Of a stretch of DNA of 57,153 bases, positions 1-57,153 are shown piece by piece. How positions within the stretch are numbered: position 1 is the first letter of the stretch; every line of letters starts with the position of its first letter. Location of the stretch: the NCBI GenBank assembly GCA_029004185.1, contig JAQUPB010000003.1:1-57153 (forward strand), given 5' to 3'. The position numbers and the translations under genes are program-made. The notes under the pieces were generated by a model. That model saw only the letters and a list, made by a program, of their open reading frames with translations. It made no database searches and was not told the origin of the DNA. Origin of the DNA: Bacteroidales bacterium (GTDB lineage: Bacteria; Bacteroidota; Bacteroidia; Bacteroidales; JAHJDW01).

Positions 1-2
1 TC

Positions 3-2780
3 AGATTTCAGATATTAAATTCAAAACTCGAAACCATTCAGCAAAAAGATTTCGAACTCGATGTAAAACTCACGGGCGATGAAATTCCGGAAAATATTTT
101 CATCGAAACCGGCAAAACACAATTCAAGCTCGAAAAAGAAAATACCGTTCTTTTTCATTTCACTTTTAAAAGTCCGCTGAAAAACATAAAATTCAAATTC
201 ACTGCCGACGGCTACGAATCGAGGGAATATGAATTAAAAGTATTGCCAAATCCCATTGTCCTCAACTTTCAGATTTATCTCAATTATCCAAAATATCTGA
301 ACAAGAAAGCGGAAACCCTTAATAATACTGGCGATCTACTTATTCCGGAAGGAACAAAAGTTACATGGAAATTTCTGACCAAAGACACCAAAATCCTGAA
401 AATAGGATATAAAGACACTGTAATTTCAATAAAACCTTCGGACGAAAATCACTTTGATTATACACGTATTATAAGGGAAAACCTGAATTATAAGATTTCC
501 ACAACTAATGAATTTGTGAACAACAGCGATTCCATAACTTATCTCATAAATGTAATTCCCGATGCTTATCCTGTTATAAAAGCAGAAGAATTCAAGGATA
601 CATTGTCGGTAAAACGACTTTATTACAAGGGAACCATAAAAGACGATTATGGTTTCAGCAGACTTACTTTCAACTACAGGTATTTAAAACGCGAAGATTC
701 TCTGACAACAGATATTTCAAAAAAAATAATTTCAAAAAATATTATCATAAGCAATTCAGTTACACAGCAGGACTTTTATTATTACTGGGATTTGAATACA
801 ATTGATATTTTTCCCGGTGATGAAATAGAATATTATTTTGAAGTATGGGATAATGACGGTGTGAATGACAGCAAATCGGCCCGTTCCGAAAAACTCATGT
901 ACAAAGCTCCTTCGCTTAAAGAATTAAATGAAAGCACATCGAAAAATAATGAAAAGATAAAAGATGATTTGGAAAACTCAATCAAGGAAGCAAAGAAGTT
1001 GCAGAAAGACATTGAAAATTTACGATTGAGTTTACTGCAGAAAAAAAATCCCGACTGGAATGATAAGAAAAAGATGAAGGACATAATGAGCAGGCAAAGC
1101 GAACTTCAGAAAACCATTGACAATATTGAAAAGCAAAATAAAGAAAACAACATACGCCAATCTGAATTCAGCAAAACCGATGAAAGAATTCTTGAGAAAC
1201 AAAAGCAGCTTGAAGAGTTATTCAAGAATGTGATGACCGATGAAATGAAAAAAATGCTTGAAGAAATTCAGAAACTTCTTGACAAGGTTGACAAAAATGA
1301 AATGCAACAGATGCTTGAAAAGATGCAGCTTTCAACAAAAGATTTAGAAAAAGAAATTGACCGCAACCTCGAAATTTTCAAACAACTTGAGTTTGAAAAA
1401 AAGCTTCAGGAGAATATTGACAACCTGAAAGACATGGCAAAGAGGGAAGAAAATCTTTCGAAAGAAACCGATAAAAAAAATGCCGACAGCAAACAATTAG
1501 AAGAAAAGCAAAAAGACCTGAATAAAGATTTCGAAGAATTCAAAAAGGAAATGAAGGAGCTTGAAAAGAAAAATCAGGAACTTGAAAATCCCAACAATTT
1601 AAAAAATACCGATGCAAAACAGAATGAAATACAGCAGGAAATGAAGAACAGCGCCGAGCAGCTTGAAAACAAGAAGAACAGCAAGGCATCGGAGTCGCAG
1701 AAGAAAGCTTCGGACAAAATGGAGCAGCTTTCGCAGCAGCTTGAGCAGATGCAGATGGAAATGGAGCAGGAAAATGAAGCCGAAGATGCCGAAACGCTGA
1801 GGCAGGTCCTTGAAAACCTTCTCAAAGTGTCGTTTGCGCAGGAAGCCCTCATGAATAAATTGAATAAAACGAATATCAACGACCCCCAATATCCAAAAAT
1901 CATGCAGGAGCAGAAAAAGCTCAGGGATGACTCCCAGATGATAGAAGATTCGCTGTATGCGTTAAGCAAACGTCAGGTACAGTTACAATCCATAGTAAAT
2001 CGGGAGATTAGCTCCATAAACATGAATATTGACAAGGCGATTGGGTTTTTAGAATCGCGGAATTCTCAAATGGCAGGCAATCGCCAGCAGTACGTTATGA
2101 CTTCGCTTAATAACCTTGCATTAATATTGGATGAATCGCTAAAACAGGCGCAAATGAAGATGTCAGCAAAGAAGTGCAACAGTAAATGCAAGAAAGGTGG
2201 GACATGCAGCAAACCTGGTTCCGGAAAACCAAGCATAAGTTCGATGCGTCAAATGCAGGAGGCGCTTAACAAGCAGATTCAAAAACTTAAGGAAGAGCTT
2301 GAAAAACAAGGGAATTCAAAAGGTCCAAAACAAAACGGCCAAAAAAGTGGAATTAGCGAAAAAATTTCTAAATTAGCTGCGGAGCAGGAGGCATTGCGCA
2401 ACGAATTGCAAAAATTAAGTCAGGGTCTTAAAGACGACCCAAAAGGCAATTCGGGAGAGCTTGAAAGGATTGCCAAACAAATGGAAGAGACGGAAACGGA
2501 TTTGGTAAACAAGATTTTATCAAATGAGACTTTGAAGCGGCAGCAGGAAATTTTAACACGACTCTTGGATGCGGAAAAAGCAGAGAGGGAAAGGGGTGAA
2601 GAAGAAAAAAGGGAATCGAGGGAAGCAAAAGATGAGAATTACAGTAACTTTTTTGAAAAATTCAAGTATAATTATATAAAAACAAATGAAACGGAGTTGC
2701 TGAAAACAGTTCCGCCAACATTAAATATTTTTTATAAAAATAAAGTAAACGAATATTTTAATAATTTTGGGGTCAAGTAA
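3..2780 (+). CDS. large coiled-coil protein, 5'-truncated at the window edge (function unknown)
   Basis: Frame 3 is open from nt 3 with no stop before the TTG at 243 used by the ORF track, so the gene continues upstream of the window. A long K/E/Q-rich heptad-like central region predicts coiled coil. No catalytic motif recognised. Confidence 0.6.
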   Translation, partial: RFQILNSKLETIQQKDFELDVKLTGDEIPENIFIETGKTQFKLEKENTVLFHFTFKSPLKNIKFKFTADGYESREYELKVLPNPIVLNFQIYLNYPKYLNKKAETLNNTGDLLIPEGTKVTWKFLTKDTKILKIGYKDTVISIKPSDENHFDYTRIIRENLNYKISTTNEFVNNSDSITYLINVIPDAYPVIKAEEFKDTLSVKRLYYKGTIKDDYGFSRLTFNYRYLKREDSLTTDISKKIISKNIIISNSVTQQDFYYYWDLNTIDIFPGDEIEYYFEVWDNDGVNDSKSARSEKLMYKAPSLKELNESTSKNNEKIKDDLENSIKEAKKLQKDIENLRLSLLQKKNPDWNDKKKMKDIMSRQSELQKTIDNIEKQNKENNIRQSEFSKTDERILEKQKQLEELFKNVMTDEMKKMLEEIQKLLDKVDKNEMQQMLEKMQLSTKDLEKEIDRNLEIFKQLEFEKKLQENIDNLKDMAKREENLSKETDKKNADSKQLEEKQKDLNKDFEEFKKEMKELEKKNQELENPNNLKNTDAKQNEIQQEMKNSAEQLENKKNSKASESQKKASDKMEQLSQQLEQMQMEMEQENEAEDAETLRQVLENLLKVSFAQEALMNKLNKTNINDPQYPKIMQEQKKLRDDSQMIEDSLYALSKRQVQLQSIVNREISSINMNIDKAIGFLESRNSQMAGNRQQYVMTSLNNLALILDESLKQAQMKMSAKKCNSKCKKGGTCSKPGSGKPSISSMRQMQEALNKQIQKLKEELEKQGNSKGPKQNGQKSGISEKISKLAAEQEALRNELQKLSQGLKDDPKGNSGELERIAKQMEETETDLVNKILSNETLKRQQEILTRLLDAEKAERERGEEEKRESREAKDENYSNFFEKFKYNYIKTNETELLKTVPPTLNIFYKNKVNEYFNNFGVK

Positions 2781-2782
2781 AA

Positions 2783-3277
2783 ATGATAATCACCGATAAA
2801 CATAAAATAGAGTTCAGCGCTTCGTTAAACAGCGTTTCGATAGTTGAAAGGTTTGCAGAAGAAATCTGCGACTATTTTAATGTAAATAATGAATATTACG
2901 GAAACATTCTGGTCGCACTCACCGAAGCTGCAAGCAATGCAATAATTCACGGCAGCAAATCAGACACAAATAAAAAAATCCAGATATCGTTTCAGGCAAA
3001 AAACGGCTGTTTGTCATTTACAGTAAAAGACCAGGGCAACGGTTTTGATTTCAATAATATCCCCGACCCCACTGATCCGAATAATGAAAATGAAAATGCC
3101 GGCAGAGGCATTTACCTCATAAAATCACTTTCCGACGAAGTTAACTTTCTTGAAAACGGCAGGGTTGTTGAAATAAATTTTAAGATTTCAAACATCAACA
3201 GCAGTCTCGCCACAAAACGCATCCAGCAGTATCATCAGCATTTGCAGGAAAAGAAGGTTGGAGCGAAAAAGAAATAA
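2783..3277 (+). CDS. anti-sigma regulatory factor-type serine kinase (HATPase_c_2, SpoIIAB/RsbW-like)
   Basis: N-box-like EAASNAIIHG and G-box-like DQGNGFD and GRGIYLIKSL. Size of 164 aa. Starts 2 nt after the preceding stop. Confidence 0.75.
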   Translation: MIITDKHKIEFSASLNSVSIVERFAEEICDYFNVNNEYYGNILVALTEAASNAIIHGSKSDTNKKIQISFQAKNGCLSFTVKDQGNGFDFNNIPDPTDPNNENENAGRGIYLIKSLSDEVNFLENGRVVEINFKISNINSSLATKRIQQYHQHLQEKKVGAKKK

Positions 3278-3343
3278 ATAAAATTACATCCTGGTGTTTC
3301 TATGTTCCGGTAAATATTGGGACTGTGTCTTTATAGCGTTTTA

Positions 3344-3436
3344 TTCTTTGCGAAAACCTTTGCGCTCTTTGTGAGAAAAAAATTAAAAAATTTCACGCAA
3401 AGACCGCTAAGACCAAGCGCAAAGTTCGCAAAGAAA
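3344..3436. repeat. imperfect inverted-repeat element (3x CTTTGCG-type units, then 3x CGCAAAG) between convergent genes
   Basis: The left arm TTCTTTGCGAA..CCTTTGCGCT..CTTTGTGAGAAA pairs with the right arm TTTCACGCAAAG..AGCGCAAAG..TTCGCAAAGAAA. It is flanked by the direct repeat CCTGGTG at 3289-3295 and 3450-3456. Confidence 0.6.
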
Positions 3437-3507
3437 ATTTAATTTAATACCTGGTGCTTTTTTGGATTTACATTTTTTTGGCGAATCACCCTGAAAAAAC
3501 TTCTGAA

Positions 3508-4995
3508 TTAATAATGAATAATTTTGGTTATGTTTTCATTATTTTCTGTTCGTATTTTTAAAATATAAATTCCTTTTGCCAGTCCCATTGCTTCTGCATC
3601 TATTAATATACTGTGTCTTCCGGCAATCTGATTTATTTTGTTTTCAATAATAATTTCTTTTCCCAACACATCTGCCAGTTTTATTTCCACTTCCTGATTT
3701 TTATTTAATTCATATTTTATCGTTATATTTTTACTGAATGGATTTGGAAATACGGACAGATTAAAAATATCAGTCAGTTCATTTATTGCAGTAGGATTCT
3801 GAACCATTTGCCCGTCGGATATTACGGAATCTGATAGTAATCCCGCGCCGTTTTCTGCTTTCACCATCACATAATACATCTGCCCGATTGTTAAACTCAG
3901 TCCTGTTTTTGTTAGAGTTTTGTCTGTGTCGTTATCCGTCCAGTTTACCACATCTTTTGCTCCTGCTGTTGTTCCTATTGCATACCAGTATTTCACAACT
4001 CCCGAATTTACATCTGTTGAATTATCCCAATTCGCTGAAAGTTGTGTAGTGCTTGTTGTAACATTTATATCATTTCCGGTTCCGTCTCTTACCTCTGCAA
4101 CATTTGCCGGTGCTGTCCAATCTATATTCACGCTCTTCGATGCTACCGATGATAAATTTCCTGCGCTATCCATCACTATTGATTTTATCATGCAAGCCGG
4201 ACTTCCGGGAGATGCGTTCTGATATCTTGCCGCGTTTGTTGATGCCGCTCCTACTGTTACCGTTGCCGTAATGCTTCTCGAACGGTATACATTTAAATTA
4301 TCTATGGTATATTTACAATTTCCTGTTCTGAAAGATATATAACTTCCGTTTGTCAGCGGCGAACTGTCAGTCCAGCTGCTTACAAGATTATTATCAACAT
4401 AAACTTTAAGTTCTCCGGTACTTCTGTCAAATACAATTCTGTATTCATTCCATGAGCCAGGAGTTAACGATACGGCGGCACTTTTCACAGGTGAGCCCAA
4501 TACATTATTCACCGATTTATAGATATCAACCTGATCCAGGTCAACACGGAACCATATCATATATGCATTTCCCCTGTCGGTTGCCGTTGCATCATCGCAC
4601 ATGATATAAATTCCTGCTCTGCGGCTTGTTCCCGAGCCTTCCATCTTTGCCGACCAGCTGTACAAATAACGGCTGGATAAATTCTGTGTCAGCGGTGCCG
4701 ATATGTTTGTGTTTGCCAATGCTTCGTCTGTTTGTTCAAGTGTTCCTGCATTTATTCCCCATGTGCCTGTTGATGTTATCCAGTCGGAATGAATTGAAGT
4801 TGTGAAATTATCCCTGTAAAATCCTCTTGCCGGATTTGCCCTCCATTCGGTTCCGTTGTTATCAACTACATGATACATGCTTTTTGCAAGTCCGCTTCCT
4901 CCCGTGTTATCAGCATCGGTGAATGTTGCAGTAAAATTTTTTGTCTGCCATGTTGACGGTACGCTGATTGATGTTGTAGGTTCTGTATTGTCTAT
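3508..4995 (-). repeat. copy 1 of a ~1.49-kb direct repeat (3' module of the three paralogous cargo genes)
   Basis: From DNTEPTTSISVPSTW to the stop codon, long runs of nucleotides are identical to 7164-8652 and 10252-11745. Confidence 0.85.
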
Positions 4996-7152
4996 GCCCA
5001 CAGCAATCCATTTAACTGCATCAAAAGCAATATTCTGTCCTGCTGTTCCTGAAACATCACCAAGATAAACATATCCTGTTTTTCCTTTTGCAAACTGATA
5101 AGTACCAAGTGAAACCCAGTTGCCGTGATTATTATTCTGATTAACAATTACAGACGTACTTCCGCCTTCATAATATATTTTATAAACGGCGTGGTTGGTG
5201 TTTGCATTAACCGTAGGTATGTATGCCTGCACTTCGTAGCTTCCTGCTTCGGGTATGTTTGGTGTCCACGTAACATAACAAATGTCGCTGCCCGTGCTTT
5301 CGGTGAGTGTGTACCACATATGTCCGTTGTATCCTCCGCTGTTGGCATCGAGGAAATAACTCATATGAGAAGGTAATTTGTTGTTCATGTAAAATCCATG
5401 ATTATAAAATATGTCATCGATTATTGTATCATTATAAGTTGCTTCGGTAGTTCTTGCTCTTACTGTCCATGCAACACCGTTAAGATTTGAATAACCGTTA
5501 TTATATCCGGGCCAGTCGTAATATGAATCGGAACCGTCGTAATTCGGATAACCGTTGTTCTTATTGCCGTATGGGTCGTGGAATATTATTGTATGCTGTC
5601 CTCCCGCAACGTATCCAATAGCTAATGTAAGATGACCTGCCGAACCAAGAAAATTACATACCGAATGAGGATAACCTGCATCAATTTCTGCGGTGGTATT
5701 ACTGAATGTGCATGAAGGATCCCAGAGCTGCTGAGTTGTAAATCCGTGCAACTGAAAATAATTTGCCATTCTGTTGTTCGGACTATTGCCTCCGTTCCAC
5801 ATATATCCATGGGCGCCATATACTGTGTTTTGCCCTGAAGAAGGAATATTATCAAGGTCAAAATAAAATCCTCCGTAATGATATTTATCGGAAATATACG
5901 AACCGTAATTTGTGGTGTGTGTATAAAGATGGTCTGTTTCCACTTCCCATTTCGGCAATTTGTTAAAATAAGCTATCGACATAACTGCAGTTGTGGGCGC
6001 ACATGAAGAATATCCCCATGCCCATGAAGGCACATCATATATCTGATTAAGGTAAGGAACATTACTGATGTAAACAATTGCCCTGTCTGATTTTATTGTA
6101 TTTGCTGAAAAGCTATAATATTTTATCTGAAGTGCATTTCCTCTTTCTGCAACTTTATTTATATTTTTAAGTTCTGATGTTTGCAAATTTATTGACGCAG
6201 AACATATATAGTTTTTGTTATATGTATGAAATAAAATATTATTATCATCAGTAAATACAGGTTCCATTTCATGAACAACAGGAGTGTTAGTAAGTTGAAT
6301 AATTTTGCTTCCTGTGTAATCCGAAATAAAAATATCAGAACCAATAAACATAAGATTTTCCGAAGTCACCATGTTAAACAAAATAAATTCTGAATTCGGC
6401 GACCACGATGGATTACGCCCTTCACCTATAAGGTATGTATTACCATTAACAATATCGCTCACAAGTATTTTTCCCGATAAAGTTGAGTACGCAAGCTTTC
6501 TGCTGTCGGGCGCCCACAAAGGAAAAGCGTAAGCACCTTTATTATCTGTAACCTGTGAAATTTTTCCTGTTTTCAAATCAATAATATGCAACTGGTCATT
6601 ATCATCATTAAATACTGCATAAGCACCATCAGGAGATATTGGTGTTAAATTTGAATACATTCCAAGGTCGAAAGTACGTTTTCCCTTTTCATTAATAACG
6701 TTCAGAATATTACCGGTAGTATATCCAACACTGCCGTTATCGCTGAAACTCACCTGTCCGCACAAATCAACAGTTTCGTTTAATTTTTTAATGCTTCCTG
6801 AACGAATATCGAAAACAACAGGTGTTTGTTTTCCTTCGGAGTTGATAAGTTTAAATCCCAGTTTTGTTTTATCGGGCGAAAGGGTGTAATACCTTCCGCA
6901 TCCTGCCGATGAATGCAATGTTTTAATCTGACCGTCTTTTATAAGATACAATCCCGATGCATAATTGTCGGTGCAGACAATTCCTTCTGCAGTTTGCACA
7001 ATTCTTGAAAAATATCCTTCTTCTTCCGCTTTGTAATGGTTTGTATTATTTAAATCCTGGGAAAAAGATAATTTATTTACCGAAATAAAAATCAGAATAA
7101 ATAAACATTTTGCTATTTTTTTTGTTGAAGAAAAAATTATTTCTTTTGTCAT
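3508..7152 (-). CDS. T9SS-secreted multidomain protein: TolB-like beta-propeller + papain/C39-like cysteine peptidase head + shared LamG-like/FN3-like/CTD module
   Basis: Signal-like N-terminus. PD40-like strings (SPDKTKLGF, SPDGAYAVF, APDSRKLAY, SPNSEFILF). Candidate Cys in GYSSCAPTTAVMS and candidate His in GHLTLAIGY. C-terminus FPNPFSKNITIKYEL...ILKIRTENNE is a T9SS sorting domain. Confidence 0.85.
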   Translation of the reverse strand: MTKEIIFSSTKKIAKCLFILIFISVNKLSFSQDLNNTNHYKAEEEGYFSRIVQTAEGIVCTDNYASGLYLIKDGQIKTLHSSAGCGRYYTLSPDKTKLGFKLINSEGKQTPVVFDIRSGSIKKLNETVDLCGQVSFSDNGSVGYTTGNILNVINEKGKRTFDLGMYSNLTPISPDGAYAVFNDDNDQLHIIDLKTGKISQVTDNKGAYAFPLWAPDSRKLAYSTLSGKILVSDIVNGNTYLIGEGRNPSWSPNSEFILFNMVTSENLMFIGSDIFISDYTGSKIIQLTNTPVVHEMEPVFTDDNNILFHTYNKNYICSASINLQTSELKNINKVAERGNALQIKYYSFSANTIKSDRAIVYISNVPYLNQIYDVPSWAWGYSSCAPTTAVMSIAYFNKLPKWEVETDHLYTHTTNYGSYISDKYHYGGFYFDLDNIPSSGQNTVYGAHGYMWNGGNSPNNRMANYFQLHGFTTQQLWDPSCTFSNTTAEIDAGYPHSVCNFLGSAGHLTLAIGYVAGGQHTIIFHDPYGNKNNGYPNYDGSDSYYDWPGYNNGYSNLNGVAWTVRARTTEATYNDTIIDDIFYNHGFYMNNKLPSHMSYFLDANSGGYNGHMWYTLTESTGSDICYVTWTPNIPEAGSYEVQAYIPTVNANTNHAVYKIYYEGGSTSVIVNQNNNHGNWVSLGTYQFAKGKTGYVYLGDVSGTAGQNIAFDAVKWIAVGIDNTEPTTSISVPSTWQTKNFTATFTDADNTGGSGLAKSMYHVVDNNGTEWRANPARGFYRDNFTTSIHSDWITSTGTWGINAGTLEQTDEALANTNISAPLTQNLSSRYLYSWSAKMEGSGTSRRAGIYIMCDDATATDRGNAYMIWFRVDLDQVDIYKSVNNVLGSPVKSAAVSLTPGSWNEYRIVFDRSTGELKVYVDNNLVSSWTDSSPLTNGSYISFRTGNCKYTIDNLNVYRSRSITATVTVGAASTNAARYQNASPGSPACMIKSIVMDSAGNLSSVASKSVNIDWTAPANVAEVRDGTGNDINVTTSTTQLSANWDNSTDVNSGVVKYWYAIGTTAGAKDVVNWTDNDTDKTLTKTGLSLTIGQMYYVMVKAENGAGLLSDSVISDGQMVQNPTAINELTDIFNLSVFPNPFSKNITIKYELNKNQEVEIKLADVLGKEIIIENKINQIAGRHSILIDAEAMGLAKGIYILKIRTENNENITKIIHY

Positions 7153-7163
7153 CTTTATAAAAT

Positions 7164-8652
7164 TTAATAGTGAATTATTTTAATTATATTTTCATTATTT
7201 TCTGTTCGTATTTTTAAAACATAGATTCCTTTTGCCAATCCAAGTGCTTCTGCATCTATTGTTATGCTGTATTTTCCGGCAACCTGATTTATTTTGTTTT
7301 CAATAATAATTTCTTTTCCCAACACATCTGCCAGTTTTATTTCCACTTCCTGAGTTTTATTTAATTCATATTTTATCGTTATATTTTTACTGAATGGATT
7401 TGGAAACACAGAAAGATTAAAAACATCAGTCAGTTCATTTATGGCAGTAGGATTCTGAACCATTTGCCCGTCTGATATTACGGAATCTGATAGTAATCCC
7501 GCGCCGTTTTCTGCTTTCACCATCACATAATACATCTGCCCGATTGTTAAACTCAGTCCTGTTTTTGTTAGAGTTTTGTCTGTGTCGTTATCCGTCCAGT
7601 TTACCACATCTTTTGCTCCTGCTGTTGTTCCTATTGCATACCAGTATTTCACAACTCCTGAATTTACATCAGCAGATTCATCCCAGTTTGCTGAAAGTTG
7701 TGTAGTGCTTGTTGTAAAATTTATATCATTTCCGGTTCCGTCTCTTACCTCTGCAACATTTGCCGGAGGCGTCCAGTCTATGTTTACGCTCTTAGATGCT
7801 ACCGATGATAAATTTCCTGCGCTATCCATCACTATTGATTTTATCATGCAAGCCGGACTTCCGGGAGATGCGTTCTGATATCTTGCCGCGTTTGTTGATG
7901 CCGCTCCTACTGTTATTGTTGCAGTACTGTTTCTTGAACGATATACATATAAATTATCCACAGTATATTTACAATTTCCGGTTCTGAACGATATGTAACT
8001 TCCGTCTGTATATGGCGAACTATCTTTCCAGCTGCTCACCAAAACATTATTTACATATACTTTCATGTCTCCGGTACTTCGGTCGAATATTATTTTGTAA
8101 TCATACGCTGTGCCGGGAGTAATTGTCACTGCTGCACTTTTCAGAGGTGAGCCCAAAACACTATTCACCGACTTATAAATATCAACCTGACTCAAATCTG
8201 CTCTAAACCATATCATATATGCATTTCCCCTGTCGGTTGCTGTTGCATCATCGCACATAATATATATCCCTGCCCTGCGGTTTGTTCCCGTTCCTTCTAT
8301 CTTCCCCGACCAGTTATATACATAACGGCTTGATAAATTTTGTGTCAGAGGTGCCGATATATTTGTATTTGCCAATGTTTCGTCTGTTTGCACAAGTGCT
8401 CCTGAACTTATTCCCCATGTACCTGTAGTTTCTGTCCAGTCGGAATGAATTGAAGTTGTGAAATTATCCCTGTAAAATCCTCTTGTTGGATTTGCTCTCC
8501 ATTCGGTTCCGTTATTATCAACTACATGATACATGCTTTTTGCAAGTCCGCTTCCTCCCGTGTTATCGGCATCGGTAAATGTTGCAGTGAAGTTTTTTGT
8601 TTCCCATGTTGATGGTACGCTGATTGATGTTGTGGGTGCGGTGTTATCCACA
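7164..8652 (-). repeat. copy 2 of the ~1.49-kb direct repeat
   Basis: Same module (DNTAPTTSISVPSTW ... IKIIHY). The antisense ORFs at 7576-7878 and 8533-8808 mirror those at 3920-4222 and 4877-5068. Confidence 0.85.
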
Positions 8653-10160
8653 CTGCATGCCCAGTTGGCAACCCATCCGCCGGAAGTTGTTGCATTATCT
8701 GAAGTAAATTTCAATGTTATTTTTCCGCTGTTGGCAACAACAGTTCCCGGAGATGTAGTTCCGGAATATTTACCTATAAGCGGAGAAGAAGTATTATCGC
8801 CATTGTAAATATATAAAAAATCATAATTAGATTCGGTGCTGAAACTCGTGAATGTAAGAGTTATGCTGCCTGCAGAAGGTGGTGCGATAGTATATGTCCA
8901 GTTTTCGTAATTATAATAATTTCCCGGTCCGCCCATGTCAGTTATTGTTCCCGTGCAGGAAACAGGAGTGGCACAGCTTGTAAATTTATCTTTCAGCAAA
9001 TCCCAGAGTGCAGTGGAACCATCGTCGTAACCAAGCGCCCAGATGCCAATGCCGGCAATATCAAACATATTAACCATATCGTATTTCAGTCCCAGACTAA
9101 TTTCATCATCATACCAGCATTGTCTTGAACCGCCGCTGTTATATGTAAAATAAGGAGTAGCGGAATTATTATCCCATTTTCTGGTATAAGTTTGTGCAGC
9201 TGCCGCAGCATTAGGATATTTTCTCGAGAATGCTCCTCCTGTTGTTGCTGCTTTCAAAGCAGTGGAAGTTGTAGGCCAGTCATATCCATAGTAAGGAATT
9301 CCGAGCGCGAGTTTATTTTTTGGAATTCCTGCATTCAGATAATATACAATTGAACCTGTTTCATCTCCCATGTCCCAGAATCCGTTGCTGTATTTTGGAG
9401 CAACCGGTCCCGCATTAGGAGCCGAACTCCAGTAATAATCATATCCCATAATAAGATATAAATCAATATAAGGTACGGTGGAAGAACTGTATGTGCCGCT
9501 CCAGTTACCGGCAGGCATGGCAATTGAAACTTCCGAACCGGGAATAGCTGAATGCATTTGCTGGCAGAGGTCTATCATAAAATTCGCAAAACTTGTACTC
9601 GTGGATGGGTCCATTCCTTCGAAATCAATATTTACTCCATTTGCTCCTCTTTGCTGAACAAGAGATATCACATTGCTGATAAGATTTTGTTTTGCCGTTG
9701 AACTATTTAGAAATGTGGCATGACTTGCAAAAAGTATTACACACAAACTCACATTCACTCCTGCGTTAAGTGCATCGGTCACTACCGGAGCGGTAAGCCA
9801 GTTATATGTTGTAGTAGCGTATCCGGTACTTGGGTTCACTTCATAACCGAAATAACAAAGATCTGAAATAAGAGAATAATCATAATTAAGATATTCATTA
9901 GCACTTAACCAGCCGGGATGCCAGCCAAAAACTCTTTTGTTGAGATTGCATGCACGCGATTTTTTTGAAGGGATAACCTTAGGTAATACTGCATCAGGAT
10001 GTTCAACTCTATAAAGACTGTCCCACTGTTCCTGCCGTGTAAAATTATATTTTGAATATTTTTCATGTTCAATTTGTCTTATTGATTTATATCCATTTTC
10101 CTGCGCAAGACAAATTTGTGATAAAAAAACCACTGATAATAATATGATTGTTTTTCTCAT
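7164..10160 (-). CDS. T9SS-secreted glycoside hydrolase family 18 + CUB-like domain + shared LamG-like/FN3-like/CTD module
   Basis: Signal peptide MRKTIILLSVVFLSQICLAQ. GH18 catalytic strand GANGVNIDFEG with D-x-E retained. CUB-like string NYDFLYIYNGDNTSSPLIGKYSG. T9SS CTD at the C-terminus. Lies only 11 nt upstream of the next gene. Confidence 0.9.
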   Translation of the reverse strand: MRKTIILLSVVFLSQICLAQENGYKSIRQIEHEKYSKYNFTRQEQWDSLYRVEHPDAVLPKVIPSKKSRACNLNKRVFGWHPGWLSANEYLNYDYSLISDLCYFGYEVNPSTGYATTTYNWLTAPVVTDALNAGVNVSLCVILFASHATFLNSSTAKQNLISNVISLVQQRGANGVNIDFEGMDPSTSTSFANFMIDLCQQMHSAIPGSEVSIAMPAGNWSGTYSSSTVPYIDLYLIMGYDYYWSSAPNAGPVAPKYSNGFWDMGDETGSIVYYLNAGIPKNKLALGIPYYGYDWPTTSTALKAATTGGAFSRKYPNAAAAAQTYTRKWDNNSATPYFTYNSGGSRQCWYDDEISLGLKYDMVNMFDIAGIGIWALGYDDGSTALWDLLKDKFTSCATPVSCTGTITDMGGPGNYYNYENWTYTIAPPSAGSITLTFTSFSTESNYDFLYIYNGDNTSSPLIGKYSGTTSPGTVVANSGKITLKFTSDNATTSGGWVANWACSVDNTAPTTSISVPSTWETKNFTATFTDADNTGGSGLAKSMYHVVDNNGTEWRANPTRGFYRDNFTTSIHSDWTETTGTWGISSGALVQTDETLANTNISAPLTQNLSSRYVYNWSGKIEGTGTNRRAGIYIMCDDATATDRGNAYMIWFRADLSQVDIYKSVNSVLGSPLKSAAVTITPGTAYDYKIIFDRSTGDMKVYVNNVLVSSWKDSSPYTDGSYISFRTGNCKYTVDNLYVYRSRNSTATITVGAASTNAARYQNASPGSPACMIKSIVMDSAGNLSSVASKSVNIDWTPPANVAEVRDGTGNDINFTTSTTQLSANWDESADVNSGVVKYWYAIGTTAGAKDVVNWTDNDTDKTLTKTGLSLTIGQMYYVMVKAENGAGLLSDSVISDGQMVQNPTAINELTDVFNLSVFPNPFSKNITIKYELNKTQEVEIKLADVLGKEIIIENKINQVAGKYSITIDAEALGLAKGIYVLKIRTENNENIIKIIHY

Positions 10161-10207
10161 GGTAAAATTTTATTTTGAATTAATAATTATAATAAAATAT
10201 ATAAAAC

Positions 10208-10241
10208 AAACAGAGCGAAAAATAAGAATTCCGCTCTGTTT
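10208..10241 (-). terminator. intrinsic terminator-like hairpin downstream of the amidase gene
   Basis: Perfect 10-bp stem AAACAGAGCG / CGCTCTGTTT with a 14-nt loop. On the minus strand it is followed by GTTTTATATATTTT and sits 11 nt after the stop at 10252. Confidence 0.6.
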
Positions 10242-10251
10242 AATATTTCAG

Positions 10252-11745
10252 TTAATAACGAATTACTTTAATTATATTTTCGTTATTTTCTGTTCGTATC
10301 TTTAAAATATAAATTCCTTTTGCCAATCCCATTGCTTCTGCATTTATCGTTATGCTGTGTTTTCCGGCAATCTGATTCGTGCTGTTTTTAATAATCATTT
10401 CTTTTCCCAATACATCCGACAGTTTTATTTCCACTTCCTGATTTTTATTCAATTCATATGTAATCGTTATATTATTATTGAATGGATTTGGAAATGCTGT
10501 TATGTTGAAAATATCTGTTTGTTCTTTTATTGATGTTGTTGTTTGCACCAACTGTCCGTCCGACGACACCGAATCCGAAAGCAGTCCTGCTCCGTTTTCC
10601 GCTTTTATCATTATGTAGTACATCTGACCGTTTATTAAACTCATTCCTGTTTTTGTTACCGACGTATTTGTATCATTGTCTGTCCAGTTTACCACATCTT
10701 TCGCTCCTGCTGTTTTTCCTATTGCATACCAGTATTTAACCACTCCGGAATTTACATCTGTGGATTTATTCCAGTTTGCAGAGAGCTGTGTGGCGCTTGT
10801 TGTAACATTTATATCATTTCCGGTTCCGTCTCTTACAACTGCGACATTTGACGGTGCGGTCCAGTCTATATTAACACTCTTCGATGCAACTGATGACAAA
10901 TTTTCCGCACTATCCATCACTATTGATTTTATCATGCAAGCCGGGCTTCCCGGATTTGAGTTTTGATATCTTGCTGCATTCGTTGATGCCGCTCCTACAG
11001 TTATTGTTGCTGTAGCGCTTCTTGAACGGTATACATATAAATTATCCACAGTATATTTACAATTTCCGGTTCTGAATGATATGTAACTTCCATCTGTAAA
11101 TGGCGAAATGTCTGTCCAGCTGCTCACCAGATTATTGTCCACATATACTTTCATCTCTCCCGTGCTTCTGTCGAATACTATTTTGTATGCGTACATTGTG
11201 CCCGGATTTATTGTCACAGCATCACTTTTCACAGGCGAGCCCAAAACATTATTCACCGACTTGTAAATATCAACCTGACCAAGATCTGCTCTAAACCATA
11301 TCATATATGCGTTTCCCCTGTCGGTTGCTGTTGCATCATCGCACATAATATAAATTCCTGCTCTGCGATTAGTTCCTGCTCCTTCAATATTTCCTGACCA
11401 ACTGTATAAATAACGGCTCGATAAATTTTGTGTAAGTGGTGCCGATATGTTTGTGTTTGCCAATGTTTCGTCTGTTTGTACAAGCGCTCCTGCATCTATT
11501 GCCCATGTACCTGTTGGTGCATTCCAATCGGGATGAATTGAAGTTGTGAAATTATCCCTGTAAAATCCTCTTGCCGGATTTGCCCTCCATTCGGTTCCGT
11601 TGTTATCAACCACATGATACATGCTTTTTGCAATTCCGCTTCCTCCGGTGTTATCAGCATCGGTAAATGTAGCTGTGAAGTTTTTTGTCTGCCATGTTGA
11701 TGGTACGTTGATTGATGTTGTTGGAGCGATGTTATCTATAACTGT
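10252..11745 (-). repeat. copy 3 of the ~1.49-kb direct repeat (slightly more diverged)
   Basis: Same module (DNIAPTTSINVPSTW ... IKVIRY). Confidence 0.8.
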
Positions 11746-13356
11746 GGATGTCCAGCTTGCAGCCCAACCTGCCAATGTCTGCGAACAATCGGAGCGGAAT
11801 TCTATTAATAAAGAACTTCCGCTTGAATTAATGGTTCCGGGAGAAGTGGTGCCTGTGTATGTACCTATGAGAGGTGCACTGGTTGTACTTCCATCATATA
11901 TCAATAAATTGTCGGCATTTGCTTCGAGGTTGAAACTTGTAAAAGTCAATTTTATAGTTCCTGCTGAAGTAGGATTTATAAGCGTTAATGTTCTTTCCTG
12001 ATTAGAATAATTTCCACTTTGTCCGCCACTGTCATAAAAATTTCCTGATGCAGCAGTTACTGTAGTAATTGAAGGATTTGGATTCAATAAATGATAATAA
12101 TGCCTCCATTCCCAGTATATTCCAGGGTCACTGTGTCCTCCGTTGGGAAACTGGTTGTGACCTTTAATTCTGATACATTGATCTACCAAACATGTGGTAT
12201 AAGTTCCGGTACATCCCGGACCGTACCAGCAGGTCAAAGGGTTAATATCATTGTCTTCGCATATATCACGAACCAAAGCCGCGGAAGAAACAAACATGGT
12301 TTCGGTGTACCAGCTTGGCTCAGCAACTTTAGCTTCATGTTCGATTCCGTGTGTATAAGCATTTTCGGTATATACATGTTGCGCTGTATTGCTTTCCAGA
12401 ACCATCTGTGTTGTTTGTCCGTCGGAAGAGCGCATGATGTATTGTGTAGATACACCAGACGCACAATCCTGAAACCAATAAATGCAAGAGCCATATGTGC
12501 CTTCCATGGTATGAATTGCTATTGCAGTAGCAGCCATGGTGCGTCCATAAGTATAATTACATGATGCTGCAGGATTCCATAAGGCAGGAGCGTAATCGGG
12601 GCTTTTTTCGCTTGTAACAACACTGTGCACATTACCGATAAAAGTATCACCGTTTTTGTTTGAAATTTTATCTCCTGCGATTGTTACACGCGAAGAACTA
12701 AGTACATTATAATTTGCCTCTCCGAATATTTTTACAAAATTTATATCGCGTTGAGGCAAATTATATACAGCTTGATTTTGCGGATTGTTAAGAAATGCAA
12801 GTGCCGTATAAATATTTGAGTTCAGTCCGAAATTCTGCCCAAGTGTTACCGATTTATTTTCAGATGGTTTTGAATACATTTCATTCAGTTCAACCATAAC
12901 AGGCATCTGGTCTTCTATTTCTTTGCTAACAATTCCCAATCGTTTTTTTACAACAACATATGCTTTTGCAAAAGCCAAAATATTTATTTCCGGACTATTA
13001 ATAATATCTTCAACCTTATATCCTGAGAGTTCAGAAACTGTAATTAAATTATTTCTATAAACATTTTTACCGTCGAGCGTTAAGCCCATCACGCCATATG
13101 TTTTGGGAATTCCGCAACCGCTCGGTAGTTCCGCATCATTATGTGTTTCGTGAACGAATCTGGTATTGGTAAAAGCAATTGCTTCAAGTATTCCTAAAGG
13201 AATTTCAGGATTTTGCTTGTAAGCTTTGTCAAAGAAAGCTTTGTAGTTAGCATAGTTTGCATAGGTTCTTGCTAATGTGGCATCATTAAAAGTTTGTGCT
13301 AAGATGTGCTGGCAAATAATTGCAAATACAACAACAAAAAGGAAACTTTTTTTCAT
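10252..13356 (-). CDS. T9SS-secreted N-acetylmuramoyl-L-alanine amidase (Amidase_2/PGRP-type) + CUB-like domain + shared LamG-like/FN3-like/CTD module
   Basis: Amidase_2 strings AIAIHTMEGTYGSCIYWFQ, THGIEHEA and IKGHNQFPNGGHSDPG. CUB-like string ADNLLIYDGSTTSAPLIGTYTG. T9SS CTD. Start placed at the internal Met of MKKSFLFVVVFAIICQHILAQ (signal peptide) rather than the ORF-track start at 13521. Confidence 0.85.
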   Translation of the reverse strand: MKKSFLFVVVFAIICQHILAQTFNDATLARTYANYANYKAFFDKAYKQNPEIPLGILEAIAFTNTRFVHETHNDAELPSGCGIPKTYGVMGLTLDGKNVYRNNLITVSELSGYKVEDIINSPEINILAFAKAYVVVKKRLGIVSKEIEDQMPVMVELNEMYSKPSENKSVTLGQNFGLNSNIYTALAFLNNPQNQAVYNLPQRDINFVKIFGEANYNVLSSSRVTIAGDKISNKNGDTFIGNVHSVVTSEKSPDYAPALWNPAASCNYTYGRTMAATAIAIHTMEGTYGSCIYWFQDCASGVSTQYIMRSSDGQTTQMVLESNTAQHVYTENAYTHGIEHEAKVAEPSWYTETMFVSSAALVRDICEDNDINPLTCWYGPGCTGTYTTCLVDQCIRIKGHNQFPNGGHSDPGIYWEWRHYYHLLNPNPSITTVTAASGNFYDSGGQSGNYSNQERTLTLINPTSAGTIKLTFTSFNLEANADNLLIYDGSTTSAPLIGTYTGTTSPGTINSSGSSLLIEFRSDCSQTLAGWAASWTSTVIDNIAPTTSINVPSTWQTKNFTATFTDADNTGGSGIAKSMYHVVDNNGTEWRANPARGFYRDNFTTSIHPDWNAPTGTWAIDAGALVQTDETLANTNISAPLTQNLSSRYLYSWSGNIEGAGTNRRAGIYIMCDDATATDRGNAYMIWFRADLGQVDIYKSVNNVLGSPVKSDAVTINPGTMYAYKIVFDRSTGEMKVYVDNNLVSSWTDISPFTDGSYISFRTGNCKYTVDNLYVYRSRSATATITVGAASTNAARYQNSNPGSPACMIKSIVMDSAENLSSVASKSVNIDWTAPSNVAVVRDGTGNDINVTTSATQLSANWNKSTDVNSGVVKYWYAIGKTAGAKDVVNWTDNDTNTSVTKTGMSLINGQMYYIMIKAENGAGLLSDSVSSDGQLVQTTTSIKEQTDIFNITAFPNPFNNNITITYELNKNQEVEIKLSDVLGKEMIIKNSTNQIAGKHSITINAEAMGLAKGIYILKIRTENNENIIKVIRY

Positions 13357-13549
13357 AGGTTGAAGATTTATAAATTTATAATCGGTTAATTTTTTAAAAT
13401 TATAATTGTATAAAAATAACACTTTATTTTCTAAGGAAACCCATATACCCATATACATTTCTATACATCGGCATAGACATTTTCTTACAATCTTTACTTT
13501 ATTATGTTTATTTGCCGGCAAACAAAAAAAATAATACCGGTTGGGTTTA

Positions 13550-13620
13550 TGTAATAGTCACGAATATTACGGACCAAACATAAAATCTACCCGGCATTAT
13601 ACTAAAACACAGCGAAATAG
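13550..13620 (+). repeat. possible degenerate fifth copy of the island core repeat
   Basis: CACGAATATTACGG ... CCCGGCATTATACTAAAACACAGCGAAATAG compared with the core CACGTGAGTTATTCCGGGAATACTAAAACACCGGAGAAATA. Same orientation, with an apparent ~20-nt insertion. Confidence 0.3.
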
Positions 13621-13979
13621 TTTATATTCAGAAATGGTATAACTTCTCCTGAAGAAATTTTTAAAAATATATTCACCCAATAAATGAAAATAATACGTAT
13701 AAATATGCGGAGGATTTTTACAAGATGTTTTTCCCTTTAAAAAGAAACCTCCGCAAAGTAATAAATTGCAGAGGTTTGACTTTCAAAAATGTTGTCCGAC
13801 CAGAGCAAAAATAATGTCCCAGTGCGTCTCGGTACGGGACTATTTCTCTCCATTGTTCTTCTTTGCAAAACTATGTCCAACGTACATTTGGTCAGAAATA
13901 GTCATACCTATACTTTAATAAACACAAAATATAGTTTTTTATTCAGTAGGGTTTCAGTAACTTTGTAAATTGATTATAT

Positions 13980-14297
13980 ATGGATACTAAAAAAATAATA
14001 GAAATTGAGAATATCGGAAAAGATGAACTCATTATACTTATTGAAGGTGCTATCGAAAAGGCAATAGGCAAAGGTTCTACCAATAATAAGGAAGATAATA
14101 TCATGTCCGACTATATCGCATTGGAAAAATTCCAGAGCTTCTTAGGTTGCAGCAAGCGTACCGTAAATAGGTTACTGCACGATTATAAAGCACTCTCTTA
14201 TGTTTCAATAGGTCGGAAATGTTACCTCCTAAAAGAGGACGTAAAGAAATTTCTCGAAAGCCGCAAAATCAAGTCAAAAGAAAACAATTTAAACTAA
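13980..14297 (+). CDS. excisionase-family / MerR-like helix-turn-helix DNA-binding protein
   Basis: C-terminal HTH string FLGCSKRTVNRLLHDYKALSYVSIGRKCYLLKEDVKKFL. Located immediately upstream of the integrase. Confidence 0.6.
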   Translation: MDTKKIIEIENIGKDELIILIEGAIEKAIGKGSTNNKEDNIMSDYIALEKFQSFLGCSKRTVNRLLHDYKALSYVSIGRKCYLLKEDVKKFLESRKIKSKENNLN

Positions 14298-14309
14298 AGA
14301 TTACACATT

Positions 14310-15539
14310 ATGAATACTGTTAGCATACATTTTGAATTGAGCAGTAAGAAAAACAAGGAAGGATTCTACAATGTTATGCTCCGGTTATCGAGCAATAGAA
14401 AACTCAAAAGAATAGCAACAAAAGTATTCACTCTTGAAAGGGACTTCCAATCCAAGTACGGAAAATGGATTAAATCTACGATCGGTTCAAACTACGAAAA
14501 TAAAAATATTGATTTGACAAGCTGGTTCAAAAAAGCGGCGAATGCTTCTTCTGCATTAGAAAAAAAAGGAATACCCTTAACCTTGGAAAACATTGCCGAT
14601 TATATAAAAGGTAAAGACGATGAAATTAACTTTACCGAATATGCTGAAAAAGTAGCAAAACGCTTCAAGGATTCCGGACAGGTTAGTTCTTATATAAAAT
14701 ACAATAATAATATTGAAAAACTTAAAAAATACGTAGGTAATAAAAACTTAAAGTTTAATGATATCTCAGTAACGTTTTTAATCAACTTCGAAATACATCT
14801 TAAGAAGCTCGGAAACGGAGTATCTACCATTGAAAAGGAATTCAAGATAATCCGGGCTATACTGTATCGTGCAATTCGTGAGGGTTTGTTTGAACAGGAA
14901 CGTAATCCATTTTTCCAGTTTAAATTAAAATCAGAAAAAACAAGCAGGATGAAATTAAATGAAGATGAGATAATGAAAATTGAAAACCTGCAATTAACCG
15001 AGAATACACCTATATGGCATACAAGAAACTATTGGTTATTCAGTTTTTATACCGCCGGAGTTCGTTTTTCCGACCTATGTATGTTAAAGTGGGAAAGCAT
15101 TCGGAACGATAGACTTGTTTACAAAATGAATAAAACAGCTAAAGAAAAGTCAATAAAACTTTTCCCGAAAACAAAAGCCATTCTTGCTTATTATGATAGA
15201 GAAGACAAAAAGAACGAAGATTTTATTTTCCCGATTCTTGACTTGAAATACGATTATTCCGACAAATTTTTCCTGCACCGGCAGATATCATCAAAGGATG
15301 TAATGATAAACAAGAATTTAAAAACGATAGCTACAATGTGTGAAATAAAAACACCTTTGAGTTTTCATATCAGTAGGCATAGCTTCGCATACATAGCCCG
15401 TAAATCCGGGAAGATGGACATTTATCAAATTTCAAAGATGCTCGGACATTCAGACATTAAAGTATCGGAACGGTATTTCGGCGGGTTTGATGAACTAACG
15501 GCAAGCGATGATGCAATGGGAAATGTATTGGGCTACTAA
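14310..15539 (+). CDS. tyrosine site-specific recombinase (phage integrase family, Bacteroidetes type)
   Basis: Catalytic-domain strings GVRFSDLCMLKW (Arg), HISRHSFAY (H-x-x-R) and LGHSDIKVSERY (His, Tyr). N-terminal Arm/SAM-like region. Confidence 0.9.
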   Translation: MNTVSIHFELSSKKNKEGFYNVMLRLSSNRKLKRIATKVFTLERDFQSKYGKWIKSTIGSNYENKNIDLTSWFKKAANASSALEKKGIPLTLENIADYIKGKDDEINFTEYAEKVAKRFKDSGQVSSYIKYNNNIEKLKKYVGNKNLKFNDISVTFLINFEIHLKKLGNGVSTIEKEFKIIRAILYRAIREGLFEQERNPFFQFKLKSEKTSRMKLNEDEIMKIENLQLTENTPIWHTRNYWLFSFYTAGVRFSDLCMLKWESIRNDRLVYKMNKTAKEKSIKLFPKTKAILAYYDREDKKNEDFIFPILDLKYDYSDKFFLHRQISSKDVMINKNLKTIATMCEIKTPLSFHISRHSFAYIARKSGKMDIYQISKMLGHSDIKVSERYFGGFDELTASDDAMGNVLGY

Positions 15540-15568
15540 CACCACCATTCAAAAAATCTCATAAAATT

Positions 15569-15928
15569 TTATTCTTTTTTATTCAATATTAATAGCATTG
15601 AAATAATAATCCAGCAAAGGACTGCAAAGGATATAATAGTATACCAACATAAGATTTGAGTTAACCAAAACTGCCATCCTGACCAGCCGGAAAAAGATTT
15701 GAATAATAAAAATACCGGAGAAATTAGTCCAAAGAAAAAAGCGAATATGCTGATAAAAACATCCCTTAAAATACTTTGCCCTATAATATGTTTAACAACT
15801 GTTTTTCTGTTTTTAATTAAAAATAAAATAACCTTGTATGCAAAAACGACATTACCAAGAAACGCTATAATTATCACAACATCTGTCTTGCTAATATTTT
15901 TTATAAAGTCCATCATAAATAATTTCAT
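15569..15928 (-). CDS. small integral membrane protein, unknown function
   Basis: Three to four hydrophobic helices (VVIIIAFLGNVVFAYKVILFLI, VFISIFAFFFGLISPVFLLF, ISFAVLCWIIISMLLIL). Confidence 0.4.
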   Translation of the reverse strand: MKLFMMDFIKNISKTDVVIIIAFLGNVVFAYKVILFLIKNRKTVVKHIIGQSILRDVFISIFAFFFGLISPVFLLFKSFSGWSGWQFWLTQILCWYTIISFAVLCWIIISMLLILNKKE

Positions 15929-16023
15929 TAACTATTGTAACTCACAAAAGTATAAATATATTTCTCCTTTTGATGTATATCCGGACAACATTTTTTTGAC
16001 ACTTGGCACTGAGCAAATCCTGA

Positions 16024-16461
16024 TTATAATTCTTTATTCCATTTCGGAAGCCTGCCATAGATGTCAAGGTGTTTCTGTAATAGCTTATTTTCAATTATTC
16101 TTGGACAGTCAATATATTTTTCATCATGTGTCACATACCAATAAATGTCTAGCGCTTCAACGTCCTCAATTTTCATTTGCATTGGCCAAGAGTATTTTCT
16201 GGGAACTTTCCCAAATTGATGACCGTTAACGATTCTGTCTTTTATACCACCGAGTCCCGCTTTACGAATAAAAATTGAACCGTCCTTTTTTAATTTTCCG
16301 GAGCAACCGATATAATATAGTTTCACCTTTCCTCTTGTCAACGCATAAACAATATATACACCGCTTTTGTCAGTCGGAGCATTGCAAACATTTTTTAAAT
16401 CGTCTCGCTGTCCAAAGAAGAAATGGTCATGCTGTTTGTATTTTGTTAAGTCGTCTAACAT
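16024..16461 (-). CDS. GIY-YIG nuclease family protein
   Basis: GVYIVY (GIY), LYYIGCSG (YIG), downstream Arg in GIKDRIVNG and Glu in IIENKLL. Confidence 0.75.
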   Translation of the reverse strand: MLDDLTKYKQHDHFFFGQRDDLKNVCNAPTDKSGVYIVYALTRGKVKLYYIGCSGKLKKDGSIFIRKAGLGGIKDRIVNGHQFGKVPRKYSWPMQMKIEDVEALDIYWYVTHDEKYIDCPRIIENKLLQKHLDIYGRLPKWNKEL

Positions 16462-16482
16462 TGATTTCTATGAAATTTGTTT

Positions 16483-17211
16483 TTATAAAGATTCCATTGG
16501 TAATAATTCACAAAACCAAAACCCTTTTGTTTTTACACTCGTCGGGAGAGAGTAAGCAGTGTCTGTTTTTATTTCAAGTGCTTTATAAACTCTTTCGCCC
16601 ACTGTAAAACTGATTTTGTTTTTGAACAAAGGCCCATCATAACAAAATGTGTGATACTCTCCGTTTTCACCGCAAGGGTCAATAATAGCAGGTAATTCTT
16701 CAATAAATGATTTGTCTATTTCCTTTCCTAACCAATCTTCCCCAAGGTATCCGTCATTAGTGCAACATATAACAGTTTTGAATTGCTGACTGATAAAATC
16801 ATTGATGAGAATTTTTGTGTCCATCTTCCATAACGGGAAAATTCCTTTCATTCCTACCTTTGCTAAATTATTCTCACGATATACTTTTAAATCTTCCAAA
16901 AAAATGTCGCCGAAAATTACATTATTAATTCCTTCCGACTTGGCTTTTAACAAAACTGTTTCCATTTGTTTTTCATACTCGTTATTTGTGCCTTCGGTTA
17001 CTCTTACTTTTAAGAGTGGAATTCCGATCGATTCGGCTTGATTGTCCAATAATTCTTCTCTCACTCCATGCATTGAAATTCTTTTGAACTTGTCATTTAT
17101 GGTAGTAAGCAGATATTTTATATCAAATAATTTTTCTGTCAAAACTTTATGTAAACAATAAGAAGAATCTTTTCCCCCGCTCCAACAAAATATAGCTTTA
17201 GGTTCGTTCAT
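16483..17211 (-). CDS. PP-loop ATP pyrophosphatase, Dph6/MJ0570-related (DUF71)
   Basis: N-terminal PP-loop FCWSGGKDSSY and C-terminal CGENGEYHTF motif typical of this family. Confidence 0.8.
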   Translation of the reverse strand: MNEPKAIFCWSGGKDSSYCLHKVLTEKLFDIKYLLTTINDKFKRISMHGVREELLDNQAESIGIPLLKVRVTEGTNNEYEKQMETVLLKAKSEGINNVIFGDIFLEDLKVYRENNLAKVGMKGIFPLWKMDTKILINDFISQQFKTVICCTNDGYLGEDWLGKEIDKSFIEELPAIIDPCGENGEYHTFCYDGPLFKNKISFTVGERVYKALEIKTDTAYSLPTSVKTKGFWFCELLPMESL

Positions 17212-17224
17212 GTATCCCTAACTT

Positions 17225-17419
17225 TTATTTATAACAAAGTAACCCAGAAGCCATAAATTTTTCATTTTTATTATCGCTTCGAGAATCGAATAAAGAATGG
17301 CTTAAACTTATTACCACTATGCTTTTATCATTTTTAAGAAAATAATGTATATCTTCCGATAAAAGTTTTAATGCTTGTTCTGGGACCAAATGGAATCTGT
17401 AAAATTCTTTTACTTTCAT
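17225..17419 (-). CDS. hypothetical small protein
   Basis: 64-aa ORF co-directional with its neighbours and 13 nt from the next gene. No motif recognised. Confidence 0.3.
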   Translation of the reverse strand: MKVKEFYRFHLVPEQALKLLSEDIHYFLKNDKSIVVISLSHSLFDSRSDNKNEKFMASGLLCYK

Positions 17420-17481
17420 GTTTTCAAATTTTTTAGTGATTTAATTTAATAAATAAATCATTATATATGTTGTATGCAGTT

Positions 17482-18378
17482 TTACAAATTATCAGAGTCA
17501 ATAAATTCAAAATTTGCCATTTGAGCTTTGTTCTGAAGGTTAATGTCTCCTGTCACTATAACGATTAAACTACTATGTTTTGATTTTTGAATTTCTAATG
17601 CAGAGGCAATAATTCTATCATCCATATTTTCCGAATCCAACCAATTTAAGGTTTGTGTAAAATTTGGTTCTGAGGCTATCATTTTAACAATAATTGTCTT
17701 GTCAATTGTTACACCTTCTAATAAATCACCTTGTATTCTGAACCCCTTTAATCTTTTAATAACAGATTTCACTTTATTCCTAAATAGCTCGTCTCTATGT
17801 GAAATCTTTAGTTTATCTAATTCACTCAGAACTGTTGGCAATATAACAAAATCAAAGTCATCCATTGATAACAGCTTTCTATATGCTACAGGATCTGGAT
17901 TTTGTATCAGAGAATTTGTATCTGGTATAATTATAGTTTGCTTTTCTTCACTATTTTTCAGAATATTTAAATAATCAGAATATTTTTTTAAATTGTTTTT
18001 GAATATGGTTTTAGTTCCTTCAATCGTTGAATAAGCCTTGCTTTGTTCAATAATATGAATATTCTGTAAATTCACTTTTTCGATTTCTCTTTGAAATTGT
18101 TTATTTGCTTTCGACAATAAAAAATTAAAGTCTTCAATGAATTTCAAGTATATTTCTTTTAATTTTAATTGTCCAACCAAATCTTTCTTACCCCATACAT
18201 AATGGTCGAAACCCAGAAATACAACATTTGAATCTTCTGAATTTGGGTTACTATAATAAATTGTTGAGTTGTTGCACAAATTGTCAACAAGTGGAATTAA
18301 AGAAGAAATTTGATCTTCTAATTTCTCAATATATGTTTTCATTTCTTTGTGCCTTAAAAAATTGTGAATAACGGTCAA
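17482..18378 (-). CDS. PIN-like nuclease domain protein with an N-terminal helical region
   Basis: C-terminal half carries PIN-type acidic residues: IIIPDTNSLI, ILPTVLSELDKL, VIVTGDINLQNKA. An alternative start MKTYIEKLE lies at 18342. Confidence 0.65.
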   Translation of the reverse strand: MTVIHNFLRHKEMKTYIEKLEDQISSLIPLVDNLCNNSTIYYSNPNSEDSNVVFLGFDHYVWGKKDLVGQLKLKEIYLKFIEDFNFLLSKANKQFQREIEKVNLQNIHIIEQSKAYSTIEGTKTIFKNNLKKYSDYLNILKNSEEKQTIIIPDTNSLIQNPDPVAYRKLLSMDDFDFVILPTVLSELDKLKISHRDELFRNKVKSVIKRLKGFRIQGDLLEGVTIDKTIIVKMIASEPNFTQTLNWLDSENMDDRIIASALEIQKSKHSSLIVIVTGDINLQNKAQMANFEFIDSDNL

Positions 18379-18440
18379 GTGACAATATGGAAGGGAGTCC
18401 CATTTGGAAAAGTAAATGAATTCATGATTATTAATTTTTG

Positions 18441-18797
18441 TCAGTATGTACTTTGTCGATTATTACTATTGCCACTACTTAAACCTACAACAGCTACAAT
18501 TACCAATACTATCATTACTAATCCAAATATTATTTGTCCCCAATTTACACGATTCTGCTGCCATAATTGTTCTTGTCTAATTTGCTCTTGCTGCAGTTCA
18601 AAATCATGTTTGATTCGTTTAGTATCATCAGAAAGATTTTCGTGAGCTTCGTTTATTTCCTTAAATTTTTCTTCTGCTTCTTTGTTATTAGGATTCTTGT
18701 CAGGATGAAACTGTAATGCTAATTTTCGATACATCTTTTTTATTTCGTCTTTGGTTGCGGAAAGCTTTACACCTAAGATTTTGTAATAATTTTTCAT
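18441..18797 (-). CDS. J-domain (DnaJ-like) protein with a C-terminal transmembrane anchor
   Basis: YYKILGV...[14 protein letters not shown] with the HPD motif. C-terminal helix [18 protein letters not shown]. Confidence 0.85.
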
Positions 18798-18826
18798 TTA
18801 AAAATAGTTTTAGTTAAAGTACGTCA

Positions 18827-19249
18827 CTATTCGCTTATAGCAGCAATCAATCCAATAAAGGTAATTAGTCCAAGTCCGAATAATACATTATCAACTTGTT
18901 TGCTTGAGGGTCTACCAGTTTGTATTAATTCTGCAAAATGTTCACAGTTAAAATTAATCAAATCGTATTGTGTTCCTTTAAGTTTGTTTATTCTTGGAAT
19001 AATTTGCCTTCTCACTTCTTCAGTTCCTTTAAATTTTTCAATTCGAATCAAGTTGGAACTGTTTCCCAAAAGGAATTGGAAAAGCGAAACATATTGAACG
19101 CCCTGTCCGCTTTGGTTTTCGGCTACCAAAGGTATTCCATTGTGAATTCCAACATAAATACCGTGATGTTTTGAAAGAATTCCTTTCTGTCTTATTAATC
19201 TATCCCCGAGCTTTAGCCCGTAATAAATTGCTGTGTAGAGTTGATTCAT
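18827..19249 (-). CDS. LRAT/NlpC-P60 family (PLAAT-like) thiol enzyme with a C-terminal transmembrane anchor
   Basis: His box KHHGIYVG, catalytic Cys box NCEHFAE, C-terminal helix LFGLGLITFIGLIAAI. Confidence 0.75.
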   Translation of the reverse strand: MNQLYTAIYYGLKLGDRLIRQKGILSKHHGIYVGIHNGIPLVAENQSGQGVQYVSLFQFLLGNSSNLIRIEKFKGTEEVRRQIIPRINKLKGTQYDLINFNCEHFAELIQTGRPSSKQVDNVLFGLGLITFIGLIAAISE

Positions 19250-19450
19250 ACTTTTTTAATTTTAGTGTTAAGCAGTTTCATGTCAAATAGTATGCCATTA
19301 TTATTTTGCCTGACAAATTGTCGATTTTTCTCCTTTTTTGAACTTATACTATCATTTCTAAATGGCAACACTTTAAAACTTATTTTTAGTATTATTCTTA
19401 TACAACTGAATTATCAAATTACTTCTGACTGACTGCTAATATAAAACCTA

Positions 19451-20422
19451 CTATGATGTTTTGTTTTCATCTGCTTTTATATTAAATTCATATACCTCAG
19501 AATCATTGGGAGCTGGCATTCTCAACATCATTGGGTTTTTATCATTAACTACCTCCAGAAAATTATGAATAAAAATCTGAAGGCATTTTTTTGTCATTCT
19601 TGCATTTTTTAAAATACTGTCAATATTGGTGTCTTGTGGTGACATTACAAATCTCAACAAATTATTTTCTTCTTGAAGTTGTTTTAAGTGAGGTCGAATA
19701 TTGTCAGAAAAACAAGGCATCATCAGGTATCCTTTATTTCCATATTGATTTTGAGAAGCGTCTTTAAAATTCAGACTGTCTAAAGCTACAATAGCTGGTC
19801 GTTTAAAATTTTCTTTTTTATCTTCTTCAATTTGTTCAGGTGTATAATCTCCGTATGGTCTAAAAGCTATGCTTAATCCATGTTTATACTGATTGTAAAA
19901 GAATTTATGTTTTTTATAAAATTCTATAATTGAATTCAAAATTGTTCCAAGTCTTTCTACAGAATCATAAATTACCTTTAATGTTTCTTTTTCTTTATAA
20001 TTTTGGCTTTCATCTTCCGGGTAGTTTGGGAAATGAAAACTCGCACATATATTTTCTTTAGTTAATTTAAAGTTTTTTATTGAGGCTTCAATTTTTCCAG
20101 CTCTATATTGGATTATATTCTTTATAAAATAGTCCTGATTCTTTGATGCATTAATCAACGCAAATAAGTCCTCTACGTATTGCAAGCTATGTTGAATTGC
20201 CTCAAATATTAGTCCGTTACTTATTTCTTGTGATATAGTTTTATCACCTACAGAATTATCTGTCTCTTTTATTTCTTCAATTATTTCTTTATAGAACGTA
20301 TATTTAGATCCCAATATTTTTTTTATTCCATAGATCTGAATGTGTCTCCATTCCGAATAATAAGAAGAAAAGAATCTATTTATTTGTTCTTTATTGATTA
20401 ATATTCTGTCGTGTTTTTTCAT
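19451..20422 (-). CDS. hypothetical protein (323 aa)
   Basis: Long uninterrupted ORF 90 nt downstream of the AAA+ gene on the same strand. No motif recognised. Confidence 0.6.
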   Translation of the reverse strand: MKKHDRILINKEQINRFFSSYYSEWRHIQIYGIKKILGSKYTFYKEIIEEIKETDNSVGDKTISQEISNGLIFEAIQHSLQYVEDLFALINASKNQDYFIKNIIQYRAGKIEASIKNFKLTKENICASFHFPNYPEDESQNYKEKETLKVIYDSVERLGTILNSIIEFYKKHKFFYNQYKHGLSIAFRPYGDYTPEQIEEDKKENFKRPAIVALDSLNFKDASQNQYGNKGYLMMPCFSDNIRPHLKQLQEENNLLRFVMSPQDTNIDSILKNARMTKKCLQIFIHNFLEVVNDKNPMMLRMPAPNDSEVYEFNIKADENKTS

Positions 20423-20512
20423 TTTAATGGCATCCCTAAGAACTTATTTCTTACTATGGGGCTTATAAAAATACATAATGGTTCCTCGAAAACCTAATTC
20501 CACAGCCATATT

Positions 20513-21607
20513 TTATGAACATGCAAATCCAATTTTTTGCGGTTTTTTATTTTCAAATCCCATAGAGTTCATATTATAAATATCAGCCAAAGATATCGAA
20601 TTATCAATGCTTGCAGTTATGCCGATTTTTCCTGCAAGCTTTCGTGCTGTGTGTATTTCAAGTTCATTGAATTCATAACGGGCTATCATTCTTCCCTTGC
20701 GTAAGAGTGCACTGTCAATGTTTTTCAGGTTTGTATTGAATGTACAAATAATTTTGATTGCTAAAGAATCCGACAATAATCCGTCTGTGATGTTAAGCAG
20801 GTTTGAAATAATGTTTGAGCCATCGTTGCCGTTTTCGCGTTCCATTATTAGTTTCTCGCAGTCTTCGAGTATTAGTATTGACCTGTCATGATGTGATATA
20901 AAAGAAATAAATTCCGGTGATATAATACTTTCCAATAAAGCAGGTGGCATGTATATGAATTTTTTGTCAACGGAATTTATCAGATGTCGTATATAGGATG
21001 TTTTTCCGGTGCCATGTTTCCCATGTAGCATAATGATTCCGCCCTTCTTATCATCCCCTAAGGAATTAATGATTATTTTATGTATATTTCTGAAATCATC
21101 GTTGTAGTTATCTTCTATTGCAGTTTCACATGAGTTAACGCTAAGGTCGATTAATTTTAAATTGCTTTCTTGCCGTGTAATCATATAAAAGTTATTTTTC
21201 TTTGATATAGTTTTGAACTTTTGAGCCACTGCAATTATTTCAAGAACCTCTTTCCTGCTTATGTTTTTACCATAAAAAATTTCGACAGCGTACAAACTAA
21301 TGTAAACGCAAAGTGATTTCTTTAAAACAATAAATGTTCTTTCCTTTATTGTTTCCTGTGATTTTTTTCCGATGAATTCTTCAACAGAAATAATCTGCTC
21401 TTCGGTTATGTCGTATTTTTTTAATAATTCATTTATTAGTTTATCTACATCAAATCTGCTTGGAAAAATATTTTCATAACACATCGAAAATAATTCCCTA
21501 AATAACTGCACATATATCTTTCCCCATTTTAAATCGAAATAAGTTGACTGTAGTTCAACGTCATTTTCTTTTGATAAACTAAAATCATAAGTGTTTTTGT
21601 TTTTCAT
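20513..21607 (-). CDS. classical-clade AAA+ ATPase with an unknown N-terminal domain
   Basis: Walker A GKHGTGKTS, Walker B ILILEDCE, sensor-1 CTFNTN, Arg-finger region ALLRKGRM. Confidence 0.85.
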   Translation of the reverse strand: MKNKNTYDFSLSKENDVELQSTYFDLKWGKIYVQLFRELFSMCYENIFPSRFDVDKLINELLKKYDITEEQIISVEEFIGKKSQETIKERTFIVLKKSLCVYISLYAVEIFYGKNISRKEVLEIIAVAQKFKTISKKNNFYMITRQESNLKLIDLSVNSCETAIEDNYNDDFRNIHKIIINSLGDDKKGGIIMLHGKHGTGKTSYIRHLINSVDKKFIYMPPALLESIISPEFISFISHHDRSILILEDCEKLIMERENGNDGSNIISNLLNITDGLLSDSLAIKIICTFNTNLKNIDSALLRKGRMIARYEFNELEIHTARKLAGKIGITASIDNSISLADIYNMNSMGFENKKPQKIGFACS

Positions 21608-21609
21608 TT

Positions 21610-22119
21610 TTATTTTTCGTTTGTTTCATTAAGTAATACTTTCTCTCTTTTAATCCAGATAGTTGCCAAATCATATTTTTGTCTTTTAATGCAATTACAT
21701 TTTCTGAATCTGACATAATCCAATTCATTTAATAAATCTCTTGGATATATTGCGAATACAATGGAATCACTACATTTTACTGAAAGTTCCTTAATGAGCA
21801 CATCGTCTGTAATTAGTAAAATCTTATCATTTGAGGTAAGAATAATTATTTTCCCCGGTTCTCTTTCTGAATTATTTCCGGGAACTTTCTGCGGTTTTTC
21901 AATTAATTCACAAATCACATTTTTAATAATGTCATCAGCAGTTTTCCATTTAGCTTTCGTTTCACATACTTCATAATCCCATTGAATATCTTCGCTTCCA
22001 CAATGGATGCATCTAATATATCTTATTGGTTTTGATTGTTCCTTTTTGGGAATATCGAACAAGCTTTTGCATGACATACAAAACCAATCTTTATCAACTC
22101 CATAATGCTTTTTATTCAT
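21610..22119 (-). CDS. zinc-ribbon protein, unknown function
   Basis: CMSC...CIHCGS forms a four-Cys ribbon near the N-terminus. The stop is 2 nt from the AAA+ start, suggesting an operon. Confidence 0.6.
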   Translation of the reverse strand: MNKKHYGVDKDWFCMSCKSLFDIPKKEQSKPIRYIRCIHCGSEDIQWDYEVCETKAKWKTADDIIKNVICELIEKPQKVPGNNSEREPGKIIILTSNDKILLITDDVLIKELSVKCSDSIVFAIYPRDLLNELDYVRFRKCNCIKRQKYDLATIWIKREKVLLNETNEK

Positions 22120-22213
22120 ACCAAAATATATTTTAATAATAGTTTATTAAGATAATTCGGGGGATTAGATTCCAAAGGTCATGCCAAGAGAGGGGGTGTA
22201 AACAAAATTAAAA

Positions 22214-22265
22214 TGTTGCATCGTTGCATTGTTGCAACAACGAAACAAAATGCAACGATGCAACA
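22214..22265. promoter_or_regulatory. perfect 17-bp inverted repeat (GTTGCA-unit palindrome array) in a divergent intergenic region, a candidate operator
   Basis: TGTTGCATCGTTGCATT (22214-22230) and AATGCAACGATGCAACA (22249-22265). The spacer begins with the palindrome GTTGCAAC. Confidence 0.5.
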
Positions 22266-22377
22266 ACGCGGAAACAAACTATTTTTACTTATCTCTCTCT
22301 TTGAGGTAGTTATGATTAACACCCTTTTATTACTGACATTTCTTATATTTGCACCCGAATTATTAAAGCTAATAAGT

Positions 22378-22686
22378 ATGGATTTTCTGACTTTCGTTAA
22401 ACAGAACTCAAAACAATCGGAAACAGACATTTTAAGTTTTATTAATGCAATTAAAAATATTGATAGTATTCCTGCTTCATCTGACCCACGATTATTGGGA
22501 CGTTATCTTCATTTGAAATTGAATCATCAACAAACTTTGGGATTTCAAAAGTGTATGATGTTTTATAAAGCTATTTGCAAAAACAATGAATTACCGGAGG
22601 AATTGCAAAATGACGAAAAAGCTTTTCTTGGCGCAATAAATCTTATTGTTGAACTGCAGAATAATAATCCAAACTACAAACCCTGA
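22378..22686 (+). CDS. hypothetical small protein (start uncertain)
   Basis: The ORF track starts at 22213 inside the palindrome array. Internal Met codons at 22312 and 22378 are more plausible. No motif recognised. Confidence 0.35.
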   Translation: MDFLTFVKQNSKQSETDILSFINAIKNIDSIPASSDPRLLGRYLHLKLNHQQTLGFQKCMMFYKAICKNNELPEELQNDEKAFLGAINLIVELQNNNPNYKP

Positions 22687-22691
22687 AAGCA

Positions 22692-23708
22692 CTATATAAT
22701 CCATTCGTTATATCTTTTGATGTCGTGGATTATTTGACCTTTCCGATTTATTAAGAATTGAGTCTTGCCTTGTTTAACTACGGCAAACCACCATTTGTAT
22801 TCAGCGGCTTCGGTGTATATAAAATCAATTACGACATCTCCATGTTTATTTATATATCCCCATTTATTTTTCAATTTTACTGGAGCCATGTCATTTATAA
22901 AACTTCCGGCATCATTAAAAATAAAGTCAATAACAGTTTTTCCTTCTGTATCAATGTAGCCCCACTTTCCTTTGTAACGAACTCCGCAGAGTTTTTCTGA
23001 AAATCCGGATGGCGATACTGCATCATAAATGAATGAAACAATTAATTTATCTTCTTTATTAATTATACCCCATTTTTTATTAATTAATACTTCAGTTAGT
23101 CCTTCTTTTGTGAACGGCTTTGCACAATCATACTTAAAATCAATCATCATTTCTCTTTTGTTATTGAAGAATCCGCACTTTTTATTTTTTTGTACCAACA
23201 ATAACTCACTCTCAAATCTCGGATAAACAAAATCATAAATAGCCGGAATAATAATTTCACCTGTTCTGTTTATCAGTCCGTATTTATCGTTATTTATAAC
23301 ATTAGCATATCCTTCATTAAATTTGAAAACGTACTGAAACTGGTAAGAAATAACTGTGTTGCCATGATAATCAACAAAGCCATGAAGTTCGTTGAGTTGT
23401 TGTGAATACAAAGATTTTTCTTTTGAAATAAGAAGTTGTTGCTGTATGTGTTTATTTTCCTCGTCATAATCAAGAACCGACTCGTAGTGGAGTGTAGCAT
23501 CTTCATGAAAACCTTTGGAAAAATAATCGTCTGCCCGGTTTTTCTCAATCCTACAAATGACAATACGTTTAAAGAATTCAAACAAATCATCCGGAAGTGG
23601 CTTTTCCAAATCCTCTGAATTATGCTCTATAATTACAAAGGCAGATTCATAATCGCCATTATTAAAAAAATTAATGGCTTCTTGAAATGCAATTTTAATT
23701 GAACTCAT
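22692..23708 (-). CDS. WG-containing-repeat protein with an N-terminal TPR-like region
   Basis: Repeated KWGYI(N/D)..G..VI.FIY units (KYGLINRTGEIIIPAIYD, KWGIINKEDKLIVSFIYD, KWGYIDTEGKTVIDFIFN, KWGYINKHGDVVIDFIYT). Confidence 0.8.
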   Translation of the reverse strand: MSSIKIAFQEAINFFNNGDYESAFVIIEHNSEDLEKPLPDDLFEFFKRIVICRIEKNRADDYFSKGFHEDATLHYESVLDYDEENKHIQQQLLISKEKSLYSQQLNELHGFVDYHGNTVISYQFQYVFKFNEGYANVINNDKYGLINRTGEIIIPAIYDFVYPRFESELLLVQKNKKCGFFNNKREMMIDFKYDCAKPFTKEGLTEVLINKKWGIINKEDKLIVSFIYDAVSPSGFSEKLCGVRYKGKWGYIDTEGKTVIDFIFNDAGSFINDMAPVKLKNKWGYINKHGDVVIDFIYTEAAEYKWWFAVVKQGKTQFLINRKGQIIHDIKRYNEWII

Positions 23709-23872
23709 TTTTATTTTTATTTATTTGCCCTTTGAAGAATAGCAAAGGTTATACCAACATGGAGGGTACTTTAGAATAAAAATAATTTTCCTTACTTATT
23801 TTTTGGAGTATGTTATATCGTATTTTCTTTTGTTTTTTGACACCGTGGCACTTGGCACAAACCGAATCTTTC

Positions 23873-24391
23873 TTAGTTTTTATTAAAATTAGCTTCATTC
23901 ATTAGTAAGTCGTGTATTAGTCCTGCTTTCGTTTTATTTATGCGATAAATAGCTATGTTATATGGTGTGACTGATTCTCCGCTATAGATACTGATAGCCA
24001 TATCCGAACTAAAAATATTTTTTTTTATGGCAACGTCTCCTATGGTTTTATATGAATATGTTGTTTCATTTATATTAAATAAGTGCCAATTTCTTTTTTT
24101 AGTAATTATTCGTTTCTTCTCTGCATCTACTATAATTATCCAAGGGGTTAAAATATCCCAAAAACCAACTCTTACAGCTTTATTTTTTAATAATTTTTGT
24201 AAATTTTTCTGTTGACGTTCCTCTCTTTCCATACTATCTGCTTCCATTTCCTCTTCTTTGGTCATTAATGTTCTTTTAATATCTTTAAAAATAAATTTGA
24301 TTGGTATTTTTATTATAAAAAAAAGTAAATTTCCTAGTGATGGAAAGAAAATACCCGAAAATGTTGATTTTGCTTCTATTTTCTGTGTCAT
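23873..24391 (-). CDS. hypothetical protein
   Basis: 172-aa ORF with a hydrophobic N-terminus and an acidic linker. No motif recognised. Confidence 0.45.
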   Translation of the reverse strand: MTQKIEAKSTFSGIFFPSLGNLLFFIIKIPIKFIFKDIKRTLMTKEEEMEADSMEREERQQKNLQKLLKNKAVRVGFWDILTPWIIIVDAEKKRIITKKRNWHLFNINETTYSYKTIGDVAIKKNIFSSDMAISIYSGESVTPYNIAIYRINKTKAGLIHDLLMNEANFNKN

Positions 24392-24458
24392 AATTTTATT
24401 TTTAAAAGGTTAATAATTCATGAAATAAGAAATAAGATTTCATTTTTAATTTCTGTCG

Positions 24459-26465
24459 TTAATTTGTAATGAGGATTTTTTGAATTATTACTTCCGAATT
24501 TGTTTTTAATTGCAAAAAGTAAACACCTGCTTTTTGATTTTGTAAATCAACTTCCTTTGTTGCCTGTGTTATTTTTCCGGAATAGATTTTTTGTCCGACT
24601 GAATTATAAATATCAATTATTGCATTTTTCGGTGATTGAACAAAAAATCTGCCATTACTCGGATTTGGGAAAATGTTTATTCCTTTTAAATCTCCTATTT
24701 CATTTACCGACTGCGGAGCATTTGTAGCTACATTAGAACGGGAGGAATTATAGCTGACTCTTGTTGGGTTACATGCATTCGGATTAACAACTTCTACCTG
24801 ATAGTAAACAAATCCTGCAGGTGCAGTAAGATCGGAAAATGAAGTGTTGCCTGCTGTCGTGGAATTAATAAGAGTCAAATTACCGGGATTTGTGCCTCTG
24901 TATATGTCGTATGAAGAAACGGTAAATCCAACATAGTCATTCCAGATTAAATTCCAAGTAGTACCGGAACCTTGATTAATGTTGAGATGCATGGTTTTAT
25001 GAAATGCACTTGTATCCGTTCTATAACCGCATGAGTCTACCATTGATATTTTATAGCTTGCTGATTTTACCTGTGGAGCAGAGCTTGTATCAATGAAAAC
25101 GCTCAAACTATCATAAGGTCGGGATGCGATTTTACTATATACACCGGATACAGTTGTTTCTTTATAAATAATAAATGAATCTATCGGCAATCCGGTAGGT
25201 TTTTCCCATATAACCAAATTTTTACCGCTTGTACTATCAACGCTAACCATACAAATACTCGGCGTTGTCATTTTATCTACAAAAACCTTAATTGAATCAA
25301 CAGCAACACAACCGCTGTCATTGGTTGCGATTACGCTGTAAGTTGTGGATATACCGGGATTAGCTATTGGATTTGCAGTTGTATCATTATTCAATCCTGT
25401 TGACGGAAACCAAGAATATGTAAAAGGTGAATTAATATATTTTAATATTATACCATAAGGAGGCCCATCATAATTATATCCAATAGTATAACCCACGTTT
25501 TTATTTGGAAAATAAACTGAACGTAATTGAGAATTTGTACCACTATTTTGAGCGAACCAATTATCTCCTCCGTTAATAGTTTTTAGTATAATTTTATATC
25601 CAACAGCATAACCTGTGTTAACATCAGTAAAATAAACCGAATATAAAGTACCAGTTGTTCCGCTTGTTTGTGTCGTCCAGTTTAATCCGCCATTGGTCGT
25701 TTTTAAAATTGTTCCTGATTGTCCAACAATATATCCTGTATTGACATCAGGAAAATAAACTGAGTATAAATATTTATTAATTGTTCCGCTTGTTTGTGTA
25801 GTCCAGTTTACCCCACCATTTGTGGTTTTAAATATTGAGTCTTTAGGATCGCCAACAGCATAACCAATATTGACATCAGTAAAATAAACAGAACGTAAAG
25901 CATTGCTCGTTCCGCTTGTTTGTGTAGTCCAGTTTACTCCGCCATTTGTGGTTTTTATTATTATACCTTTATCACCAACGATATAACCAATGTTTTTATT
26001 TGGAAAATAAACTGAAAAGAGACAGTTTTTTGATGTTGAATCCTGCATTATCCAGTTCGTACCTCCATTCGTAGTTTTTAAAATGATTCTAGTAAAAGGA
26101 GGTGTATAAATATCTCTATATCCCACACAATAACCTGTATCCGTATCTGTAAAATAAATTGAACTTAATTGATATAGTGAATCTCCCGAAAATTGTTTTA
26201 CCCAACTTACACCACCATTCGTTGTTTTTAATATTTCATAATAATCAGTAATATAACCGGTATTTGTATCTGTAAAATAAACCGAAGTAAAAAATCCATT
26301 TGAGTCAGGACTTTGTAAAGACAACCATTTATTATTACTCCCGACTGCATTTAATTGTACTGATTGCCCGCAATTAATTGTTTTGTCAGAACCAGCATCA
26401 ACATTGCATTGAGCAAAAATATTTGTACTACCACATAATAGGGCGAATAGTAGAATTTTTTTCAT
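24459..26465 (-). CDS. T9SS-secreted BNR/Ycf48-like beta-propeller repeat protein
   Basis: Signal peptide MKKILLFALLCGSTNIFAQ. At least 7 repeats of K/TTTNGG.NW...SVYF. C-terminal IFPNPSNGRFFV...GVYFLQLK sorting domain. Confidence 0.85.
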   Translation of the reverse strand: MKKILLFALLCGSTNIFAQCNVDAGSDKTINCGQSVQLNAVGSNNKWLSLQSPDSNGFFTSVYFTDTNTGYITDYYEILKTTNGGVSWVKQFSGDSLYQLSSIYFTDTDTGYCVGYRDIYTPPFTRIILKTTNGGTNWIMQDSTSKNCLFSVYFPNKNIGYIVGDKGIIIKTTNGGVNWTTQTSGTSNALRSVYFTDVNIGYAVGDPKDSIFKTTNGGVNWTTQTSGTINKYLYSVYFPDVNTGYIVGQSGTILKTTNGGLNWTTQTSGTTGTLYSVYFTDVNTGYAVGYKIILKTINGGDNWFAQNSGTNSQLRSVYFPNKNVGYTIGYNYDGPPYGIILKYINSPFTYSWFPSTGLNNDTTANPIANPGISTTYSVIATNDSGCVAVDSIKVFVDKMTTPSICMVSVDSTSGKNLVIWEKPTGLPIDSFIIYKETTVSGVYSKIASRPYDSLSVFIDTSSAPQVKSASYKISMVDSCGYRTDTSAFHKTMHLNINQGSGTTWNLIWNDYVGFTVSSYDIYRGTNPGNLTLINSTTAGNTSFSDLTAPAGFVYYQVEVVNPNACNPTRVSYNSSRSNVATNAPQSVNEIGDLKGINIFPNPSNGRFFVQSPKNAIIDIYNSVGQKIYSGKITQATKEVDLQNQKAGVYFLQLKTNSEVIIQKILITN

Positions 26466-26542
26466 AAAATTATTTTATTTGCTCCAGTCCAAAAGCGATT
26501 TATAATATGTACAAATAAAAAACGTGGACTAAAACTATATCC

Positions 26543-26654
26543 GCCCTTAAGGTACTGGTATACCCATCATAGCAAATAAGTAAAGCCCACGCTTAACGTG
26601 AGCGTTCACTTATTATACTTGCTATGATCAAAAAATTACCAGTTTGTTAAGGGC
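26543..26654. repeat. 112-nt long imperfect hairpin (structured RNA, MITE-like or recombination site, undetermined)
   Basis: Nested pairings: GCCCTTAA/TTAAGGGC, ACTGGTA/TACCAGT, ATCATAGCAA/TTGCTATGAT (10 bp), ATAAGT/ACTTAT, ACGCT/AGCGT around the loop TAACGTG. Confidence 0.55.
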
Positions 26655-26884
26655 AAGAATAAAAGTTAACGCTTATTATTTTTTATAAAGAAAGAACGAT
26701 GATTCAATGCATTACAAAGATATGATTTTTTAGTTAAATTATAAAATTGTTTGATTTTTATTCGGTAATAAATACAGCAAAAAACGTACCATGAGGGATG
26801 GTGATGAGAAAATAAAAAAAATTATAAAATTGAAAAAATACTTACCTATCATATCAAGATAATAGTAACTGTCATGTCGTATTA

Positions 26885-28096
26885 TCATTTAAATAATGAA
26901 TTTACATCAAAGTCTTGGTTAAAATAGGTTTTATGGGTCGTGATATTATTTGCCTTAATCCCATAGTCAAATATAAAACGATTATAAATATTTTCAGGCA
27001 TGGGATCAATAATAATTACTTCGGGTGTATTTCTACGTTTATTAAATGCTCTCTTAAATAAAGTGTCCGTCTGAGTATCTGTTGCGGGGAAAGAATAACC
27101 TATAATAATTATTCGGTCAGCTTTAACTAATGATTCCTCCGCCTTGTTCCATAATTGTGAAAAAATATTTCCAAAGTATGAATAGTTTTTACACTTAACG
27201 GGTGGAATTATCAAGGGCATTGAGACCAATCCTTCAGAAGACGCTGTGGCTTCCGGCATCCCTTCAAGTATGATAGCAAAATTAATTAACAAATAGCCAT
27301 CGGGAATTTTTTCACCAATCAAGGGAAGATTCGGTGGATAGTATCCATAAGAATAATCCGCATACCCACTCATGAATCTTCCTTTGAAGGTATTATAAGG
27401 GTTTATGGTTGATTCATAAATATAAAAATCATCTATCGGTATTTCTTGTAGTGATTTTAGTTTATCTCCATCAGATCTTAAACAACTTGTTAACCAATTT
27501 GTAGATCCATGTAGTTTCAGAATAATTGGATAATCCTTTGTCTGGTTATCTTTCGCTTCAATCCATTGGTCCCTATAAACCTTTGTTGGCTTAACTAAAT
27601 AACCATTATCAGCGTTCCAATTACTTGTTTGTTTTAAAGCTCTATCCATTAATGTATCCCAATTAAATGTAATGATAATATCTTCCTTGGTTAAGTTTTT
27701 TGCCAAATTAAGATGTGATGCAGATGGTGGCCCATTTTGTATTTCATTAATTACACTTGCAAAAACGAAAATCAGTTGAATATAAGTTTTATAAATCAAA
27801 GTATTATCGGTACTATTGAAAATATTTTCTTTTTTTTCAAAGAGTTGGTTTAGCTTTTCTTCAACCTCACTGTGTAGTATCTCTATATCTTCATTATAGG
27901 TCAAGAAACCTGTCCAAGGAATATTATGAAAGTCCTTCAAGTAATTAGTGATGTCACCAATTAAAACCCAACGATTTTCTGCTATTCGGAGTTTGTGAAA
28001 TGTCTTAAAAAAATCCTTCGCAATAGGCATTTTTACTTTTGTCGGAGAGTCAATATAACTTTTTGATGCACCTGCACCAAGCAAAAACAAGTTCAT
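26885..28096 (-). CDS. SIR2-like (SIR2_2 family) protein, putative NAD+-consuming effector
   Basis: N-terminal LFLLGAGASKS, IITFNWDTLMD (Asn/Asp) and ILKLHGSTNW (His), the hallmark strings of defence-type SIR2 domains. Confidence 0.8.
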   Translation of the reverse strand: MNLFLLGAGASKSYIDSPTKVKMPIAKDFFKTFHKLRIAENRWVLIGDITNYLKDFHNIPWTGFLTYNEDIEILHSEVEEKLNQLFEKKENIFNSTDNTLIYKTYIQLIFVFASVINEIQNGPPSASHLNLAKNLTKEDIIITFNWDTLMDRALKQTSNWNADNGYLVKPTKVYRDQWIEAKDNQTKDYPIILKLHGSTNWLTSCLRSDGDKLKSLQEIPIDDFYIYESTINPYNTFKGRFMSGYADYSYGYYPPNLPLIGEKIPDGYLLINFAIILEGMPEATASSEGLVSMPLIIPPVKCKNYSYFGNIFSQLWNKAEESLVKADRIIIIGYSFPATDTQTDTLFKRAFNKRRNTPEVIIIDPMPENIYNRFIFDYGIKANNITTHKTYFNQDFDVNSLFK

Positions 28097-28133
28097 TTAT
28101 CAATTTTTACTGTGTATTAAATGCATGTGTTCA

Positions 28134-28799
28134 TTAGTGTTCATATTTTTTCTCTTTATCGTCTATTAGCCTCTCAAATTCCAGTCCAAGTATTTTTAAT
28201 TTTCTTGCAAAGGGAACAATAACAAGTCCAATGATTATAGCAATTATTCCAAGCCTTTCTGTTGTAATTGAAATACAACCTTTAAAATCAAAATAGAGAA
28301 GTAAAAAAATTATTGAAGCAAGAAACCAACAAATAAATCGGAACCAATTAAAAAATTTCTTTTTATCTTTTTCGTTTTTACTAACAGCTTTAGAAAGAAA
28401 ACTGTTCTTCAAATTTCTAAATTGTGGAATTGTAGGGATTAATTTCAAAACTTCTTTCCCATTATCTTCAGTTAAAAAATATATCTCAAATCCTTCGGTA
28501 TTGTCTGCCCCAAAAACTAAATAAAGTGGAATTGTATCATCTCCAAGAATTTCTGCGTATTTTTTAAGTTGTTCAATCGCAATATTTTCAGATTCCTTTC
28601 GTCTTTGTCTTTTGAACTCGAATAATGCAACAGGTCGTTTTGAAATATTATCAATTACGGCCATGTCTACACGGTATTTACTTGATACTTTCCACTCAAG
28701 CATTATGGATTCTTCTGGATATCCGTGCTGAATTAAAAAGTCAGTAACACGTTTTAAAATGTCTAAATCTCTTTCCATTATTTTTAGTTTTAAAATCAA
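28134..28799 (-). CDS. HSDR_N/Mrr-like PD-(D/E)xK-fold domain protein with two C-terminal TM helices
   Basis: GYPEESIMLEW...YRVDMAVID...PVALFEFKR (D...E-x-K). TM helices FRFICWFLASIIFLLLYF and LGIIAIIIGLVIVPFA. An alternative start lies at 28778. Confidence 0.65.
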   Translation of the reverse strand: MILKLKIMERDLDILKRVTDFLIQHGYPEESIMLEWKVSSKYRVDMAVIDNISKRPVALFEFKRQRRKESENIAIEQLKKYAEILGDDTIPLYLVFGADNTEGFEIYFLTEDNGKEVLKLIPTIPQFRNLKNSFLSKAVSKNEKDKKKFFNWFRFICWFLASIIFLLLYFDFKGCISITTERLGIIAIIIGLVIVPFARKLKILGLEFERLIDDKEKKYEH

Positions 28800-28881
28800 T
28801 CTAAATTCTATTCCCTCTTCTCACACTCCGCTATAGATTGTAAAAAATTAACAATATATGAGTTTACCTTTATTTTGTGTA

Positions 28882-30300
28882 TTACATATAAAAACTATAT
28901 CTTATTTGTGGCATTTCATTATCAGGAATATATTTAAGAATTTCTCCTACTTTTCTAGCACAATCCAATGTTACTGGATATTTTCTGTCAAATTGTGTGT
29001 TATTCCAATTCATTTTAGTTAATGTCAATATTTCCTCGCAAATTGTTAATGGAGATTCATTATTTTCAAACAATCTTATTTCAATTGGTTGTGGAATATA
29101 CATACCCGTATAGGTTTTATAATATTCTACAGAACCACGAGTATACAACAGGAATCTATTTTTTTCTAACTCCAAACATGTTCCTCTGTATGGAGGATAT
29201 AATCCATCACGAAAAAGCCGAATTTGACTATCTTGAATTGTTAAGAAATCATAAGTTGAAATACCTAACTCTTCAATTACTTTGGTAAAACCTTCAATTT
29301 CCTTTTCATTAAAGTTTGACGATTTATGCAATACCAATCGTGCCGGTAAGTTTTCAACTGCAATTTTATATTCTTTTAGTGCATTTAAAAGTAACTCATA
29401 AGCTTGTTCACTTTCTAAATGTGGGGTTCTGTCAAATTTATCTACAACGACCGGAGAGCCTCTAAGTATAATGCCATTACCTAATTCATTAAATATTTGT
29501 GCCAAACTTGTTTGCATTGTTTGTTTGTCCCTACTTCTATAAAACCCAATACCGACATAACAAACAGAAGGTTTATTTTCATTTTTTAACATTCGCCAGG
29601 GAATACCTTTGGCTTTATAATAAATTGCTGTACATAAATTCCACGCTCTTGTTGCGTCATCTTGAACACCTTTGTTATTTTTCAAACTATGTTCTTTTAT
29701 AATTTGAATAGGAATAGATAAGTGCATTGACTTTGCTTTCAAAGCCCGTCTGAAATCGTGTTCCAAGCTTTCCGTGTCAATATCTTCATCTAATTTATCT
29801 TCTTCTTGTTTTAAACTTTTTTTTGAAATTTTATTTTCAAACGATTTCGGCAATAAACATATAATAACATCAGGATTTTTATTTTGCGATAAGAAACGCA
29901 CTGCTTCATAATACATATCAACAGCTTGGTCAATTCTATCGTCTCTGCTATTTGTTGACAATATCGTATTTAATTCCTTTTTATTAATAGTTTTATTTAA
30001 ACTATCATCTGTTATTAATTTTGAACAAAACCCATTATGTTCGTTAAATCCAGCAAAAGAAACGAATAAGTTTGGTTGTTTTGAATTTTCTTTGGCAATA
30101 ATTGGTGCTTTGCAAATCTCAATCCACTCATTAAAAAGTTCAATATTTTCAGATATTCCAACAACACCAAGCTTAATTTCTTTTGGTTTGGTAATCATTT
30201 CATGGTCAAAAACATTATATTCTTTCATACCTGCACGAGGGCAAATATGATTACCTTTTCCAAATACCATTTGAGGTTCTTCTATAAAATTAAACTTCAT
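28882..30300 (-). CDS. short prokaryotic Argonaute (MID+PIWI only, catalytically inactive)
   Basis: FIEEPQMVFGKG N-terminus. MID pocket string HDFRRALKAKSMHLSIPIQII. AIYYKAKGIPWRM. CYVGIGFY and LVLHKSS occupy positions where active Agos carry catalytic Asp residues. The C-terminus ILTLTKMNWNN...PVTLDCARKVGEIL resembles the Maribacter SPARTA Ago as I remember it. Confidence 0.9.
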   Translation of the reverse strand: MKFNFIEEPQMVFGKGNHICPRAGMKEYNVFDHEMITKPKEIKLGVVGISENIELFNEWIEICKAPIIAKENSKQPNLFVSFAGFNEHNGFCSKLITDDSLNKTINKKELNTILSTNSRDDRIDQAVDMYYEAVRFLSQNKNPDVIICLLPKSFENKISKKSLKQEEDKLDEDIDTESLEHDFRRALKAKSMHLSIPIQIIKEHSLKNNKGVQDDATRAWNLCTAIYYKAKGIPWRMLKNENKPSVCYVGIGFYRSRDKQTMQTSLAQIFNELGNGIILRGSPVVVDKFDRTPHLESEQAYELLLNALKEYKIAVENLPARLVLHKSSNFNEKEIEGFTKVIEELGISTYDFLTIQDSQIRLFRDGLYPPYRGTCLELEKNRFLLYTRGSVEYYKTYTGMYIPQPIEIRLFENNESPLTICEEILTLTKMNWNNTQFDRKYPVTLDCARKVGEILKYIPDNEMPQIRYSFYM

Positions 30301-30301
30301 T

Positions 30302-31681
30302 TTAAAATTTTAGAGTTACTTGAATTTTGTCAGACAATACATTATTAACATCTTCTTTTTCATTCATAGACCAGCTATCATCATTAAGAATTGGGAACGA
30401 ATCGAAATTAACTATATCTCCAAAATCAATAAATTTATATTTATTACTAAATAGGTTATCTTCGTCCTTGTATTGCAAAAAGTGGCTAATAAATTTAACA
30501 TGATTAAACACATGCTGATTTCTTTCATTCCTTTTTAGATACGTTATTTTGTCTTTCTCATTATACAAAGGTTTTTTACCATCAAATGTAAATGCCCAGT
30601 CAGGAACAATACTAATATACCATTTATTCTCAATATCAATAAAAGCAATTTTAAAAGCAAAATGCTTGCAAGTGTAATATGTTTTCTCTTTCCACTCTCT
30701 TGAAGTTTGTTCAAAAACTGTTCGGGTTGCATCCTTTTTGCTGTGCCATTTTGCAACTCTTTTGCTTAAATTTTCATCTGGAGGCATGAACCTAAAATGA
30801 TTATAATTCTTTACCCATTCGACGCCCATTTTATACAATTTTTGTATTAAACAAAATTTAAGTAAAGTTTTGAAAACATTCTTATAATCATCATCAATAG
30901 AATAAAATTCGGATGTTGAAAATTCTTCAATTGTACCTGTATCTACAATATTATGTAATGGAATAGAGCTATTACTTATGTCATGAAAACTAACTATTTT
31001 ATTATTAAAACAAACCCAATCAGAAGAAAATTTTAAATTTTGTTGTTTTAATGCTTCATAAATAACTTCTCTATTAGTAGATTTTTTAAACAACTTTCTC
31101 TCGGAATTAATTGAGTTTTTTATAATTTCTTTCCTGTCTATATTTAAAGCCCCAATGAATATTTTTTGAGCAAAATCAATATTAATTAATGAAGAATATA
31201 ATTTTTCTGTATTTTGTTTTCGCTTTATTTTTTCTTCTTCAAATAATGTTAAAAGTGATTTTTGAATTTCATCTTTCAATTGAAAAGCACTATTAACTTC
31301 TTTCCAAAATTTTCCATCATAGATATTTCCAACTTTATTTGCAAAATCGTTTTGTTTTTGTTCTGTTTTTATTTTTTTTAAATTAAAAACAAGAATTGGT
31401 TTGCCTTCTCTGTCTGCAATAAACCACTCCTTTTCTGTTATTGAAACACCATCATCTAGTTCATACCCATATTTGCCACCCAATAATAAAATATAAACAT
31501 CAGCCTTGATAACTTCATTCAAGCAAACATCAATTGAATTTCTATTTTGGGCAATAAATGTGTTTTCACACATTGAGGGTTTGCAATTAATTTGTTCAAT
31601 GGCAAGCCGAGCAGCTTCTCTTTCATTCGATAAGTCAGAAACTGTTGAACTAACAAATATTATAGGCTTTACATTAAACAT
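30302..31681 (-). CDS. DUF4062 (TIR/deoxyribosyltransferase-like) - APAZ fusion protein, partner of the short pAgo
   Basis: N-terminal strings IIFVSSTVSDLSNEREAA, ADVYILLLGGKYG, SITEKEW and GKPILVF match the DUF4062 consensus. The C-terminal HFAFKIAFIDIENKWYISIVPDWAFTFDG resembles the APAZ core of TIR-APAZ proteins. The stop is 1 nt from the pAgo ATG. Confidence 0.8.
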   Translation of the reverse strand: MFNVKPIIFVSSTVSDLSNEREAARLAIEQINCKPSMCENTFIAQNRNSIDVCLNEVIKADVYILLLGGKYGYELDDGVSITEKEWFIADREGKPILVFNLKKIKTEQKQNDFANKVGNIYDGKFWKEVNSAFQLKDEIQKSLLTLFEEEKIKRKQNTEKLYSSLINIDFAQKIFIGALNIDRKEIIKNSINSERKLFKKSTNREVIYEALKQQNLKFSSDWVCFNNKIVSFHDISNSSIPLHNIVDTGTIEEFSTSEFYSIDDDYKNVFKTLLKFCLIQKLYKMGVEWVKNYNHFRFMPPDENLSKRVAKWHSKKDATRTVFEQTSREWKEKTYYTCKHFAFKIAFIDIENKWYISIVPDWAFTFDGKKPLYNEKDKITYLKRNERNQHVFNHVKFISHFLQYKDEDNLFSNKYKFIDFGDIVNFDSFPILNDDSWSMNEKEDVNNVLSDKIQVTLKF

Positions 31682-31916
31682 TTATTTTTTAAATATTATT
31701 TTTAATAAATTATTTTTTATTCTTTCATTAAGCTCTGCTTCATCTGCAATTTGTTTTTCTAAATCAGTTTTAAAATTTGCAAAACGCTTTGTAAAAATTA
31801 AAATCATCTTCATCATCGAGTAGACCAATATCTTTCTTTGCCATATTTACTGCTCTTTGTTTAATAAGTACAAATATACAAAATCGTCAGGAAAAAGGAA
31901 AGTAAAATGTTGATTA

Positions 31917-32336
31917 TTATTTGAATATGTTCTTTCGACTTATTCCCCACATTTCCGTTTGATTTGTTCCGGTGAATATGTATCCAGAACTATATGGACT
32001 TTTTGCCCTTACAATAATTGTATCGTTTATTTGTGATACCTCTTTCTGTACACCTTTCCTATCAAGCCGTAAACTTTCAATATTTTTTTCATATGGCTGT
32101 AACCACCTGCTTATGGTTTCCTCATCAAAACCGAGTAATTGAGCAATCGCCTTATAGGTAAGTCCTTCGAGCCATAATTGCAATGCTTTCGTTACAAAAT
32201 AGGAACTGTTCTTTTTAATTTTAGTTTTATCGGAAAATCGGTAGTTGCAGGCTTTATTCTTGCATTTATATAGTTGCCGGTCATTCCGGATTCCGTGCTT
32301 TATGATATTTTCAGAATTACAATTAGGACATTTCAT
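31917..32336 (-). CDS. InsA-like zinc-ribbon + HTH DNA-binding protein (IS1-type orfA-like, or a regulator)
   Basis: CPNCNS...YKCKNKACNYRF zinc ribbon followed by the HTH string LTYKAIAQLLGFDEETISRWL. No transposase catalytic ORF follows. Confidence 0.6.
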   Translation of the reverse strand: MKCPNCNSENIIKHGIRNDRQLYKCKNKACNYRFSDKTKIKKNSSYFVTKALQLWLEGLTYKAIAQLLGFDEETISRWLQPYEKNIESLRLDRKGVQKEVSQINDTIIVRAKSPYSSGYIFTGTNQTEMWGISRKNIFK

Positions 32337-32361
32337 ATAGTTATAAGTATATAAGTGAATA

Positions 32362-32520
32362 TATAACTATATATCTACGACACATGATAGGGATGGAACA
32401 CCCGTTAAAGCATATATCTAGGCCGCAAGGAAAGATATTTTCCTTGCACGAAAACTATTTCGGGAATATTAAAACACCGGAGAAATATAAAAGAAGAGAG
32501 AAAGAATATACAGGAAAATT
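32362..32520 (+). repeat. island repeat, copy A (long form, shared with copy C). Core at 32442-32488.
   Basis: CTATATATCTA...AACACCC..TTAAAGCATATATCT...9-bp hairpin GCAAGGAAA/TTTCCTTGC (32425-32447)...ACTATTTCGGGAATATTAAAACACCGGAGAAATAT. Confidence 0.7.
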
Positions 32521-32591
32521 ATTGTTTTGAAAGAGTTGTGCAACTGCCACAGATGTTGGCTGTCGTTTTTTCTTTTTTTTCCAATTTTATG

Positions 32592-34307
32592 TTATCCTTT
32601 ACCATTCTGATTAAATTCTGTCATTCCCGTTGTCCTTGCAGCAGCTGTAACTTCACCCCAGCCTGTAAAATAATTCTCAAAATATTTTATCGGAAATTGA
32701 CTGTTTTGTGTAACTTCTTCTTTTGTTGGTATGTGTCCTATCTGTTTGGAAATATTTTTAATTTCAAGTTGCAATGCTTTTTTGCTCACTTCATACTTCT
32801 GTTTTTTCAGTCGTGCAACCCGGCTGTTTTTCGCTTTTGGTTTGTCATCATTGATTTTACGAAAAGGGTCAAGTCCAGAACTTAACTCATTATGTCTCTG
32901 TGATGTGATGTTGTGATAATATTCCGAAAGTTCAATGCCTACAAACCTTCTATTTAATTGCTGTGCCGTCAAAGTTGTCGTGCCTGCTCCATTGAAAGGG
33001 TCTAGCACAAATTCGTTTTCGTTTGTGAATAGAGAAATCAATCTATACATAAACATTGGTGGCAACTGACAAGGGTGGTCAACTCTACGACTGTTGTGTT
33101 TTAAGCGGTGAATGTCCGACCAAACATTTGATGCCATTTCGCTATCTTTTATTTTTAGTCGCTTGCGTTTTGTAATGCAGTTTGCTCTGATACAAAAATT
33201 TTCCGATTGCATCTCAATCGCATTCTTTTCAAAAGACGTGTTTTTACTCCTTACAAGTGCCGGCAATGGTTTTGGTTTTCCTTTGCTAAAACATAAAATG
33301 GAATAATGTGAAGGCATAATCATACGCACTGGCATACTCAATCCTTCCCAAACAATCCAATCCTGATAATCAAGGATTCTGTTTAGATGCTTGAAATGTC
33401 TAACGCACCATTGTGGAATATTTAAAACCGCAAGCGTTCGCCCTGGTCTTAACACCCTTGCAAGTTCGCTTAACCATTGGTCGCACCATTCAAAATATTT
33501 TTGAATATCAATTCCATCATCCCAACTTTCATATTTTTTATTCAAGTTATATGGTGGATCTGCAAAACAAAAATCAATACTGTTATCAGGAATTTTTTTG
33601 AGTTGCCCAATGCAATCTCCATTTAGTAACTTCGATTTTTCAGAATAAATATTTTCTGTTTGCGGGTATTCTCCAAATGAATGTTTTTTATCTATCGGTT
33701 TGAAATATTTTCTCTGGTCATAAACATTTACAAACTTATATTGTGGCAAACCAAATAAATCGCAGAGGCGATTTACAACCCCACTTGGATAGCGTTCAAA
33801 GTCAACTGATATATCACGCCAAACATCTGACATTAAAGTTCCAAATTCGTGGTACAAATGTTTTTTTCCTCCATAATCTTTTGTTGTCTTGTCGCAACAA
33901 GGGCAGTATGTATAACCTATTCTTGTTTTGGTGTGATTTAAACTTTCTTTGTAACGAGTTATAATCAGCAATGCAGAATGACTGTCACTTAAATAATCCT
34001 CACGTTCAATTGGATTTGTAAGTTTAACAGCAATCCAAAGTTTTAAGTATGAATCATTTTTTAGTTGTGTACAAAAGTCATTCGCAAAAATTGGAGAAGT
34101 TAAAATTGCTATTGTAGAACGTTTATCTGTTCTACTTATAAAATCATTAAGTTGATTGAACAGGTTTTTCTTGTTGGGAACTTCTTCAAGCGATTTGTAG
34201 TATGGTAAAATAACAAACTCAACATTTGAAGATGTGGTTTTCACTTCTGCAATGTTGCTTTTTATATTTCGGTCTTTTAGCGATATGGCATTTTCGCTTA
34301 AATGCAT
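32592..34307 (-). CDS. beta-class N6A/N4C DNA methyltransferase with an extra N-terminal half-domain and a C-terminal homing-endonuclease-associated-type repeat
   Basis: Motif IV FADPPYN precedes motif I VLDPFNGAGTT (beta order). The N-terminal ~220 aa repeats the (S/D)VW(R/S)DI region with a degenerate TSPIF. The C-terminus reads IPTKEEV...YFENYFTGWGEVTAAARTTG. Confidence 0.9.
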   Translation of the reverse strand: MHLSENAISLKDRNIKSNIAEVKTTSSNVEFVILPYYKSLEEVPNKKNLFNQLNDFISRTDKRSTIAILTSPIFANDFCTQLKNDSYLKLWIAVKLTNPIEREDYLSDSHSALLIITRYKESLNHTKTRIGYTYCPCCDKTTKDYGGKKHLYHEFGTLMSDVWRDISVDFERYPSGVVNRLCDLFGLPQYKFVNVYDQRKYFKPIDKKHSFGEYPQTENIYSEKSKLLNGDCIGQLKKIPDNSIDFCFADPPYNLNKKYESWDDGIDIQKYFEWCDQWLSELARVLRPGRTLAVLNIPQWCVRHFKHLNRILDYQDWIVWEGLSMPVRMIMPSHYSILCFSKGKPKPLPALVRSKNTSFEKNAIEMQSENFCIRANCITKRKRLKIKDSEMASNVWSDIHRLKHNSRRVDHPCQLPPMFMYRLISLFTNENEFVLDPFNGAGTTTLTAQQLNRRFVGIELSEYYHNITSQRHNELSSGLDPFRKINDDKPKAKNSRVARLKKQKYEVSKKALQLEIKNISKQIGHIPTKEEVTQNSQFPIKYFENYFTGWGEVTAAARTTGMTEFNQNGKG

Positions 34308-34316
34308 TGTTTCGTT

Positions 34317-35330
34317 TTATTTATCTAAACTTAACAAGAATTTAGAAAGTTTATCAAGTTCACTGTCTTTCAATGTTACAGTGCAATCACTGAATTGGCA
34401 AAGAGTTCGTAGCGCTGATACCCGTTCAAAATTTCCCGCTCCGTCAATGATATATGCAATACAATGTCCATGTTTGTGTAATTGCCTCTGTCTATCTTGA
34501 GCTTGCCCTGCTTTACGTTCAATGACGCTATTTGTTGTTACTTGAAAGCATACTTCAATTGCACAATATTTGCCTTCCGGTGATGCTGCAACAATATCGT
34601 ATGAAAGTAATGTTCTTTTGTTCTGACTAATTTTTTGAATTTGTTTCTTTTTAAAATCCCATTTTGGTAATTTGTCTTCTAAATAGTCAACAACATATTT
34701 TTGTGCAAGATTACCAAGAGAATTTGCTGTTGCACCACCCGTAATTCGACTTACCCAAATATATCGCTGCTTAACAAATGTTTCAAGTTCTCTTTTATGT
34801 CCTATCAAAGTTCCAATAGTGCATTTCTCTTCAATTTCTGATGGTAAATTGTCTGCTAATGCTGCACCCCCAAATAATAGAAGATTAATAATATCTTCAA
34901 TTACTGGATTAAGTTTTTGATTAGTTACAAGTCCAACTCCATCAACTTTCAAATGAGTGTTACTCCAAGTTTTCTTTCCTGATAGTGTTTGAAATTTATA
35001 AGAATGGTTTTTCTCATTCCATACAAACTCCATTGTTTCCTTTTCAAAAAGTTTAGGGAGTTCCTTTTTGAACCGCATAAGTTTTTCACCACCGATGTCA
35101 GAAAGAACCATCAAATGTTTGAGAAATAAATTAGATGAAAGTTCCTTTGTTGTTTCTAAAACCTTCTTCCATGCAAAAGGTTCAGCATTTGCAATATTGA
35201 GTAAGCTGATAAATTTGTCTTGCGTTTCAATAAGTTTTGGAATTATACTCGAATTGCGTTCTGTTTCAGCTATTTTTGGTGGCCAAAATTTAAGTGCATT
35301 AGCCTCTAAGTCGTCAAGTTTTCTTATCAT
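34317..35330 (-). CDS. putative type II restriction endonuclease (cognate of the adjacent methyltransferase)
   Basis: Lies 9 nt upstream of the MTase gene on the same strand. Possible PD-(D/E)xK-like core LSYDIVAAS...YCAIEVCFQ. Assignment rests mainly on context. Confidence 0.5.
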   Translation of the reverse strand: MIRKLDDLEANALKFWPPKIAETERNSSIIPKLIETQDKFISLLNIANAEPFAWKKVLETTKELSSNLFLKHLMVLSDIGGEKLMRFKKELPKLFEKETMEFVWNEKNHSYKFQTLSGKKTWSNTHLKVDGVGLVTNQKLNPVIEDIINLLLFGGAALADNLPSEIEEKCTIGTLIGHKRELETFVKQRYIWVSRITGGATANSLGNLAQKYVVDYLEDKLPKWDFKKKQIQKISQNKRTLLSYDIVAASPEGKYCAIEVCFQVTTNSVIERKAGQAQDRQRQLHKHGHCIAYIIDGAGNFERVSALRTLCQFSDCTVTLKDSELDKLSKFLLSLDK

Positions 35331-35484
35331 TTGTTTGCTTAAATATTTTTTGTAAAAATAGTTAAAAAAAACCGAAATAATGTTTGGTGAGTGGTAAATT
35401 TAAGCCCTTTACTTTTCACACAACGATTAGAACTTTGAATTGATGGACATTTAATACCTGCGTCTATCTCATCACGAAACCAAA

Positions 35485-35580
35485 GTTAATAAATTATTAC
35501 TCAATTATCAAATTATTTTCCTTGAACGCAAGTTATTCCGGGAATACTAAAACACCGGAGAAATATCAGGAAAGCAGAGA
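35485..35580 (+). repeat. island repeat, copy B (short form, shared with copy D). Core at 35519-35566.
   Basis: ATAAATTATTACTCAATTATCAAATTATTTTCCTTGAACGCAAGTTATTCCGGGAATACTAAAACACCGGAGAAATATCAGGAAA. Confidence 0.7.
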
Positions 35581-35585
35581 TAAAG

Positions 35586-36416
35586 CTATCCCTCCCAAAT
35601 TATACTTAAAATAGATTTTGTTCCGAAAACACAGTGTTCATTAAATTTTCTGCGTGTGTGGCTTTCAAAAACATTATCAAACCAATCAGATGCAAAAACT
35701 TCTTGGGTAGATTTTGATGTAACTTGATTATAAAAATAATCCCCGGCAACTGTATTTTCCGGTATTTTAATTTTACCATGCCTTAATGACCAATATGGAA
35801 AATCTTTGCTATAGCAATACCATGAAATTTTACCACCAACACTATAAACAACCATAATTGGATAATTTCCAATAATTGTAAATCTTATGGCTGTCGCTGT
35901 CAGGCTTACTTGATACTTTTTTGATAATTCACTAATAAGTTGAAAAGAAAATTTCCTTTTTAAGCAGTCGGTTTCAATTTTATTTTGTGGTAATAAAAGA
36001 CATGAAGCAAAATAATCTGCCTGTCTTTCTGCATAATTTTTTGAAGAAAAATCCGTAAAGCATGAATGACTTGGCGATAATCCTAACAACAAAGCATTTC
36101 TTTGTTCATCAATAAAAAAATGCCCTAATTCATGTGCAAAAGTAAATCTTGCCCTTTCAGTATATGCGTGTTCTAATCTATCAATGTTTATATAAATGTG
36201 AAAATCTTTATTAAAACACTCAATCATTCCATCAAATGAATCTTTATAGTTACCATAACTATATGAAATATTGTTTTCGCTTGCAATAACTTCAGGATTA
36301 ACGGCTCCATTATAGAAATAATAATTAGCGATACCCTCTGCTAACTCAGATAATATAAGTTTATCGGAATTTGTCAGAAAATTATTGTTTGTTTTTTGAC
36401 TGCTCTCTATCATCAT
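35586..36416 (-). CDS. ImmA/IrrE-family zinc metallopeptidase (DUF955) with a C-terminal extension
   Basis: RARFTFAHELGHFF (HExxH) and downstream ERQADYFASCLLLP. About 110 aa of extra C-terminal domain. Confidence 0.85.
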   Translation of the reverse strand: MMIESSQKTNNNFLTNSDKLILSELAEGIANYYFYNGAVNPEVIASENNISYSYGNYKDSFDGMIECFNKDFHIYINIDRLEHAYTERARFTFAHELGHFFIDEQRNALLLGLSPSHSCFTDFSSKNYAERQADYFASCLLLPQNKIETDCLKRKFSFQLISELSKKYQVSLTATAIRFTIIGNYPIMVVYSVGGKISWYCYSKDFPYWSLRHGKIKIPENTVAGDYFYNQVTSKSTQEVFASDWFDNVFESHTRRKFNEHCVFGTKSILSIIWEG

Positions 36417-36693
36417 TCATTTTTTTTCTTATTTCATCAGTAATAGCTTTTCCTTCACGTGCAGCCATTGATAAATTTTTTGTACTTTCAGTTGTGAGAT
36501 TTAAATTACTAATCTCAAGTTTTTTTATTTTACCTCTTTTGATAATGTTTATAGGGTTGTCCCAGTCTTCAGGAGTTTCTTTGTTAATGTCATTTGATTT
36601 TTCAAAAATTAAAATTTCATCTGCATTAGTAGGAAGCAATAATCCATTAGACTTAAACAATTCGCCTAAACTTATTTTCTTATCCTTTTGCAT
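36382..36693 (-). CDS. small hypothetical protein between the sigma factor and peptidase genes (candidate anti-sigma or peptidase substrate)
   Basis: 103-aa ORF overlapping the sigma-gene stop by 14 nt and the peptidase start by 35 nt, suggesting translational coupling. No motif recognised. Confidence 0.5.
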   Translation of the reverse strand: MQKDKKISLGELFKSNGLLLPTNADEILIFEKSNDINKETPEDWDNPINIIKRGKIKKLEISNLNLTTESTKNLSMAAREGKAITDEIRKKMNDDREQSKNKQ

Positions 36694-37333
36694 ATTTTAT
36701 AGATTTTAATTGTGAATATTTTGAAAAATATTCAATAATTTTTTTCTCGGATCGCACTTTAATTTGGCGTATATTTTCTTTTGTTATTCCAAAATAATTA
36801 CATAAATTATTTAGCACTTTAGAGGGTGTTTTTTTACCATCTTCTTGATATAAGTACAAAAAGCGTAAAACATCTCTATCTCTTTCGGGTAATGAATCAA
36901 GTGCATTTTTTAATATTTTAGCGTTTATGCTTTCTATATTTATATTATCTTTTTCTGCATCTATATATGTTTCAATAAAAACCGGTTCATTATTATCTGA
37001 TGTTTTTATATTAAGAATTTTAAAATCTTGAAGTAAGTCTTGAAGTTCATTTTTGGCAATTTGTAAAATCCAACCTTTAAATGCGTTGTCTGTGTTTTTT
37101 TGGGAATTATCAGGGGTTGTAAATAAAGGATTTTCATAAATAGCAAGAAAAGTATTATTTACAATTGCATTTAAAAATTGTTTATCGCGAATACCAAAGT
37201 TATTTTTTAAAACCGAATAAAGTAATTTGCTATATTCTTTGTATAAAATATTAAATGCAGATTCAGCATTTTTTATATTTTCTTCTTTATATGAAATAGA
37301 CAATAATAGTTCTTCTAATTTTTCTACTTCCAT
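36680..37333 (-). CDS. ECF-like sigma-70 family factor
   Basis: Region-2-like FNILYKEYSKLLY and FKGWILQIAKNELQD. Region-4-like LDSLPERDRDVLRFLYL...LCNYFGITKENIRQIKVRSEKKI. Confidence 0.7.
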   Translation of the reverse strand: MEVEKLEELLLSISYKEENIKNAESAFNILYKEYSKLLYSVLKNNFGIRDKQFLNAIVNNTFLAIYENPLFTTPDNSQKNTDNAFKGWILQIAKNELQDLLQDFKILNIKTSDNNEPVFIETYIDAEKDNINIESINAKILKNALDSLPERDRDVLRFLYLYQEDGKKTPSKVLNNLCNYFGITKENIRQIKVRSEKKIIEYFSKYSQLKSIKYAKG

Positions 37334-37352
37334 AATTGTAAAACTAAATTCC

Positions 37353-37383
37353 GTGACAAAGTTAAAAAAAATCTATCTGTCAC
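37353..37383. promoter_or_regulatory. inverted repeat GTGACA-N19-TGTCAC in the divergent promoter region
   Basis: Sits in the 93-nt gap between the sigma gene (start 37333) and the multiubiquitin gene (start 37427). Confidence 0.35.
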
Positions 37384-37426
37384 ACTTTTTAGTTTTATAA
37401 GTATTATTAATTTAATTTATATTATT

Positions 37427-37903
37427 ATGAAACAAAATTTACACAATGAAAAACTGCCTGCCTTGAAATTAATAATTGATGGCAAGCATTATGAATGGCA
37501 TCAGCAATATATTACAGGTGCCGAAGTTAGAAGATTAGGTAACATTCCCCGTGAGGATGAAATCTTTCTTAAAATTAAAGAACCTTGGGAAGATGAACCA
37601 ATAAGTGATGATACCAATGTTGATTTAGCCCGCCCCGGAATAGAACATTTTTTTTCTAAAGTGAAATTCCCTATTACAATTATTGTAAACGGTAGAGAAA
37701 AATCTTGGGGCGAAGAAAAAATTTCATACGAACAAGTTGTAAAACTTGCATTTGAAAACTACGTTGAAAATGCTGCTACTGCCTATACTGTAACGTATGA
37801 CAAAGGGCCTAGGCAAAACCCTGAAGGAACTATGGTTAAAGGTGATAACGTTTTTGTAAAAAATAAAATGAGATTCAATGTTACAGCAACTAATCAATCA
37901 TAG
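37427..37903 (+). CDS. multiubiquitin-type protein (two tandem beta-grasp Ubl domains)
   Basis: Two repeats of the pattern (I/V)I(I/V)(D/N)G+..W....I(T/S)..(E/Q)V..L(G/A): LIIDGKHYEWHQQYITGAEVRRLG and IIVNGREKSWGEEKISYEQVVKLA. C-terminus KNKMRFNVTATNQS. Confidence 0.75.
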   Translation: MKQNLHNEKLPALKLIIDGKHYEWHQQYITGAEVRRLGNIPREDEIFLKIKEPWEDEPISDDTNVDLARPGIEHFFSKVKFPITIIVNGREKSWGEEKISYEQVVKLAFENYVENAATAYTVTYDKGPRQNPEGTMVKGDNVFVKNKMRFNVTATNQS

Positions 37904-39059
37904 TCCTGATTTGAAGCAACTCAGGGATGAAGGGTATGAAATCGAGTATAGTGGTGGATATTTACTTATCCACCACATACCTTATGTAAACAACAATAAA
38001 GAAATAAAACATGGTACATTGGTAAGTGAGCTTACATTAGTTAGTAATACTAAAACAGCTGCACCGGCTAATCATGTTATTTATTTTATAGGGGAACACC
38101 CATGTAACAAGGACGGTAGTATTATTACTTCGATAAAACATACCAGCCAAAATAAAATATTGCATGAGGGAGTTATTATAAATCATTCCTTTTCGAATAA
38201 ACCGGCAAATGGTTATGCTAACTATTATTTTAAAGTTTCGAGGTATGCTGATATTATTTCGGCACAAGCAAAGGCTTTGGATAATAGCGTTACAGAAAAG
38301 ACCTTTAAAGTAGTACACGATAATAAAGAAGATTCGGTATTTCAATATCCTGACACCAATTCAAGTAGAGCAAACATTAATTTAATAAATTCTAAATTTA
38401 ACGAACAAAAGATTGCCATAATTGGATTAGGGGGTACAGGTGCTTATATTTTAGATTTAGTAGCTAAAACTCCAGTACAAGAAATACACTTGTTTGACGG
38501 TGATGTTTTTTTTCAACATAATGCTTTTCGCTCACCGGGTGCGGCTTCAAATGAGCAATTAGACAGAATAATGAAAAAAGTAATTTATTACTCTGAAATA
38601 TATTCTAAAATGCACAAAAATATTATTCCACATATTGAATATATAACAGATGATAATATTAATTGCTTGGATCAAATGTCTTTTGTATTTATATGCGTTG
38701 ATAAAAATAGTGCAAGAAAAATCATTATCGATAATCTTTTAAAAACAAATGTACCTTTTATTGATGTTGGGCTTGGTGTAAATGTTGTTGATGATAAATT
38801 AATAGGAACTTTAAGGGTTACAAATGGTAGCTCTATTAAAAATGACCATTTAATTAATAGAGTTCCAATGGAAGAAAACGATGTTATTAATGAATACGCA
38901 ACCAATATTCAAATAGCCGATTTGAATTCTTTTAATGCATCATTAGCAGTAATTAAATGGAAAAAAATAATCGGATTTTATCAAGATTTAAATAAAGAGT
39001 ATCATTGTTCATATTCAATTAATAATTCTAATTTTATTAATGAAGACATTACGGCATAA
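37878..39059 (+). CDS. ThiF/E1-like adenylyltransferase with an uncharacterised N-terminal domain
   Basis: Rossmann string KIAIIGLGGTGAYILDLVAKT...HLFDGDVFFQHNAFRSPG. Overlaps the Ubl gene by 26 nt. The N-terminal ~170 aa (YLLIHHIPYV...) is unassigned. Confidence 0.85.
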   Translation: MLQQLINHSPDLKQLRDEGYEIEYSGGYLLIHHIPYVNNNKEIKHGTLVSELTLVSNTKTAAPANHVIYFIGEHPCNKDGSIITSIKHTSQNKILHEGVIINHSFSNKPANGYANYYFKVSRYADIISAQAKALDNSVTEKTFKVVHDNKEDSVFQYPDTNSSRANINLINSKFNEQKIAIIGLGGTGAYILDLVAKTPVQEIHLFDGDVFFQHNAFRSPGAASNEQLDRIMKKVIYYSEIYSKMHKNIIPHIEYITDDNINCLDQMSFVFICVDKNSARKIIIDNLLKTNVPFIDVGLGVNVVDDKLIGTLRVTNGSSIKNDHLINRVPMEENDVINEYATNIQIADLNSFNASLAVIKWKKIIGFYQDLNKEYHCSYSINNSNFINEDITA

Positions 39060-39399
39060 ATTTGTTGAGTTGATTCCCGAAAAATTGGAGGATGGTGTTT
39101 TATACATTTCACTTGAATATTGTACAGCCATACACAAATGTGTGTGTGGCTGTGGCAATGAAGTAGTAACTCCAATTTCGCCAACAGATTGGCAAATTTC
39201 TTTTGATGGAAAAACGATTTCCCTATATCCGTCTATTGGCAATTGGAATTTTAATTGTAAATCTCATTATTGGATTATTAATAATAAAATTAAAAATGCC
39301 AGAAAATGGTCAGAAAAAGAAATTAATTCGGGCAGAAAATCAGATAATAAAAAGAAAAATAAATATTACAAGAAGAAACCTTGGTATATTATTTTCTGA
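39040..39399 (+). CDS. DUF6527-like small protein (metal-binding-like CxCGC...CxxH signature, candidate E2/E3-like component)
   Basis: FVELIPEKLEDGVLYISLEYCTAIHKCVCGCGNEVVTPI...LYPSIGNWNFNCKSHYWI. Overlaps the E1 gene by 20 nt. Confidence 0.7.
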   Translation: MKTLRHKFVELIPEKLEDGVLYISLEYCTAIHKCVCGCGNEVVTPISPTDWQISFDGKTISLYPSIGNWNFNCKSHYWIINNKIKNARKWSEKEINSGRKSDNKKKNKYYKKKPWYIIF

Positions 39400-39473
39400 T
39401 TGTAAATAACCGAGAGAATAGTTTCAAAATTTTATTCCGCACTAAAAAGAAGAAATCAAAACTATTGTTTTAT

Positions 39474-39650
39474 TATATAGCTATATATCTATGGCACGCC
39501 GTAAGGATGTAACACCCTATTAAAGCATATATCTGGAAAACAAGGAAAGGTATTTTTCTTGCACGTGAGTTATTCCGGGAATACTAAAACACCGGAGAAA
39601 ATACAGGAAAACAGAAAGAAAGAATTCAAATAATTTTATTCGAGAGTTAC
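39474..39650 (+). repeat. island repeat, copy C (long form). Core at 39557-39604.
   Basis: CTATATATCTATGGCAC...AACACCCTATTAAAGCATATATCTGG...CAAGGAAAGGTATTTTTCTTGCACGTGAGTTATTCCGGGAATACTAAAACACCGGAGAAAATACAGGAAAA. Collinear with copy A. Confidence 0.7.
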
Positions 39651-39666
39651 ATAAGTCCAATGAGAA

Positions 39667-40329
39667 CTACCAAATGTAGGGTATTAATCGATAGCGAGTT
39701 TTTTGACAATACTCAATATAACCAGATAAATCTTTACGCAAAACATTCTCTTCATTCAAAATCCTGAATATAAAAACTATCGGCAAAAATACAAACATTG
39801 TCAATGCCCAGTATGAACCTAATGCTATTGGGGTGAACAAAAACAAAAAAGTCATACCTGTATACATCGGATGGCGAACTATTGCATAGGGGCCTGTTGA
39901 AATAATTTTTTGGTTCTTTTCAACTTCAACAACACGGGACGCATAACTATTCTCTTTGAAAACAAGAAAAACAAAAAAATAACTCAGAAAAACGATAATG
40001 TTTGCTATCACAACGAGAAAAATTGGAACATCAGACCAATTAAAACGATAATCAAAACCCGGAATTATAAAACCAATAAAGAAAGGTATAGTGAATATTT
40101 TTACTATAATTTTTTGTTTTATTTCTTTTTCCTTTCTCTTAAATCTTCGTTCCAAGAGTGCAGGGTCTTTATTAACAAGATAAATTAATGTAGTCATCAT
40201 TGGAATAAAAAGAGTAACTGAATATATCCATGCTTCCCAAAATTTGAATGAACCGGCAGGAAGAAAAAATAGTATACACATAAATACCGGATATAAAACT
40301 ACTACCTTTAATATTAATTTATTTTTCAT
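39667..40329 (-). CDS. isoprenylcysteine carboxyl methyltransferase (ICMT/PEMT) family membrane protein
   Basis: Multi-TM protein with YAIVRHPMYTGMTFLF. Start moved to the internal Met MKNKLILKVV (ATG at 40329). Confidence 0.8.
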   Translation of the reverse strand: MKNKLILKVVVLYPVFMCILFFLPAGSFKFWEAWIYSVTLFIPMMTTLIYLVNKDPALLERRFKRKEKEIKQKIIVKIFTIPFFIGFIIPGFDYRFNWSDVPIFLVVIANIIVFLSYFFVFLVFKENSYASRVVEVEKNQKIISTGPYAIVRHPMYTGMTFLFLFTPIALGSYWALTMFVFLPIVFIFRILNEENVLRKDLSGYIEYCQKTRYRLIPYIW

Positions 40330-40442
40330 ATTTTTTTTATTATTAATTTGTATTGAAGCGATTTTGATAAACTTACCACTAACCTGCTGCTGCTGACGGC
40401 AATGATTTAACGCATACATCTGCTCCGCCTTGACACAAATTT

Positions 40443-40530
40443 ATAAATTATTACTCAATTATCAAATTACTTTTCTCGCGTGAGTTATTTCGGGAAAATT
40501 AAAACACCCAAGGAATACAGAGAAATCCTT
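40443..40530 (+). repeat. island repeat, copy D (short form, most diverged core). Core at 40473-40520.
   Basis: TATAAATTATTACTCAATTATCAAATTACTTTTCTCGCGTGAGTTATTTCGGGAAAATTAAAACACCCAAGGAATACAGAGAAA. Confidence 0.6.
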
Positions 40531-40679
40531 GATTTAACTTGCTTTTTGCCGAAATATTTCGTATATTACAATTAATAAATATAAGCCGTTTTTATTTTAT
40601 TAATAGCAGCATATAGCAACTATCAGGTATTTTTATTTGTCAGATTTTCGAGAACTAATTATTAAATGAATTTTCCGGG

Positions 40680-41426
40680 ATGTTAAGAGCCATTAATGAA
40701 ATATTGAAAGATATAGATGTCTTGAAGAAAGACCTTACAAAGCTTTTGAGAAAATCCGATACCGAAAATATTATACAAAACTTTGAACTTGAAGAAAAAT
40801 ATAATTTCCTGAATGAAGTGATGAATGGAGCCAATGTATTAATACATGTTAATGATATTATTAAAATGAGCCTTGTTTGGGGAAGCGGTAAGTTTAAGGA
40901 AATGCTTGGTTATACTTCCGAGGAACTTATCACAATGGGTTCGGAATACAGCAAAACCCATTACCACCCTGATGACTACAAATTATTAGTTGAAGCTGCT
41001 GAATTTTTCAAACAGGAAAAAGGAACTTCTCATACGTTGATGTATAGAGTAAAACATAAGGACGGCAGTTGGATGCGTTTTATTACAACACGTTCTCTTT
41101 TTAAACGAAAGCCCACCGGAGAGCCATGGTTAGTAATTGCAGTAACAATAAAAACCGATGCCGACATTCATACAAATATATCGATGGATGAAATGAGAAC
41201 AAAAAGCAACCGCAAGAAAAATGCAGATGTAATTGAAAAACTTACAGAAAAAGAATTGATAATTATAAAACACATTGTAACCGGAAAATCCAACAGGGCT
41301 ATTGCAGAAGAATTAGGATTAAGTATTAATACAATAAGTGTTCACCGCAGAAATATATTCGTGAAACTTAAAATAACAAAAACGGCACAACTTGTAAATT
41401 TTGCTACTGATAACGGACTAAATTAA
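40680..41426 (+). CDS. PAS-domain LuxR-family transcriptional regulator
   Basis: Central PAS-like region (LIHVNDI...YRVKHKDGSWMRFIT). C-terminal LuxR HTH LTEKELIIIKHIVTGKSNRAIAEELGLSINTISVHRRNIFVKLKI. Confidence 0.85.
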   Translation: MLRAINEILKDIDVLKKDLTKLLRKSDTENIIQNFELEEKYNFLNEVMNGANVLIHVNDIIKMSLVWGSGKFKEMLGYTSEELITMGSEYSKTHYHPDDYKLLVEAAEFFKQEKGTSHTLMYRVKHKDGSWMRFITTRSLFKRKPTGEPWLVIAVTIKTDADIHTNISMDEMRTKSNRKKNADVIEKLTEKELIIIKHIVTGKSNRAIAEELGLSINTISVHRRNIFVKLKITKTAQLVNFATDNGLN

Positions 41427-41443
41427 AAAAATAAGAGAAAGAA

Positions 41444-42667
41444 TTATTCTTTTATAAACTTGGCAACTTTTACTCCATCTGAATTAAAAACTTTTATAAA
41501 ATAAATCCCGCTTGGCAAGCCGCCAACATTAATTTCTGTTTTATCGGTAAGCCGACAGATTTGCTGTTTTATTACTTCCTCTCCAGTAATATTAAAAACA
41601 GATAAAGTGCTTTCATTTATTAATTGCGATGTTTCTATTGTTATTGTTGTGTTTGCAGGATTCGGATATATTTTCATAGTTTCTTCCCTGCTTTCCTCTG
41701 CAACCCATACAACACCTCCATTTGTGGTTTTTATAATTGTACCGCTAACACCCACAGCATAACCTATATCAGAGTTAGTAAAAAAAACGGAAGTTAACGT
41801 TTCATATCCCACTGTTTCAGATATCCAGTCAACACCTCCATTTGTGGTTTTTATAATTTCATTAGTCCGTAATCCATATACTTTGGTTTCCATTGCACCG
41901 CCTACTGCATATCCTATGCTTTCATTTGTAAAATAAACGGAAGATAATGGTAAATATATATTTTCTGTTTGAATTGTCCAGTTATAGCCTTCGTTTGTTG
42001 TTTTTAGAATTGTACCATTATCGCCTACAGTATATCCTGTATTTGCATTAGTAAAGAAAACAGAATTTAATTGAACTGGTGCTCCACCTATTATCCAAAT
42101 CCATTCAGTGCCGCCATTCGTGGTTTTTAGAATTATACCACCAGCTAATTCACCACCAACAACATATCCTATATTTGTATCAATAAAGAAAACAGAATTT
42201 AAACAAACAATTGTTCCGCTTGTTTGTTTTATCCAGTTAGTGCCGCCATCTGTAGTTTTTACGATCATACCACTATCGCCTACAGCATATCCTGTATCTT
42301 GGGTTGGAAAGTAAACGGAATTTAATTGCTTCGTTGTTCCACTAGTTTGTTGTATCCAATTAATGCCACCGTTTGTGGTTTTTAAAATCGTGCCACTATC
42401 ACCCACAGAATACCCCGTATCTTGAACGGGAAAATAAATGGAATTTAGCCATTTTGTTGTTTCGCCTGTTTGTGGGGTCCAATTAGTACCACCATTTGTG
42501 GTTTTTAAGACAACACCATCACCGCCTACAGCATAACCTGTATTAAGAGCGGAAAAGTAAACAGACATTAAAGGAACAATTGTGCCGCTTACTTGTTGTG
42601 TCCATTGTGCATATGATGTTATATTAAACGATAAAAGGCATACAATAGTAAATGTTATTTTTTTCAT
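41444..42667 (-). CDS. T9SS-secreted BNR/Ycf48-like repeat protein
   Basis: Signal peptide. Repeated KTTNGG(T/I)NW...SV(Y/F)F units. C-terminal IYPNPANTTITIE...GIYFIKV sorting domain. Confidence 0.85.
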   Translation of the reverse strand: MKKITFTIVCLLSFNITSYAQWTQQVSGTIVPLMSVYFSALNTGYAVGGDGVVLKTTNGGTNWTPQTGETTKWLNSIYFPVQDTGYSVGDSGTILKTTNGGINWIQQTSGTTKQLNSVYFPTQDTGYAVGDSGMIVKTTDGGTNWIKQTSGTIVCLNSVFFIDTNIGYVVGGELAGGIILKTTNGGTEWIWIIGGAPVQLNSVFFTNANTGYTVGDNGTILKTTNEGYNWTIQTENIYLPLSSVYFTNESIGYAVGGAMETKVYGLRTNEIIKTTNGGVDWISETVGYETLTSVFFTNSDIGYAVGVSGTIIKTTNGGVVWVAEESREETMKIYPNPANTTITIETSQLINESTLSVFNITGEEVIKQQICRLTDKTEINVGGLPSGIYFIKVFNSDGVKVAKFIKE

Positions 42668-42705
42668 TAGTTTGTTTTTTTAATAAAGCGAAACTTATCA
42701 ATTTG

Positions 42706-43503
42706 CTATTCTTTAAATATTTTCTCAATATAAACAGCTTTGTTACTAATAATCCTCACAAAGTACATACCACTTGGCAATCTGCTCACATCAAGTTCTA
42801 TTTTTGTCTGTATAATTTGCTGTTTTATTACTTCCTCTCCGGTTATATTAAAAACAGACAAAGTGCTTTTTGTTGTTGTTTGCGGGAGTTCTATTGTTAT
42901 TGTTGTGTTTGCAGGATTAGGAAAAATTGAAAAACTTTTATTAATTTTATAATAGTCCATATTGTTTATTATGCTTCCAGCAATAATTGGATTAATATCA
43001 TAAGCATAATCTTTTATTTTAAACCAAGTTGCATCAATGGCAACATCAATTCTAACCCATCCAAAATATACAATACCATTTGCAATCAATTTAAGACCTA
43101 AACATTTATCTGTCTGTCCTAAAAATGATCCTGAGTTAGAACATGAAGAGAAGCAGCTATTAAAATAATCTGCAAGACATGCATTACCGGAAAGCCATGA
43201 TGTATTATATCCAATACTATCATTGATATTATACGCTTTAACAAATGCACACGTTTCTACCCAGTAAAATGAAACAAAGCAACTATCGTGTAAGCAATTA
43301 ATATAAACAGATTTGCAACAACAACTACTATCACCAATTATTTTAATTTTAAAATCAACAATTCCATCTCCATTTAAATCCGAATCATAATAACCTCCTA
43401 CAGTTGATATTATTGTGTCGGGTACTATATCAACATATATTATAGTTGCGTTTATTGCATTTATTGCAAACAATGCAATCAATAATATGTATAATTTTTT
43501 CAT
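42706..43503 (-). CDS. T9SS-secreted protein, unknown function
   Basis: Signal peptide MKKLYILLIALFAINAINA. Its CTD IFPNPANTTITIE...LSVFNITGEEVIKQQI is almost identical to the CTD of the upstream gene. Confidence 0.75.
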   Translation of the reverse strand: MKKLYILLIALFAINAINATIIYVDIVPDTIISTVGGYYDSDLNGDGIVDFKIKIIGDSSCCCKSVYINCLHDSCFVSFYWVETCAFVKAYNINDSIGYNTSWLSGNACLADYFNSCFSSCSNSGSFLGQTDKCLGLKLIANGIVYFGWVRIDVAIDATWFKIKDYAYDINPIIAGSIINNMDYYKINKSFSIFPNPANTTITIELPQTTTKSTLSVFNITGEEVIKQQIIQTKIELDVSRLPSGMYFVRIISNKAVYIEKIFKE

Positions 43504-43553
43504 ATTAAAAGCTTTATTTTATTACTACTTTTTTACCTTAAACTTGAACTTCT

Positions 43554-44783
43554 TTATTTCTTCACAAACCTTTTAACCTCTATCATTTTATCATCGTAAA
43601 GTTTTATGAAATATATTCCTTTATCCATGGCTGAAATATTAATTGTTGATTTCTTTTCTATAATTCCCCTATATAGAGTTTGGCCAACAATATTTAATAT
43701 TTCAAACTTTTGTCTTTCATTTGAATTATACGTTTCTATTATTAATCTGTTAGTAGCTGGGTTGGGATATATTTTTATTTCCCACTTTATTTCTTTTTCA
43801 TTAATTCCATTGCAATCTTTAACCAAAACAACTACCGTATCTGTTGTGATGCTTGAATAAATTGTATCTATTGCAGTGCCTGTGTAAACAGTATCTGCAA
43901 AGCTTACCGTAAGAACATAAGTAGTGGTAACTGTTGGGAATGCTTTTGGCTTTGCTGTGTTCGCATTATCTATTCCAGTTACAGGTGACCACTGGTATCT
44001 ACAAAAACTTAAATTATGCGTTCCCAACAGAACGGTATCCTTATCTATACACATTGTGGTATCTTTGCCTGCATTTGCTGTAATATCATATGCTGACACA
44101 TCATCTATGTAATAATATGCCGATGCACTAAGCCATGCTCCTGCATTCACAAGCAAGGTATCCGACAAGCTATCTGTTTTGAAATTTCCTATTGTTATAT
44201 ATTGCTCTCCTCCGTGTGCTTTATATATACCACTTATTTTTACCCAATTTACAGTATCAGTTAATTTGTTTTCTTCTGTATTTTTAATTTGAGTAAATAG
44301 AGGTAAAACATCGTAGGAGTTTTCATGGATAAGAGTATCAGATATATGCGCTCCTATTGAACTTATCGCATATTCAGATTTGTCAGCCAAATTCACATAA
44401 AAACGTATGTAATAATATTTATTTATTTGTAAATTATTTGCAAATTTTGTTTCAATATACTCACGAACATTTTTCTGCGTTTTCATAAAGGGGATACCAT
44501 AAAATCCAGCAAAACAAATGCCTGTTTTAGGTATTTGATAACCACAAATTGAATTTGGTGTGCTTTGATTTCCTATGCAATTTCCATTAAAATAATCCGC
44601 TGGTAAAAGATAATTTGGTATCGGACTTATCCAATATTTTGCATATTCAATTTGTCCATGTGCAAATGGGCATTTAACAGAATCCTCAAAACTCCAATTA
44701 TTAATTAAATTATAATTTTGGTTCTGTGCTCTTAATAATACACTTGAAATAATAAATAATATCAATAAAATTAATTTTTGCAT
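43554..44783 (-). CDS. T9SS-secreted protein, unknown function
   Basis: Signal peptide MQKLILLILFIISSVLLRAQ. C-terminal IYPNPATNRLIIE...GIYFIKLY. Confidence 0.75.
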   Translation of the reverse strand: MQKLILLILFIISSVLLRAQNQNYNLINNWSFEDSVKCPFAHGQIEYAKYWISPIPNYLLPADYFNGNCIGNQSTPNSICGYQIPKTGICFAGFYGIPFMKTQKNVREYIETKFANNLQINKYYYIRFYVNLADKSEYAISSIGAHISDTLIHENSYDVLPLFTQIKNTEENKLTDTVNWVKISGIYKAHGGEQYITIGNFKTDSLSDTLLVNAGAWLSASAYYYIDDVSAYDITANAGKDTTMCIDKDTVLLGTHNLSFCRYQWSPVTGIDNANTAKPKAFPTVTTTYVLTVSFADTVYTGTAIDTIYSSITTDTVVVLVKDCNGINEKEIKWEIKIYPNPATNRLIIETYNSNERQKFEILNIVGQTLYRGIIEKKSTINISAMDKGIYFIKLYDDKMIEVKRFVKK

Positions 44784-44947
44784 TTGCTTTTTTCAATTTT
44801 GCAAATTTATTTTAATTTTTGTTTGTTCCATATTATAAAAGACAATATTTTACTCTATTCTGTTGCAATGAATAAAAAAAACTGCCCATATATTAACAAA
44901 ATATATAAGCAGCTTTATAATTCAATTTAAAAGCATTAACTTAAATT

Positions 44948-47900
44948 CTATTTTATTATTACTAATTTCTCTATCCTGACAATGCTGTTATCAATTACTA
45001 TCTTACACGTATATATACCTGCTTGAAATTCTGTTGTCGATATTTGCATGGAACTTGCTTTATTATTTATTGTATATGAAGCAATTTTATTACCAATAAT
45101 ATCGTAAAATTCAATTCGTCCATTTTGCATTGCACTTAGAGCGTATTCAAGCGTTATATTATCTTTTGCAGGATTTGGAAACATTTTAAATTTATTGTTT
45201 GTGCTTTTTTCATTAACATTTAATTTTTTATTGTTGTTTTCGTTATTTCCGCCCCTGCTTTTATTTTCCATTGGTGTTCCCCTTTCACAATCATTCATAA
45301 ATACCCGACTGCTGTCAAGCAAAGTGAGCATTGCTCTTGCTTCATTAACAACTTTGCCGTATTGATAAGGACATTGGTTTGCAACATCGAGCAAATCGCT
45401 TAATTGCTGCGTAGTTAAATTCAAATCACCAGCAGCAAAAGTTTCAAGATAAATACTGTTTACTTTTTTATATGCTTCGTCTACAAGCGTTGTAGGGGCA
45501 ATACCGTTGTTTAGAGTCTGCAAAGTATTGAGCATTGCTTGCTTGTCGGTAACATTAGTATCGGATAACAATTTGTAAAAGCCGTGTACACTATTAACTG
45601 ATGTTGTGCTCAAACTGTCATATACTTTTCTGTACTGGGCATCGCTATCTAATACGTTTTTATTTTTATCAAGTTGTTTGTACAGGAACGACATATTAAG
45701 CCATTTATTCTCTTCAGGGTTAATCGTATAATTAAATTTATTATAAGCAATAATTTTTTCTATGCTGTCGGTTTCAGAAATTCCTTCTCTTGTATTGCCT
45801 TTTATGTCATTATTGTTTTTATTTGAATTATTAGCCATCATCATAAGCATACTGCATCCTGCAGGACATACACCAACATTACTAAAAAAGTCATTAATTG
45901 AAAAAGGCAACCCGGTTCCCATTACAGTATTTATTGTGGGATAAAAAGGAGGAGTAAGTCCGCCATTATTTCTAACATACAAAGGAGTTCCAGTGCCGTC
46001 AGATTCAGTAGCACGCGTGTGAGCTTCACCCATATAACCTTGCCATTCGTTATCGGAAGGAGCATCTGGAGTTTGTGTGCCTTGTGGTCCCATGCCAGGA
46101 TTCCAGTTTAAATTAAAACCAACAAGGAAATCTTCCATAGTATTGCACAATGCCTGTGTGCCTGGGCAATCGCCGCCAAACCATAACCCAAATCCTACAT
46201 TGTGTACGCTGTTACACTTAACTATTGCATCAGCACTGTATTCCACTTCTACTCCATTTATCCAGTGTTTCCAGTAATCAGGACCGTATATATCATTTTC
46301 TTTAATCTCTATATGGTCGCAGTTATGAGCAATTATACCTCCGTATCTGCCAATTAAAGGTTGTGTTGAACTGTATAATTCTATAGGAATATTATTGTTT
46401 ATAGTAGAGCCGCCGACAGCAAAATTGTCAACAGAAATGCCTGTGCTAACGCTGTAACCTCTAATGTGATTATTGAAAATATTGGCTTTCCCCGAACTGT
46501 ACGAAGCCATTACCCGTATTCCTGTGCCGCCGTTTTTTGGGCTTTGGTCAATTTCGTTGTCGGTTATTAGAACCGTGTACGGATAATTATAAGAAGTGTT
46601 AAAATATATTGCTGTGTTATCAAAATTGTTAATTGTATTGTTATAAATATACAAAAGTTTCTGATAAGATATTAAACCTTCGTAAAAGCTTGCACAATAT
46701 ATTCCATAACTTGTTCCTCCTATATTGCTGTTTATTATATCAATTCTTTGTGGTATGCTGTTAATACGAATACCATTACCTCCATTGTTAGTTATTGTAA
46801 TGTTGTCAATTTTAACATCGGCATCAGACATATAAATTGAGTTTACAAAATTGCCATTGAATGCATTGTTATATAAAATTATTTGAACTAAACCATAAGC
46901 ATGTAAAACCGCTCCATGATAATTATGTACATACGCACCATAGTAAGAATAATTACCTATTCCTCCAGGCAACAAATTTCCTGCATTTACGGTGTTTCCT
47001 GAAAATCTTTTATTGATATCATAATACCCAATACTTCCCCAACCTATTGGTAAGTTACCAATATATAATGATGTATAATTATTATTGAAAATAGAATTTG
47101 TAATGTCGTATAATCCTTCATTCTCAGCCCTTACAGCATATTTTGCATCGGAAACAATGCAATTAACCATTTCTATTTTCGACATGCTTTCAGTTGCATA
47201 AATGCCGTCCCACATATAATTACATCCTCCACCAGCTCGTAAAGTGCAACCCTCTAGTGTTAGAACATTATCAGCGAGAATATTAATTTTTATATTGTAT
47301 GCAAAATTCAAAGTGCAGTTTGTAAATTTAATATCGCTATTAATTGTAAGATTGCCTTCAAGATTTATTGTTCTCCCAATTATCTCAGTAGAGCTAAAAA
47401 ATGTGCTTATATTGCTTGAATTATCCCCAGCTCTGTATACATTATAATCTTCGGTTGTCATGTTGTCATAACCAATTGTGTATGTCCTAATAGTTTGACA
47501 AATATGGGGTCCGGTAATTGTACAAGTATAAATTCCAGGACATAAATCTTGTACGTCTTCGGTGGTTACTGGGGAACCTCCTTCATCATAGGGGATATCC
47601 CAAATATAAGTAAATGGTCCATTCCCTGTAACTGTCTGTGATATGGAACCATTACAACTATTACATTTTGCATTTACCAAGCTGTGCGTTATATTTATAT
47701 CATTTACTTGTCTTATTTCAATATCATCAATAGAATAATCAAAAGATTGACCGTTAAAATTATCAACTTGAAGAATGGCAACCCTAACAGGATTAACAAT
47801 ATTAGCAGGACAATTCCAAATAAAAGTATTTTGGTACCATTCGTCAGAAGAACCTGGTAGCGTTGTTAACCCATTACAAGATGGTGATTCGGGATGTATT

Positions 47901-50900
47901 GGCTCTCCCTGTGGAATAAGATTTTGAGAATTGAATTCGATTCCATTTGCGTCTATTATTCTTATTCGTAAATTTAATTGTGTGGAAGGATTTGAACTTT
48001 GTGGCCAGTCTTTACATGAAGATCCTCCTTTTGAATAAAATCCAATAAAAAAATCGTTTGAAGGCACTAAGTTTATATTGCTTTGTTCCCATAACCTCCA
48101 TGGATCATTATTTGGGTTTTGTCTTGGATTTGGATTGGGGTTTCCCCATGGCCCATCTTCATATAATGAATTTCCTCTATCTGAAGGGGATATACAATAT
48201 ATTGCACGAACATCTCCATCTGGCGTAGGACATGGTGTTTGGTCTGCTACAAACTCACAACTTGCTGCTGTTGAACAATTATTAAAATTTCCATTTCTTG
48301 CCAAATTAGGGCAGCAATCAAATACATTAAAATTAGCTGCATTACCCAATATTATCGCTACAGTTCCATTTCCATCAATCATGCCTTGAATAGAAAAAAT
48401 GTTATTTGCTAAGTTCGGCATTATATCTATATATTCCATACCTGTATATAGATTATTAAAAATCTGACCATTGCTCAATGTAACTGTAAATGGCGGGACA
48501 CCACTTAACTCTAATAATATTTTTTGAGGTGTACCCACACACGTGTTTATAGAAGATTGCCAGATTATTCTGGCTGATGGTGTAGCATTATTAATGCATG
48601 TTAAAGCATTAAATGCATCAACTCTACCTGCCCCTAAACTATTTGGTGGCAAAGTATTATTTGGGGGAATATTATTAATAGGAATGCAACCATTTTCTAA
48701 ACAAGCCTCAATTGAGTTAGGGTCGTAGCCAGGTCTCAATACCCTCATTAATCCGCATATTCCAGCTACAAGCGGACAAGCCATAGAAGTCCCATCAAAT
48801 GGCTCATATAAACTAAATAAATTACGTGGTATCGGAACAGCTGTACTCCATATATTTGCACCTGGAGCCATTACATCAATATATGTACCAAAATTTGAAG
48901 CCAGTGTCGTATTTGTAATCCATCGCAAATCATTTGCATCAGTAGCACCAACACAAATAACATGATTAAAAGAACAAGGATATGTAGTATTTGGAAAGCC
49001 AGAAATATTAGCGTTTCTGTTACCAGCTGCAGCAACGCATACTATATTTTTTTTATATGCTACATTCATTAAATCATTAATTAAAGCGTCTGGGAATGTA
49101 GATGAAAAAGACATACTGATGACATCAACTTTAATTGTTGGATGTTTTTTTTCATTTAATGCAAACGCAATACCATCGTATATGTTTTGTGCAGTTGTTG
49201 TATTCACTCCTGCTATTAATGATGCATCTGTCGTAGCTTTTATAGGAAGAATTCTTATTCTTGTATTTAAATTATCATTGTGGGAAATTGATGCAACTCC
49301 TATAGCATTATTTGTTGTTGCTCCAACAATTCCAGCGCAATGTGTTCCATGATAGAATGTTGCAGTAGGAGGTGGACTAACATCAATATTATTATCTGCT
49401 ACATCATATCCTTGAAAGAAAATTCCTCCTTGTAAGTCTTCGTGATTTAATAAAAAATCACTATCTACAATAGCAACAACAGCATTATTGGTATTACCAC
49501 CTGGAATAACACTCCATGCATTCACTGCATTAATCAGATTTAAGCTATATTGGTCACCATTAATAAAATGCGGATCATTTTGTGTAAATTTGTAAACAGG
49601 AGATTTCTGAGCATATACAACATATTCTAACTTAGTTAAATCATTTACCGCAAAATCTATTTGTGTTATTGCAACAATTTTCATTTTTAATATTTTTTTA
49701 AATTCATCATTATCGAAATCAGGAAAAGCTCTGCTTATGCTGACAATAGTATATTTCGCATTTAAAGCAGCCATGTCAACATTACTTAAATAGTTATTTA
49801 AATCTATAAATAAAGTATCTTTAATTTTAAAATAAATTATACTATCTGAAAAATTAGGTTCCACTATTACAATTGCTTGAACTGTATTTATACAGCCATT
49901 ATCATCAGTTCCTGTTACGAAATATGTTGTATTTACCGTTGGATTAACGGACATTGAACTTCCTGTTTCAAAATTACTCCATGTGTAGTTACTTGCTCCG
50001 CTTGCACTTATTGTTACCGATTCGCCATTTAGTATTGTTGCTCCAGTTGCTGTTACAGTTGGAAGCGGATTCACTGTTATTGATATTGAGGTAGTGTTTG
50101 AGCACCCATTTATTCCTGTCCCTGTAACAAAATAAGTTGTAGTAATACTTGGACTAACGCTCACGCTGCTTCCTATTTGCTGATTGTTCCATGTGTATGT
50201 TCCACCACCAGAAGCCGTCAGTGTCGCACTTTCGCCAATACAAATATTGTTTTTATCACTGAAAACAGAAAACTGAAAGCTGTTAACTGTAACAGCTACG
50301 TTATCGCTCGCTGTTGCTCCGTAGCTGTCGCTTACTTTTATCGTATATGTTGTAGTTACTGATGGTGATGCTGTGGGATTTGCTATGTCTACTGCACTCA
50401 ATCCGGATACTGGCGTCCATGTGTATGTGAACCCTGTTCCGCTTCCTCCTTTTGCTGTCGGGCTGCCGCCAATTGCCACATTGCCTCCGGTACAAATTGC
50501 TTTGTTATCGCCTCCTTCGGCATATAAGGGACATATTGTTGTGAACACAAACTGTGCATTCGGTATATCATAGGTAACTGCTAAATTCGTTGGAATTGAA
50601 TTATTGTCAAATGCAAACCTGCTTTTGAGAGTTTGTGCTGAATTGAATTTCCATAACACCGGTGATGTTGTGAGCGCCTGATAACCGTGTTGAACAGTTA
50701 TTTGCAGGTTATCGACATTATTATATGCAAATGGTGTTGAAAGCGTTATTGTTTTCCATCCTGCCGATGTGCCTATTACAACTGTCCCGCTGAATACCTG
50801 TGTGTATCCATCCGCAGACCAGGTGCCCGCACTTAACGTTGAAGCATTTGTGTGTTTTAAAAATACAGTTACATTTGTTATATTGCTTCCATCATCCGAT

Positions 50901-52750
50901 GAGGTTTCACTTTTATAAAATTTGATTTTTGAAATATTTCCCTGCTTATTTATATCCGATTGCAAAAATATTCCTTCCCATGTATTGTAATTGTACATTC
51001 TGTTTACAGGGTAATAATTTCCTGAATTTGTTCCCGAACCGGCAGTTACGGAATCTTTTTGCGATGTCGTTACGATTACTATTGCATGTGCAGTATTTAC
51101 ACAACCGTTGTTGTCGGTTCCTGTAACATTATATGTGGTGGTGGTGGTTGGTTCTACTGTTTTTGCCGAACCAGTTCCTAAATTATTATCCCACGTATAA
51201 GTATTTGCTCCGCTTGCACTAATGCTTGCCGATGACCACATACATATTGATGCTCCGGTTGCCGTTACGTTTGGTTTTTGATTTACGGTTACAACCGCCT
51301 GTGCGGAATTTGTACAACCGTTGTTGTCGGTTCCGGTTACTGTATAGCTTGTTGTAATTGTCGGACTTATATTTATTGGATTTCCTATTGCCAAATTGCT
51401 CCATGTATAAGTGTTTGCTCCGCTTGCTGTGAGCACAGCTGTTGCACCATTGCAAATAGTAACATTGTTGACGCTCACGGTTGGTAATGAATTTACATTT
51501 ACAACTGCCTGCGCTGTACTTGTGCATCCGGCAGTTGAAGTTCCGGTTACATGATAGGTTGTTGTCGTTGTGGGATTAATTGTTTTTGCTGAACCTGTTC
51601 CCAAACTGTTGTCCCATGTATAAGTATTAGCACCGCTTGCATTTATATTTGCTGTAGCACCGGTACATATTGTTGCTCCTGATGCTGTTACTGTTGGTAT
51701 TGAATTAACAGTTACTATTGCCTGTGCTGTGCTTGTGCATCCGGAAGATGTTTTTGTTCCGGTAACCGTGTATGTTGTGGTTACAGTTGGAGTGACAGAA
51801 ATAGAACTTCCGGTGGCTGAATTACTCCATGTATATGTATCCATTCCGTTCGCGGTTATTGTTGCTGTGCTTCCTATGCATATTGACGCTCCTGTTGCCG
51901 ATACTGTGCAAATGTATGATGAGCATTTATCTGTTGGCGGTGTCGGGTTTACATTATTAACACAATAAGTTATCGTTCCCGTTTTGGTGCCCGGAGGTGT
52001 TTGTCCGTTGTTATAACATATATCGAGATTACTTCCATTATAACCGCTTCCTGAACCGGATGTTGGTGTTCCGTTTATTTTTAACTGACTGTATACTCCG
52101 CCTGTGGAATAAAATATAACATTGCTTTGTTGTGTAAAGTCATTACATTCCATGTATGAACCATTTTTTAAATATGCATAACTGTTTGAGGTCATAGTAA
52201 CATTTCCTGTAATTTTAAAATATTTTTCAACATTCAGTGTTGCTGATGAGCCTAATGATAAATATCCCGCAATAGTCCCTTTTCCATAAATGTCAACAAT
52301 TGCAGAGCTACTGGTAGTGAGATTACCTCCAATTTGCATATCGCATTTTGTGTATAAATAACTGCTGGTACTAAGAGTTAAGTTTCCGGATGTTATAAGT
52401 GAACCGTAATTATATATGGTAGCACTCGAAGCCATGCTTATTGTTCCTGTGTTTATTAAATTTTCATTACACAATGTAGCACTCGACTGCATTGTGATAT
52501 TTCCGTTTATATGTCCTTTATTACATACTGTGCTTGATGAACCAAGTGTCAGAGTTCCGTTTATAACACCAGTTTCGGTAATGCATAATTTTTGACTGCT
52601 GTTAACATTTACATTGTTATTTTCCACTCCGCTAATTGTAACATCACAGGTTGAACATTGTGTGCAGGTTTGTGAATATACAAATAACTGTGAGCAAATA
52701 AGCATTACGCTTATTGCAAGTTTCGGGAATAAACGAACTATGTTTTTCAT
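44948..52750 (-). CDS. giant (2600 aa) T9SS-secreted protein: Ig-like repeats + subtilisin-like S8 peptidase + right-handed beta-helix region + CTD
   Basis: S8 triad strings VAIVDSDF (about 49465), HGTHCAGIVGA (about 49340) and DGTSMACPLVAG (about 48785). Beta-helix-type repeats (NNTINNFDNTAIYF, ITNNGGNGIRIN). C-terminal MFPNPAKDNITLEY...GIYTCKI. Confidence 0.9.
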   Translation of the reverse strand: MKNIVRLFPKLAISVMLICSQLFVYSQTCTQCSTCDVTISGVENNNVNVNSSQKLCITETGVINGTLTLGSSSTVCNKGHINGNITMQSSATLCNENLINTGTISMASSATIYNYGSLITSGNLTLSTSSYLYTKCDMQIGGNLTTSSSAIVDIYGKGTIAGYLSLGSSATLNVEKYFKITGNVTMTSNSYAYLKNGSYMECNDFTQQSNVIFYSTGGVYSQLKINGTPTSGSGSGYNGSNLDICYNNGQTPPGTKTGTITYCVNNVNPTPPTDKCSSYICTVSATGASICIGSTATITANGMDTYTWSNSATGSSISVTPTVTTTYTVTGTKTSSGCTSTAQAIVTVNSIPTVTASGATICTGATANINASGANTYTWDNSLGTGSAKTINPTTTTTYHVTGTSTAGCTSTAQAVVNVNSLPTVSVNNVTICNGATAVLTASGANTYTWSNLAIGNPINISPTITTSYTVTGTDNNGCTNSAQAVVTVNQKPNVTATGASICMWSSASISASGANTYTWDNNLGTGSAKTVEPTTTTTYNVTGTDNNGCVNTAHAIVIVTTSQKDSVTAGSGTNSGNYYPVNRMYNYNTWEGIFLQSDINKQGNISKIKFYKSETSSDDGSNITNVTVFLKHTNASTLSAGTWSADGYTQVFSGTVVIGTSAGWKTITLSTPFAYNNVDNLQITVQHGYQALTTSPVLWKFNSAQTLKSRFAFDNNSIPTNLAVTYDIPNAQFVFTTICPLYAEGGDNKAICTGGNVAIGGSPTAKGGSGTGFTYTWTPVSGLSAVDIANPTASPSVTTTYTIKVSDSYGATASDNVAVTVNSFQFSVFSDKNNICIGESATLTASGGGTYTWNNQQIGSSVSVSPSITTTYFVTGTGINGCSNTTSISITVNPLPTVTATGATILNGESVTISASGASNYTWSNFETGSSMSVNPTVNTTYFVTGTDDNGCINTVQAIVIVEPNFSDSIIYFKIKDTLFIDLNNYLSNVDMAALNAKYTIVSISRAFPDFDNDEFKKILKMKIVAITQIDFAVNDLTKLEYVVYAQKSPVYKFTQNDPHFINGDQYSLNLINAVNAWSVIPGGNTNNAVVAIVDSDFLLNHEDLQGGIFFQGYDVADNNIDVSPPPTATFYHGTHCAGIVGATTNNAIGVASISHNDNLNTRIRILPIKATTDASLIAGVNTTTAQNIYDGIAFALNEKKHPTIKVDVISMSFSSTFPDALINDLMNVAYKKNIVCVAAAGNRNANISGFPNTTYPCSFNHVICVGATDANDLRWITNTTLASNFGTYIDVMAPGANIWSTAVPIPRNLFSLYEPFDGTSMACPLVAGICGLMRVLRPGYDPNSIEACLENGCIPINNIPPNNTLPPNSLGAGRVDAFNALTCINNATPSARIIWQSSINTCVGTPQKILLELSGVPPFTVTLSNGQIFNNLYTGMEYIDIMPNLANNIFSIQGMIDGNGTVAIILGNAANFNVFDCCPNLARNGNFNNCSTAASCEFVADQTPCPTPDGDVRAIYCISPSDRGNSLYEDGPWGNPNPNPRQNPNNDPWRLWEQSNINLVPSNDFFIGFYSKGGSSCKDWPQSSNPSTQLNLRIRIIDANGIEFNSQNLIPQGEPIHPESPSCNGLTTLPGSSDEWYQNTFIWNCPANIVNPVRVAILQVDNFNGQSFDYSIDDIEIRQVNDINITHSLVNAKCNSCNGSISQTVTGNGPFTYIWDIPYDEGGSPVTTEDVQDLCPGIYTCTITGPHICQTIRTYTIGYDNMTTEDYNVYRAGDNSSNISTFFSSTEIIGRTINLEGNLTINSDIKFTNCTLNFAYNIKINILADNVLTLEGCTLRAGGGCNYMWDGIYATESMSKIEMVNCIVSDAKYAVRAENEGLYDITNSIFNNNYTSLYIGNLPIGWGSIGYYDINKRFSGNTVNAGNLLPGGIGNYSYYGAYVHNYHGAVLHAYGLVQIILYNNAFNGNFVNSIYMSDADVKIDNITITNNGGNGIRINSIPQRIDIINSNIGGTSYGIYCASFYEGLISYQKLLYIYNNTINNFDNTAIYFNTSYNYPYTVLITDNEIDQSPKNGGTGIRVMASYSSGKANIFNNHIRGYSVSTGISVDNFAVGGSTINNNIPIELYSSTQPLIGRYGGIIAHNCDHIEIKENDIYGPDYWKHWINGVEVEYSADAIVKCNSVHNVGFGLWFGGDCPGTQALCNTMEDFLVGFNLNWNPGMGPQGTQTPDAPSDNEWQGYMGEAHTRATESDGTGTPLYVRNNGGLTPPFYPTINTVMGTGLPFSINDFFSNVGVCPAGCSMLMMMANNSNKNNNDIKGNTREGISETDSIEKIIAYNKFNYTINPEENKWLNMSFLYKQLDKNKNVLDSDAQYRKVYDSLSTTSVNSVHGFYKLLSDTNVTDKQAMLNTLQTLNNGIAPTTLVDEAYKKVNSIYLETFAAGDLNLTTQQLSDLLDVANQCPYQYGKVVNEARAMLTLLDSSRVFMNDCERGTPMENKSRGGNNENNNKKLNVNEKSTNNKFKMFPNPAKDNITLEYALSAMQNGRIEFYDIIGNKIASYTINNKASSMQISTTEFQAGIYTCKIVIDNSIVRIEKLVIIK
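49865..50518 (-). repeat. three further Ig-like repeats of the same type upstream of the S8 domain
   Basis: ICIGESATLTASGGGTYTWNN...TTTYFVTGTGINGC and ILNGESVTISASGASNYTWSN...NTTYFVTGTDDNGC. Confidence 0.6.
51075..51925 (-). repeat. four tandem ~72-aa Ig-like repeats within the giant gene
   Basis: Units of the form (A)(S/T)GA(S/T)IC.G..A.I.ASGA(N)TYTW.N..G....I.PT.TT.Y.VTGT...GC..(S/T)AQA(I/V)V.VN..P.V(T/S). Confidence 0.6.
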
Positions 52751-52786
52751 GTTATCTTATTTAAAGTTTTGTTTTTAAAATTAATT

Positions 52787-53236
52787 TTATTGCTCAAGAA
52801 CAAATTCTGACAAAACAATGCTTTCAACATCGCCTGTCCAAATTTCTTTTGTTGTGGTTCCGGGAGCAATTTCTTTTATGCTGAAATCTTCATATTTGTC
52901 TCCTCCTACAACTTTTACTTCTACCTTATATTTCATTTTTTTATTGTAAGGATTTGTGATTTTAAGCATTACTCCTTTACCGCCTGTATAATTTTCCTTT
53001 ACTACAATAATTGTTATTGTACTTGCTGTTGGCTTTTGCACAACTTTTAAACTCTTTAAAGAATCTTTATCCGCAGTCGCCTGAATTTTTATATTATCGT
53101 TAATGAAAACTTTTACATATTTGTCGTTATATACAAATTTGTTGTCAGCTTTCTTAACATCATAAACACTCACGTCTTGTGCATGAATGGATGCTGAAAG
53201 AAAAAATAATGCGAAAATCAGATTTAATGTTTTCAT
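52787..53236 (-). CDS. small secreted protein, unknown function
   Basis: Start placed at the internal Met MKTLNLIFALFFLSASIHAQ (signal peptide). Confidence 0.6.
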   Translation of the reverse strand: MKTLNLIFALFFLSASIHAQDVSVYDVKKADNKFVYNDKYVKVFINDNIKIQATADKDSLKSLKVVQKPTASTITIIVVKENYTGGKGVMLKITNPYNKKMKYKVEVKVVGGDKYEDFSIKEIAPGTTTKEIWTGDVESIVLSEFVLEQ

Positions 53237-53487
53237 GATTATTGTTTTTTTATTTTTAGTTCGAATTAATTTCAACTTTGTTATTTTATGATTACAACTT
53301 TAAGATAATAAAATCATTAAAAAAAATATTATTGCAATCAACTCGTTCAGATATAAATAATTATATATATGAATCTCGAATTGTAAATACTTATAGCAAT
53401 ATTTTTATTTTAAAAAATTATTTTTCATCACTGAAAGAAAGTTGCAGTTTGAGGCTTTCCGGAGATTTTCTATAAGTAAATCTGTTT

Positions 53488-53733
53488 CTAACATACTTCA
53501 ATTACATCATTAATAATCTTCTTGAACCCAAATACAAATTTCATTTCTTCTTTGTAACAGTAACTATCTATGCGCTTATCAAAATATATTTCAGCCCCTT
53601 TTGCTTTCATTTTCTTTAAATAGTTGTAAATACTTCTTTCGGATATTTTTAATTTTTTCGCAAATTTTCCGGGATTGCCGGTTTTCCTTTTTCGAATATA
53701 ATTGTCAATTATTTCAACTTTTTCCCAGTTCAT
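53488..53733 (-). CDS. small winged-helix/HTH protein
   Basis: RKRKTGNPGKFAKKLKISERSIYNYLKKMK resembles an HTH_11-type DNA-binding motif. Confidence 0.55.
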   Translation of the reverse strand: MNWEKVEIIDNYIRKRKTGNPGKFAKKLKISERSIYNYLKKMKAKGAEIYFDKRIDSYCYKEEMKFVFGFKKIINDVIEVC

Positions 53734-53908
53734 ATGTTTAGATTTTTATAAATATTAACGGGGCTAAATTATGCTCTGCATAAGGGAAAAACAACAGAAT
53801 AATTACTGTTTTTTTTTACCAAAAAAACATGGGCAACCAGTAATTTTTCGTAAATGACTAATAAAAATTAGGGGGTGGCATAAGTAGAACACTTAAGACT
53901 CTCCAACT

Positions 53909-55153
53909 CTACACATCTGTTTTCAATCCCAGATAATCTGCAATTATCATGGCTTTTGATTTAACTTTTAATTCATCGGGTTTGTAAATTGAATTTATAT
54001 CAAATTCAAACAAACTTCCACAACCAGCTTTTAAAAATATTTCTTTTACCTTTTCATTAGTGCGTATGTCAGAGTTAATGAAGGTGCTTAACTTATCAAT
54101 TTCAAGATATTTTTTATCTTCCTTTAGAAGCCCTGTATCCTTTTGTAATACTCTTCCTTCAGGAGTTCCGTTGTTGGTGAGAAATAAGAAGGTGCGTATA
54201 ATGATTTTCCCTTCAGAAATATTACCTACCAAATAACCTGCTTTTATGCCCCAAAACCTATATTCAATAAGGAAATTGCCGTTATGGCTCCGGCATAATT
54301 TTACTTCTTTTAAAGATTCGTAAACGAAGTAATGCACGATTCCCGGTATCATGCAATCCAAACGTTCCGCTAACCTTTGCAATGCGTGTGATTGTATATA
54401 TACTTCAAGCGGTAATTCCGAAAAATGATTATCAATATTCAAATCTTTCGGCTTGATGCTAATGTAATCGATATGTGGTTCCGGGTATGATATTCCCCAT
54501 CCCACACGTATGGCGGGCCTTGTATTTCCGTCAATAATAAAATCTATTTTTTCCGGTTGTCGGCAATATATATCCATGCAAACGAAAACTCCGATTTCAC
54601 CTTTAAGCCCTGTCCTGATTTCATGTTTTGAAACATATAATAAAGAATCAAAACTGCTATACATTGTCGCGATGGTATCTATCGTGCCTATGAAAGTTTT
54701 CCATGCGGTTTCATATCCTTCTTTATAATTCAAAAAAGGAGCCAGGCATTCCTTTATTTGCTTTGCTCCGGTATAACTTTCTTCTTTCAGAATATCCATA
54801 TAAGAAATAAGAGTTAATCCGACGGTGAAATAATCATACAGTGAAATTTCGGGACCGCCGGGCAATAATTTAACTGATTTATCTTTCAGCATTTTTGAAA
54901 CAAGCCATTTTGCTCCATTGAGCATATCTGCCGGTACTTGATAGCCATCGGCTGCTTCCACCCTCACATTACGAAACCTTGTAGCATATATAATATCAAT
55001 TTCCTTTTCCGGTATTAATGAATAAACCTGCGGGCAACCGATATCTCTCAATAGGCCCCGTAGTTTACGCAGGAATTCGTTCCTATGCTGAGCCTTCGCT
55101 ATTTTCTGAATGCTATGTTGACTATGGTTATGTTTTTTCTTATGCTTCTGCAT
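53909..55153 (-). CDS. hypothetical protein (414 aa)
   Basis: Long ORF with a basic N-terminus. No motif recognised. Confidence 0.6.
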   Translation of the reverse strand: MQKHKKKHNHSQHSIQKIAKAQHRNEFLRKLRGLLRDIGCPQVYSLIPEKEIDIIYATRFRNVRVEAADGYQVPADMLNGAKWLVSKMLKDKSVKLLPGGPEISLYDYFTVGLTLISYMDILKEESYTGAKQIKECLAPFLNYKEGYETAWKTFIGTIDTIATMYSSFDSLLYVSKHEIRTGLKGEIGVFVCMDIYCRQPEKIDFIIDGNTRPAIRVGWGISYPEPHIDYISIKPKDLNIDNHFSELPLEVYIQSHALQRLAERLDCMIPGIVHYFVYESLKEVKLCRSHNGNFLIEYRFWGIKAGYLVGNISEGKIIIRTFLFLTNNGTPEGRVLQKDTGLLKEDKKYLEIDKLSTFINSDIRTNEKVKEIFLKAGCGSLFEFDINSIYKPDELKVKSKAMIIADYLGLKTDV

Positions 55154-55236
55154 TTTGTATCTGACCGGTAAAATAATTTTTACATTAAACTCCTGTCATA
55201 GGTGGCAGGGGCTTAACTGTTGCTTTCGGTATTTTA

Positions 55237-55518
55237 TTAAAAAGAAAGTTTCATCTTCCCAATATATTCAGGAATCACAATAACACCTTTATAATCCTTA
55301 TAATTACCTTCGAGAGCGGCCCCTGCGCTAATTAAACTTGTGAATGCTCTTGGCAAATAAACTGCACCAGGAAAATTTTCTACATTACGTAACATATCCT
55401 TTTTGTCCATATATATGAGCGGACCTTCTTTGCCATTCCATGCAACATAAAATAGGCGTCGATCCCCCCATGATCTGGGAATGCATTTTAGCAAATTATC
55501 TGAATTAAGTTTTTCCAT
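55237..55518 (-). CDS. hypothetical small protein
   Basis: 93-aa ORF co-directional with its neighbours. Confidence 0.45.
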   Translation of the reverse strand: MEKLNSDNLLKCIPRSWGDRRLFYVAWNGKEGPLIYMDKKDMLRNVENFPGAVYLPRAFTSLISAGAALEGNYKDYKGVIVIPEYIGKMKLSF

Positions 55519-55542
55519 ATTTTTAAAGGTTTATAGTTAATT

Positions 55543-55848
55543 TTATTCGGCTTTTTGTTCAATCATGTAAGATGGTCTTATCTTTAAAACAATAAGATTT
55601 GTATAATACAGCCCTTTATGTCTTACGGATTCCGGTGTAAACTCAACCATGACTTCGCTGTCAACATCAAGCTGGTCTAAATCCATGCAGGTGTCGGCAT
55701 TGTTACACCTGAAAAGAAAGTCATTTGTTTTGTTCGAAACAATGCTTCTTAAAAGAAATTCCTGCGATACCCAGTGTTTGCCGTTGGAATTGCTTATTCC
55801 GTGCTTTTTGGCAAACTTGTTTTTGATTGTGCCTTTTACTTTGAACAT
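55543..55848 (-). CDS. DUF3127-like (OB-fold-like) protein
   Basis: Pattern M..(V/I)KG.I.......G.S..G..W..QEF.L......(gap)...V.F..ES....G.YYTN is typical of DUF3127 proteins on Bacteroidetes mobile elements. Confidence 0.7.
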   Translation of the reverse strand: MFKVKGTIKNKFAKKHGISNSNGKHWVSQEFLLRSIVSNKTNDFLFRCNNADTCMDLDQLDVDSEVMVEFTPESVRHKGLYYTNLIVLKIRPSYMIEQKAE

Positions 55849-55908
55849 AGTTTTTAATTTTAATTGTTAATAATAAGAATTGAAAATTTTGTTTTTAAAA
55901 ATGAATAA

Positions 55909-55929
55909 CCCCGCCGCAGAGCGGCGGGG
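55909..55929 (-). terminator. GC-rich intrinsic terminator hairpin
   Basis: CCCCGCCGC-AGA-GCGGCGGGG. On the minus strand it is followed by TTATTCATTTTT and lies 21 nt after the stop at 55950. Confidence 0.6.
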
Positions 55930-55949
55930 AACTAACGGCCTAAAAAAGA

Positions 55950-56297
55950 TTAAAAACCCAAGTATGCTTTTAACTCGTCTATTTCAGCATTAATTTGAGT
56001 ACACTTACCAGCATAATCGCTTTTTAAATCCAATTTTAAATGCCTTGCTATTATTCCCGGAATCTCAGAAGCAGCAAGACCAAAAATGTACTTTTCGTTA
56101 TTATATCCGCGTAATGGTTTACGCACTGTTGGATCACACTCGTACCTTCTAATGTAATCTTTTGCATTTAATCCAAACGGAGATAAAAAACCCTGAGCAC
56201 CTTCTTCAGAGAAAACGCCCCGAGCATAATCTGGCAATACGTCAAAAACATCTTTTTGTGCTTCAATGTTCTCTTTTGTTTGTGTTGTGTTTTTCAT
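55950..56297 (-). CDS. hypothetical protein
   Basis: 115-aa ORF followed by the terminator hairpin. Confidence 0.5.
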   Translation of the reverse strand: MKNTTQTKENIEAQKDVFDVLPDYARGVFSEEGAQGFLSPFGLNAKDYIRRYECDPTVRKPLRGYNNEKYIFGLAASEIPGIIARHLKLDLKSDYAGKCTQINAEIDELKAYLGF

Positions 56298-56561
56298 GGT
56301 AAATCCTTTCTTTTTTTAGTTAATATTTATTTTTTGTTTTAGTTTTTAATAATGATATTTAATACATTGTTGTAATAATTTTCCTTTTTATTGTTCTGTT
56401 AAAGTTGGTCTGCATTCTGCAAATACTTATTTTTACTATTGAAACCTTACGGGGCGTGGATTTTATTTAAAAGCAACCTATCTGCGCTCGGTTCTGCGGT
56501 CGCAGATGCGGCCGTAGAACATATTGTGCCTTTATGGTTTTCCTGTCTTTTCATATCCCAT

Positions 56562-56801
56562 TCAGAATTGCAAGGAGCAGGGATTAATATTATTTTTTGC
56601 TTGTTCTTGTTCTTGTTTTTGCTTTTTCATTTGCATATATGCTTCATATCCCATTGAAAATGCTTCTTTCGCTTCTTTTAGCGTTTGAAAGCCTTCGCAT
56701 CTTGATTCTGAAATACCATCAACATTGGGCTTGCATTCAGCCCATGAAGTATAAATACCCGGGGTTACGCCTGCCCATACTGTGTAAAAATTTTTCTTCA
56801 T
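56562..56801 (-). CDS. RNase H1 N-terminal (Cauli_VI/viroplasmin-type) domain protein
   Basis: FYTVWAGVTPGIYTSWAECKPNVDG......GFQTLKEAKEAF matches the FYaV..G..pGIy.sW.ec...v.G....yk.F.t..eA..f pattern. Confidence 0.7.
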   Translation of the reverse strand: MKKNFYTVWAGVTPGIYTSWAECKPNVDGISESRCEGFQTLKEAKEAFSMGYEAYMQMKKQKQEQEQAKNNINPCSLQF

Positions 56802-56814
56802 AATTATTTTGTTT

Positions 56815-57153
56815 TTAAAATTTGTTACTACGATAATTTTCTCTGAGAGTAAAATAAATTACTTTATTCCCACTAGCCTCTGTGTTGGACTGTGAAAAAC
56901 TGCCCATTTTTCTGTCCACCAATTCTCCGAGAAGAGCCATAGCATCGGGCGCCGTTTTGCAAGCGGCAACTTTGTTAGTATAAAATTGTCGAACCGTAAC
57001 TTGACCGCCTTTCTTGCGTATCCACTCAACTGCCTTTATAACCGACTTATCGCTGCTGCTGCTATTCATACTGTCGTAGGTTTTCCGTGCATGAGATTTA
57101 AAATAGTCGACCAGCTTAATTGCACTCTCAACGCTTTCAGGGCTAATTTCAGT
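56815..57153 (-). CDS. hypothetical protein, 5'-truncated at the window edge
   Basis: The reading frame of the 84-aa ORF stays open upstream of its Met to the window end (…TEISPESVESAIKLVDYFKSHARKTYDSMNSS…). It may be the C-terminus of a larger mobile-element protein. Confidence 0.5.
   Translation of the reverse strand, partial: TEISPESVESAIKLVDYFKSHARKTYDSMNSSSSDKSVIKAVEWIRKKGGQVTVRQFYTNKVAACKTAPDAMALLGELVDRKMGSFSQSNTEASGNKVIYFTLRENYRSNKF

Follow-up and report, generated by a model that had tools for sequence, protein, structure and literature searches.

A DUF4062-headed short Argonaute pair and two neighbouring candidate defence genes in an AT-rich defence island

Do four consecutive genes that combine a short Argonaute with three further defence-like proteins form one multi-effector system, or are they separate modules that lie side by side? 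In the window (the whole stretch of DNA analysed, 57,153 nucleotides), a DUF4062-APAZ gene (gene 1), a short pAgo gene (gene 2), a gene for a membrane PD-(D/E)xK-like protein (gene 3) and a SIR2_2-type gene (gene 4) follow one another (Table 1), and a first-pass annotation had read them as a multi-effector or relay system. We favour, with a probability of roughly 0.8, a different reading in which three independent modules have come to be adjacent by chance in a defence island: a predicted NADase pAgo pair encoded by genes 1 and 2, gene 3, and gene 4.

Table 1. Features of the four-gene locus (positions in the window)
Feature	Positions	Strand	Length	Basis
Gene 1, DUF4062-APAZ	30302-31681	-	459 aa	
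Gene 1 head (aa 1-140), DUF4062, predicted TIR-like NADase domain	31262-31681	-		Pfam, PDB match, E85 conservation
Gene 1 APAZ body (aa ~141-459 plus stop codon)	30302-31261	-		PADLOC, PDB match, linkage
Gene 2, short (MID+PIWI) pAgo assigned to clade S2B, predicted inactive PIWI	28882-30300	-	472 aa	PADLOC, PDB, conservation
Gene 3 from TTG, PD-(D/E)xK-like with two TM helices	28134-28799	-	221 aa	
Gene 3 with likely ATG start; PD-(D/E)xK-like N-domain, two TM helices, invariant C-terminal motif PFARKLKILGLEFERL	28134-28778	-	214 aa	Pfam, family alignment, model
Gene 4, SIR2_2; standalone defence-type SIR2 (candidate NADase)	26885-28096	-	403 aa	Pfam, homologues, model
Candidate Bacteroidota -7 promoter box, TATATTTG	31871-31878	-		Motif scan; consensus match only
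Terminator-like hairpin downstream of gene 4	26585-26603	-		Consensus match only
Leader common to the window and its closest relative (L170)	31682-31831	-	~150 nt	blastn

Arrangement and setting of the locus

ORF calling on the window confirmed that the four genes are co-directional on the minus strand and separated by gaps of 1, 82 and 37 nt, the first of these lying between the gene 1 stop and the pAgo start codon. The 82 nt gap depends on the TTG start of gene 3 that had been annotated. Because the homologues of gene 3 all start at the point that corresponds to the ATG at position 28778 (M8), this codon is most likely the true start, and the gap between the pAgo gene and gene 3 would therefore be 103 nt. 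The surroundings are as originally described: the GC content is 26-33% over ~13-45 kb of the window, a gene for a BanI-type restriction endonuclease (E 5.7e-127) and its methylase gene occupy positions 32592-35330, and the four genes are part of an AT-rich defence island beside this R-M pair.

The locus was scanned for transcription signals. The candidate -7 box in front of gene 1 is the sole intergenic TAnnTTTG that a motif scan finds from an IS1 fragment down to where gene 4 ends, and the hairpin behind gene 4 is the sole terminator-like hairpin on the minus strand within positions 26400-32600. Neither a Bacteroidota -7 box nor a terminator-like hairpin was detected in the gap between the pAgo gene and gene 3 or in that between genes 3 and 4, so that in this one locus genes 3 and 4 may share a transcript with the pAgo pair. 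Such co-transcription is a matter of adjacency, not of conserved architecture.

The leader upstream of gene 1 derives from the 3′ end of a type I R-M hsdM gene, of which it is a frameshifted remnant. Specifically, the gene upstream of the pair in L170 encodes an HsdM C-terminus and aligns with the leader stretch. A spurious 44-aa ORF lies inside the leader and abuts gene 1.

A DUF4062 head on an APAZ/pAgo pair

Profile searches bear out the earlier description of gene 1 as a DUF4062 head on an APAZ body, since residues 8-87 match Pfam DUF4062 (E 1.2e-22) and residues 144-444 match the PADLOC APAZ models ‘Aga_REase-PNTD1-PNTD2’ (E 2.4e-75). Among PDB structures, the body matches a DREN-APAZ protein (9jsb_D, E 6e-11) and the head matches the DUF4062 NADase of KpSwz (10wc_A, E 5e-9). 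It was shown experimentally in 2026 that DUF4062 is a TIR-like NADase with a catalytic Glu (E97 in KpSwz, E1008 in TEP1), and that KpSwz and TEP1 hydrolyse NAD+ to ADPR and nicotinamide (bioRxiv 10.64898/2026.05.01.722283). The candidate catalytic Glu of the gene 1 head is E85, in the motif SITEKEW. In the alignment this residue falls on the position of KpSwz E97, which is replaced by Ala in the E97A construct (10wc_A), and it is invariant in 17/17 DUF4062-APAZ proteins.

Several named systems were considered as identities for the pair and rejected. DUF4062 was the only Pfam match to the head, and TIR, TIR_2 and other TIR-superfamily families gave no match to gene 1 at E <= 1, which argues against SPARTA. 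The Pfam scan likewise gave no match to DUF4365 (DREN), the head being DUF4062, and SPARDA was set aside on this ground. Gene 1 is also not a Swarozyc protein, for its likeness to KpSwz is limited to residues 8-98 and the remainder is APAZ.

Gene 2 had been described as a MID+PIWI-only Argonaute, and its match to PADLOC pAgo_I (E 3.7e-186; model of 455 positions) runs end to end. It can also be aligned along its entire length with short pAgos of solved structure in the PDB, and the protein thus has only MID and PIWI, with neither an N nor a PAZ domain. The strings GIGF and HKSS reported at its supposed catalytic tetrad positions are indeed present, at residues 250 and 325. Within them, G252 and S327, which we take from eukaryotic Ago motifs to be equivalent to two of the DEDX positions, are G/A/S and S/T, respectively, in 83/83 clade members and hence non-acidic throughout. 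All short pAgos are reported to lack the DEDX tetrad (Koopal et al. 2022, PMC9097488). A MID pocket string had been given as H..K...P.Q, but the actual order is K190..H193...P197.Q199; the pocket residues R184, R185, K188, P197 and Q199 are invariant among 83 sequences.

To place the pair we used 82 related pAgo loci (1.4 Mb; pAgo 48-86% identical to gene 2), comprising 80 loci plus L170, the closest relative (pAgo 86% and partner 74% identical), and L171 (pAgo 63% identical). In all 81 related loci with an intact upstream flank (the 80 and L170), the gene immediately preceding that of the pAgo encodes an APAZ protein; L171, where the contig ends within the upstream gene, stands outside this count. 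Heads were assigned by scanning 75 partner proteins, the window's own gene 1 included, which gave 54 SMEK_N, 17 DUF4062, two EAD8 and one Trypsin_2 at E <= 1e-3, and a second trypsin-type head at E 1.3e-3. In a neighbour-joining tree without bootstrap support values, the DUF4062-associated pAgos form one clade, and the DUF4062-headed subgroup is rare and confined to this single clade. No conserved third gene was found beside the 17 DUF4062-APAZ/pAgo pairs. These comparisons indicate that genes 1 and 2 constitute a self-contained two-gene short-pAgo system. According to Koopal et al. 2022 (PMC9097488), short pAgos have no specific association with any protein other than the APAZ protein.

We assign genes 1 and 2 to clade S2B, with its DUF4365-, SMEK- and HNH-type systems, and not to the SIR2 (S1) or TIR (S2A) types, because the best PDB matches of both proteins are to SPARDA, the best PADLOC APAZ matches are of the REase type, and SMEK_N heads predominate (54/75) among the partners. 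For gene 2, SPARDA short pAgos score E 1e-79 to 1e-89 (best 9qbp_B, E 3.7e-89), versus ~1e-38 for SPARTA pAgos.

The pAgo pair is immediately preceded by the hsdM remnant and an IS1-family fragment, and the downstream hsdS is missing, as might be expected if a type I R-M locus had been rearranged and the pair were a functionless relic left to decay. This is quite improbable, given that both ORFs are intact and of full length, that the family-invariant residues are all kept (E85 of the head; R184, R185, K188 and Q199 of the MID domain), and that the pAgo start is still found 1 nt past the gene 1 stop.

Genes 3 and 4 as neighbours of the pair

Gene 3 matches Pfam HSDR_N_2 just above the cut-off (E 1e-5). 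Its AlphaFold model (pLDDT 82.6) has restriction-endonuclease folds as best PDB matches, although these are weak (E ~8e-3). The family alignment shows conservation of D45, E61 and K63, and two hydrophobic segments lie at ~151-171 and 181-202, so the D...ExK core and the two TM segments of the first-pass annotation stand, and only its 221-aa start is superseded by the likelier one discussed above. Gene 4 matches Pfam SIR2_2 (E 3.8e-8) and carries the motifs GAGAS (residue 7), TFNWD (143) and KLHGS (194), in agreement with its initial classification. Across 44 homologues N145, D147 and H196 do not vary, and the gene belongs to a large family of ~400-aa proteins (902 homologues). Its model (pLDDT 91.8) has as best fold match the SIR2 subunit of SIR2-HerA (E 1e-8), whereas PADLOC returns only weak generic SIR2 matches.

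If all four genes formed one system, a pAgo/DUF4062-APAZ sensor would drive the membrane nuclease and the SIR2 NADase, either directly or through a signal made by the TIR-like head. The co-directional layout, in which 1, 82 (or 103) and 37 nt separate successive genes, agrees with this idea, as does a candidate promoter before gene 1 and a hairpin after gene 4 with neither kind of signal inside. The Sulfolobus SiAgo-Aga1-Aga2 locus (bioRxiv 10.1101/2021.12.09.471704) furthermore provides a three-gene pAgo precedent, being a pAgo locus with an extra gene for a membrane effector. Aga2 is reported to work with its pAgo (bioRxiv 10.1101/2021.12.09.471704); in contrast, gene 3 is conserved beside no related pAgo.

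The comparative data make such a four-gene system most improbable. No relative of gene 3 or gene 4 was found in the 82 pAgo loci by blastp and profile HMM searches at E <= 1, in which the positive controls scored 1e-107 and 1e-203. These loci take in the 86% and 63% relatives and 15 further DUF4062-APAZ/pAgo loci, and 66 of the 80 (L170 and L171 apart) extend at least 2.5 kb downstream of the pAgo gene. In the reverse direction, none of the 82 loci around gene-4 relatives, of which 60 include 800 bp or more and 33 include 4 kb or more of upstream sequence, has a pAgo gene, an APAZ gene or a gene-3 relative, and a pAgo gene, an APAZ gene and a SIR2 relative were absent from all 14 loci with gene-3 relatives, which fall into four unrelated contexts. 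Downstream of its pAgo gene, the 86% relative instead carries HsdS, helicase and reverse transcriptase genes, and L171 carries an HD_assoc gene. DNA homology between L170 and the window spans only positions 31831-28883 (blastn), taking in the leader and genes 1 and 2, and breaks off at the stop codon of the pAgo gene. Apart from the window, a single contig, L172, showed the four-gene arrangement, and that contig is identical to the window; the Pfam scan revealed no SLOG, SAVED or CARF-type signal-sensing match in gene 3 or 4.

These results argue that genes 3 and 4 are neighbours and not components of the pAgo system. The proposed multi-effector or relay system had been tied to linkage of genes 3 and 4 with this pAgo clade, and across the 82 loci they are unlinked. 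The claim of a four-gene multi-effector Argonaute, novel as such an architecture would have been, should be dropped because the arrangement is not conserved. We also see only a slight chance that, in this one Bacteroidota lineage, a rearrangement placed genes 3 and 4 behind the pair and that they were then recruited, on one transcript, as extra effectors of a new multi-effector system. Lineage-specific functional recruitment of this kind is compatible with the comparative absence.

Even less probable is that genes 3 and 4 form their own two-gene defence system, a membrane nuclease plus a SIR2 protein, apart from the pAgo pair. Both proteins have defence-like folds and the 37 nt between the genes hold no promoter box; against this, a gene-3 relative occurs in 0/60 gene-4 loci with at least 800 bp upstream, the gene-3 loci contain no SIR2, and the closest relatives of each protein (72-74% identical) stand alone.

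As independent modules, gene 3 is a candidate defence gene for a standalone membrane-anchored PD-(D/E)xK-like protein, and gene 4 a standalone SIR2-type candidate NADase. The SIR2 proteins of SIR2-HerA, Avs5, DSR2 and ThsA resemble gene 4 in fold (E 1e-8 to 3e-4). Gene 4 and defence SIR2 proteins also have the GAGxS, N-x-D and H motifs in common. Unlike the known defence SIR2 systems, however, gene 4 comes without HerA, STAND, SLOG or another partner or sensor domain. A SIR2-HerA identity was rejected, as no HerA-like gene lies beside gene 4 in the window; HerA is also absent from the 25 most frequent neighbour families of 33 gene-4-relative loci, and the gene 4 family has no recurrent partner or neighbour. 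Both genes are ordinary candidates for single-gene defence screens, one from a small family of membrane PD-(D/E)xK proteins and the other from a large uncharacterised family of standalone SIR2 proteins.

Proposed action of the pair and its relatives

In SPARTA, SPARSA, SPARDA and SPARHA, guide-dependent binding of target DNA activates the head fused to APAZ, via oligomers or filaments (PMC9097488, PMC12205087, PMC12738770). By analogy, the pAgo would join with the APAZ body of gene 1, and this heterodimer would load a small guide. The guide is probably a 5′-phosphorylated RNA that the invariant R/R/K/Q pocket of the MID domain would hold. Pairing of the guide with complementary invader DNA would cause oligomerisation, which would switch on the TIR-like NADase head, and the resulting depletion of NAD+ would lead to dormancy or abortive infection. 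Guide-dependent NAD+ depletion is thus the likely mechanism of genes 1 and 2. Activation of a DUF4062 head through APAZ and pAgo is an extrapolation, as KpSwz uses its own C-terminal domain.

Some bacterial TIR domains, such as those of Thoeris, make signalling ADPR isomers, and the DUF4062 head might similarly make a nucleotide signal, or act as a scaffold, and so recruit an effector encoded elsewhere, going beyond plain NAD+ depletion. The EAD8 adaptor head found on APAZ in two relatives of the same clade implies effector recruitment in trans and would fit this model. We nevertheless consider it unlikely, because KpSwz and TEP1 turn NAD+ into ADPR and nicotinamide and because the 17 DUF4062-APAZ/pAgo pairs have no conserved third gene.

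Plain guide-dependent NAD+ depletion would make the pair SPARTA-like in action. SPARTA (clade S2A; Koopal et al. 2022, PMC9097488) is also a two-gene system of a short pAgo and an APAZ partner, the head of which is a TIR-superfamily NADase with a catalytic Glu, as is predicted for gene 1, and its sequence of guided DNA binding, oligomerisation, NAD(P)+ depletion and abortive infection would be expected here. The SPARTA head is, however, a canonical TIR (IPR000157), whereas that of gene 1 is DUF4062 (PF13271), and the SPARTA pAgo is S2A, whereas gene 2 and the APAZ body of gene 1 group with S2B. A DUF4062 head on an S2B pAgo/APAZ platform therefore points to an independent acquisition of an NADase head.

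The closest relatives of the pAgo (48-59% identity) and of the APAZ body are S2B systems with SMEK/Mrr-like-APAZ and DREN-APAZ partners (SPARDA: PMC12205087, bioRxiv 10.1101/2023.06.08.544223; a SMEK short pAgo system is cited in PMC10810196). They share the operon layout seen here but carry a nuclease head in place of the predicted TIR-like NADase head. By descent, then, the pair would be a head-swapped member of this nuclease-headed (SMEK/Mrr-like) lineage.

What would be new is that an NAD-degrading DUF4062 head replaces a nuclease head on an S2B short-pAgo chassis, which would give SPARTA-like NADase Argonautes a second, independent origin. The NADase activity of DUF4062 was shown only in 2026, and the pair would tie that family to nucleic-acid-guided immunity. 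It could also serve to study the way in which heads unrelated to each other (SMEK, DREN, HNH, DUF4062 and perhaps EAD8 and trypsin-like ones) are activated by a single APAZ/pAgo platform.

The head homologue KpSwz belongs to the Swarozyc system (bioRxiv 10.64898/2026.05.01.722283) and has the F-V-S-S-T, LGGxYG and TExE motifs, catalytic Glu included, in common with the gene 1 head. KpSwz is a single protein with a helical stalk and a C-terminal auxiliary domain that binds the phage portal and through which the portal activates it, whereas the gene 1 head is joined to an APAZ body that has a nucleic-acid-guided pAgo as its partner. Our literature search found no experimental study of a DUF4062-APAZ/pAgo pair. 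Prostova et al. list, without characterisation, ‘a subgroup of TIR effectors’ within S2B, and this subgroup is probably the DUF4062-headed group described here.

Domains and conserved residues of the Argonaute pair

The first-pass annotation proposed that four minus-strand ORFs form a single multi-effector system built on a short prokaryotic Argonaute (pAgo). These ORFs are present exactly where it had placed them (see table) and are separated, from gene 1 to gene 4, by the gaps of 1, 82 and 37 nt that it reported. NCBIfam provides no name for any of the four proteins. Our analysis indicates that genes 1 and 2 are a rare and uncharacterised version of an established type of system, differing in the head, and that genes 3 and 4 are two unrelated neighbouring candidate defence genes.

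Features of the window and of loci compared with it
Feature	Sequence	Position	Strand	Length
Gene 1, DUF4062-APAZ protein	window	30302-31681	minus	459 aa
Gene 2, short pAgo	window	28882-30300	minus	472 aa
Gene 3, as first called	window	28134-28799	minus	
Gene 3, from almost certain start	window	28134-28778	minus	
Gene 4, SIR2_2 protein	window	26885-28096	minus	
hsdM remnant	window	31682-31840	minus	
IS1-family transposase fragment	window	31917-32336		139 aa
TAnnTTTG box, upstream of gene 1	window	31878		
TAnnTTTG box, upstream of next gene downstream	window	26722		
Terminator-like hairpin	window	26603-26585	minus	
AT-rich block	window	13000-45000		
Tyrosine integrase	window	14310-15539		
PIN_4 protein	window	17482-18378		
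AAA ATPase	window	20513-21607		
capP/capH-like pair	window	35586-36693	minus	
Sigma-70 region-4-like gene	window	36680-37333		
Multiubiquitin and E1-like pair	window	37427-39059	plus	
T9SS-sorted proteins	window	3508-13521, 24459-26465, 41444-52750		
Trypsin-like head on APAZ	L021	8472-10004		
Trypsin-like head on APAZ	L034	8439-10004		
EAD8 head on APAZ	L015	109-1407		
EAD8 head on APAZ	L017	3163-4461		
Pair between hsdM and hsdS	L170	1-4545		
Pair after S-subunit-like gene	L068	7483-11425		
Pair after S-subunit-like gene	L078	4919-16262		

Gene 1 encodes the proposed fusion of a DUF4062-type head (Pfam, residues 8-87, E 1.2e-22) to an APAZ body (residues 144-444; PADLOC 'Aga_REase-PNTD1-PNTD2' models, E 2.4e-75). 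Among solved structures, the DREN-APAZ protein of SPARDA (9jsb_D, E 6e-11) is the match to the body; that to the head is the DUF4062 NADase Swarozyc (KpSwz; 10wc_A, E 5e-9; bioRxiv 10.64898/2026.05.01.722283). Residue E85 of gene 1 lines up with the position of the KpSwz catalytic Glu. Furthermore, this residue is invariant in 17/17 DUF4062-APAZ proteins, where it lies in the motif SITE-x-E.

The gene 2 product is matched end to end by the PADLOC pAgo_I model (E 3.7e-186), and is not detected by the Pfam Piwi model. Its closest PDB matches are the short pAgos of SPARDA complexes (E 1e-79 to 1e-89), with SPARTA pAgos at about 1e-38. Both GIGF and HKSS, the strings reported at its catalytic positions, are found in the protein. 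Two positions that would, going by eukaryotic Ago motifs, correspond to residues of the catalytic tetrad hold G/A/S and S/T in 83/83 clade members. The MID string H..K...P.Q, which had also been reported, needs correction: it is not literally present, and the actual sequence is K190..H193...P197.Q199. The invariant residues of the MID pocket are R184, R185, K188, P197 and Q199.

Relationship to known short Argonaute systems

An APAZ gene lies directly upstream of the pAgo gene in 80/80 loci recovered by a pAgo scan that used one genome per species (pAgo identity 48-59%). According to Koopal et al. (2022; PMC9097488), no protein other than the APAZ protein is specifically associated with short pAgos, and various heads occur on the partners of clade S2B. 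Among 75 partner proteins scanned, including that of the window, 54 carry SMEK_N (an Mrr-like nuclease), 17 DUF4062, 2 EAD8 and 1 a trypsin-like head at E <= 1e-3. This count leaves out another head of trypsin type, which scores E 1.3e-3. The heads are thus swapped on a shared APAZ/pAgo chassis.

The trypsin-like peptidase heads (Trypsin_2, E 1.8e-7 and 1.3e-3) are from Spirosoma and Rudanella, and the EAD8 'effector-associated' adaptor heads (E 3e-6) are from Microcoleus. Neither protease-headed nor adaptor-headed APAZ proteins are listed in the literature examined on short pAgos. An EAD8 head on APAZ would imply that an effector is recruited in trans.

In a neighbour-joining tree (no bootstrap values), the DUF4062-associated pAgos group as one clade that also includes L171, a close relative whose partner gene is cut by the contig end. 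When 1.84 billion representative proteins were searched exhaustively, 4035 relatives of gene 1 emerged. Both head and APAZ are covered in only about ten of the best 150 of these, and therefore the DUF4062-APAZ architecture is rare.

In the likely mechanism, drawn by analogy from SPARTA, SPARSA, SPARDA and SPARHA, a heterodimer of pAgo and APAZ protein would hold a small guide, with which invader DNA would pair. The complex would then oligomerise, and the DUF4062 head, freed from auto-inhibition, would deplete NAD+ and cause abortive infection or dormancy. Our comparisons show the domain identities, the residue conservation and the pAgo-APAZ linkage, and the guide type, assembly state and NADase read-out are inferred. 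The two-gene system would work like SPARTA, but it is not a member of that group: no canonical TIR domain is present, and both its pAgo and its APAZ descend from the S2B lineage. Likewise, it is not a SPARDA system because it has no DREN head.

This architecture has most likely been seen already in surveys, since 'a subgroup of TIR effectors' listed within S2B by Prostova et al. (2023) is probably the DUF4062-APAZ group. A September 2026 preprint (10.64898/2026.09.04.749371), which renames DUF4062 'NIR', has one instance each of the terms 'APAZ', 'S2B' and 'short prokaryotic Argonaute' and may also mention the architecture. Our literature search found no experimental work on DUF4062-APAZ/pAgo pairs.

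Linkage of genes 3 and 4 to the pair

The first-pass annotation had itself named a lack of linkage between genes 3 and 4 and this pAgo clade as refuting its multi-effector or relay proposal, and we examined this linkage in both directions. Relatives of gene 3 or gene 4 were absent by blastp from the 80 scanned pAgo loci, 66 of which extend at least 2.5 kb past the pAgo gene. A DUF4062-type head is present in 15 of the 80, and the downstream genes vary between those 15. A large protein database supplied the closer relatives L170 and L171, as well as the window's own locus again (L172). Downstream of the pair in L170 (pAgo 86% and partner 74% identical to those of the window) come genes for the S subunit of a type I restriction-modification (R-M) system, then a small ORF, and then a 1268-aa helicase and a reverse transcriptase. 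In L171 (pAgo 63% identical), an HD_assoc gene comes after the pAgo gene. Profile HMMs of the gene-3 and gene-4 families, whose positive controls scored 1e-107 and 1e-203, gave no match at E <= 1 across 82 pAgo loci (1.4 Mb).

For the reverse test with gene 4, a metagenome scan and one look-up yielded 82 loci with relatives 29-73% identical, of which 60 have at least 800 bp and 33 at least 4 kb of upstream flank. Neither a pAgo nor an APAZ, a DUF4062 head or a gene-3 relative is present in any of these loci. DNA polymerase I (10 loci) is the one neighbour that recurs, and we rejected it as a partner because these loci come from one set of closely related genomes and reflect synteny. No recurrent partner family emerged from a Pfam scan of 148 neighbouring proteins at 33 loci; the neighbours are mixed defence, mobile-element and housekeeping genes.

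Relatives of gene 3 (36-74% identity) occur in four contexts: beside a HEPN_RiboL-PSP gene, after an HATPase_c_3 gene, adjoining Archease/RtcB, and adjoining DUF4468. Neither SIR2 nor pAgo is found in any of them (14 loci). Negative results from the pAgo, gene-4 and gene-3 sides thus lead us to reject the four-gene linkage, leaving the multi-effector proposal unsupported.

The boundaries of the pair were examined through L170, whose nucleotide homology to the window is confined to 31831-28883, running from a point some 150 nt before gene 1 to the pAgo stop codon. The leader common to both represents the 3'-terminal part of a type I R-M hsdM gene, which is intact in L170, with hsdS after the pAgo gene. 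In the window, this gene is a frameshifted remnant homologous to the L170 HsdM C-terminus, beside a transposase fragment that retains only the zinc-finger and HTH part. The window locus has thus undergone rearrangement on either side of the two-gene unit, with genes 3 and 4 taking the place that belongs to hsdS in its closest relative. A 44-aa ORF abutting gene 1 was considered as a leader peptide and rejected, as it is this frameshifted 3' hsdM remnant.

Several DUF4062-APAZ/pAgo pairs appear to be placed inside type I R-M operons. The L170 example is Pfam-annotated; the positions at L068 and L078, and an HsdR-like gene further downstream in L078, are judged from N-terminal sequences of neighbouring ORFs only.

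A sigma-70 promoter scan was uninformative (40 sites found versus 36 expected), the host being a member of Bacteroidota, and the Bacteroidota -7 box TAnnTTTG was used instead. In intergenic DNA this box is found at two places only, ahead of gene 1 and ahead of the gene that follows the cluster, and the sole terminator-like hairpin on the minus strand (within 26400-32600) comes after gene 4. Since neither signal lies inside the cluster, read-through transcription of all four genes is possible in the window. Such read-through is adjacency in a defence island and not evidence of a shared mechanism.

Genes 3 and 4 and the surrounding island

Gene 3 almost certainly starts at ATG 28778, judging from its homologues, every one of which begins 'MERE/MERD'. 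The D...ExK triad and two hydrophobic helices ascribed to it are present, and the triad is conserved; its HSDR_N_2 match is weak (Pfam, E 1e-5). The family is small (25 proteins), without a PADLOC or NCBIfam match; its members combine a PD-(D/E)xK-like domain with two TM helices, and its best-conserved part is the almost invariant C-terminal motif PFARKLKILGLEFERL (alignment A1). No PDB relatives were found at the sequence level. The predicted structure (pLDDT 82.6) has an alpha-beta-beta-beta-alpha core followed by two long helices. The best PDB matches of the core in Foldseek, all weak (E 8e-3 or worse), are restriction-endonuclease folds, among them Hjc and the nuclease domains of BsaXI and BpuSI.

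Gene 4 matches Pfam SIR2_2 (E 3.8e-8), and its GAGAS, TFNWD and KLHGS motifs are intact, as had been observed, and family-invariant. The 902 detectable family members are standalone SIR2 proteins of about 400 aa from Bacteroidota, Firmicutes, Acidobacteria and other phyla, and they share a conserved insert rich in beta structure (residues about 170-300; alignment A2). A search for sequence-level PDB relatives found none. Its confidently predicted structure (pLDDT 91.8, pTM 0.90) is closest in fold to the SIR2 subunit of SIR2-HerA (Foldseek E 1e-8), followed by Avs5, DSR2 and ThsA. Unlike SIR2-HerA, gene 4 lacks HerA; it also has no sensor domain or conserved neighbour, and is most reasonably seen as a standalone SIR2 protein and candidate NADase.

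The four genes lie, as the first-pass annotation noted, in an AT-rich neighbourhood adjoining a BanI-type restriction enzyme and methylase. The AT-rich block (GC 26-33% versus about 35-43% in most flanking sequence) begins near a tyrosine integrase and also contains a PIN_4 protein, the BanI-type R-M pair, and an AAA ATPase followed by a 169-aa zinc-ribbon-like ORF. Such a block fits an integrated defence island. A search of the window for tRNA genes found none.

Elsewhere, a capP/capH-like regulator pair (PADLOC capP E 8e-63, capH E 2.7e-5) with a sigma-70 region-4-like gene lies next to a divergent pair encoding a Multiubiquitin protein (PF14452) and a DUF6791-ThiF E1-like protein. Together, these genes resemble a defence module for ubiquitin-like conjugation, with regulation of the CapH/CapP type. 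Many secreted proteins encoded in the window are T9SS-sorted (Por_Secre_tail) and mark the host as a member of Bacteroidota; a subtilase-type protein of 2600 aa and GH18/CUB and amidase/CUB proteins are among them.

Follow-up and report, generated by a model that had tools for sequence, protein, structure and literature searches.

Direct, similar repeats of the attC/VCR type separate the gene cassettes of chromosomal integrons, and serial accretion of elements at a single att site is expected to leave left arms in the pattern B, P, P, P. In addition, several published systems resemble the locus described here. Very similar promoter regions occur before unrelated genes of one genome, a phenomenon termed promoter reuse and attributed to putative mobile promoters (Nijveen, Matus-Garcia and van Passel 2012, PMC3575422). 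The InsA protein of IS1 binds both ends of the insertion sequence via its zinc finger and HTH, and represses the IS1 promoter that overlaps IRL (PMC12428005). The rAID-1 loci are arrays of immunity genes, headed by a conserved recombinase of the XerD family (Ross et al., bioRxiv 10.1101/471110).

The window examined in the present study (the whole stretch of 57,153 nucleotides from a Bacteroidales bacterium) contains four copies of a repeat, designated A to D, all of them direct, in a common orientation and within 8 kb of the defence island. The positions and single orientation that the first-pass annotation had read from the sequence were borne out by an nhmmer profile search of both strands of the 57 kb, which returned exactly four matches (next-best E 0.6). 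The shared core is non-coding and extends over 65-75 nt, i.e., it is longer than the approximately 45 nt originally proposed. The repeats and their neighbouring features are the following:

31917..32336, minus strand: InsA-like gene, coding for a 139-aa Zn-ribbon and HTH protein
32360..32424, minus strand: A arm, predicted 5' control element of the InsA-like gene, aligned with the upstream regions of homologues; minus-strand boxes TAGATATAT at 32420-32412, GGGTG at 32403-32399 and TAGATATATAG at 32377-32367
32425..32447, no strand: hairpin of A, perfect 9 bp, GCAAGGAAA-GATAT-TTTCCTTGC, its right arm being the first block of the core
32436..32504, no strand: core copy A (nhmmer E 6e-18), flanked by the MTase stop (32592) and the InsA-like gene
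32592..35330, minus strand: first cargo, BanI-type endonuclease and N6/N4 DNA methylase, bracketed by cores B and A
32592-34307, minus strand: N6/N4 DNA methylase (Pfam N6_N4_Mtase, 5.7e-42)
34317-35330, minus strand: BanI-type endonuclease (Pfam RE_BanI, 5.7e-127)
35481..35512, minus strand: B arm, matching the promoter consensus as TTTG-N20-TAACTTTG and facing the gene of the BanI-type endonuclease (ATG 35330)
35514..35585, no strand: core copy B (nhmmer E 1e-20), its right end abutting the CapP stop codon (35586)
39474..39561, minus strand: C arm, predicted orphan control element of the InsA type; boxes at 39534-39527, 39517-39513 and 39491-39481, hairpin at 39541-39561
39551..39622, no strand: core copy C (nhmmer E 2.6e-20), 45 nt from the ICMT stop (39667)
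39667..40329, minus strand: second cargo, ICMT/PEMT-family methyltransferase of 220 aa (Pfam, homologues), bracketed by cores D and C
40436..40466, minus strand: D arm, TTTG-N19-TAAATTTG promoter consensus towards ICMT (ATG 40329)
40468..40532, no strand: core copy D (nhmmer E 1.8e-16), the most diverged, in the divergent region between ICMT (minus) and PAS-LuxR (plus, ATG 40680)

The order of modules given in the first-pass annotation agrees with Pfam, PADLOC and NCBIfam, except that the length of ICMT, as set from its homologues, places its start at 40329 and not at 40419.

A 31-nt core pattern with up to three mismatches recovers A, B and C, where none is expected from 100 dinucleotide shuffles, and B and C have an identical tract of 31 nt in common. 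Two blocks, CGGGAA and TAAAACACC, are invariant in all four cores, and the right part of the core in A to C is purine-rich (AGGAAAnCAGAnAnAAAG). The right flanks of A, B and C are also alike, that of D being different. Pairwise core identity is 92% for B-C, 89% for A-B, 84% for C-D, 83% for A-C, 79% for B-D and 74% for A-D, and thus drops as the distance along the array grows. Beyond the core, intergenic BLAST aligns A with C over 179 nt (77%; 32360-32537 and 39474-39648) and B with D over 92 nt (81.5%; 35483-35573 and 40437-40525), which confirms the two distinct left arms described earlier, that of A and C with two boxes and a hairpin. The boxes in question, two ATATATCT boxes per copy, are located at 32367-32377 and 32412-32420 in A and at 39481-39491 and 39527-39534 in C. 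The perfect hairpin arms of A (32425-32433 and 32439-32447) are seen in folds of both strands; the hairpin of C has 8 bp including one G.T (39541-39548 and 39554-39561).

The repeat is present in 4 of the 25 intergenic regions of the window, and an all-against-all BLAST of these regions revealed no further shared repeat families. The core is absent from the other contigs of the source metagenome (about 79% of run X1 read, threshold of at least 80% likeness), and related genomes were not found in the collections searched. Since neither the window nor the source-metagenome contigs contain an extra copy, the repeat is not a genome-wide REP/MITE, a possibility that had been raised earlier. The four-copy repeat family is real and confined to this locus.

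The 139-aa gene, which is preceded by copy A, is the first gene upstream of the short-pAgo operon. Its product carries the IS1/IS1595 Zn domain (NCBIfam) and HTH_23/HTH_28 (Pfam), and aligns with positions 1-101 of the 199 positions of the NCBIfam IS1 transposase profile; the NCBIfam profiles detect no DDE part, and the protein stands alone. Its homologues are mostly 136-145 aa in length (range 91-159, among the best 120 of 407), and their neighbours are variable defence genes (HsdR, MTase, DUF4747, Bil, WYL/MBL/AAA). The A and C arms match a GGGTG..TAGATATATA-N10-25-ATG element, and the GGGTG..TAGATATATA element is found upstream of every close InsA-like homologue, at 11 distinct loci in several Bacteroidota clades. 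When the upstream profile is built from external sequences only, C is the best match in the window (E 0.009) and A the second (E 0.13). The homology between A and C stops about 7 nt beyond the last box. These comparisons identify the A/C arm as a predicted 5' control element specific to the InsA-like gene family, and C is an orphan copy of the element whose gene would have been lost. Downstream of the C arm there is no gene; what it faces is the 3' end of DUF6527, a convergent gene (stop 39399).

The B and D arms, on the other hand, represent the full Bacteroidota promoter consensus TTTG-N19/20-TAnnTTTG on the minus strand. Their homology does not extend past the -7 box, further left of which the two are unrelated (p 0.32). 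Full-consensus matches number 7 compared to 2.4 expected (57 kb, both strands), the B arm being one of them. The strict TAnnTTTG box is found upstream of 6 of the 38 window genes versus 8.8% of random windows, and because it precedes only these six genes, the consensus, which is of the Bacteroidota type, may not reflect the usage of the host. From these sequence features we infer that the B arm would be the promoter of the BanI R-M pair and the D arm that of ICMT. The locus was not found in any RNA run. The earlier proposal of a mobile promoter or leader travelling with the cassettes is supported in part, by the complete consensus in B and D and by the family-specific control element of the A/C arm; the sequence would act as promoter DNA and not as a transcribed leader.

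A core-like element also occurs in one other lineage (loci L017 and L019/L020), about 0.5 kb from InsA-like genes, whose proteins are 50% and 46% identical to that of the window. A profile of L017 and L019 alone gives the four repeats as its best matches in the window (A 3.4e-5, C 1.5e-3, B 2.3e-3, D 1.8). The identity between the window cores and those of L017 and L019 is 66-83%, roughly as high as among the window copies, which argues for selection on the DNA. The core is absent from most InsA-like loci with 3-5 kb flanks (L021-L025, L027-L034); the link between the core and the InsA-like gene comes from the L017 and L019 lineages, which were examined only as carriers of the gene. No k-mers are common to the cores and the InsA upstream elements, and only in L017 and L019 do the two resemble each other, marginally (p ~0.01), the window copies showing no such similarity. 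From locus to locus, the core differs in its direction with respect to adjacent genes, and this variability, together with the lack of a conserved fold, fits a role at the DNA level.

The explanation that we favor, if tentatively, is that the core may be an upstream control segment that binds a protein, probably the InsA-like one, and has been reused before several transcription units. Each unit would be composed of the core and, on its left, promoter DNA that fires leftwards (minus strand), the core itself being non-transcribed. The promoter at B would thus serve the BanI R-M pair and the promoter at D the ICMT gene, and copy A would control the InsA-like gene and probably also the short-pAgo operon behind it. 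By analogy with IS1 InsA, the core could be an operator or upstream site, plausibly bound by the InsA-like protein, and its placement before other promoters would bring several transcription units of the defence island under one regulator. The same scaffold is observed twice, namely core, promoter, cargo (R-M or ICMT), core, hairpin and InsA-type control region, and recombination inside the core is therefore the probable route by which promoter-led cassettes were inserted or exchanged. Such recombination could be homologous or Campbell-type and would not require a dedicated recombinase. The first-pass view of cassettes bounded by the core was therefore partly right in spirit, as R-M and ICMT both have direct cores on either side, in an identical scaffold. 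Copy C, which has nothing to regulate, was counted against the control-region reading.

A rather improbable alternative is that the copies are functionless, decaying relics: the InsA-like upstream region, or an IS1-derived end, would have undergone segmental duplication and subsequent gene replacement, and the copies would persist solely via gene conversion among neighbours. Conversion between neighbours would account for the decay of identity with distance and for the identical tract of B and C, the 139-aa gene is indeed IS1-related, C is an orphan, D is degenerate, and the majority of InsA-like loci do well without the core. Nevertheless, the homology breaks off sharply, and does so at promoter elements, and the conservation of the external cores, where the InsA-like proteins have diverged to 46-50%, is hard to explain without selection. 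Nor are the repeats IS copies, because inverted repeats, a DDE gene and target duplications are all absent.

Less likely still, the cores would be site-specific recombination sites, at which circular cassettes of core, promoter and genes insert and thereby duplicate the core. Every copy is direct and positioned between modules, R-M and ICMT are core-bracketed with homologous promoter heads inside, and the invariant blocks could represent the crossover region. The alikeness of the A to C right flanks, with a different one at D, is what P' arms with a final B' arm would be expected to show. There is also a tyrosine recombinase within the window, and recombinase-linked repetitive intergenic sequences are known in the phylum from Bacteroidales rAID-1 (10.1101/471110). 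However, this sole tyrosine recombinase is 17 kb away, the intervening intergenic regions up to the island lack the repeat, and the protein is not an integron integrase (34 bits versus a cutoff of 265). The left arms read AC, BD, AC, BD, which is not what serial accretion would leave; they are already accounted for as promoters, and core identity is only 74-92%. In L017 and L019 the related core is single, without flanking repeats. Excision or alternative junctions, a check proposed in the first-pass annotation, were not detected in four metagenome runs at 2-8x coverage, and no integron, rAID or att features, including attC R/L boxes, were found at the locus. The earlier idea of an integron- or att-like site is thus not supported, given the missing adjacent recombinase and attC boxes, the cassettes' own promoters and mixed orientation, and the alternating arms.

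Finally, it is very unlikely that the core acts as RNA, either as a plus-strand small or antisense RNA or as a 3' UTR or terminator common to the genes of the minus strand: although A, B and C lie 0-90 nt past the stops of MTase, CapP and ICMT, two single changes produce G.U on the plus strand (core stem of A, hairpin of C) and TTTT follows the hairpin of C on the minus strand, the RNAalifold consensus fold is only -3.8 kcal/mol with a covariation term of -0.03, the fold z-scores of B, C and D are not significant on either strand (the A hairpin being the exception), a terminator scan yielded nothing at the repeats and a weak hairpin after A, an Rfam search gave no match even at E<=1, and the core of L017 has the opposite orientation to its preceding gene. 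The TCCGG...CCGGA stem, from which a structured RNA or DNA was originally proposed, is present in B and C, with T.G in A as described, and is lost in D and L019; neither form of structure is supported.

The locus thus shares features with each of the known systems. Like integron arrays, it displays direct, similar repeats that separate cassettes, but IntI, attI and the R''/L''/L'/R' boxes are lacking, dyad symmetry is weak, each cassette has a promoter of its own, cassette orientation is mixed, and the repeat is confined to 4 of 25 intergenic regions. Like tandem att-site accretion, it has a direct shared core between modules and similar right flanks of which the last differs, but two types of left arm alternate, the cores are non-identical, and no integrase or tRNA is adjacent. 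The rAID-1 loci (10.1101/471110), by description, occur in the same phylum and combine defence-type genes with repetitive, integron-reminiscent intergenic sequences; here, the recombinase is distant and the cargo consists of anti-phage systems. As in IS1 (PMC12428005), the gene of a small zinc-finger and HTH protein of the same family lies behind a conserved DNA element; in IS1 this element comprises promoter and binding site, whereas here the binding is putative, and the stand-alone 139-aa family has no InsB/DDE part, inverted repeats or frameshift site. As in promoter reuse (PMC3575422), the homology stops where the transcribed, gene-specific part starts. In contrast to that system, one upstream core is joined here to two promoter types, and the copies, all within 8 kb of a defence island and adjacent to an InsA-like gene, are direct repeats on either side of cassettes.

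The four intergenic repeat copies of the defence island, A to D, were confirmed by inspection of the sequence at the positions described in the first-pass annotation, all in one orientation, whereas the interpretation offered there is only partly supported. The arrangement of the core copies and of the genes between them is as follows:

26885-31681, minus strand: short-pAgo operon (SIR2, PD-(D/E)XK, short pAgo class I, DUF4062/APAZ-like partner)
31917-32336, minus strand: 139-aa Zn-ribbon and HTH protein (InsA-like), matching the N-terminal half of the IS1 transposase
32436-32504: core A, ~70 nt, between the InsA-like gene and the methylase/endonuclease pair
32592-35330, minus strand: N6/N4 methylase and BanI-type endonuclease
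35514-35585: core B, ~70 nt, between the methylase/endonuclease pair and the CapP block
35586-37333, minus strand: CapP, CapH-like and ECF-type sigma genes
37427-39399, plus strand: Multi-ubiquitin/E1/DUF6527 (Ubl) operon, divergent from the CapP block
39551-39622: core C, ~70 nt, between the Ubl operon and the ICMT gene
39667-40329, minus strand: ICMT-family methyltransferase, 220 aa, true start 40329, length as in all homologues
40468-40532: core D, ~60 nt, between the ICMT gene and the PAS-LuxR gene
40680-41426, plus strand: PAS-LuxR regulator

The sharing of a core thus stands, its proposed length of about 45 nt being too short. A 31-nt core pattern with up to three mismatches retrieved A, B and C (none expected from 100 dinucleotide-preserving shuffles), and a profile of the four copies matched exactly A-D on both strands of the window, with E values of 1e-16 to 1e-20 and the next match at E 0.6. 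The repeat is present in only 4 of the 25 intergenic regions, and their all-against-all comparison revealed no second shared repeat family. On its left, each core is joined to one of two types of arm, such that A and C align over 179 nt (77% identity), and B and D over 92 nt (81.5%). Both ATATATCT boxes attributed to the left arm are present; the 9-bp hairpin ascribed to A and C holds for A, that of C having 8 bp with one G.T. Core identity declines with distance in the array (B-C 92%, A-B 89%, C-D 84%, A-C 83%, B-D 79%, A-D 74%). Diagnostic core bases pair A with D and B with C, whereas the arms pair A with C and B with D, and this difference in grouping implies that the copies have exchanged sequence. 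For a remnant of the A/C arm in D (TTAACGCATACATCTG), the support is no better than p about 0.03.

The genes surrounding the copies show several features of their own. The short-pAgo operon consists of four genes, with the InsA-like gene 235 nt upstream on the same strand; it combines the short pAgo (PADLOC class I, 4e-186) and its DUF4062 and APAZ-like partner (Aga_REase-PNTD, 2e-75) with HSDR_N_2/PD-(D/E)XK and SIR2_2 proteins, an unusual trio of candidate effectors. CapP (PADLOC 8e-63), the 103-aa CapH-like protein and the ECF-type sigma factor are divergent from the Multi-ubiquitin, DUF6791-ThiF E1 and DUF6527 genes, and the 93-nt region between the two blocks contains a 27-nt inverted repeat (37332-37358/37378-37404, 78% complementary), a candidate operator. 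The longest ICMT reading frame (39667-40419, 250 aa) overcalls the start, the homologues and the deposited call all giving 220 aa from the ATG at 40329. ICMT homologues up to 72% identical (external loci L013 and L014) belong to long arrays in which small, unrelated accessory genes (methyltransferases, glyoxalase, SnoaL/DUF4440, acetyltransferase) all run in one direction; these resemble cassette arrays. Imperfect palindromes lie in intergenic regions at both ends of the island: one of 185 nt (26513-26681, with 65% identity to its reverse complement) between the SIR2 and BNR/T9SS genes, and one of 70 nt (40554-40623) upstream of PAS-LuxR. Two paralogous BNR/T9SS genes (24459-26465, 41444-42667) flank the island. 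Farther left, three tandem paralogues of 1214, 998 and 1089 aa occupy 3508-13521 on the minus strand, with 84-93% identity over their first 300 nt as read on the plus strand (their C-terminal coding ends); the third, the sole one scanned against Pfam, is T9SS-sorted with amidase_2 and CUB domains. A XerD-like tyrosine recombinase of 409 aa (14310-15539, plus strand) is followed, up to 24 kb, by accessory genes (PIN, NlpC/LRAT, AAA, WG-repeat).

The genome is that of a low-GC member of the Bacteroidota, assigned by its type IX secretion sorting domains, and is known from landfill metagenomes only. A search of the contigs from four source-study runs with copy B at 80% likeness found the repeat on contigs of this locus only. 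A REP, BIME or MITE-type dispersed repeat was accordingly rejected, and the genome-wide spread that would have spoken against the earlier proposal was not seen in the source run, the genome itself being known only from a 7x metagenome. The contigs of this locus break inside the core because B and C have 31 identical bases in common, and many short "joints" in these contigs are 20-24-nt AT-rich artefacts; the four landfill runs (2-8x depth) show the reference arrangement of the island only. Exact and degenerate scans with the core and both arms gave no match in 596 Gb of species-representative genomes and two chance matches in JGI metagenomes; nothing useful came from plasmids, phages or viral contigs, with one coding-region match across all collections. 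Relatives sought through the neighbouring PAS-LuxR gene were no closer than 33% identity in the collections. The window holds no inverted copy of the repeat that could form terminal inverted repeats, and there are no target-site duplications at the homology ends of the four copies.

The two arm types differ in character. Promoters of the Bacteroidota housekeeping sigma factor follow the consensus -33 TTTG/-7 TAnnTTTG, and both boxes occur in the B and D arms, spaced within the 17-21 nt allowed and preceding a gene on their own strand:

35512-35481, minus strand: B promoter match, TTTG-N20-TAACTTTG
40466-40436, minus strand: D promoter match, TTTG-N19-TAAATTTG

The B match points at the endonuclease gene, with its ATG ~150 nt on, and the D match at the ICMT gene (ATG ~107 nt on). 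These two are among seven full-consensus matches on both strands of the window, compared to 2.4 in shuffles. The homology between B and D runs from the core through the -7 box and then stops, the sequences farther left being unrelated (p 0.32). The B/D arm is a full predicted promoter of the Bacteroidota type, read on the minus strand. Sigma-54 or ECF-type boxes, sought by eye in the core, gave no consistent match across the copies. A full TTTG-N17-TAnnTTTG match also lies at 13862-13890, ~420 nt upstream of the XerD-like recombinase.

The A/C arm was interpreted through homologues of the 139-aa protein, fetched from 16 distinct loci in several Bacteroidota clades. In 11 of the 16 (L008/L024, L015, L017, L018, L019, L021-L023, L025, L027 and L033), an element of ~65 nt directly precedes the ATG, of the form GGGTGnnnnCCnAA..rGGTGTAAnAT..TAGATATATAC-N10-15-ATG; in one clade that is more distant (L028-L032), the upstream sequence is different. 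The element was defined here by one or more GGGTG boxes plus TAGATATATA, lying 10-25 nt ahead of the start codon of a gene for a Zn-HTH protein of ~139 aa. By this definition the A arm carries the element together with its gene, and the C arm carries the sequence part with no gene after it. A profile built from the external elements only had its two best matches in the window at the C arm (E 0.009) and then at the A arm (E 0.13), both in the right orientation. Together with the conservation of the element, this ranking identifies the A/C arm, at the level of sequence, as the native control region of the InsA-like gene. The C arm is an orphan, since 75 nt on is the stop of the convergent DUF6527 gene. 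The GGGTGAT boxes resemble the IS1 end, GGTGATG, and this likeness is a lead. A/C homology ends ~7 nt past the TAGATATATAG box, such that both arm types stop about where transcription should begin, which suggests that, for the minus strand, the repeats are made up entirely of promoter DNA that is not transcribed. Of the earlier suggestion of a promoter or leader element travelling with cassettes, the promoter part is borne out as a prediction and the leader part is not, as the arms would end before the transcribed part.

Relatives of the core itself were found in two external loci that carry homologues of the InsA-like gene:

L017, 5841-5907: core-like element, intergenic
L019, 1745-1812: core-like element, intergenic; L020 has the same sequence

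A profile of these two elements alone gave the four copies as its best matches in the window (A 3.4e-5, C 1.5e-3, B 2.3e-3, D 1.8). Both elements lie ~0.5 kb from the InsA-like gene, with one small "partner" gene between. The InsA-like proteins of L017 and L019 are only 50% and 46% identical to that of the window, whereas the core elements are 66-83% identical to the window copies, which are 74-92% identical among themselves. That a non-coding core is kept about this alike despite far-diverged proteins nearby argues for selection on its sequence, the conserved blocks being TTTTCyTTG, TATwTTy, TAyTwrAA and CC..AGrGAAATA. Between the window and these two loci, the core differs in its orientation, relative both to the InsA-like gene and to the gene ending before the core. 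Of the InsA-like loci with 3-5 kb flanks, most lack a core. Cores and InsA upstream elements have no k-mers in common and do not form inverted repeats with one another in L017, in L019 or in the window. In its right half, the L017/L019 core marginally resembles the promoter-proximal part of the upstream element (p about 0.01), a likeness not shown by the window copies.

The core had also been thought compatible with a structured RNA or DNA, a reading that the results do not support. The consensus fold reaches -3.8 kcal/mol with a covariation term of -0.03 and a predicted stem of just 5 bp; D and L019 have lost the TCCGG/CCGGA stem; fold z-scores of the copies are not significant, the A hairpin excepted; and Rfam 15 gave no match at the gathering score in the whole window and none at E<=1 in 32300-40700. 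A helix between TTTTCCT on the left of the core and AGGAAAA on the right can be drawn in every copy, but pairing between tracts of pyrimidines and purines is promiscuous, and the blocks on the right do not align. A plus-strand terminator after copy A, also considered, is weak there and missing from the other copies. The variable orientation and the lack of a conserved fold favour a role as double-stranded DNA, i.e., as a putative protein-binding site. In IS1, InsA represses the IS1 promoter overlapping IRL, and its zinc finger and HTH bind both IS ends (PMC12428005); by analogy, the InsA-like protein is our candidate for the binder of the core, a proposal weakened by the lack of shared k-mers, the marginal likeness confined to L017/L019 and the absence of a core from most InsA-like loci with 3-5 kb flanks.

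This protein matches positions 1-101 of 199 of NCBIfam transpos_IS1 (3e-15) and IS1_IS1595_Zn (8e-11), and has the N-terminal zinc finger and HTH typical of InsA in the IS1 family. The DDE catalytic part (InsB) is absent: the protein ends at 139 aa, followed by a 235-nt gap and the pAgo partner gene. The family of these stand-alone proteins is large (407 matches at E<=1e-10), its members being mostly 136-145 aa among the best 120 of the 407, and the upstream element is conserved in those clades that stand nearest to the window's protein. Variable defence genes are recurrent neighbours of InsA-like genes (HsdR, methylase, DUF4747, Bil with an HTH-M78 regulator, WYL/MBL/AAA); in L031 the gene is paired with BilA-D and a fused HTH-M78 regulator. 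A conserved gene of ~100-127 aa with the motif PLLSAVVV...G.GFF...YW adjoins the InsA-like gene in L015, L017, L019/L020 and L025, sharing its strand in L017 and L025 but not in L015 and L019; this neighbour matches no Pfam family and is missing from the window. In L022, L023, L025 and L027, a RadC-like gene of ~150 aa and a lipoprotein or T9SS protein precede the InsA-like gene on the side away from the variable cargo, L027 having a tyrosine integrase as well, and one MAG (NORP67) has two loci with the InsA-like gene and RadC-like and lipoprotein-or-T9SS neighbours. The InsA-like gene may mark the cargo end of an integrative element.

In the minus-strand reading, the island contains two units of the same design. 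The first comprises core B, promoter, endonuclease, methylase, core A, hairpin, InsA control region and InsA-like gene; the second comprises core D, promoter, ICMT, core C, hairpin and an orphan InsA control region. Two unrelated cargoes thus have the same head of core and promoter, direct core copies on both sides and the same type of target. A single crossover inside the core would yield this layout if an incoming "core - promoter - cargo" recombined with a chromosomal "core - InsA control region"; equally, the scaffold could have been duplicated and its cargo then replaced. Our preferred reading, to which we assign slightly less than an even chance, is that the repeats are reused upstream control regions, with a core that binds protein (probably the InsA-like protein) and recombination within the core generating the cassette pattern.

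Improbable in our judgement is the idea that the core serves as the recognition site of an IS1-derived, DDE-less cassette-exchange system, a Bacteroidota counterpart of the integron made of transposon parts. The stand-alone InsA-like protein would then tag the cores and attract either a recombinase or the recombination machinery of the host, and defence cassettes of core, promoter and genes would be captured, swapped and lost there. The integron-like or att-like site proposed earlier is not supported. No integron integrase lies beside the array, the only tyrosine recombinase (14310-15539) being 17 kb off and scoring 34 bits against NCBIfam integrase_gron (cutoff 265); attC box pairs (RYYYAAC ... 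GTTRRRY) are absent from the four intergenic regions on either strand; and the left arms of A-D do not fit an accretion pattern. A "cassette tail" version of the Campbell model was dropped, since A/C homology to the right of the core, past +18 nt, is not significant (p 0.054). With a distant non-integron recombinase, no attC boxes, no tRNA gene in the window, non-accretion arms and no tail homology, a dedicated recombinase is not needed by the data.

If reuse of control regions is the correct reading, the island is a concrete case of how defence islands are wired and rebuilt: one upstream control segment was copied in front of systems unrelated to each other, namely the two type II R-M genes, the gene for a membrane methyltransferase and that for the regulator at the head of a short-pAgo operon. 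The copied segment would bring about co-regulation and, as a side effect, provide homology patches for insertion, swapping and deletion of promoter-led cassettes. The practical value is modest at present, and the most useful by-product is the InsA-like proteins, a large unstudied Bacteroidota family of candidate defence-island regulators.

Among known systems, integrons and the rAID-1 clusters of Bacteroidales (10.1101/471110) share with this island only the similar direct repeats between cassettes, and every defining feature of theirs that could be tested is missing here. Integron cassettes are mostly promoterless, co-oriented and read from Pc, whereas the R-M and ICMT cargoes have their own consensus promoter matches and the Ubl operon lies on the other strand; a rAID-1-like array would have a XerD-family recombinase at its head and intergenic repeats along its length, whereas no intergenic region from 15.5 to 32.3 kb carries the repeat of this island. 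An IS end or IS1-family insertion sequence was rejected, there being no inverted copies in the window and no DDE part. In common with IS1 the island has an InsA-type protein, autoregulation being a likeness by analogy; unlike IS1, the element is devoid of a DDE part and of inverted repeats. The closest working likeness is to reused or "mobile" promoters (PMC3575422), from which the present case differs in that one upstream core is joined to two types of promoter and its copies bracket cassettes.

What the first reader, a model, noticed from the sequence alone, without database searches (positions are those of the whole stretch)
35586..39399. Ubiquitin-like conjugation operon (multiubiquitin / E1 / DUF6527-like) paired divergently with an ECF-sigma / small protein / ImmA-peptidase module
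The plus-strand arm has three overlapping genes (overlaps of 26 and 20 nt). They are a two-beta-grasp multiubiquitin protein, a ThiF/E1 adenylyltransferase with an unassigned ~170-aa N-terminal domain, and a 119-aa DUF6527-like protein with a CxCGC...CxxH signature. This resembles the bacterial ubiquitination-like (Bub/Bil-type) antiphage operons as I remember them. I see no JAB or serine-protease deconjugase in it. The minus-strand arm also has three overlapping genes: an ECF-like sigma factor, a 103-aa unknown and a 276-aa ImmA/IrrE HExxH peptidase with a C-terminal extension. ImmA-type peptidases paired with an HTH repressor (CapH/CapP-type) are known to switch on defence operons by cleaving the repressor. 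Here the partner is a sigma factor plus a small protein. I infer a positive-control variant in which the peptidase destroys an anti-sigma and the freed sigma transcribes the Ubl operon. Alternatively the metallopeptidase is the missing deconjugase or Ubl-processing enzyme.
Basis: partly seen in the sequence, partly recalled or inferred. Interest (0 to 1): 0.8.

Follow-up and report, generated by a model that had tools for sequence, protein, structure and literature searches.

The report
Sigma-switch regulator beside a Bub operon
A known type of bacterial ubiquitin-like (Type II Bub) operon sits in a defence island next to an unstudied three-gene regulator: a sigma factor, a small CapH-like protein with no detectable DNA-binding domain, and a CapP protease that probably switches the operon on by releasing the sigma factor.

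Summary
The plus arm is a textbook Type II Bub (formerly 6E.2) operon. It encodes BubA (two beta-grasp domains), BubBD and BubE. BubE (DUF6527) is the Ser-His protease, so a deconjugase is present. The minus arm encodes a true CapP (full-length PADLOC match; homologous to PDB 7T5T) and a real sigma-70/ECF-type sigma factor. Between them lies a 103-aa member of a roughly 180-cluster family that matches PADLOC's capH model but shows no detectable HTH. In 25 other distinct loci, all Bacteroidota where named, the gene order is always sigma, small protein, CapP. This triad faces diverse cargo: Type I and II Bub, Bil-like, CBASS, Pycsar and YegP-led operons. Close relatives of this Bub operon instead carry canonical CapH+CapP, a CapH-CapP fusion, or no such regulator. 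The intergenic DNA holds two outward-facing copies of a conserved element (TGTCACRSTT-N5-TWTW), separated by a variable spacer. The best explanation is a positive-control variant of CapH/CapP, in which CapP cleaves an anti-sigma, probably at the invariant Ala78-Arg79. This step is inferred and untested. Lau et al. 2022 mention the sigma association in one sentence only.

The parts
35586..36416 (-). capP: ImmA/IrrE-type Zn metallopeptidase (M78 domain plus C-terminal domain), 276 aa
   Evidence: PADLOC capP 8.2e-63 over residues 23-275. Pfam Peptidase_M78 5e-12. Homologous to the CapP structure 7T5T over residues 87-263, E 1.2e-8. H95, E96, H99 and E130 are invariant in 24 triad CapPs, while Cys119 is not conserved.
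36382..36693 (-). 103-aa CapH-like small protein with no detectable HTH; candidate anti-sigma and CapP substrate
   Evidence: The family has 177 50%-identity clusters of about 95-125 aa. A78 and R79 are invariant, within the motif NLAxAAREGKxI..KKMxxDR. 78 of 95 members match PADLOC capH only weakly. None of the 95 has a Pfam HTH. The AF2 model has pLDDT 80.8 but pTM 0.37, with five short helices and no compact fold. There is no Foldseek hit in the PDB. hhalign against a canonical CapH gives probability 0.2%. Mean net charge of the family is -2.1.
36680..37333 (-). sigma-70-family (ECF-like) sigma factor, 217 aa
   Evidence: NCBIfam TIGR02937 5e-13, 49 bits against a cutoff of 42.9, covering residues 26-202. 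Pfam Sigma70_r4 6e-5 and Sigma70_r2 0.03, both below gathering score. The AF2 model has pLDDT 74. All top 50 Foldseek PDB hits are sigma factors, many of them ECF sigma/anti-sigma complexes.
37332..37404 (.). control region: inverted pair of 27-nt arms (37332-37358 and 37378-37404) with cores GTGACA 37353-37358 and TGTCAC 37378-37383
   Evidence: Inverted repeat I1, 78% complementary, 19 nt between the arms. These are the only two TGTCACRSWW sites in the 57-kb window. The same outward-facing arms (TGTCAC[GA][CG]TT-N5-T[TA]T[TA]) occur between sigma and cargo in 19 related loci by the scripted search, with spacers of 8-31 bp, and by eye in L014, L037, L056, L036 and L131, L129 (L131 spacer 23 bp).
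37427..37903 (+). bubA: ubiquitin-like protein with two beta-grasp (Multi_ubiq) domains, 158 aa
   Evidence: Pfam Multi_ubiq 1.3e-30 in two stretches. The C-terminus ...VTATNQS is conserved in Bacteroidota Type II BubA proteins.
37878..39059 (+). bubBD: E2 (DUF6791) fused to E1 (ThiF) adenylyltransferase, 393 aa
   Evidence: Pfam DUF6791 over residues 10-160 at 3e-57, and ThiF over 173-298. NCBIfam NF004805 1e-178 over the full length. At least 7985 homologues. S106, R218 and Y340 are invariant and the crossover region contains no Cys. These correspond to S106, R219 and Y342 of E. coli BubBD.
39040..39399 (+). bubE: DUF6527 Ser-His protease with a C4 zinc finger and a Lys-rich/hydrophobic C-terminal tail, 119 aa
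   Evidence: Pfam DUF6527 2e-24. C34, C36, C38, C73, S65 and H76 are invariant in an alignment with five other BubE proteins. The pattern matches the C57/C59/C61/C99 plus S92/H102 arrangement of Citrobacter BubE.

Best explanation
The locus has two parts.

[quoted passage not shown] BubBD adenylates the two-beta-grasp Ubl BubA. It passes BubA through oxyester intermediates on the crossover-loop Tyr340 and the E2 Ser106 to targets that are still unknown. BubE (DUF6527, Ser65/His76) removes the conjugates.

(2) The minus arm is a portable regulatory triad that stands in for the usual CapH+CapP pair. The small protein descends from, or mimics, CapH. It has lost the DNA-binding helix-turn-helix and instead holds the co-encoded sigma factor inactive, acting as an anti-sigma. 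On DNA damage or phage infection, single-stranded DNA activates CapP. CapP cuts the small protein, most likely at the invariant Ala78|Arg79. The freed sigma then directs RNA polymerase to the two outward-facing TGTCACRSTT-N5-TWTW elements, driving both its own operon (positive feedback) and the Bub operon.

Shown here: the identity of all six proteins, conservation of the catalytic residues, strict triad synteny, the variety of cargo, and the conserved cis element.

Inferred: sigma binding by the small protein, its cleavage by CapP, ssDNA activation (carried over from characterised CapP), and sigma dependence of the promoters.
For: Bub identity rests, read against the definitions and mutational data of Ye et al..

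CapP identity rests. Sigma identity rests.

The small protein has no detectable HTH and no compact fold. It is acidic. It shows no profile similarity to a canonical CapH, which does hit HTH models. It does keep an invariant x|Arg site, like the F82|R83 CapP cleavage site in CapH.

The order sigma, small protein, CapP is strict, with overlapping or abutting ORFs, in the window and in 25 other distinct loci wherever the flank is present. Those loci are 3 metagenome contigs, 20 genomes and 2 plasmids.

Cargo varies across Bub I, Bub II, Bil-like, CBASS, Pycsar and YegP-led operons. Near-identical Bub II operons elsewhere use canonical CapH+CapP, a CapH-CapP fusion, or neither. The triad is therefore an interchangeable regulator, not part of the Ubl chemistry.

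The cis element is conserved, directional and duplicated in outward orientation. The spacer between copies varies from 8 to 31 bp. This fits one promoter element per divergent operon better than a fixed dimer operator.

Precedents exist. A protease cleaves an anti-sigma to release an ECF sigma in the CalpL/CalpT/CalpS system. The ECF sigma/anti-sigma pair DdvS/DdvA controls a CBASS-CRISPR island.
Against: No interaction, cleavage or transcription data exist.

The two conserved blocks of the cis element lie only 9 bp apart, and no conserved block lies upstream. The element therefore does not look like a canonical -35/-10 pair with a 16-18 bp spacer. A palindrome in a promoter is also what a repressor operator looks like.

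PADLOC's capH model aligns to the small protein over its full length, so a very degenerate DNA-binding CapH cannot be excluded.

No phage protection by a Bub operon has yet been reported; Ye et al. found none among those they tested.
Confidence: 0.55

Rival explanations
1. The classical CapH/CapP logic is retained. The 103-aa protein is a highly diverged CapH that still binds the palindromic arms as a repressor, and CapP cleavage de-represses transcription. The sigma factor is an extra layer. For example, it could be a dedicated sigma that lets horizontally moving cargo be transcribed in any Bacteroidota host. It would not be sequestered by the small protein.
For: The PADLOC capH model matches the small protein over its full length. 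Patches resemble CapH by eye: L..LR..GY...EE(L/V), FE, and [F/A]R[DE]xGK. The control region contains an inverted repeat. Lau et al. listed these proteins as capH.
Against: None of 95 members has a Pfam HTH hit. AF2 gives no compact domain and Foldseek finds no HTH fold. hhalign against a real CapH gives probability 0.2%. The family is acidic. The half-site spacing varies from 8 to 31 bp, which does not suit a dimeric operator.
Confidence: 0.2
2. The triad is an autonomous stress or mobile-element module, for example a damage-responsive switch of the island. It lies next to the Bub operon but does not control it.
For: The triad occurs with many unrelated cargos, on plasmids, and next to recombinases. 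In a Planctomycetota plasmid, a sigma / small-protein / CapP-like set has no obvious divergent cargo.
Against: In every Bacteroidota locus where the flank beyond the sigma gene is held, the triad is immediately divergent from an operon, which is a recognisable defence operon in most. The conserved element is duplicated so that one copy faces the cargo, 35-57 nt from its start codon. The same position is held by canonical CapH+CapP at sister Bub operons.
Confidence: 0.1
3. The metallopeptidase is the missing Ubl-processing or deconjugating enzyme of the Bub pathway.
For: Type II Bub operons lack a JAB peptidase. BubA here ends in ...TATNQS rather than Gly, so some processing is conceivable.
Against: BubE (DUF6527) is the pathway's protease and is present with an intact Ser/His dyad. 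The same CapP clade serves CBASS/patatin, CBASS/NUDIX and Pycsar operons, which have no Ubl. It is a full-length CapP. Sister Bub II operons exist with no M78 peptidase at all.
Confidence: 0.03

Closest known systems
Type II Bub (6E.2 / DUF6527) operons (Ye, Gong, Chambers & Corbett, bioRxiv 10.1101/2024.11.21.623953)
   Same: The gene content and order are the same: bubA (Multi_ubiq Ubl), bubBD (E2-E1 fusion), bubE (DUF6527), and no JAB. The residues corresponding to the catalytic Ser106, Arg219 and Tyr342 are conserved. BubE has the C4 zinc finger plus the Ser/His dyad. The operon lies in a defence island next to a Cap-type regulator.
   Different: The core differs in nothing essential. BubA has two beta-grasp domains and ends in Ser (...TATNQS) rather than Gly. 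The adjacent regulator is the sigma triad instead of CapH+CapP, CapW or CapK+CapS.
CapH+CapP damage-responsive regulators (Lau et al. 2022, bioRxiv 10.1101/2022.04.27.489752)
   Same: The CapP is homologous over its full length. The regulator sits divergently upstream of a defence operon. The partner protein is about 100 aa and carries an x|Arg site in a C-terminal helix. That paper noted a sigma-70-family gene beside capH/capP in 24 CBASS systems, and CapH/CapP beside 6E systems.
   Different: The partner has no detectable HTH, and a sigma factor is always present. The predicted logic is therefore activation by sigma release rather than de-repression. The cis element is a pair of directional arms with variable spacing rather than a fixed operator. 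This CapP clade has no conserved cysteine switch.
CalpL-CalpT-CalpS (type III CRISPR SAVED-Lon protease / anti-sigma / ECF sigma)
   Same: It is also a three-part antiviral switch, in which a signal-activated protease cleaves an anti-sigma to release an ECF-like sigma factor.
   Different: The proteins are unrelated: a Lon-SAVED protease activated by cA4, against an M78/GAF CapP presumably activated by ssDNA. CalpT is not related to the small protein. This is an analogy of mechanism only, not family membership.
DdvS/DdvA of Myxococcus xanthus (PMC11506125)
   Same: It is an ECF sigma/anti-sigma pair that controls expression of a defence island (CBASS plus CRISPR).
   Different: DdvA is a transmembrane anti-sigma, and no CapP-type protease is involved.
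IrrE/DdrO (Deinococcus) and ImmA/ImmR (ICEBs1, phages)
   Same: An M78 metallopeptidase cleaves its partner regulator after DNA damage.
   Different: In those systems the partner is an HTH repressor, and no sigma factor is involved.

Membership tests
Type II Bub operon | Ubl (BubA) with beta-grasp / Multi_ubiq domain(s) | tested here: met
   Pfam PF14452 at 1.3e-30, in two stretches.
Type II Bub operon | E2-E1 fusion BubBD (DUF6791 + ThiF) with invariant E2 Ser, adenylation Arg and crossover-loop Tyr, and no catalytic Cys | tested here: met
   Searches give the domain architecture. S106, R218 and Y340 are invariant in 120 homologues, and residues 300-345 contain no Cys. These correspond to S106, R219 and Y342 of E. 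coli BubBD.
Type II Bub operon | BubE (DUF6527) with C4 zinc finger and Ser-His dyad | tested here: met
   PF20137 at 2e-24. C34, C36, C38, C73, S65 and H76 are invariant.
Type II Bub operon | No JAB/JAMM peptidase in the operon | tested here: met
   None of the six proteins has a Prok-JAB hit. Type I-like relatives at other triads do have one.
Type II Bub operon | ATP-dependent Ubl conjugation through oxyester intermediates | not testable with these tools
   This is a biochemical property. Only conservation of the catalytic residues can be shown here.
CapH+CapP regulator | CapP: M78 Zn-metallopeptidase with HExxH+E and a C-terminal sensor domain | tested here: met
   PADLOC capP at 8e-63 over the full length. 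The 7T5T alignment spans both domains. H95, E96, H99 and E130 are invariant.
CapH+CapP regulator | CapH: N-terminal XRE-type HTH DNA-binding domain | tested here: not met
   No HTH family hit in the window protein or in 95 relatives. There is no HTH fold. hhalign against a canonical CapH gives 0.2%. The canonical CapH itself hits HTH models.
CapH+CapP regulator | Located upstream of, and divergent from, a defence operon | tested here: met
   Seen in the window and in the related loci whose upstream flank is held.
CapH+CapP regulator | ssDNA-activated cleavage of the partner at a defined x|Arg bond | not testable with these tools
   The invariant A78-R79 is consistent with F82|R83 in CapH. Cleavage has not been tested.
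ECF-type sigma / anti-sigma pair | Sigma factor with sigma2 and sigma4 domains only | tested here: met
   TIGR02937 scores above its cutoff. The AF2 model's top 50 Foldseek PDB hits are all sigma factors, ECF sigmas prominent among them.
ECF-type sigma / anti-sigma pair | Co-transcribed partner that binds and inhibits the sigma factor | not testable with these tools
   The gene lies immediately downstream and overlaps by 14 nt. The partner has no anti-sigma domain (ASD) family hit.
ECF-type sigma / anti-sigma pair | Shared promoter motif upstream of the sigma operon (autoregulation) and of its target | tested here: inconclusive
   The same directional element faces both operons in the 19 loci scored by script, and by eye in further ones. 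Its two blocks are only 9 bp apart, which is not a canonical -35/-10 geometry.

The most novel reading that the evidence does not exclude
In Bacteroidota, the CapH repressor of the CapH/CapP damage switch has been converted into an HTH-less anti-sigma factor. CapP, activated by ssDNA, cuts it at Ala|Arg and releases a dedicated sigma factor. The sigma factor fires a symmetric pair of outward promoters, giving positive feedback together with induction of the defence operon. This would be a self-contained, host-independent ON switch that travels with Bub, Bil, CBASS, Pycsar and YegP cargos. It would also be an evolutionary flip from negative to positive control within one regulator family.
Probability: 0.5. 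Interest if true: 0.7.

Novelty: new variant of a known kind. Interest (0 to 1): 0.55.

Why it matters
How costly or suicidal defence operons are kept silent and then induced is an active question. Three damage-sensing regulator families are characterised (CapW/BrxR, CapH+CapP, CapK+CapS), and all three act by relieving repression. A CapP-driven sigma/anti-sigma version would add positive control with built-in feedback. It could also explain how defence cargo is expressed from promoters the host's own sigma may not read; Bacteroidota have unusual housekeeping promoters.

The finding gives concrete handles for experiments. One is a roughly 100-aa substrate with an invariant Ala-Arg. Another is a defined 19-bp element. 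The cargo variety is also useful, because it includes Bub operons whose biological function is still unknown, and an inducible native switch could help reveal that function.

The Bub operon itself is an ordinary member of a large, described family.

Tried and rejected
- A related-loci search with the single sigma protein found no relatives in genome contigs.
- The small-protein alignments A2 and A3 were too variable for pattern-based locus searches. I replaced them with a degenerate DNA pattern for NL[AS]xAAREGK. That pattern also returned unrelated ClpB/ClpC, NtrC-type and Fibrobacter DksA-like proteins, which I filtered out with an HMM.
- PDB sequence searches with the small protein and with its profile gave nothing meaningful. 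Foldseek of its model also gave nothing.
- I considered and rejected several readings of the cis element.
  - Reading GTGACA...TGTCAC as the -35/-10 pair of a single promoter fails because the spacer varies from 8 to 31 bp.
  - A sigma-54 -24/-12 reading (TGGCAC-N5-TTGC) fails because the GG is absent, the -12 element is not conserved, and the regulator is a sigma-70-family protein.
  - An E. coli-type TTGACA-N17-TATAAT reading would place the transcription start inside the sigma ORF.
- CapP as the Bub deconjugase is rejected (see rival explanations).
- A cysteine switch in this CapP is rejected because Cys119 is not conserved.

Full report
**Observation.** On the minus strand they are 35586-36416 (276 aa), 36382-36693 (103 aa) and 36680-37333 (217 aa), with overlaps of 35 and 14 nt. 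On the plus strand they are 37427-37903 (158 aa), 37878-39059 (393 aa) and 39040-39399 (119 aa), with overlaps of 26 and 20 nt. A 93-bp intergenic region lies between the arms.

**The region is a low-GC (about 0.26-0.35) defence island.** Immediately to the left lie a short pAgo (PADLOC pAgo_I, 4e-186) with a DUF4062-APAZ partner, and a BanI-type restriction-modification pair.

**The plus arm is a Type II Bub operon.**
- The 158-aa protein has two Multi_ubiq stretches (1.3e-30).
- The 393-aa protein is DUF6791 (residues 10-160, 3e-57) plus ThiF. It matches NCBIfam NF004805 end to end (1e-178).
- The 119-aa protein is DUF6527 (2e-24).
- Ye et al. (10.1101/2024.11.21.623953) define Type II Bub (formerly 6E.2) as BubA (Ubl), BubBD (E2-E1 fusion) and BubE (DUF6527), with no JAB. 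In their work the pathway runs through oxyester intermediates on a crossover-loop Tyr and an E2 Ser, and BubE is a Ser-His protease with a C4 zinc finger.
- In an alignment of 120 homologues, S106, R218 and Y340 of the window protein are invariant, and the crossover region has no Cys. These correspond to E. coli BubBD S106, R219 and Y342.
- In BubE, C34, C36, C38, C73, S65 and H76 are invariant.
The "CxCGC...CxxH" signature is the zinc finger plus the catalytic His, and the operon does have its own deconjugase.
- BubBD has at least 7985 homologues, so this part is an ordinary member of a large, known family.

**The peptidase and the sigma factor.** The 276-aa protein is a full-length CapP:
- PADLOC capP scores 8e-63.
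- It is homologous to the CapP crystal structure 7T5T across both the protease and C-terminal domains.
- H95, E96, H99 and E130 are invariant in its clade. The Cys in the would-be cysteine-switch loop is not conserved.

The 217-aa protein is a sigma factor:
- It passes NCBIfam's sigma70-ECF superfamily model (49 bits against a cutoff of 42.9, residues 26-202).
- Its region 2 shows the usual NTF...KAWL..IAKNE pattern.
- Its AF2 model (pLDDT 74) retrieves only sigma factors among the top 50 PDB matches. Many of these are ECF sigma/anti-sigma complexes such as sigmaE/RseA, AlgU/MucA, SigW/RsiW, BldN/RsbN and CnrH/CnrY.

**The 103-aa protein is the interesting part.**
- A word-indexed search found only four close relatives. 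A full HMMER scan of 1.84 billion cluster representatives found 177 clusters, essentially all 95-125 aa long.
- The family has a conserved N-terminal L..LR..GyLFP.TeeEV..FE...P..l.dP..ILkRG, a variable 13-21-residue linker, and a C-terminal NLAmAAREGKeI...KKM..DR. A78 and R79 are invariant in 95 sequences.
- 78 of 95 members hit PADLOC's capH model, but weakly (best 5e-10). None hits any Pfam HTH family.
- A canonical CapH, from a Sinorhizobium pSymA CBASS locus, hits the same PADLOC model at 2.5e-30. It also hits several HTH models.
- Profile comparison of the small family with this canonical CapH finds nothing (probability 0.2%).
- The AF2 model has high local confidence (pLDDT 80.8) but pTM 0.37, with five short helices joined by extended segments. 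It has no Foldseek match in the PDB. This is the behaviour expected of a protein that folds on a partner.
- The family is net acidic.
- By eye, the N-terminus resembles the first two helices of the CapH HTH with the recognition helix missing. "AAREGK" resembles "LFRDMGK" around the mapped CapP cleavage site F82|R83 of CapH. This suggests, without proving, descent from CapH.

**Synteny.**
- Every contig carrying a close homologue has sigma (217-222 aa), small protein (about 103 aa), then CapP (about 275 aa).
- A degenerate DNA pattern for the C-terminal motif, filtered with a family HMM, recovered 20 Bacteroidota genome loci. The named organisms include Pontibacter, Aequorivita, Fibrella, Larkinella, Kaistella, Maribacter, Winogradskyella and Arsenicibacter, plus Chitinophagaceae, Lewinellaceae and Cyclobacteriaceae MAGs.
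- In all 20 the small gene sits between a sigma gene and a capP gene wherever the flank is held.
- Two plasmids add further cases: Chryseobacterium pA2BH1 and Segatella copri.

**Cargo facing the sigma gene is diverse.**
- Type II Bub: the window, L004/5, L036, probably L003.
- Type I-like Bub with JAB-E1: L001, L021, L076, L120.
- A Bil-like set of E1 plus JAB: L027.
- Type II CBASS with Cap2 (a SAVED effector confirmed in L041): L037, L041.
- Other CBASS: L038; L050 and L063 with Sa_NUDIX; L053 and L128 with patatin.
- Pycsar: L129.
- Operons led by DUF1508/YegP: L010, L014, L025.

**Regulators are interchangeable.** Bub II operons whose BubBD is 63-69% identical to the window's carry a canonical HTH CapH plus CapP (Elizabethkingia, L134), a CapH-CapP fusion (L135), or no such regulator (L133, L136). 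The triad is therefore a swappable regulator occupying the CapH+CapP slot. It is not part of the Ubl chemistry. That is why the reading "CapP is the missing deconjugase" fails.

**Cis element.**
- The window's 93-bp spacer contains an inverted repeat with 27-nt arms at 37332-37358 and 37378-37404. Its cores are GTGACA and TGTCAC.
- These are the only two TGTCACRSWW sites in the 57-kb window.
- The same outward-facing arms occur between sigma and cargo in 19 loci by the scripted search, regardless of cargo. The arms show clade-specific core variants such as AATCAC and TTTCAC; TAAC (L129) and CTTCAC (L037) were seen by eye in loci outside those 19.
- When 38 arms are aligned on the core, the conserved element is TGTCAC[GA][CG]TT, then five weakly conserved positions, then T[TA]T[TA]. 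Nothing is conserved upstream.
- The distance between the two arms varies from 8 to 31 bp. This argues against a single -35/-10 pair and against a fixed-geometry dimer operator. It favours one directional element per divergent transcription unit, which would mean autoregulation of the sigma operon plus control of the cargo.
- The hexamer resembles ECF -35 motifs such as TGTAAC and TGAAAC (my own knowledge).
- The second block is only 9 bp downstream. The sigma start codon lies 19-30 nt after the hexamer, and the cargo start lies 35-57 nt after it. The -35/-10 assignment is therefore unresolved, and I record it as unexplained.

**Mechanism.** The best-supported model (about 0.55) is a positive-control variant of CapH/CapP.
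1. The small protein sequesters the sigma factor.
2. CapP, activated by ssDNA as in characterised CapP (Lau et al.), cuts the small protein, probably at A78|R79.
3. The sigma factor then drives both outward promoters.

Protein identities, synteny, cargo variety and the cis element are shown here. Binding, cleavage, the activating signal and sigma dependence are all inferred.

The main rival (about 0.2) keeps repression by a degenerate CapH and treats the sigma factor as an accessory. Minor rivals are an autonomous module (about 0.1) and CapP as a Bub protease (about 0.03).

**Comparison with the literature.**
- Lau et al. 2022 (10.1101/2022.04.27.489752) state in one sentence that capH and capP lie beside a sigma-70-family sigma gene in 24 CBASS systems. 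They also note CapH/CapP-like genes next to 6E systems.
- Ye et al. report CapH+CapP at 168 of 544 Bub operons.
- Searches for CapP or ImmA/IrrE together with anti-sigma or sigma factor found no study of the triad.
- The closest mechanistic precedents are unrelated in sequence: CalpL/CalpT/CalpS, where a protease cleaves an anti-sigma and releases an ECF sigma, and DdvS/DdvA.

**Verdict.** The Bub operon is a new member of a known kind. The regulator is a new variant of a known kind. Its existence has been recorded, but the missing HTH, the cargo range, the strict architecture and the cis element have not, as far as the held library shows.

Noticed in passing
window 28882-31681 (-): A short prokaryotic Argonaute (472 aa; PADLOC pAgo_I 4e-186) has an upstream partner of 459 aa. 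The partner's C-terminal part matches APAZ-type (PNTD1-PNTD2) models. Its N-terminus is DUF4062 (1e-22), not the SIR2 or REase domains of the PADLOC models it matched (nor, from my own knowledge, TIR).
   Followed up: partly
window 32592-35330 (-): A BanI-type Type II restriction-modification pair lies directly next to capP. It comprises an N6_N4 methylase of 571 aa and RE_BanI of 337 aa (6e-127). Together with the pAgo genes this makes the region a defence island.
   Followed up: partly
window 37880-37903 (BubA C-terminus); also L004, L036, L133-L136: Type II BubA proteins of Bacteroidota end in a conserved ...VTAT[DN][KQ]S, with Ser rather than Gly as the last residue. The Type I-like BubA proteins found next to the same triad end in Gly (L001, L021, L120). 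It is unknown whether the Ser terminus is adenylated as it is or is trimmed first.
   Followed up: partly
PADLOC model PDLC04142 (capH); window 36382-36693: The single PADLOC capH model matches both canonical HTH CapH (2.5e-30) and the HTH-less small proteins (down to 5e-10) along its whole length. Automated annotation will therefore call these small proteins CapH even though no HTH is detectable.
   Followed up: yes
L132 (Isosphaeraceae plasmid pEP7_04) 3987-5700: A Planctomycetota plasmid has a sigma factor (206 aa), then a 132-aa acidic protein, then an unannotated CapP-like ORF, in the same order as the triad. The first two do not match the Bacteroidota family HMMs. This may be an analogous triad outside Bacteroidota.
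   Followed up: partly
L010, L014, L025, L050 (first gene facing the sigma gene): In L010, L014 and L025 a DUF1508/YegP gene is the first gene downstream of the cargo-facing arm, ahead of ThiF-like or unknown genes. In L050 the same start sequence precedes the CBASS genes (by eye, no Pfam scan). YegP was also noted as CapK/CapS-associated in PMC13373217.
   Followed up: no
L134 (Elizabethkingia anophelis) 1863-6085: A sister Type II Bub operon has a canonical HTH CapH plus CapP, and a DUF2188 gene lies between the regulator and bubA. Lau et al. also list DUF2188 as CapH/CapP cargo.
   Followed up: no
window 31917-32336 (-): A 139-aa protein has an N-terminal CxxC...CxxC zinc ribbon and an HTH_23/HTH_28 domain. 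It looks like an IS-type transposase helper and sits between the pAgo and restriction-modification modules. This hints at mobile-element activity in the island.
   Followed up: no
window 41444-52750 (-): A run of genes encodes proteins with Bacteroidota-type C-terminal sorting tails (...IYPNPA..). It includes a 2600-aa protein with many repeated domains. This supports a Bacteroidota origin for the window.
   Followed up: no
Genome-contig hits L013-L126: The peptide NL[AS]xAAREGK also occurs in ClpB/ClpC-type chaperones, NtrC-type activators, lipoyl-domain E2 proteins and a Fibrobacter DksA-like protein. None of these matched the small-protein family HMM, so they were set aside as unrelated.
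   Followed up: yes
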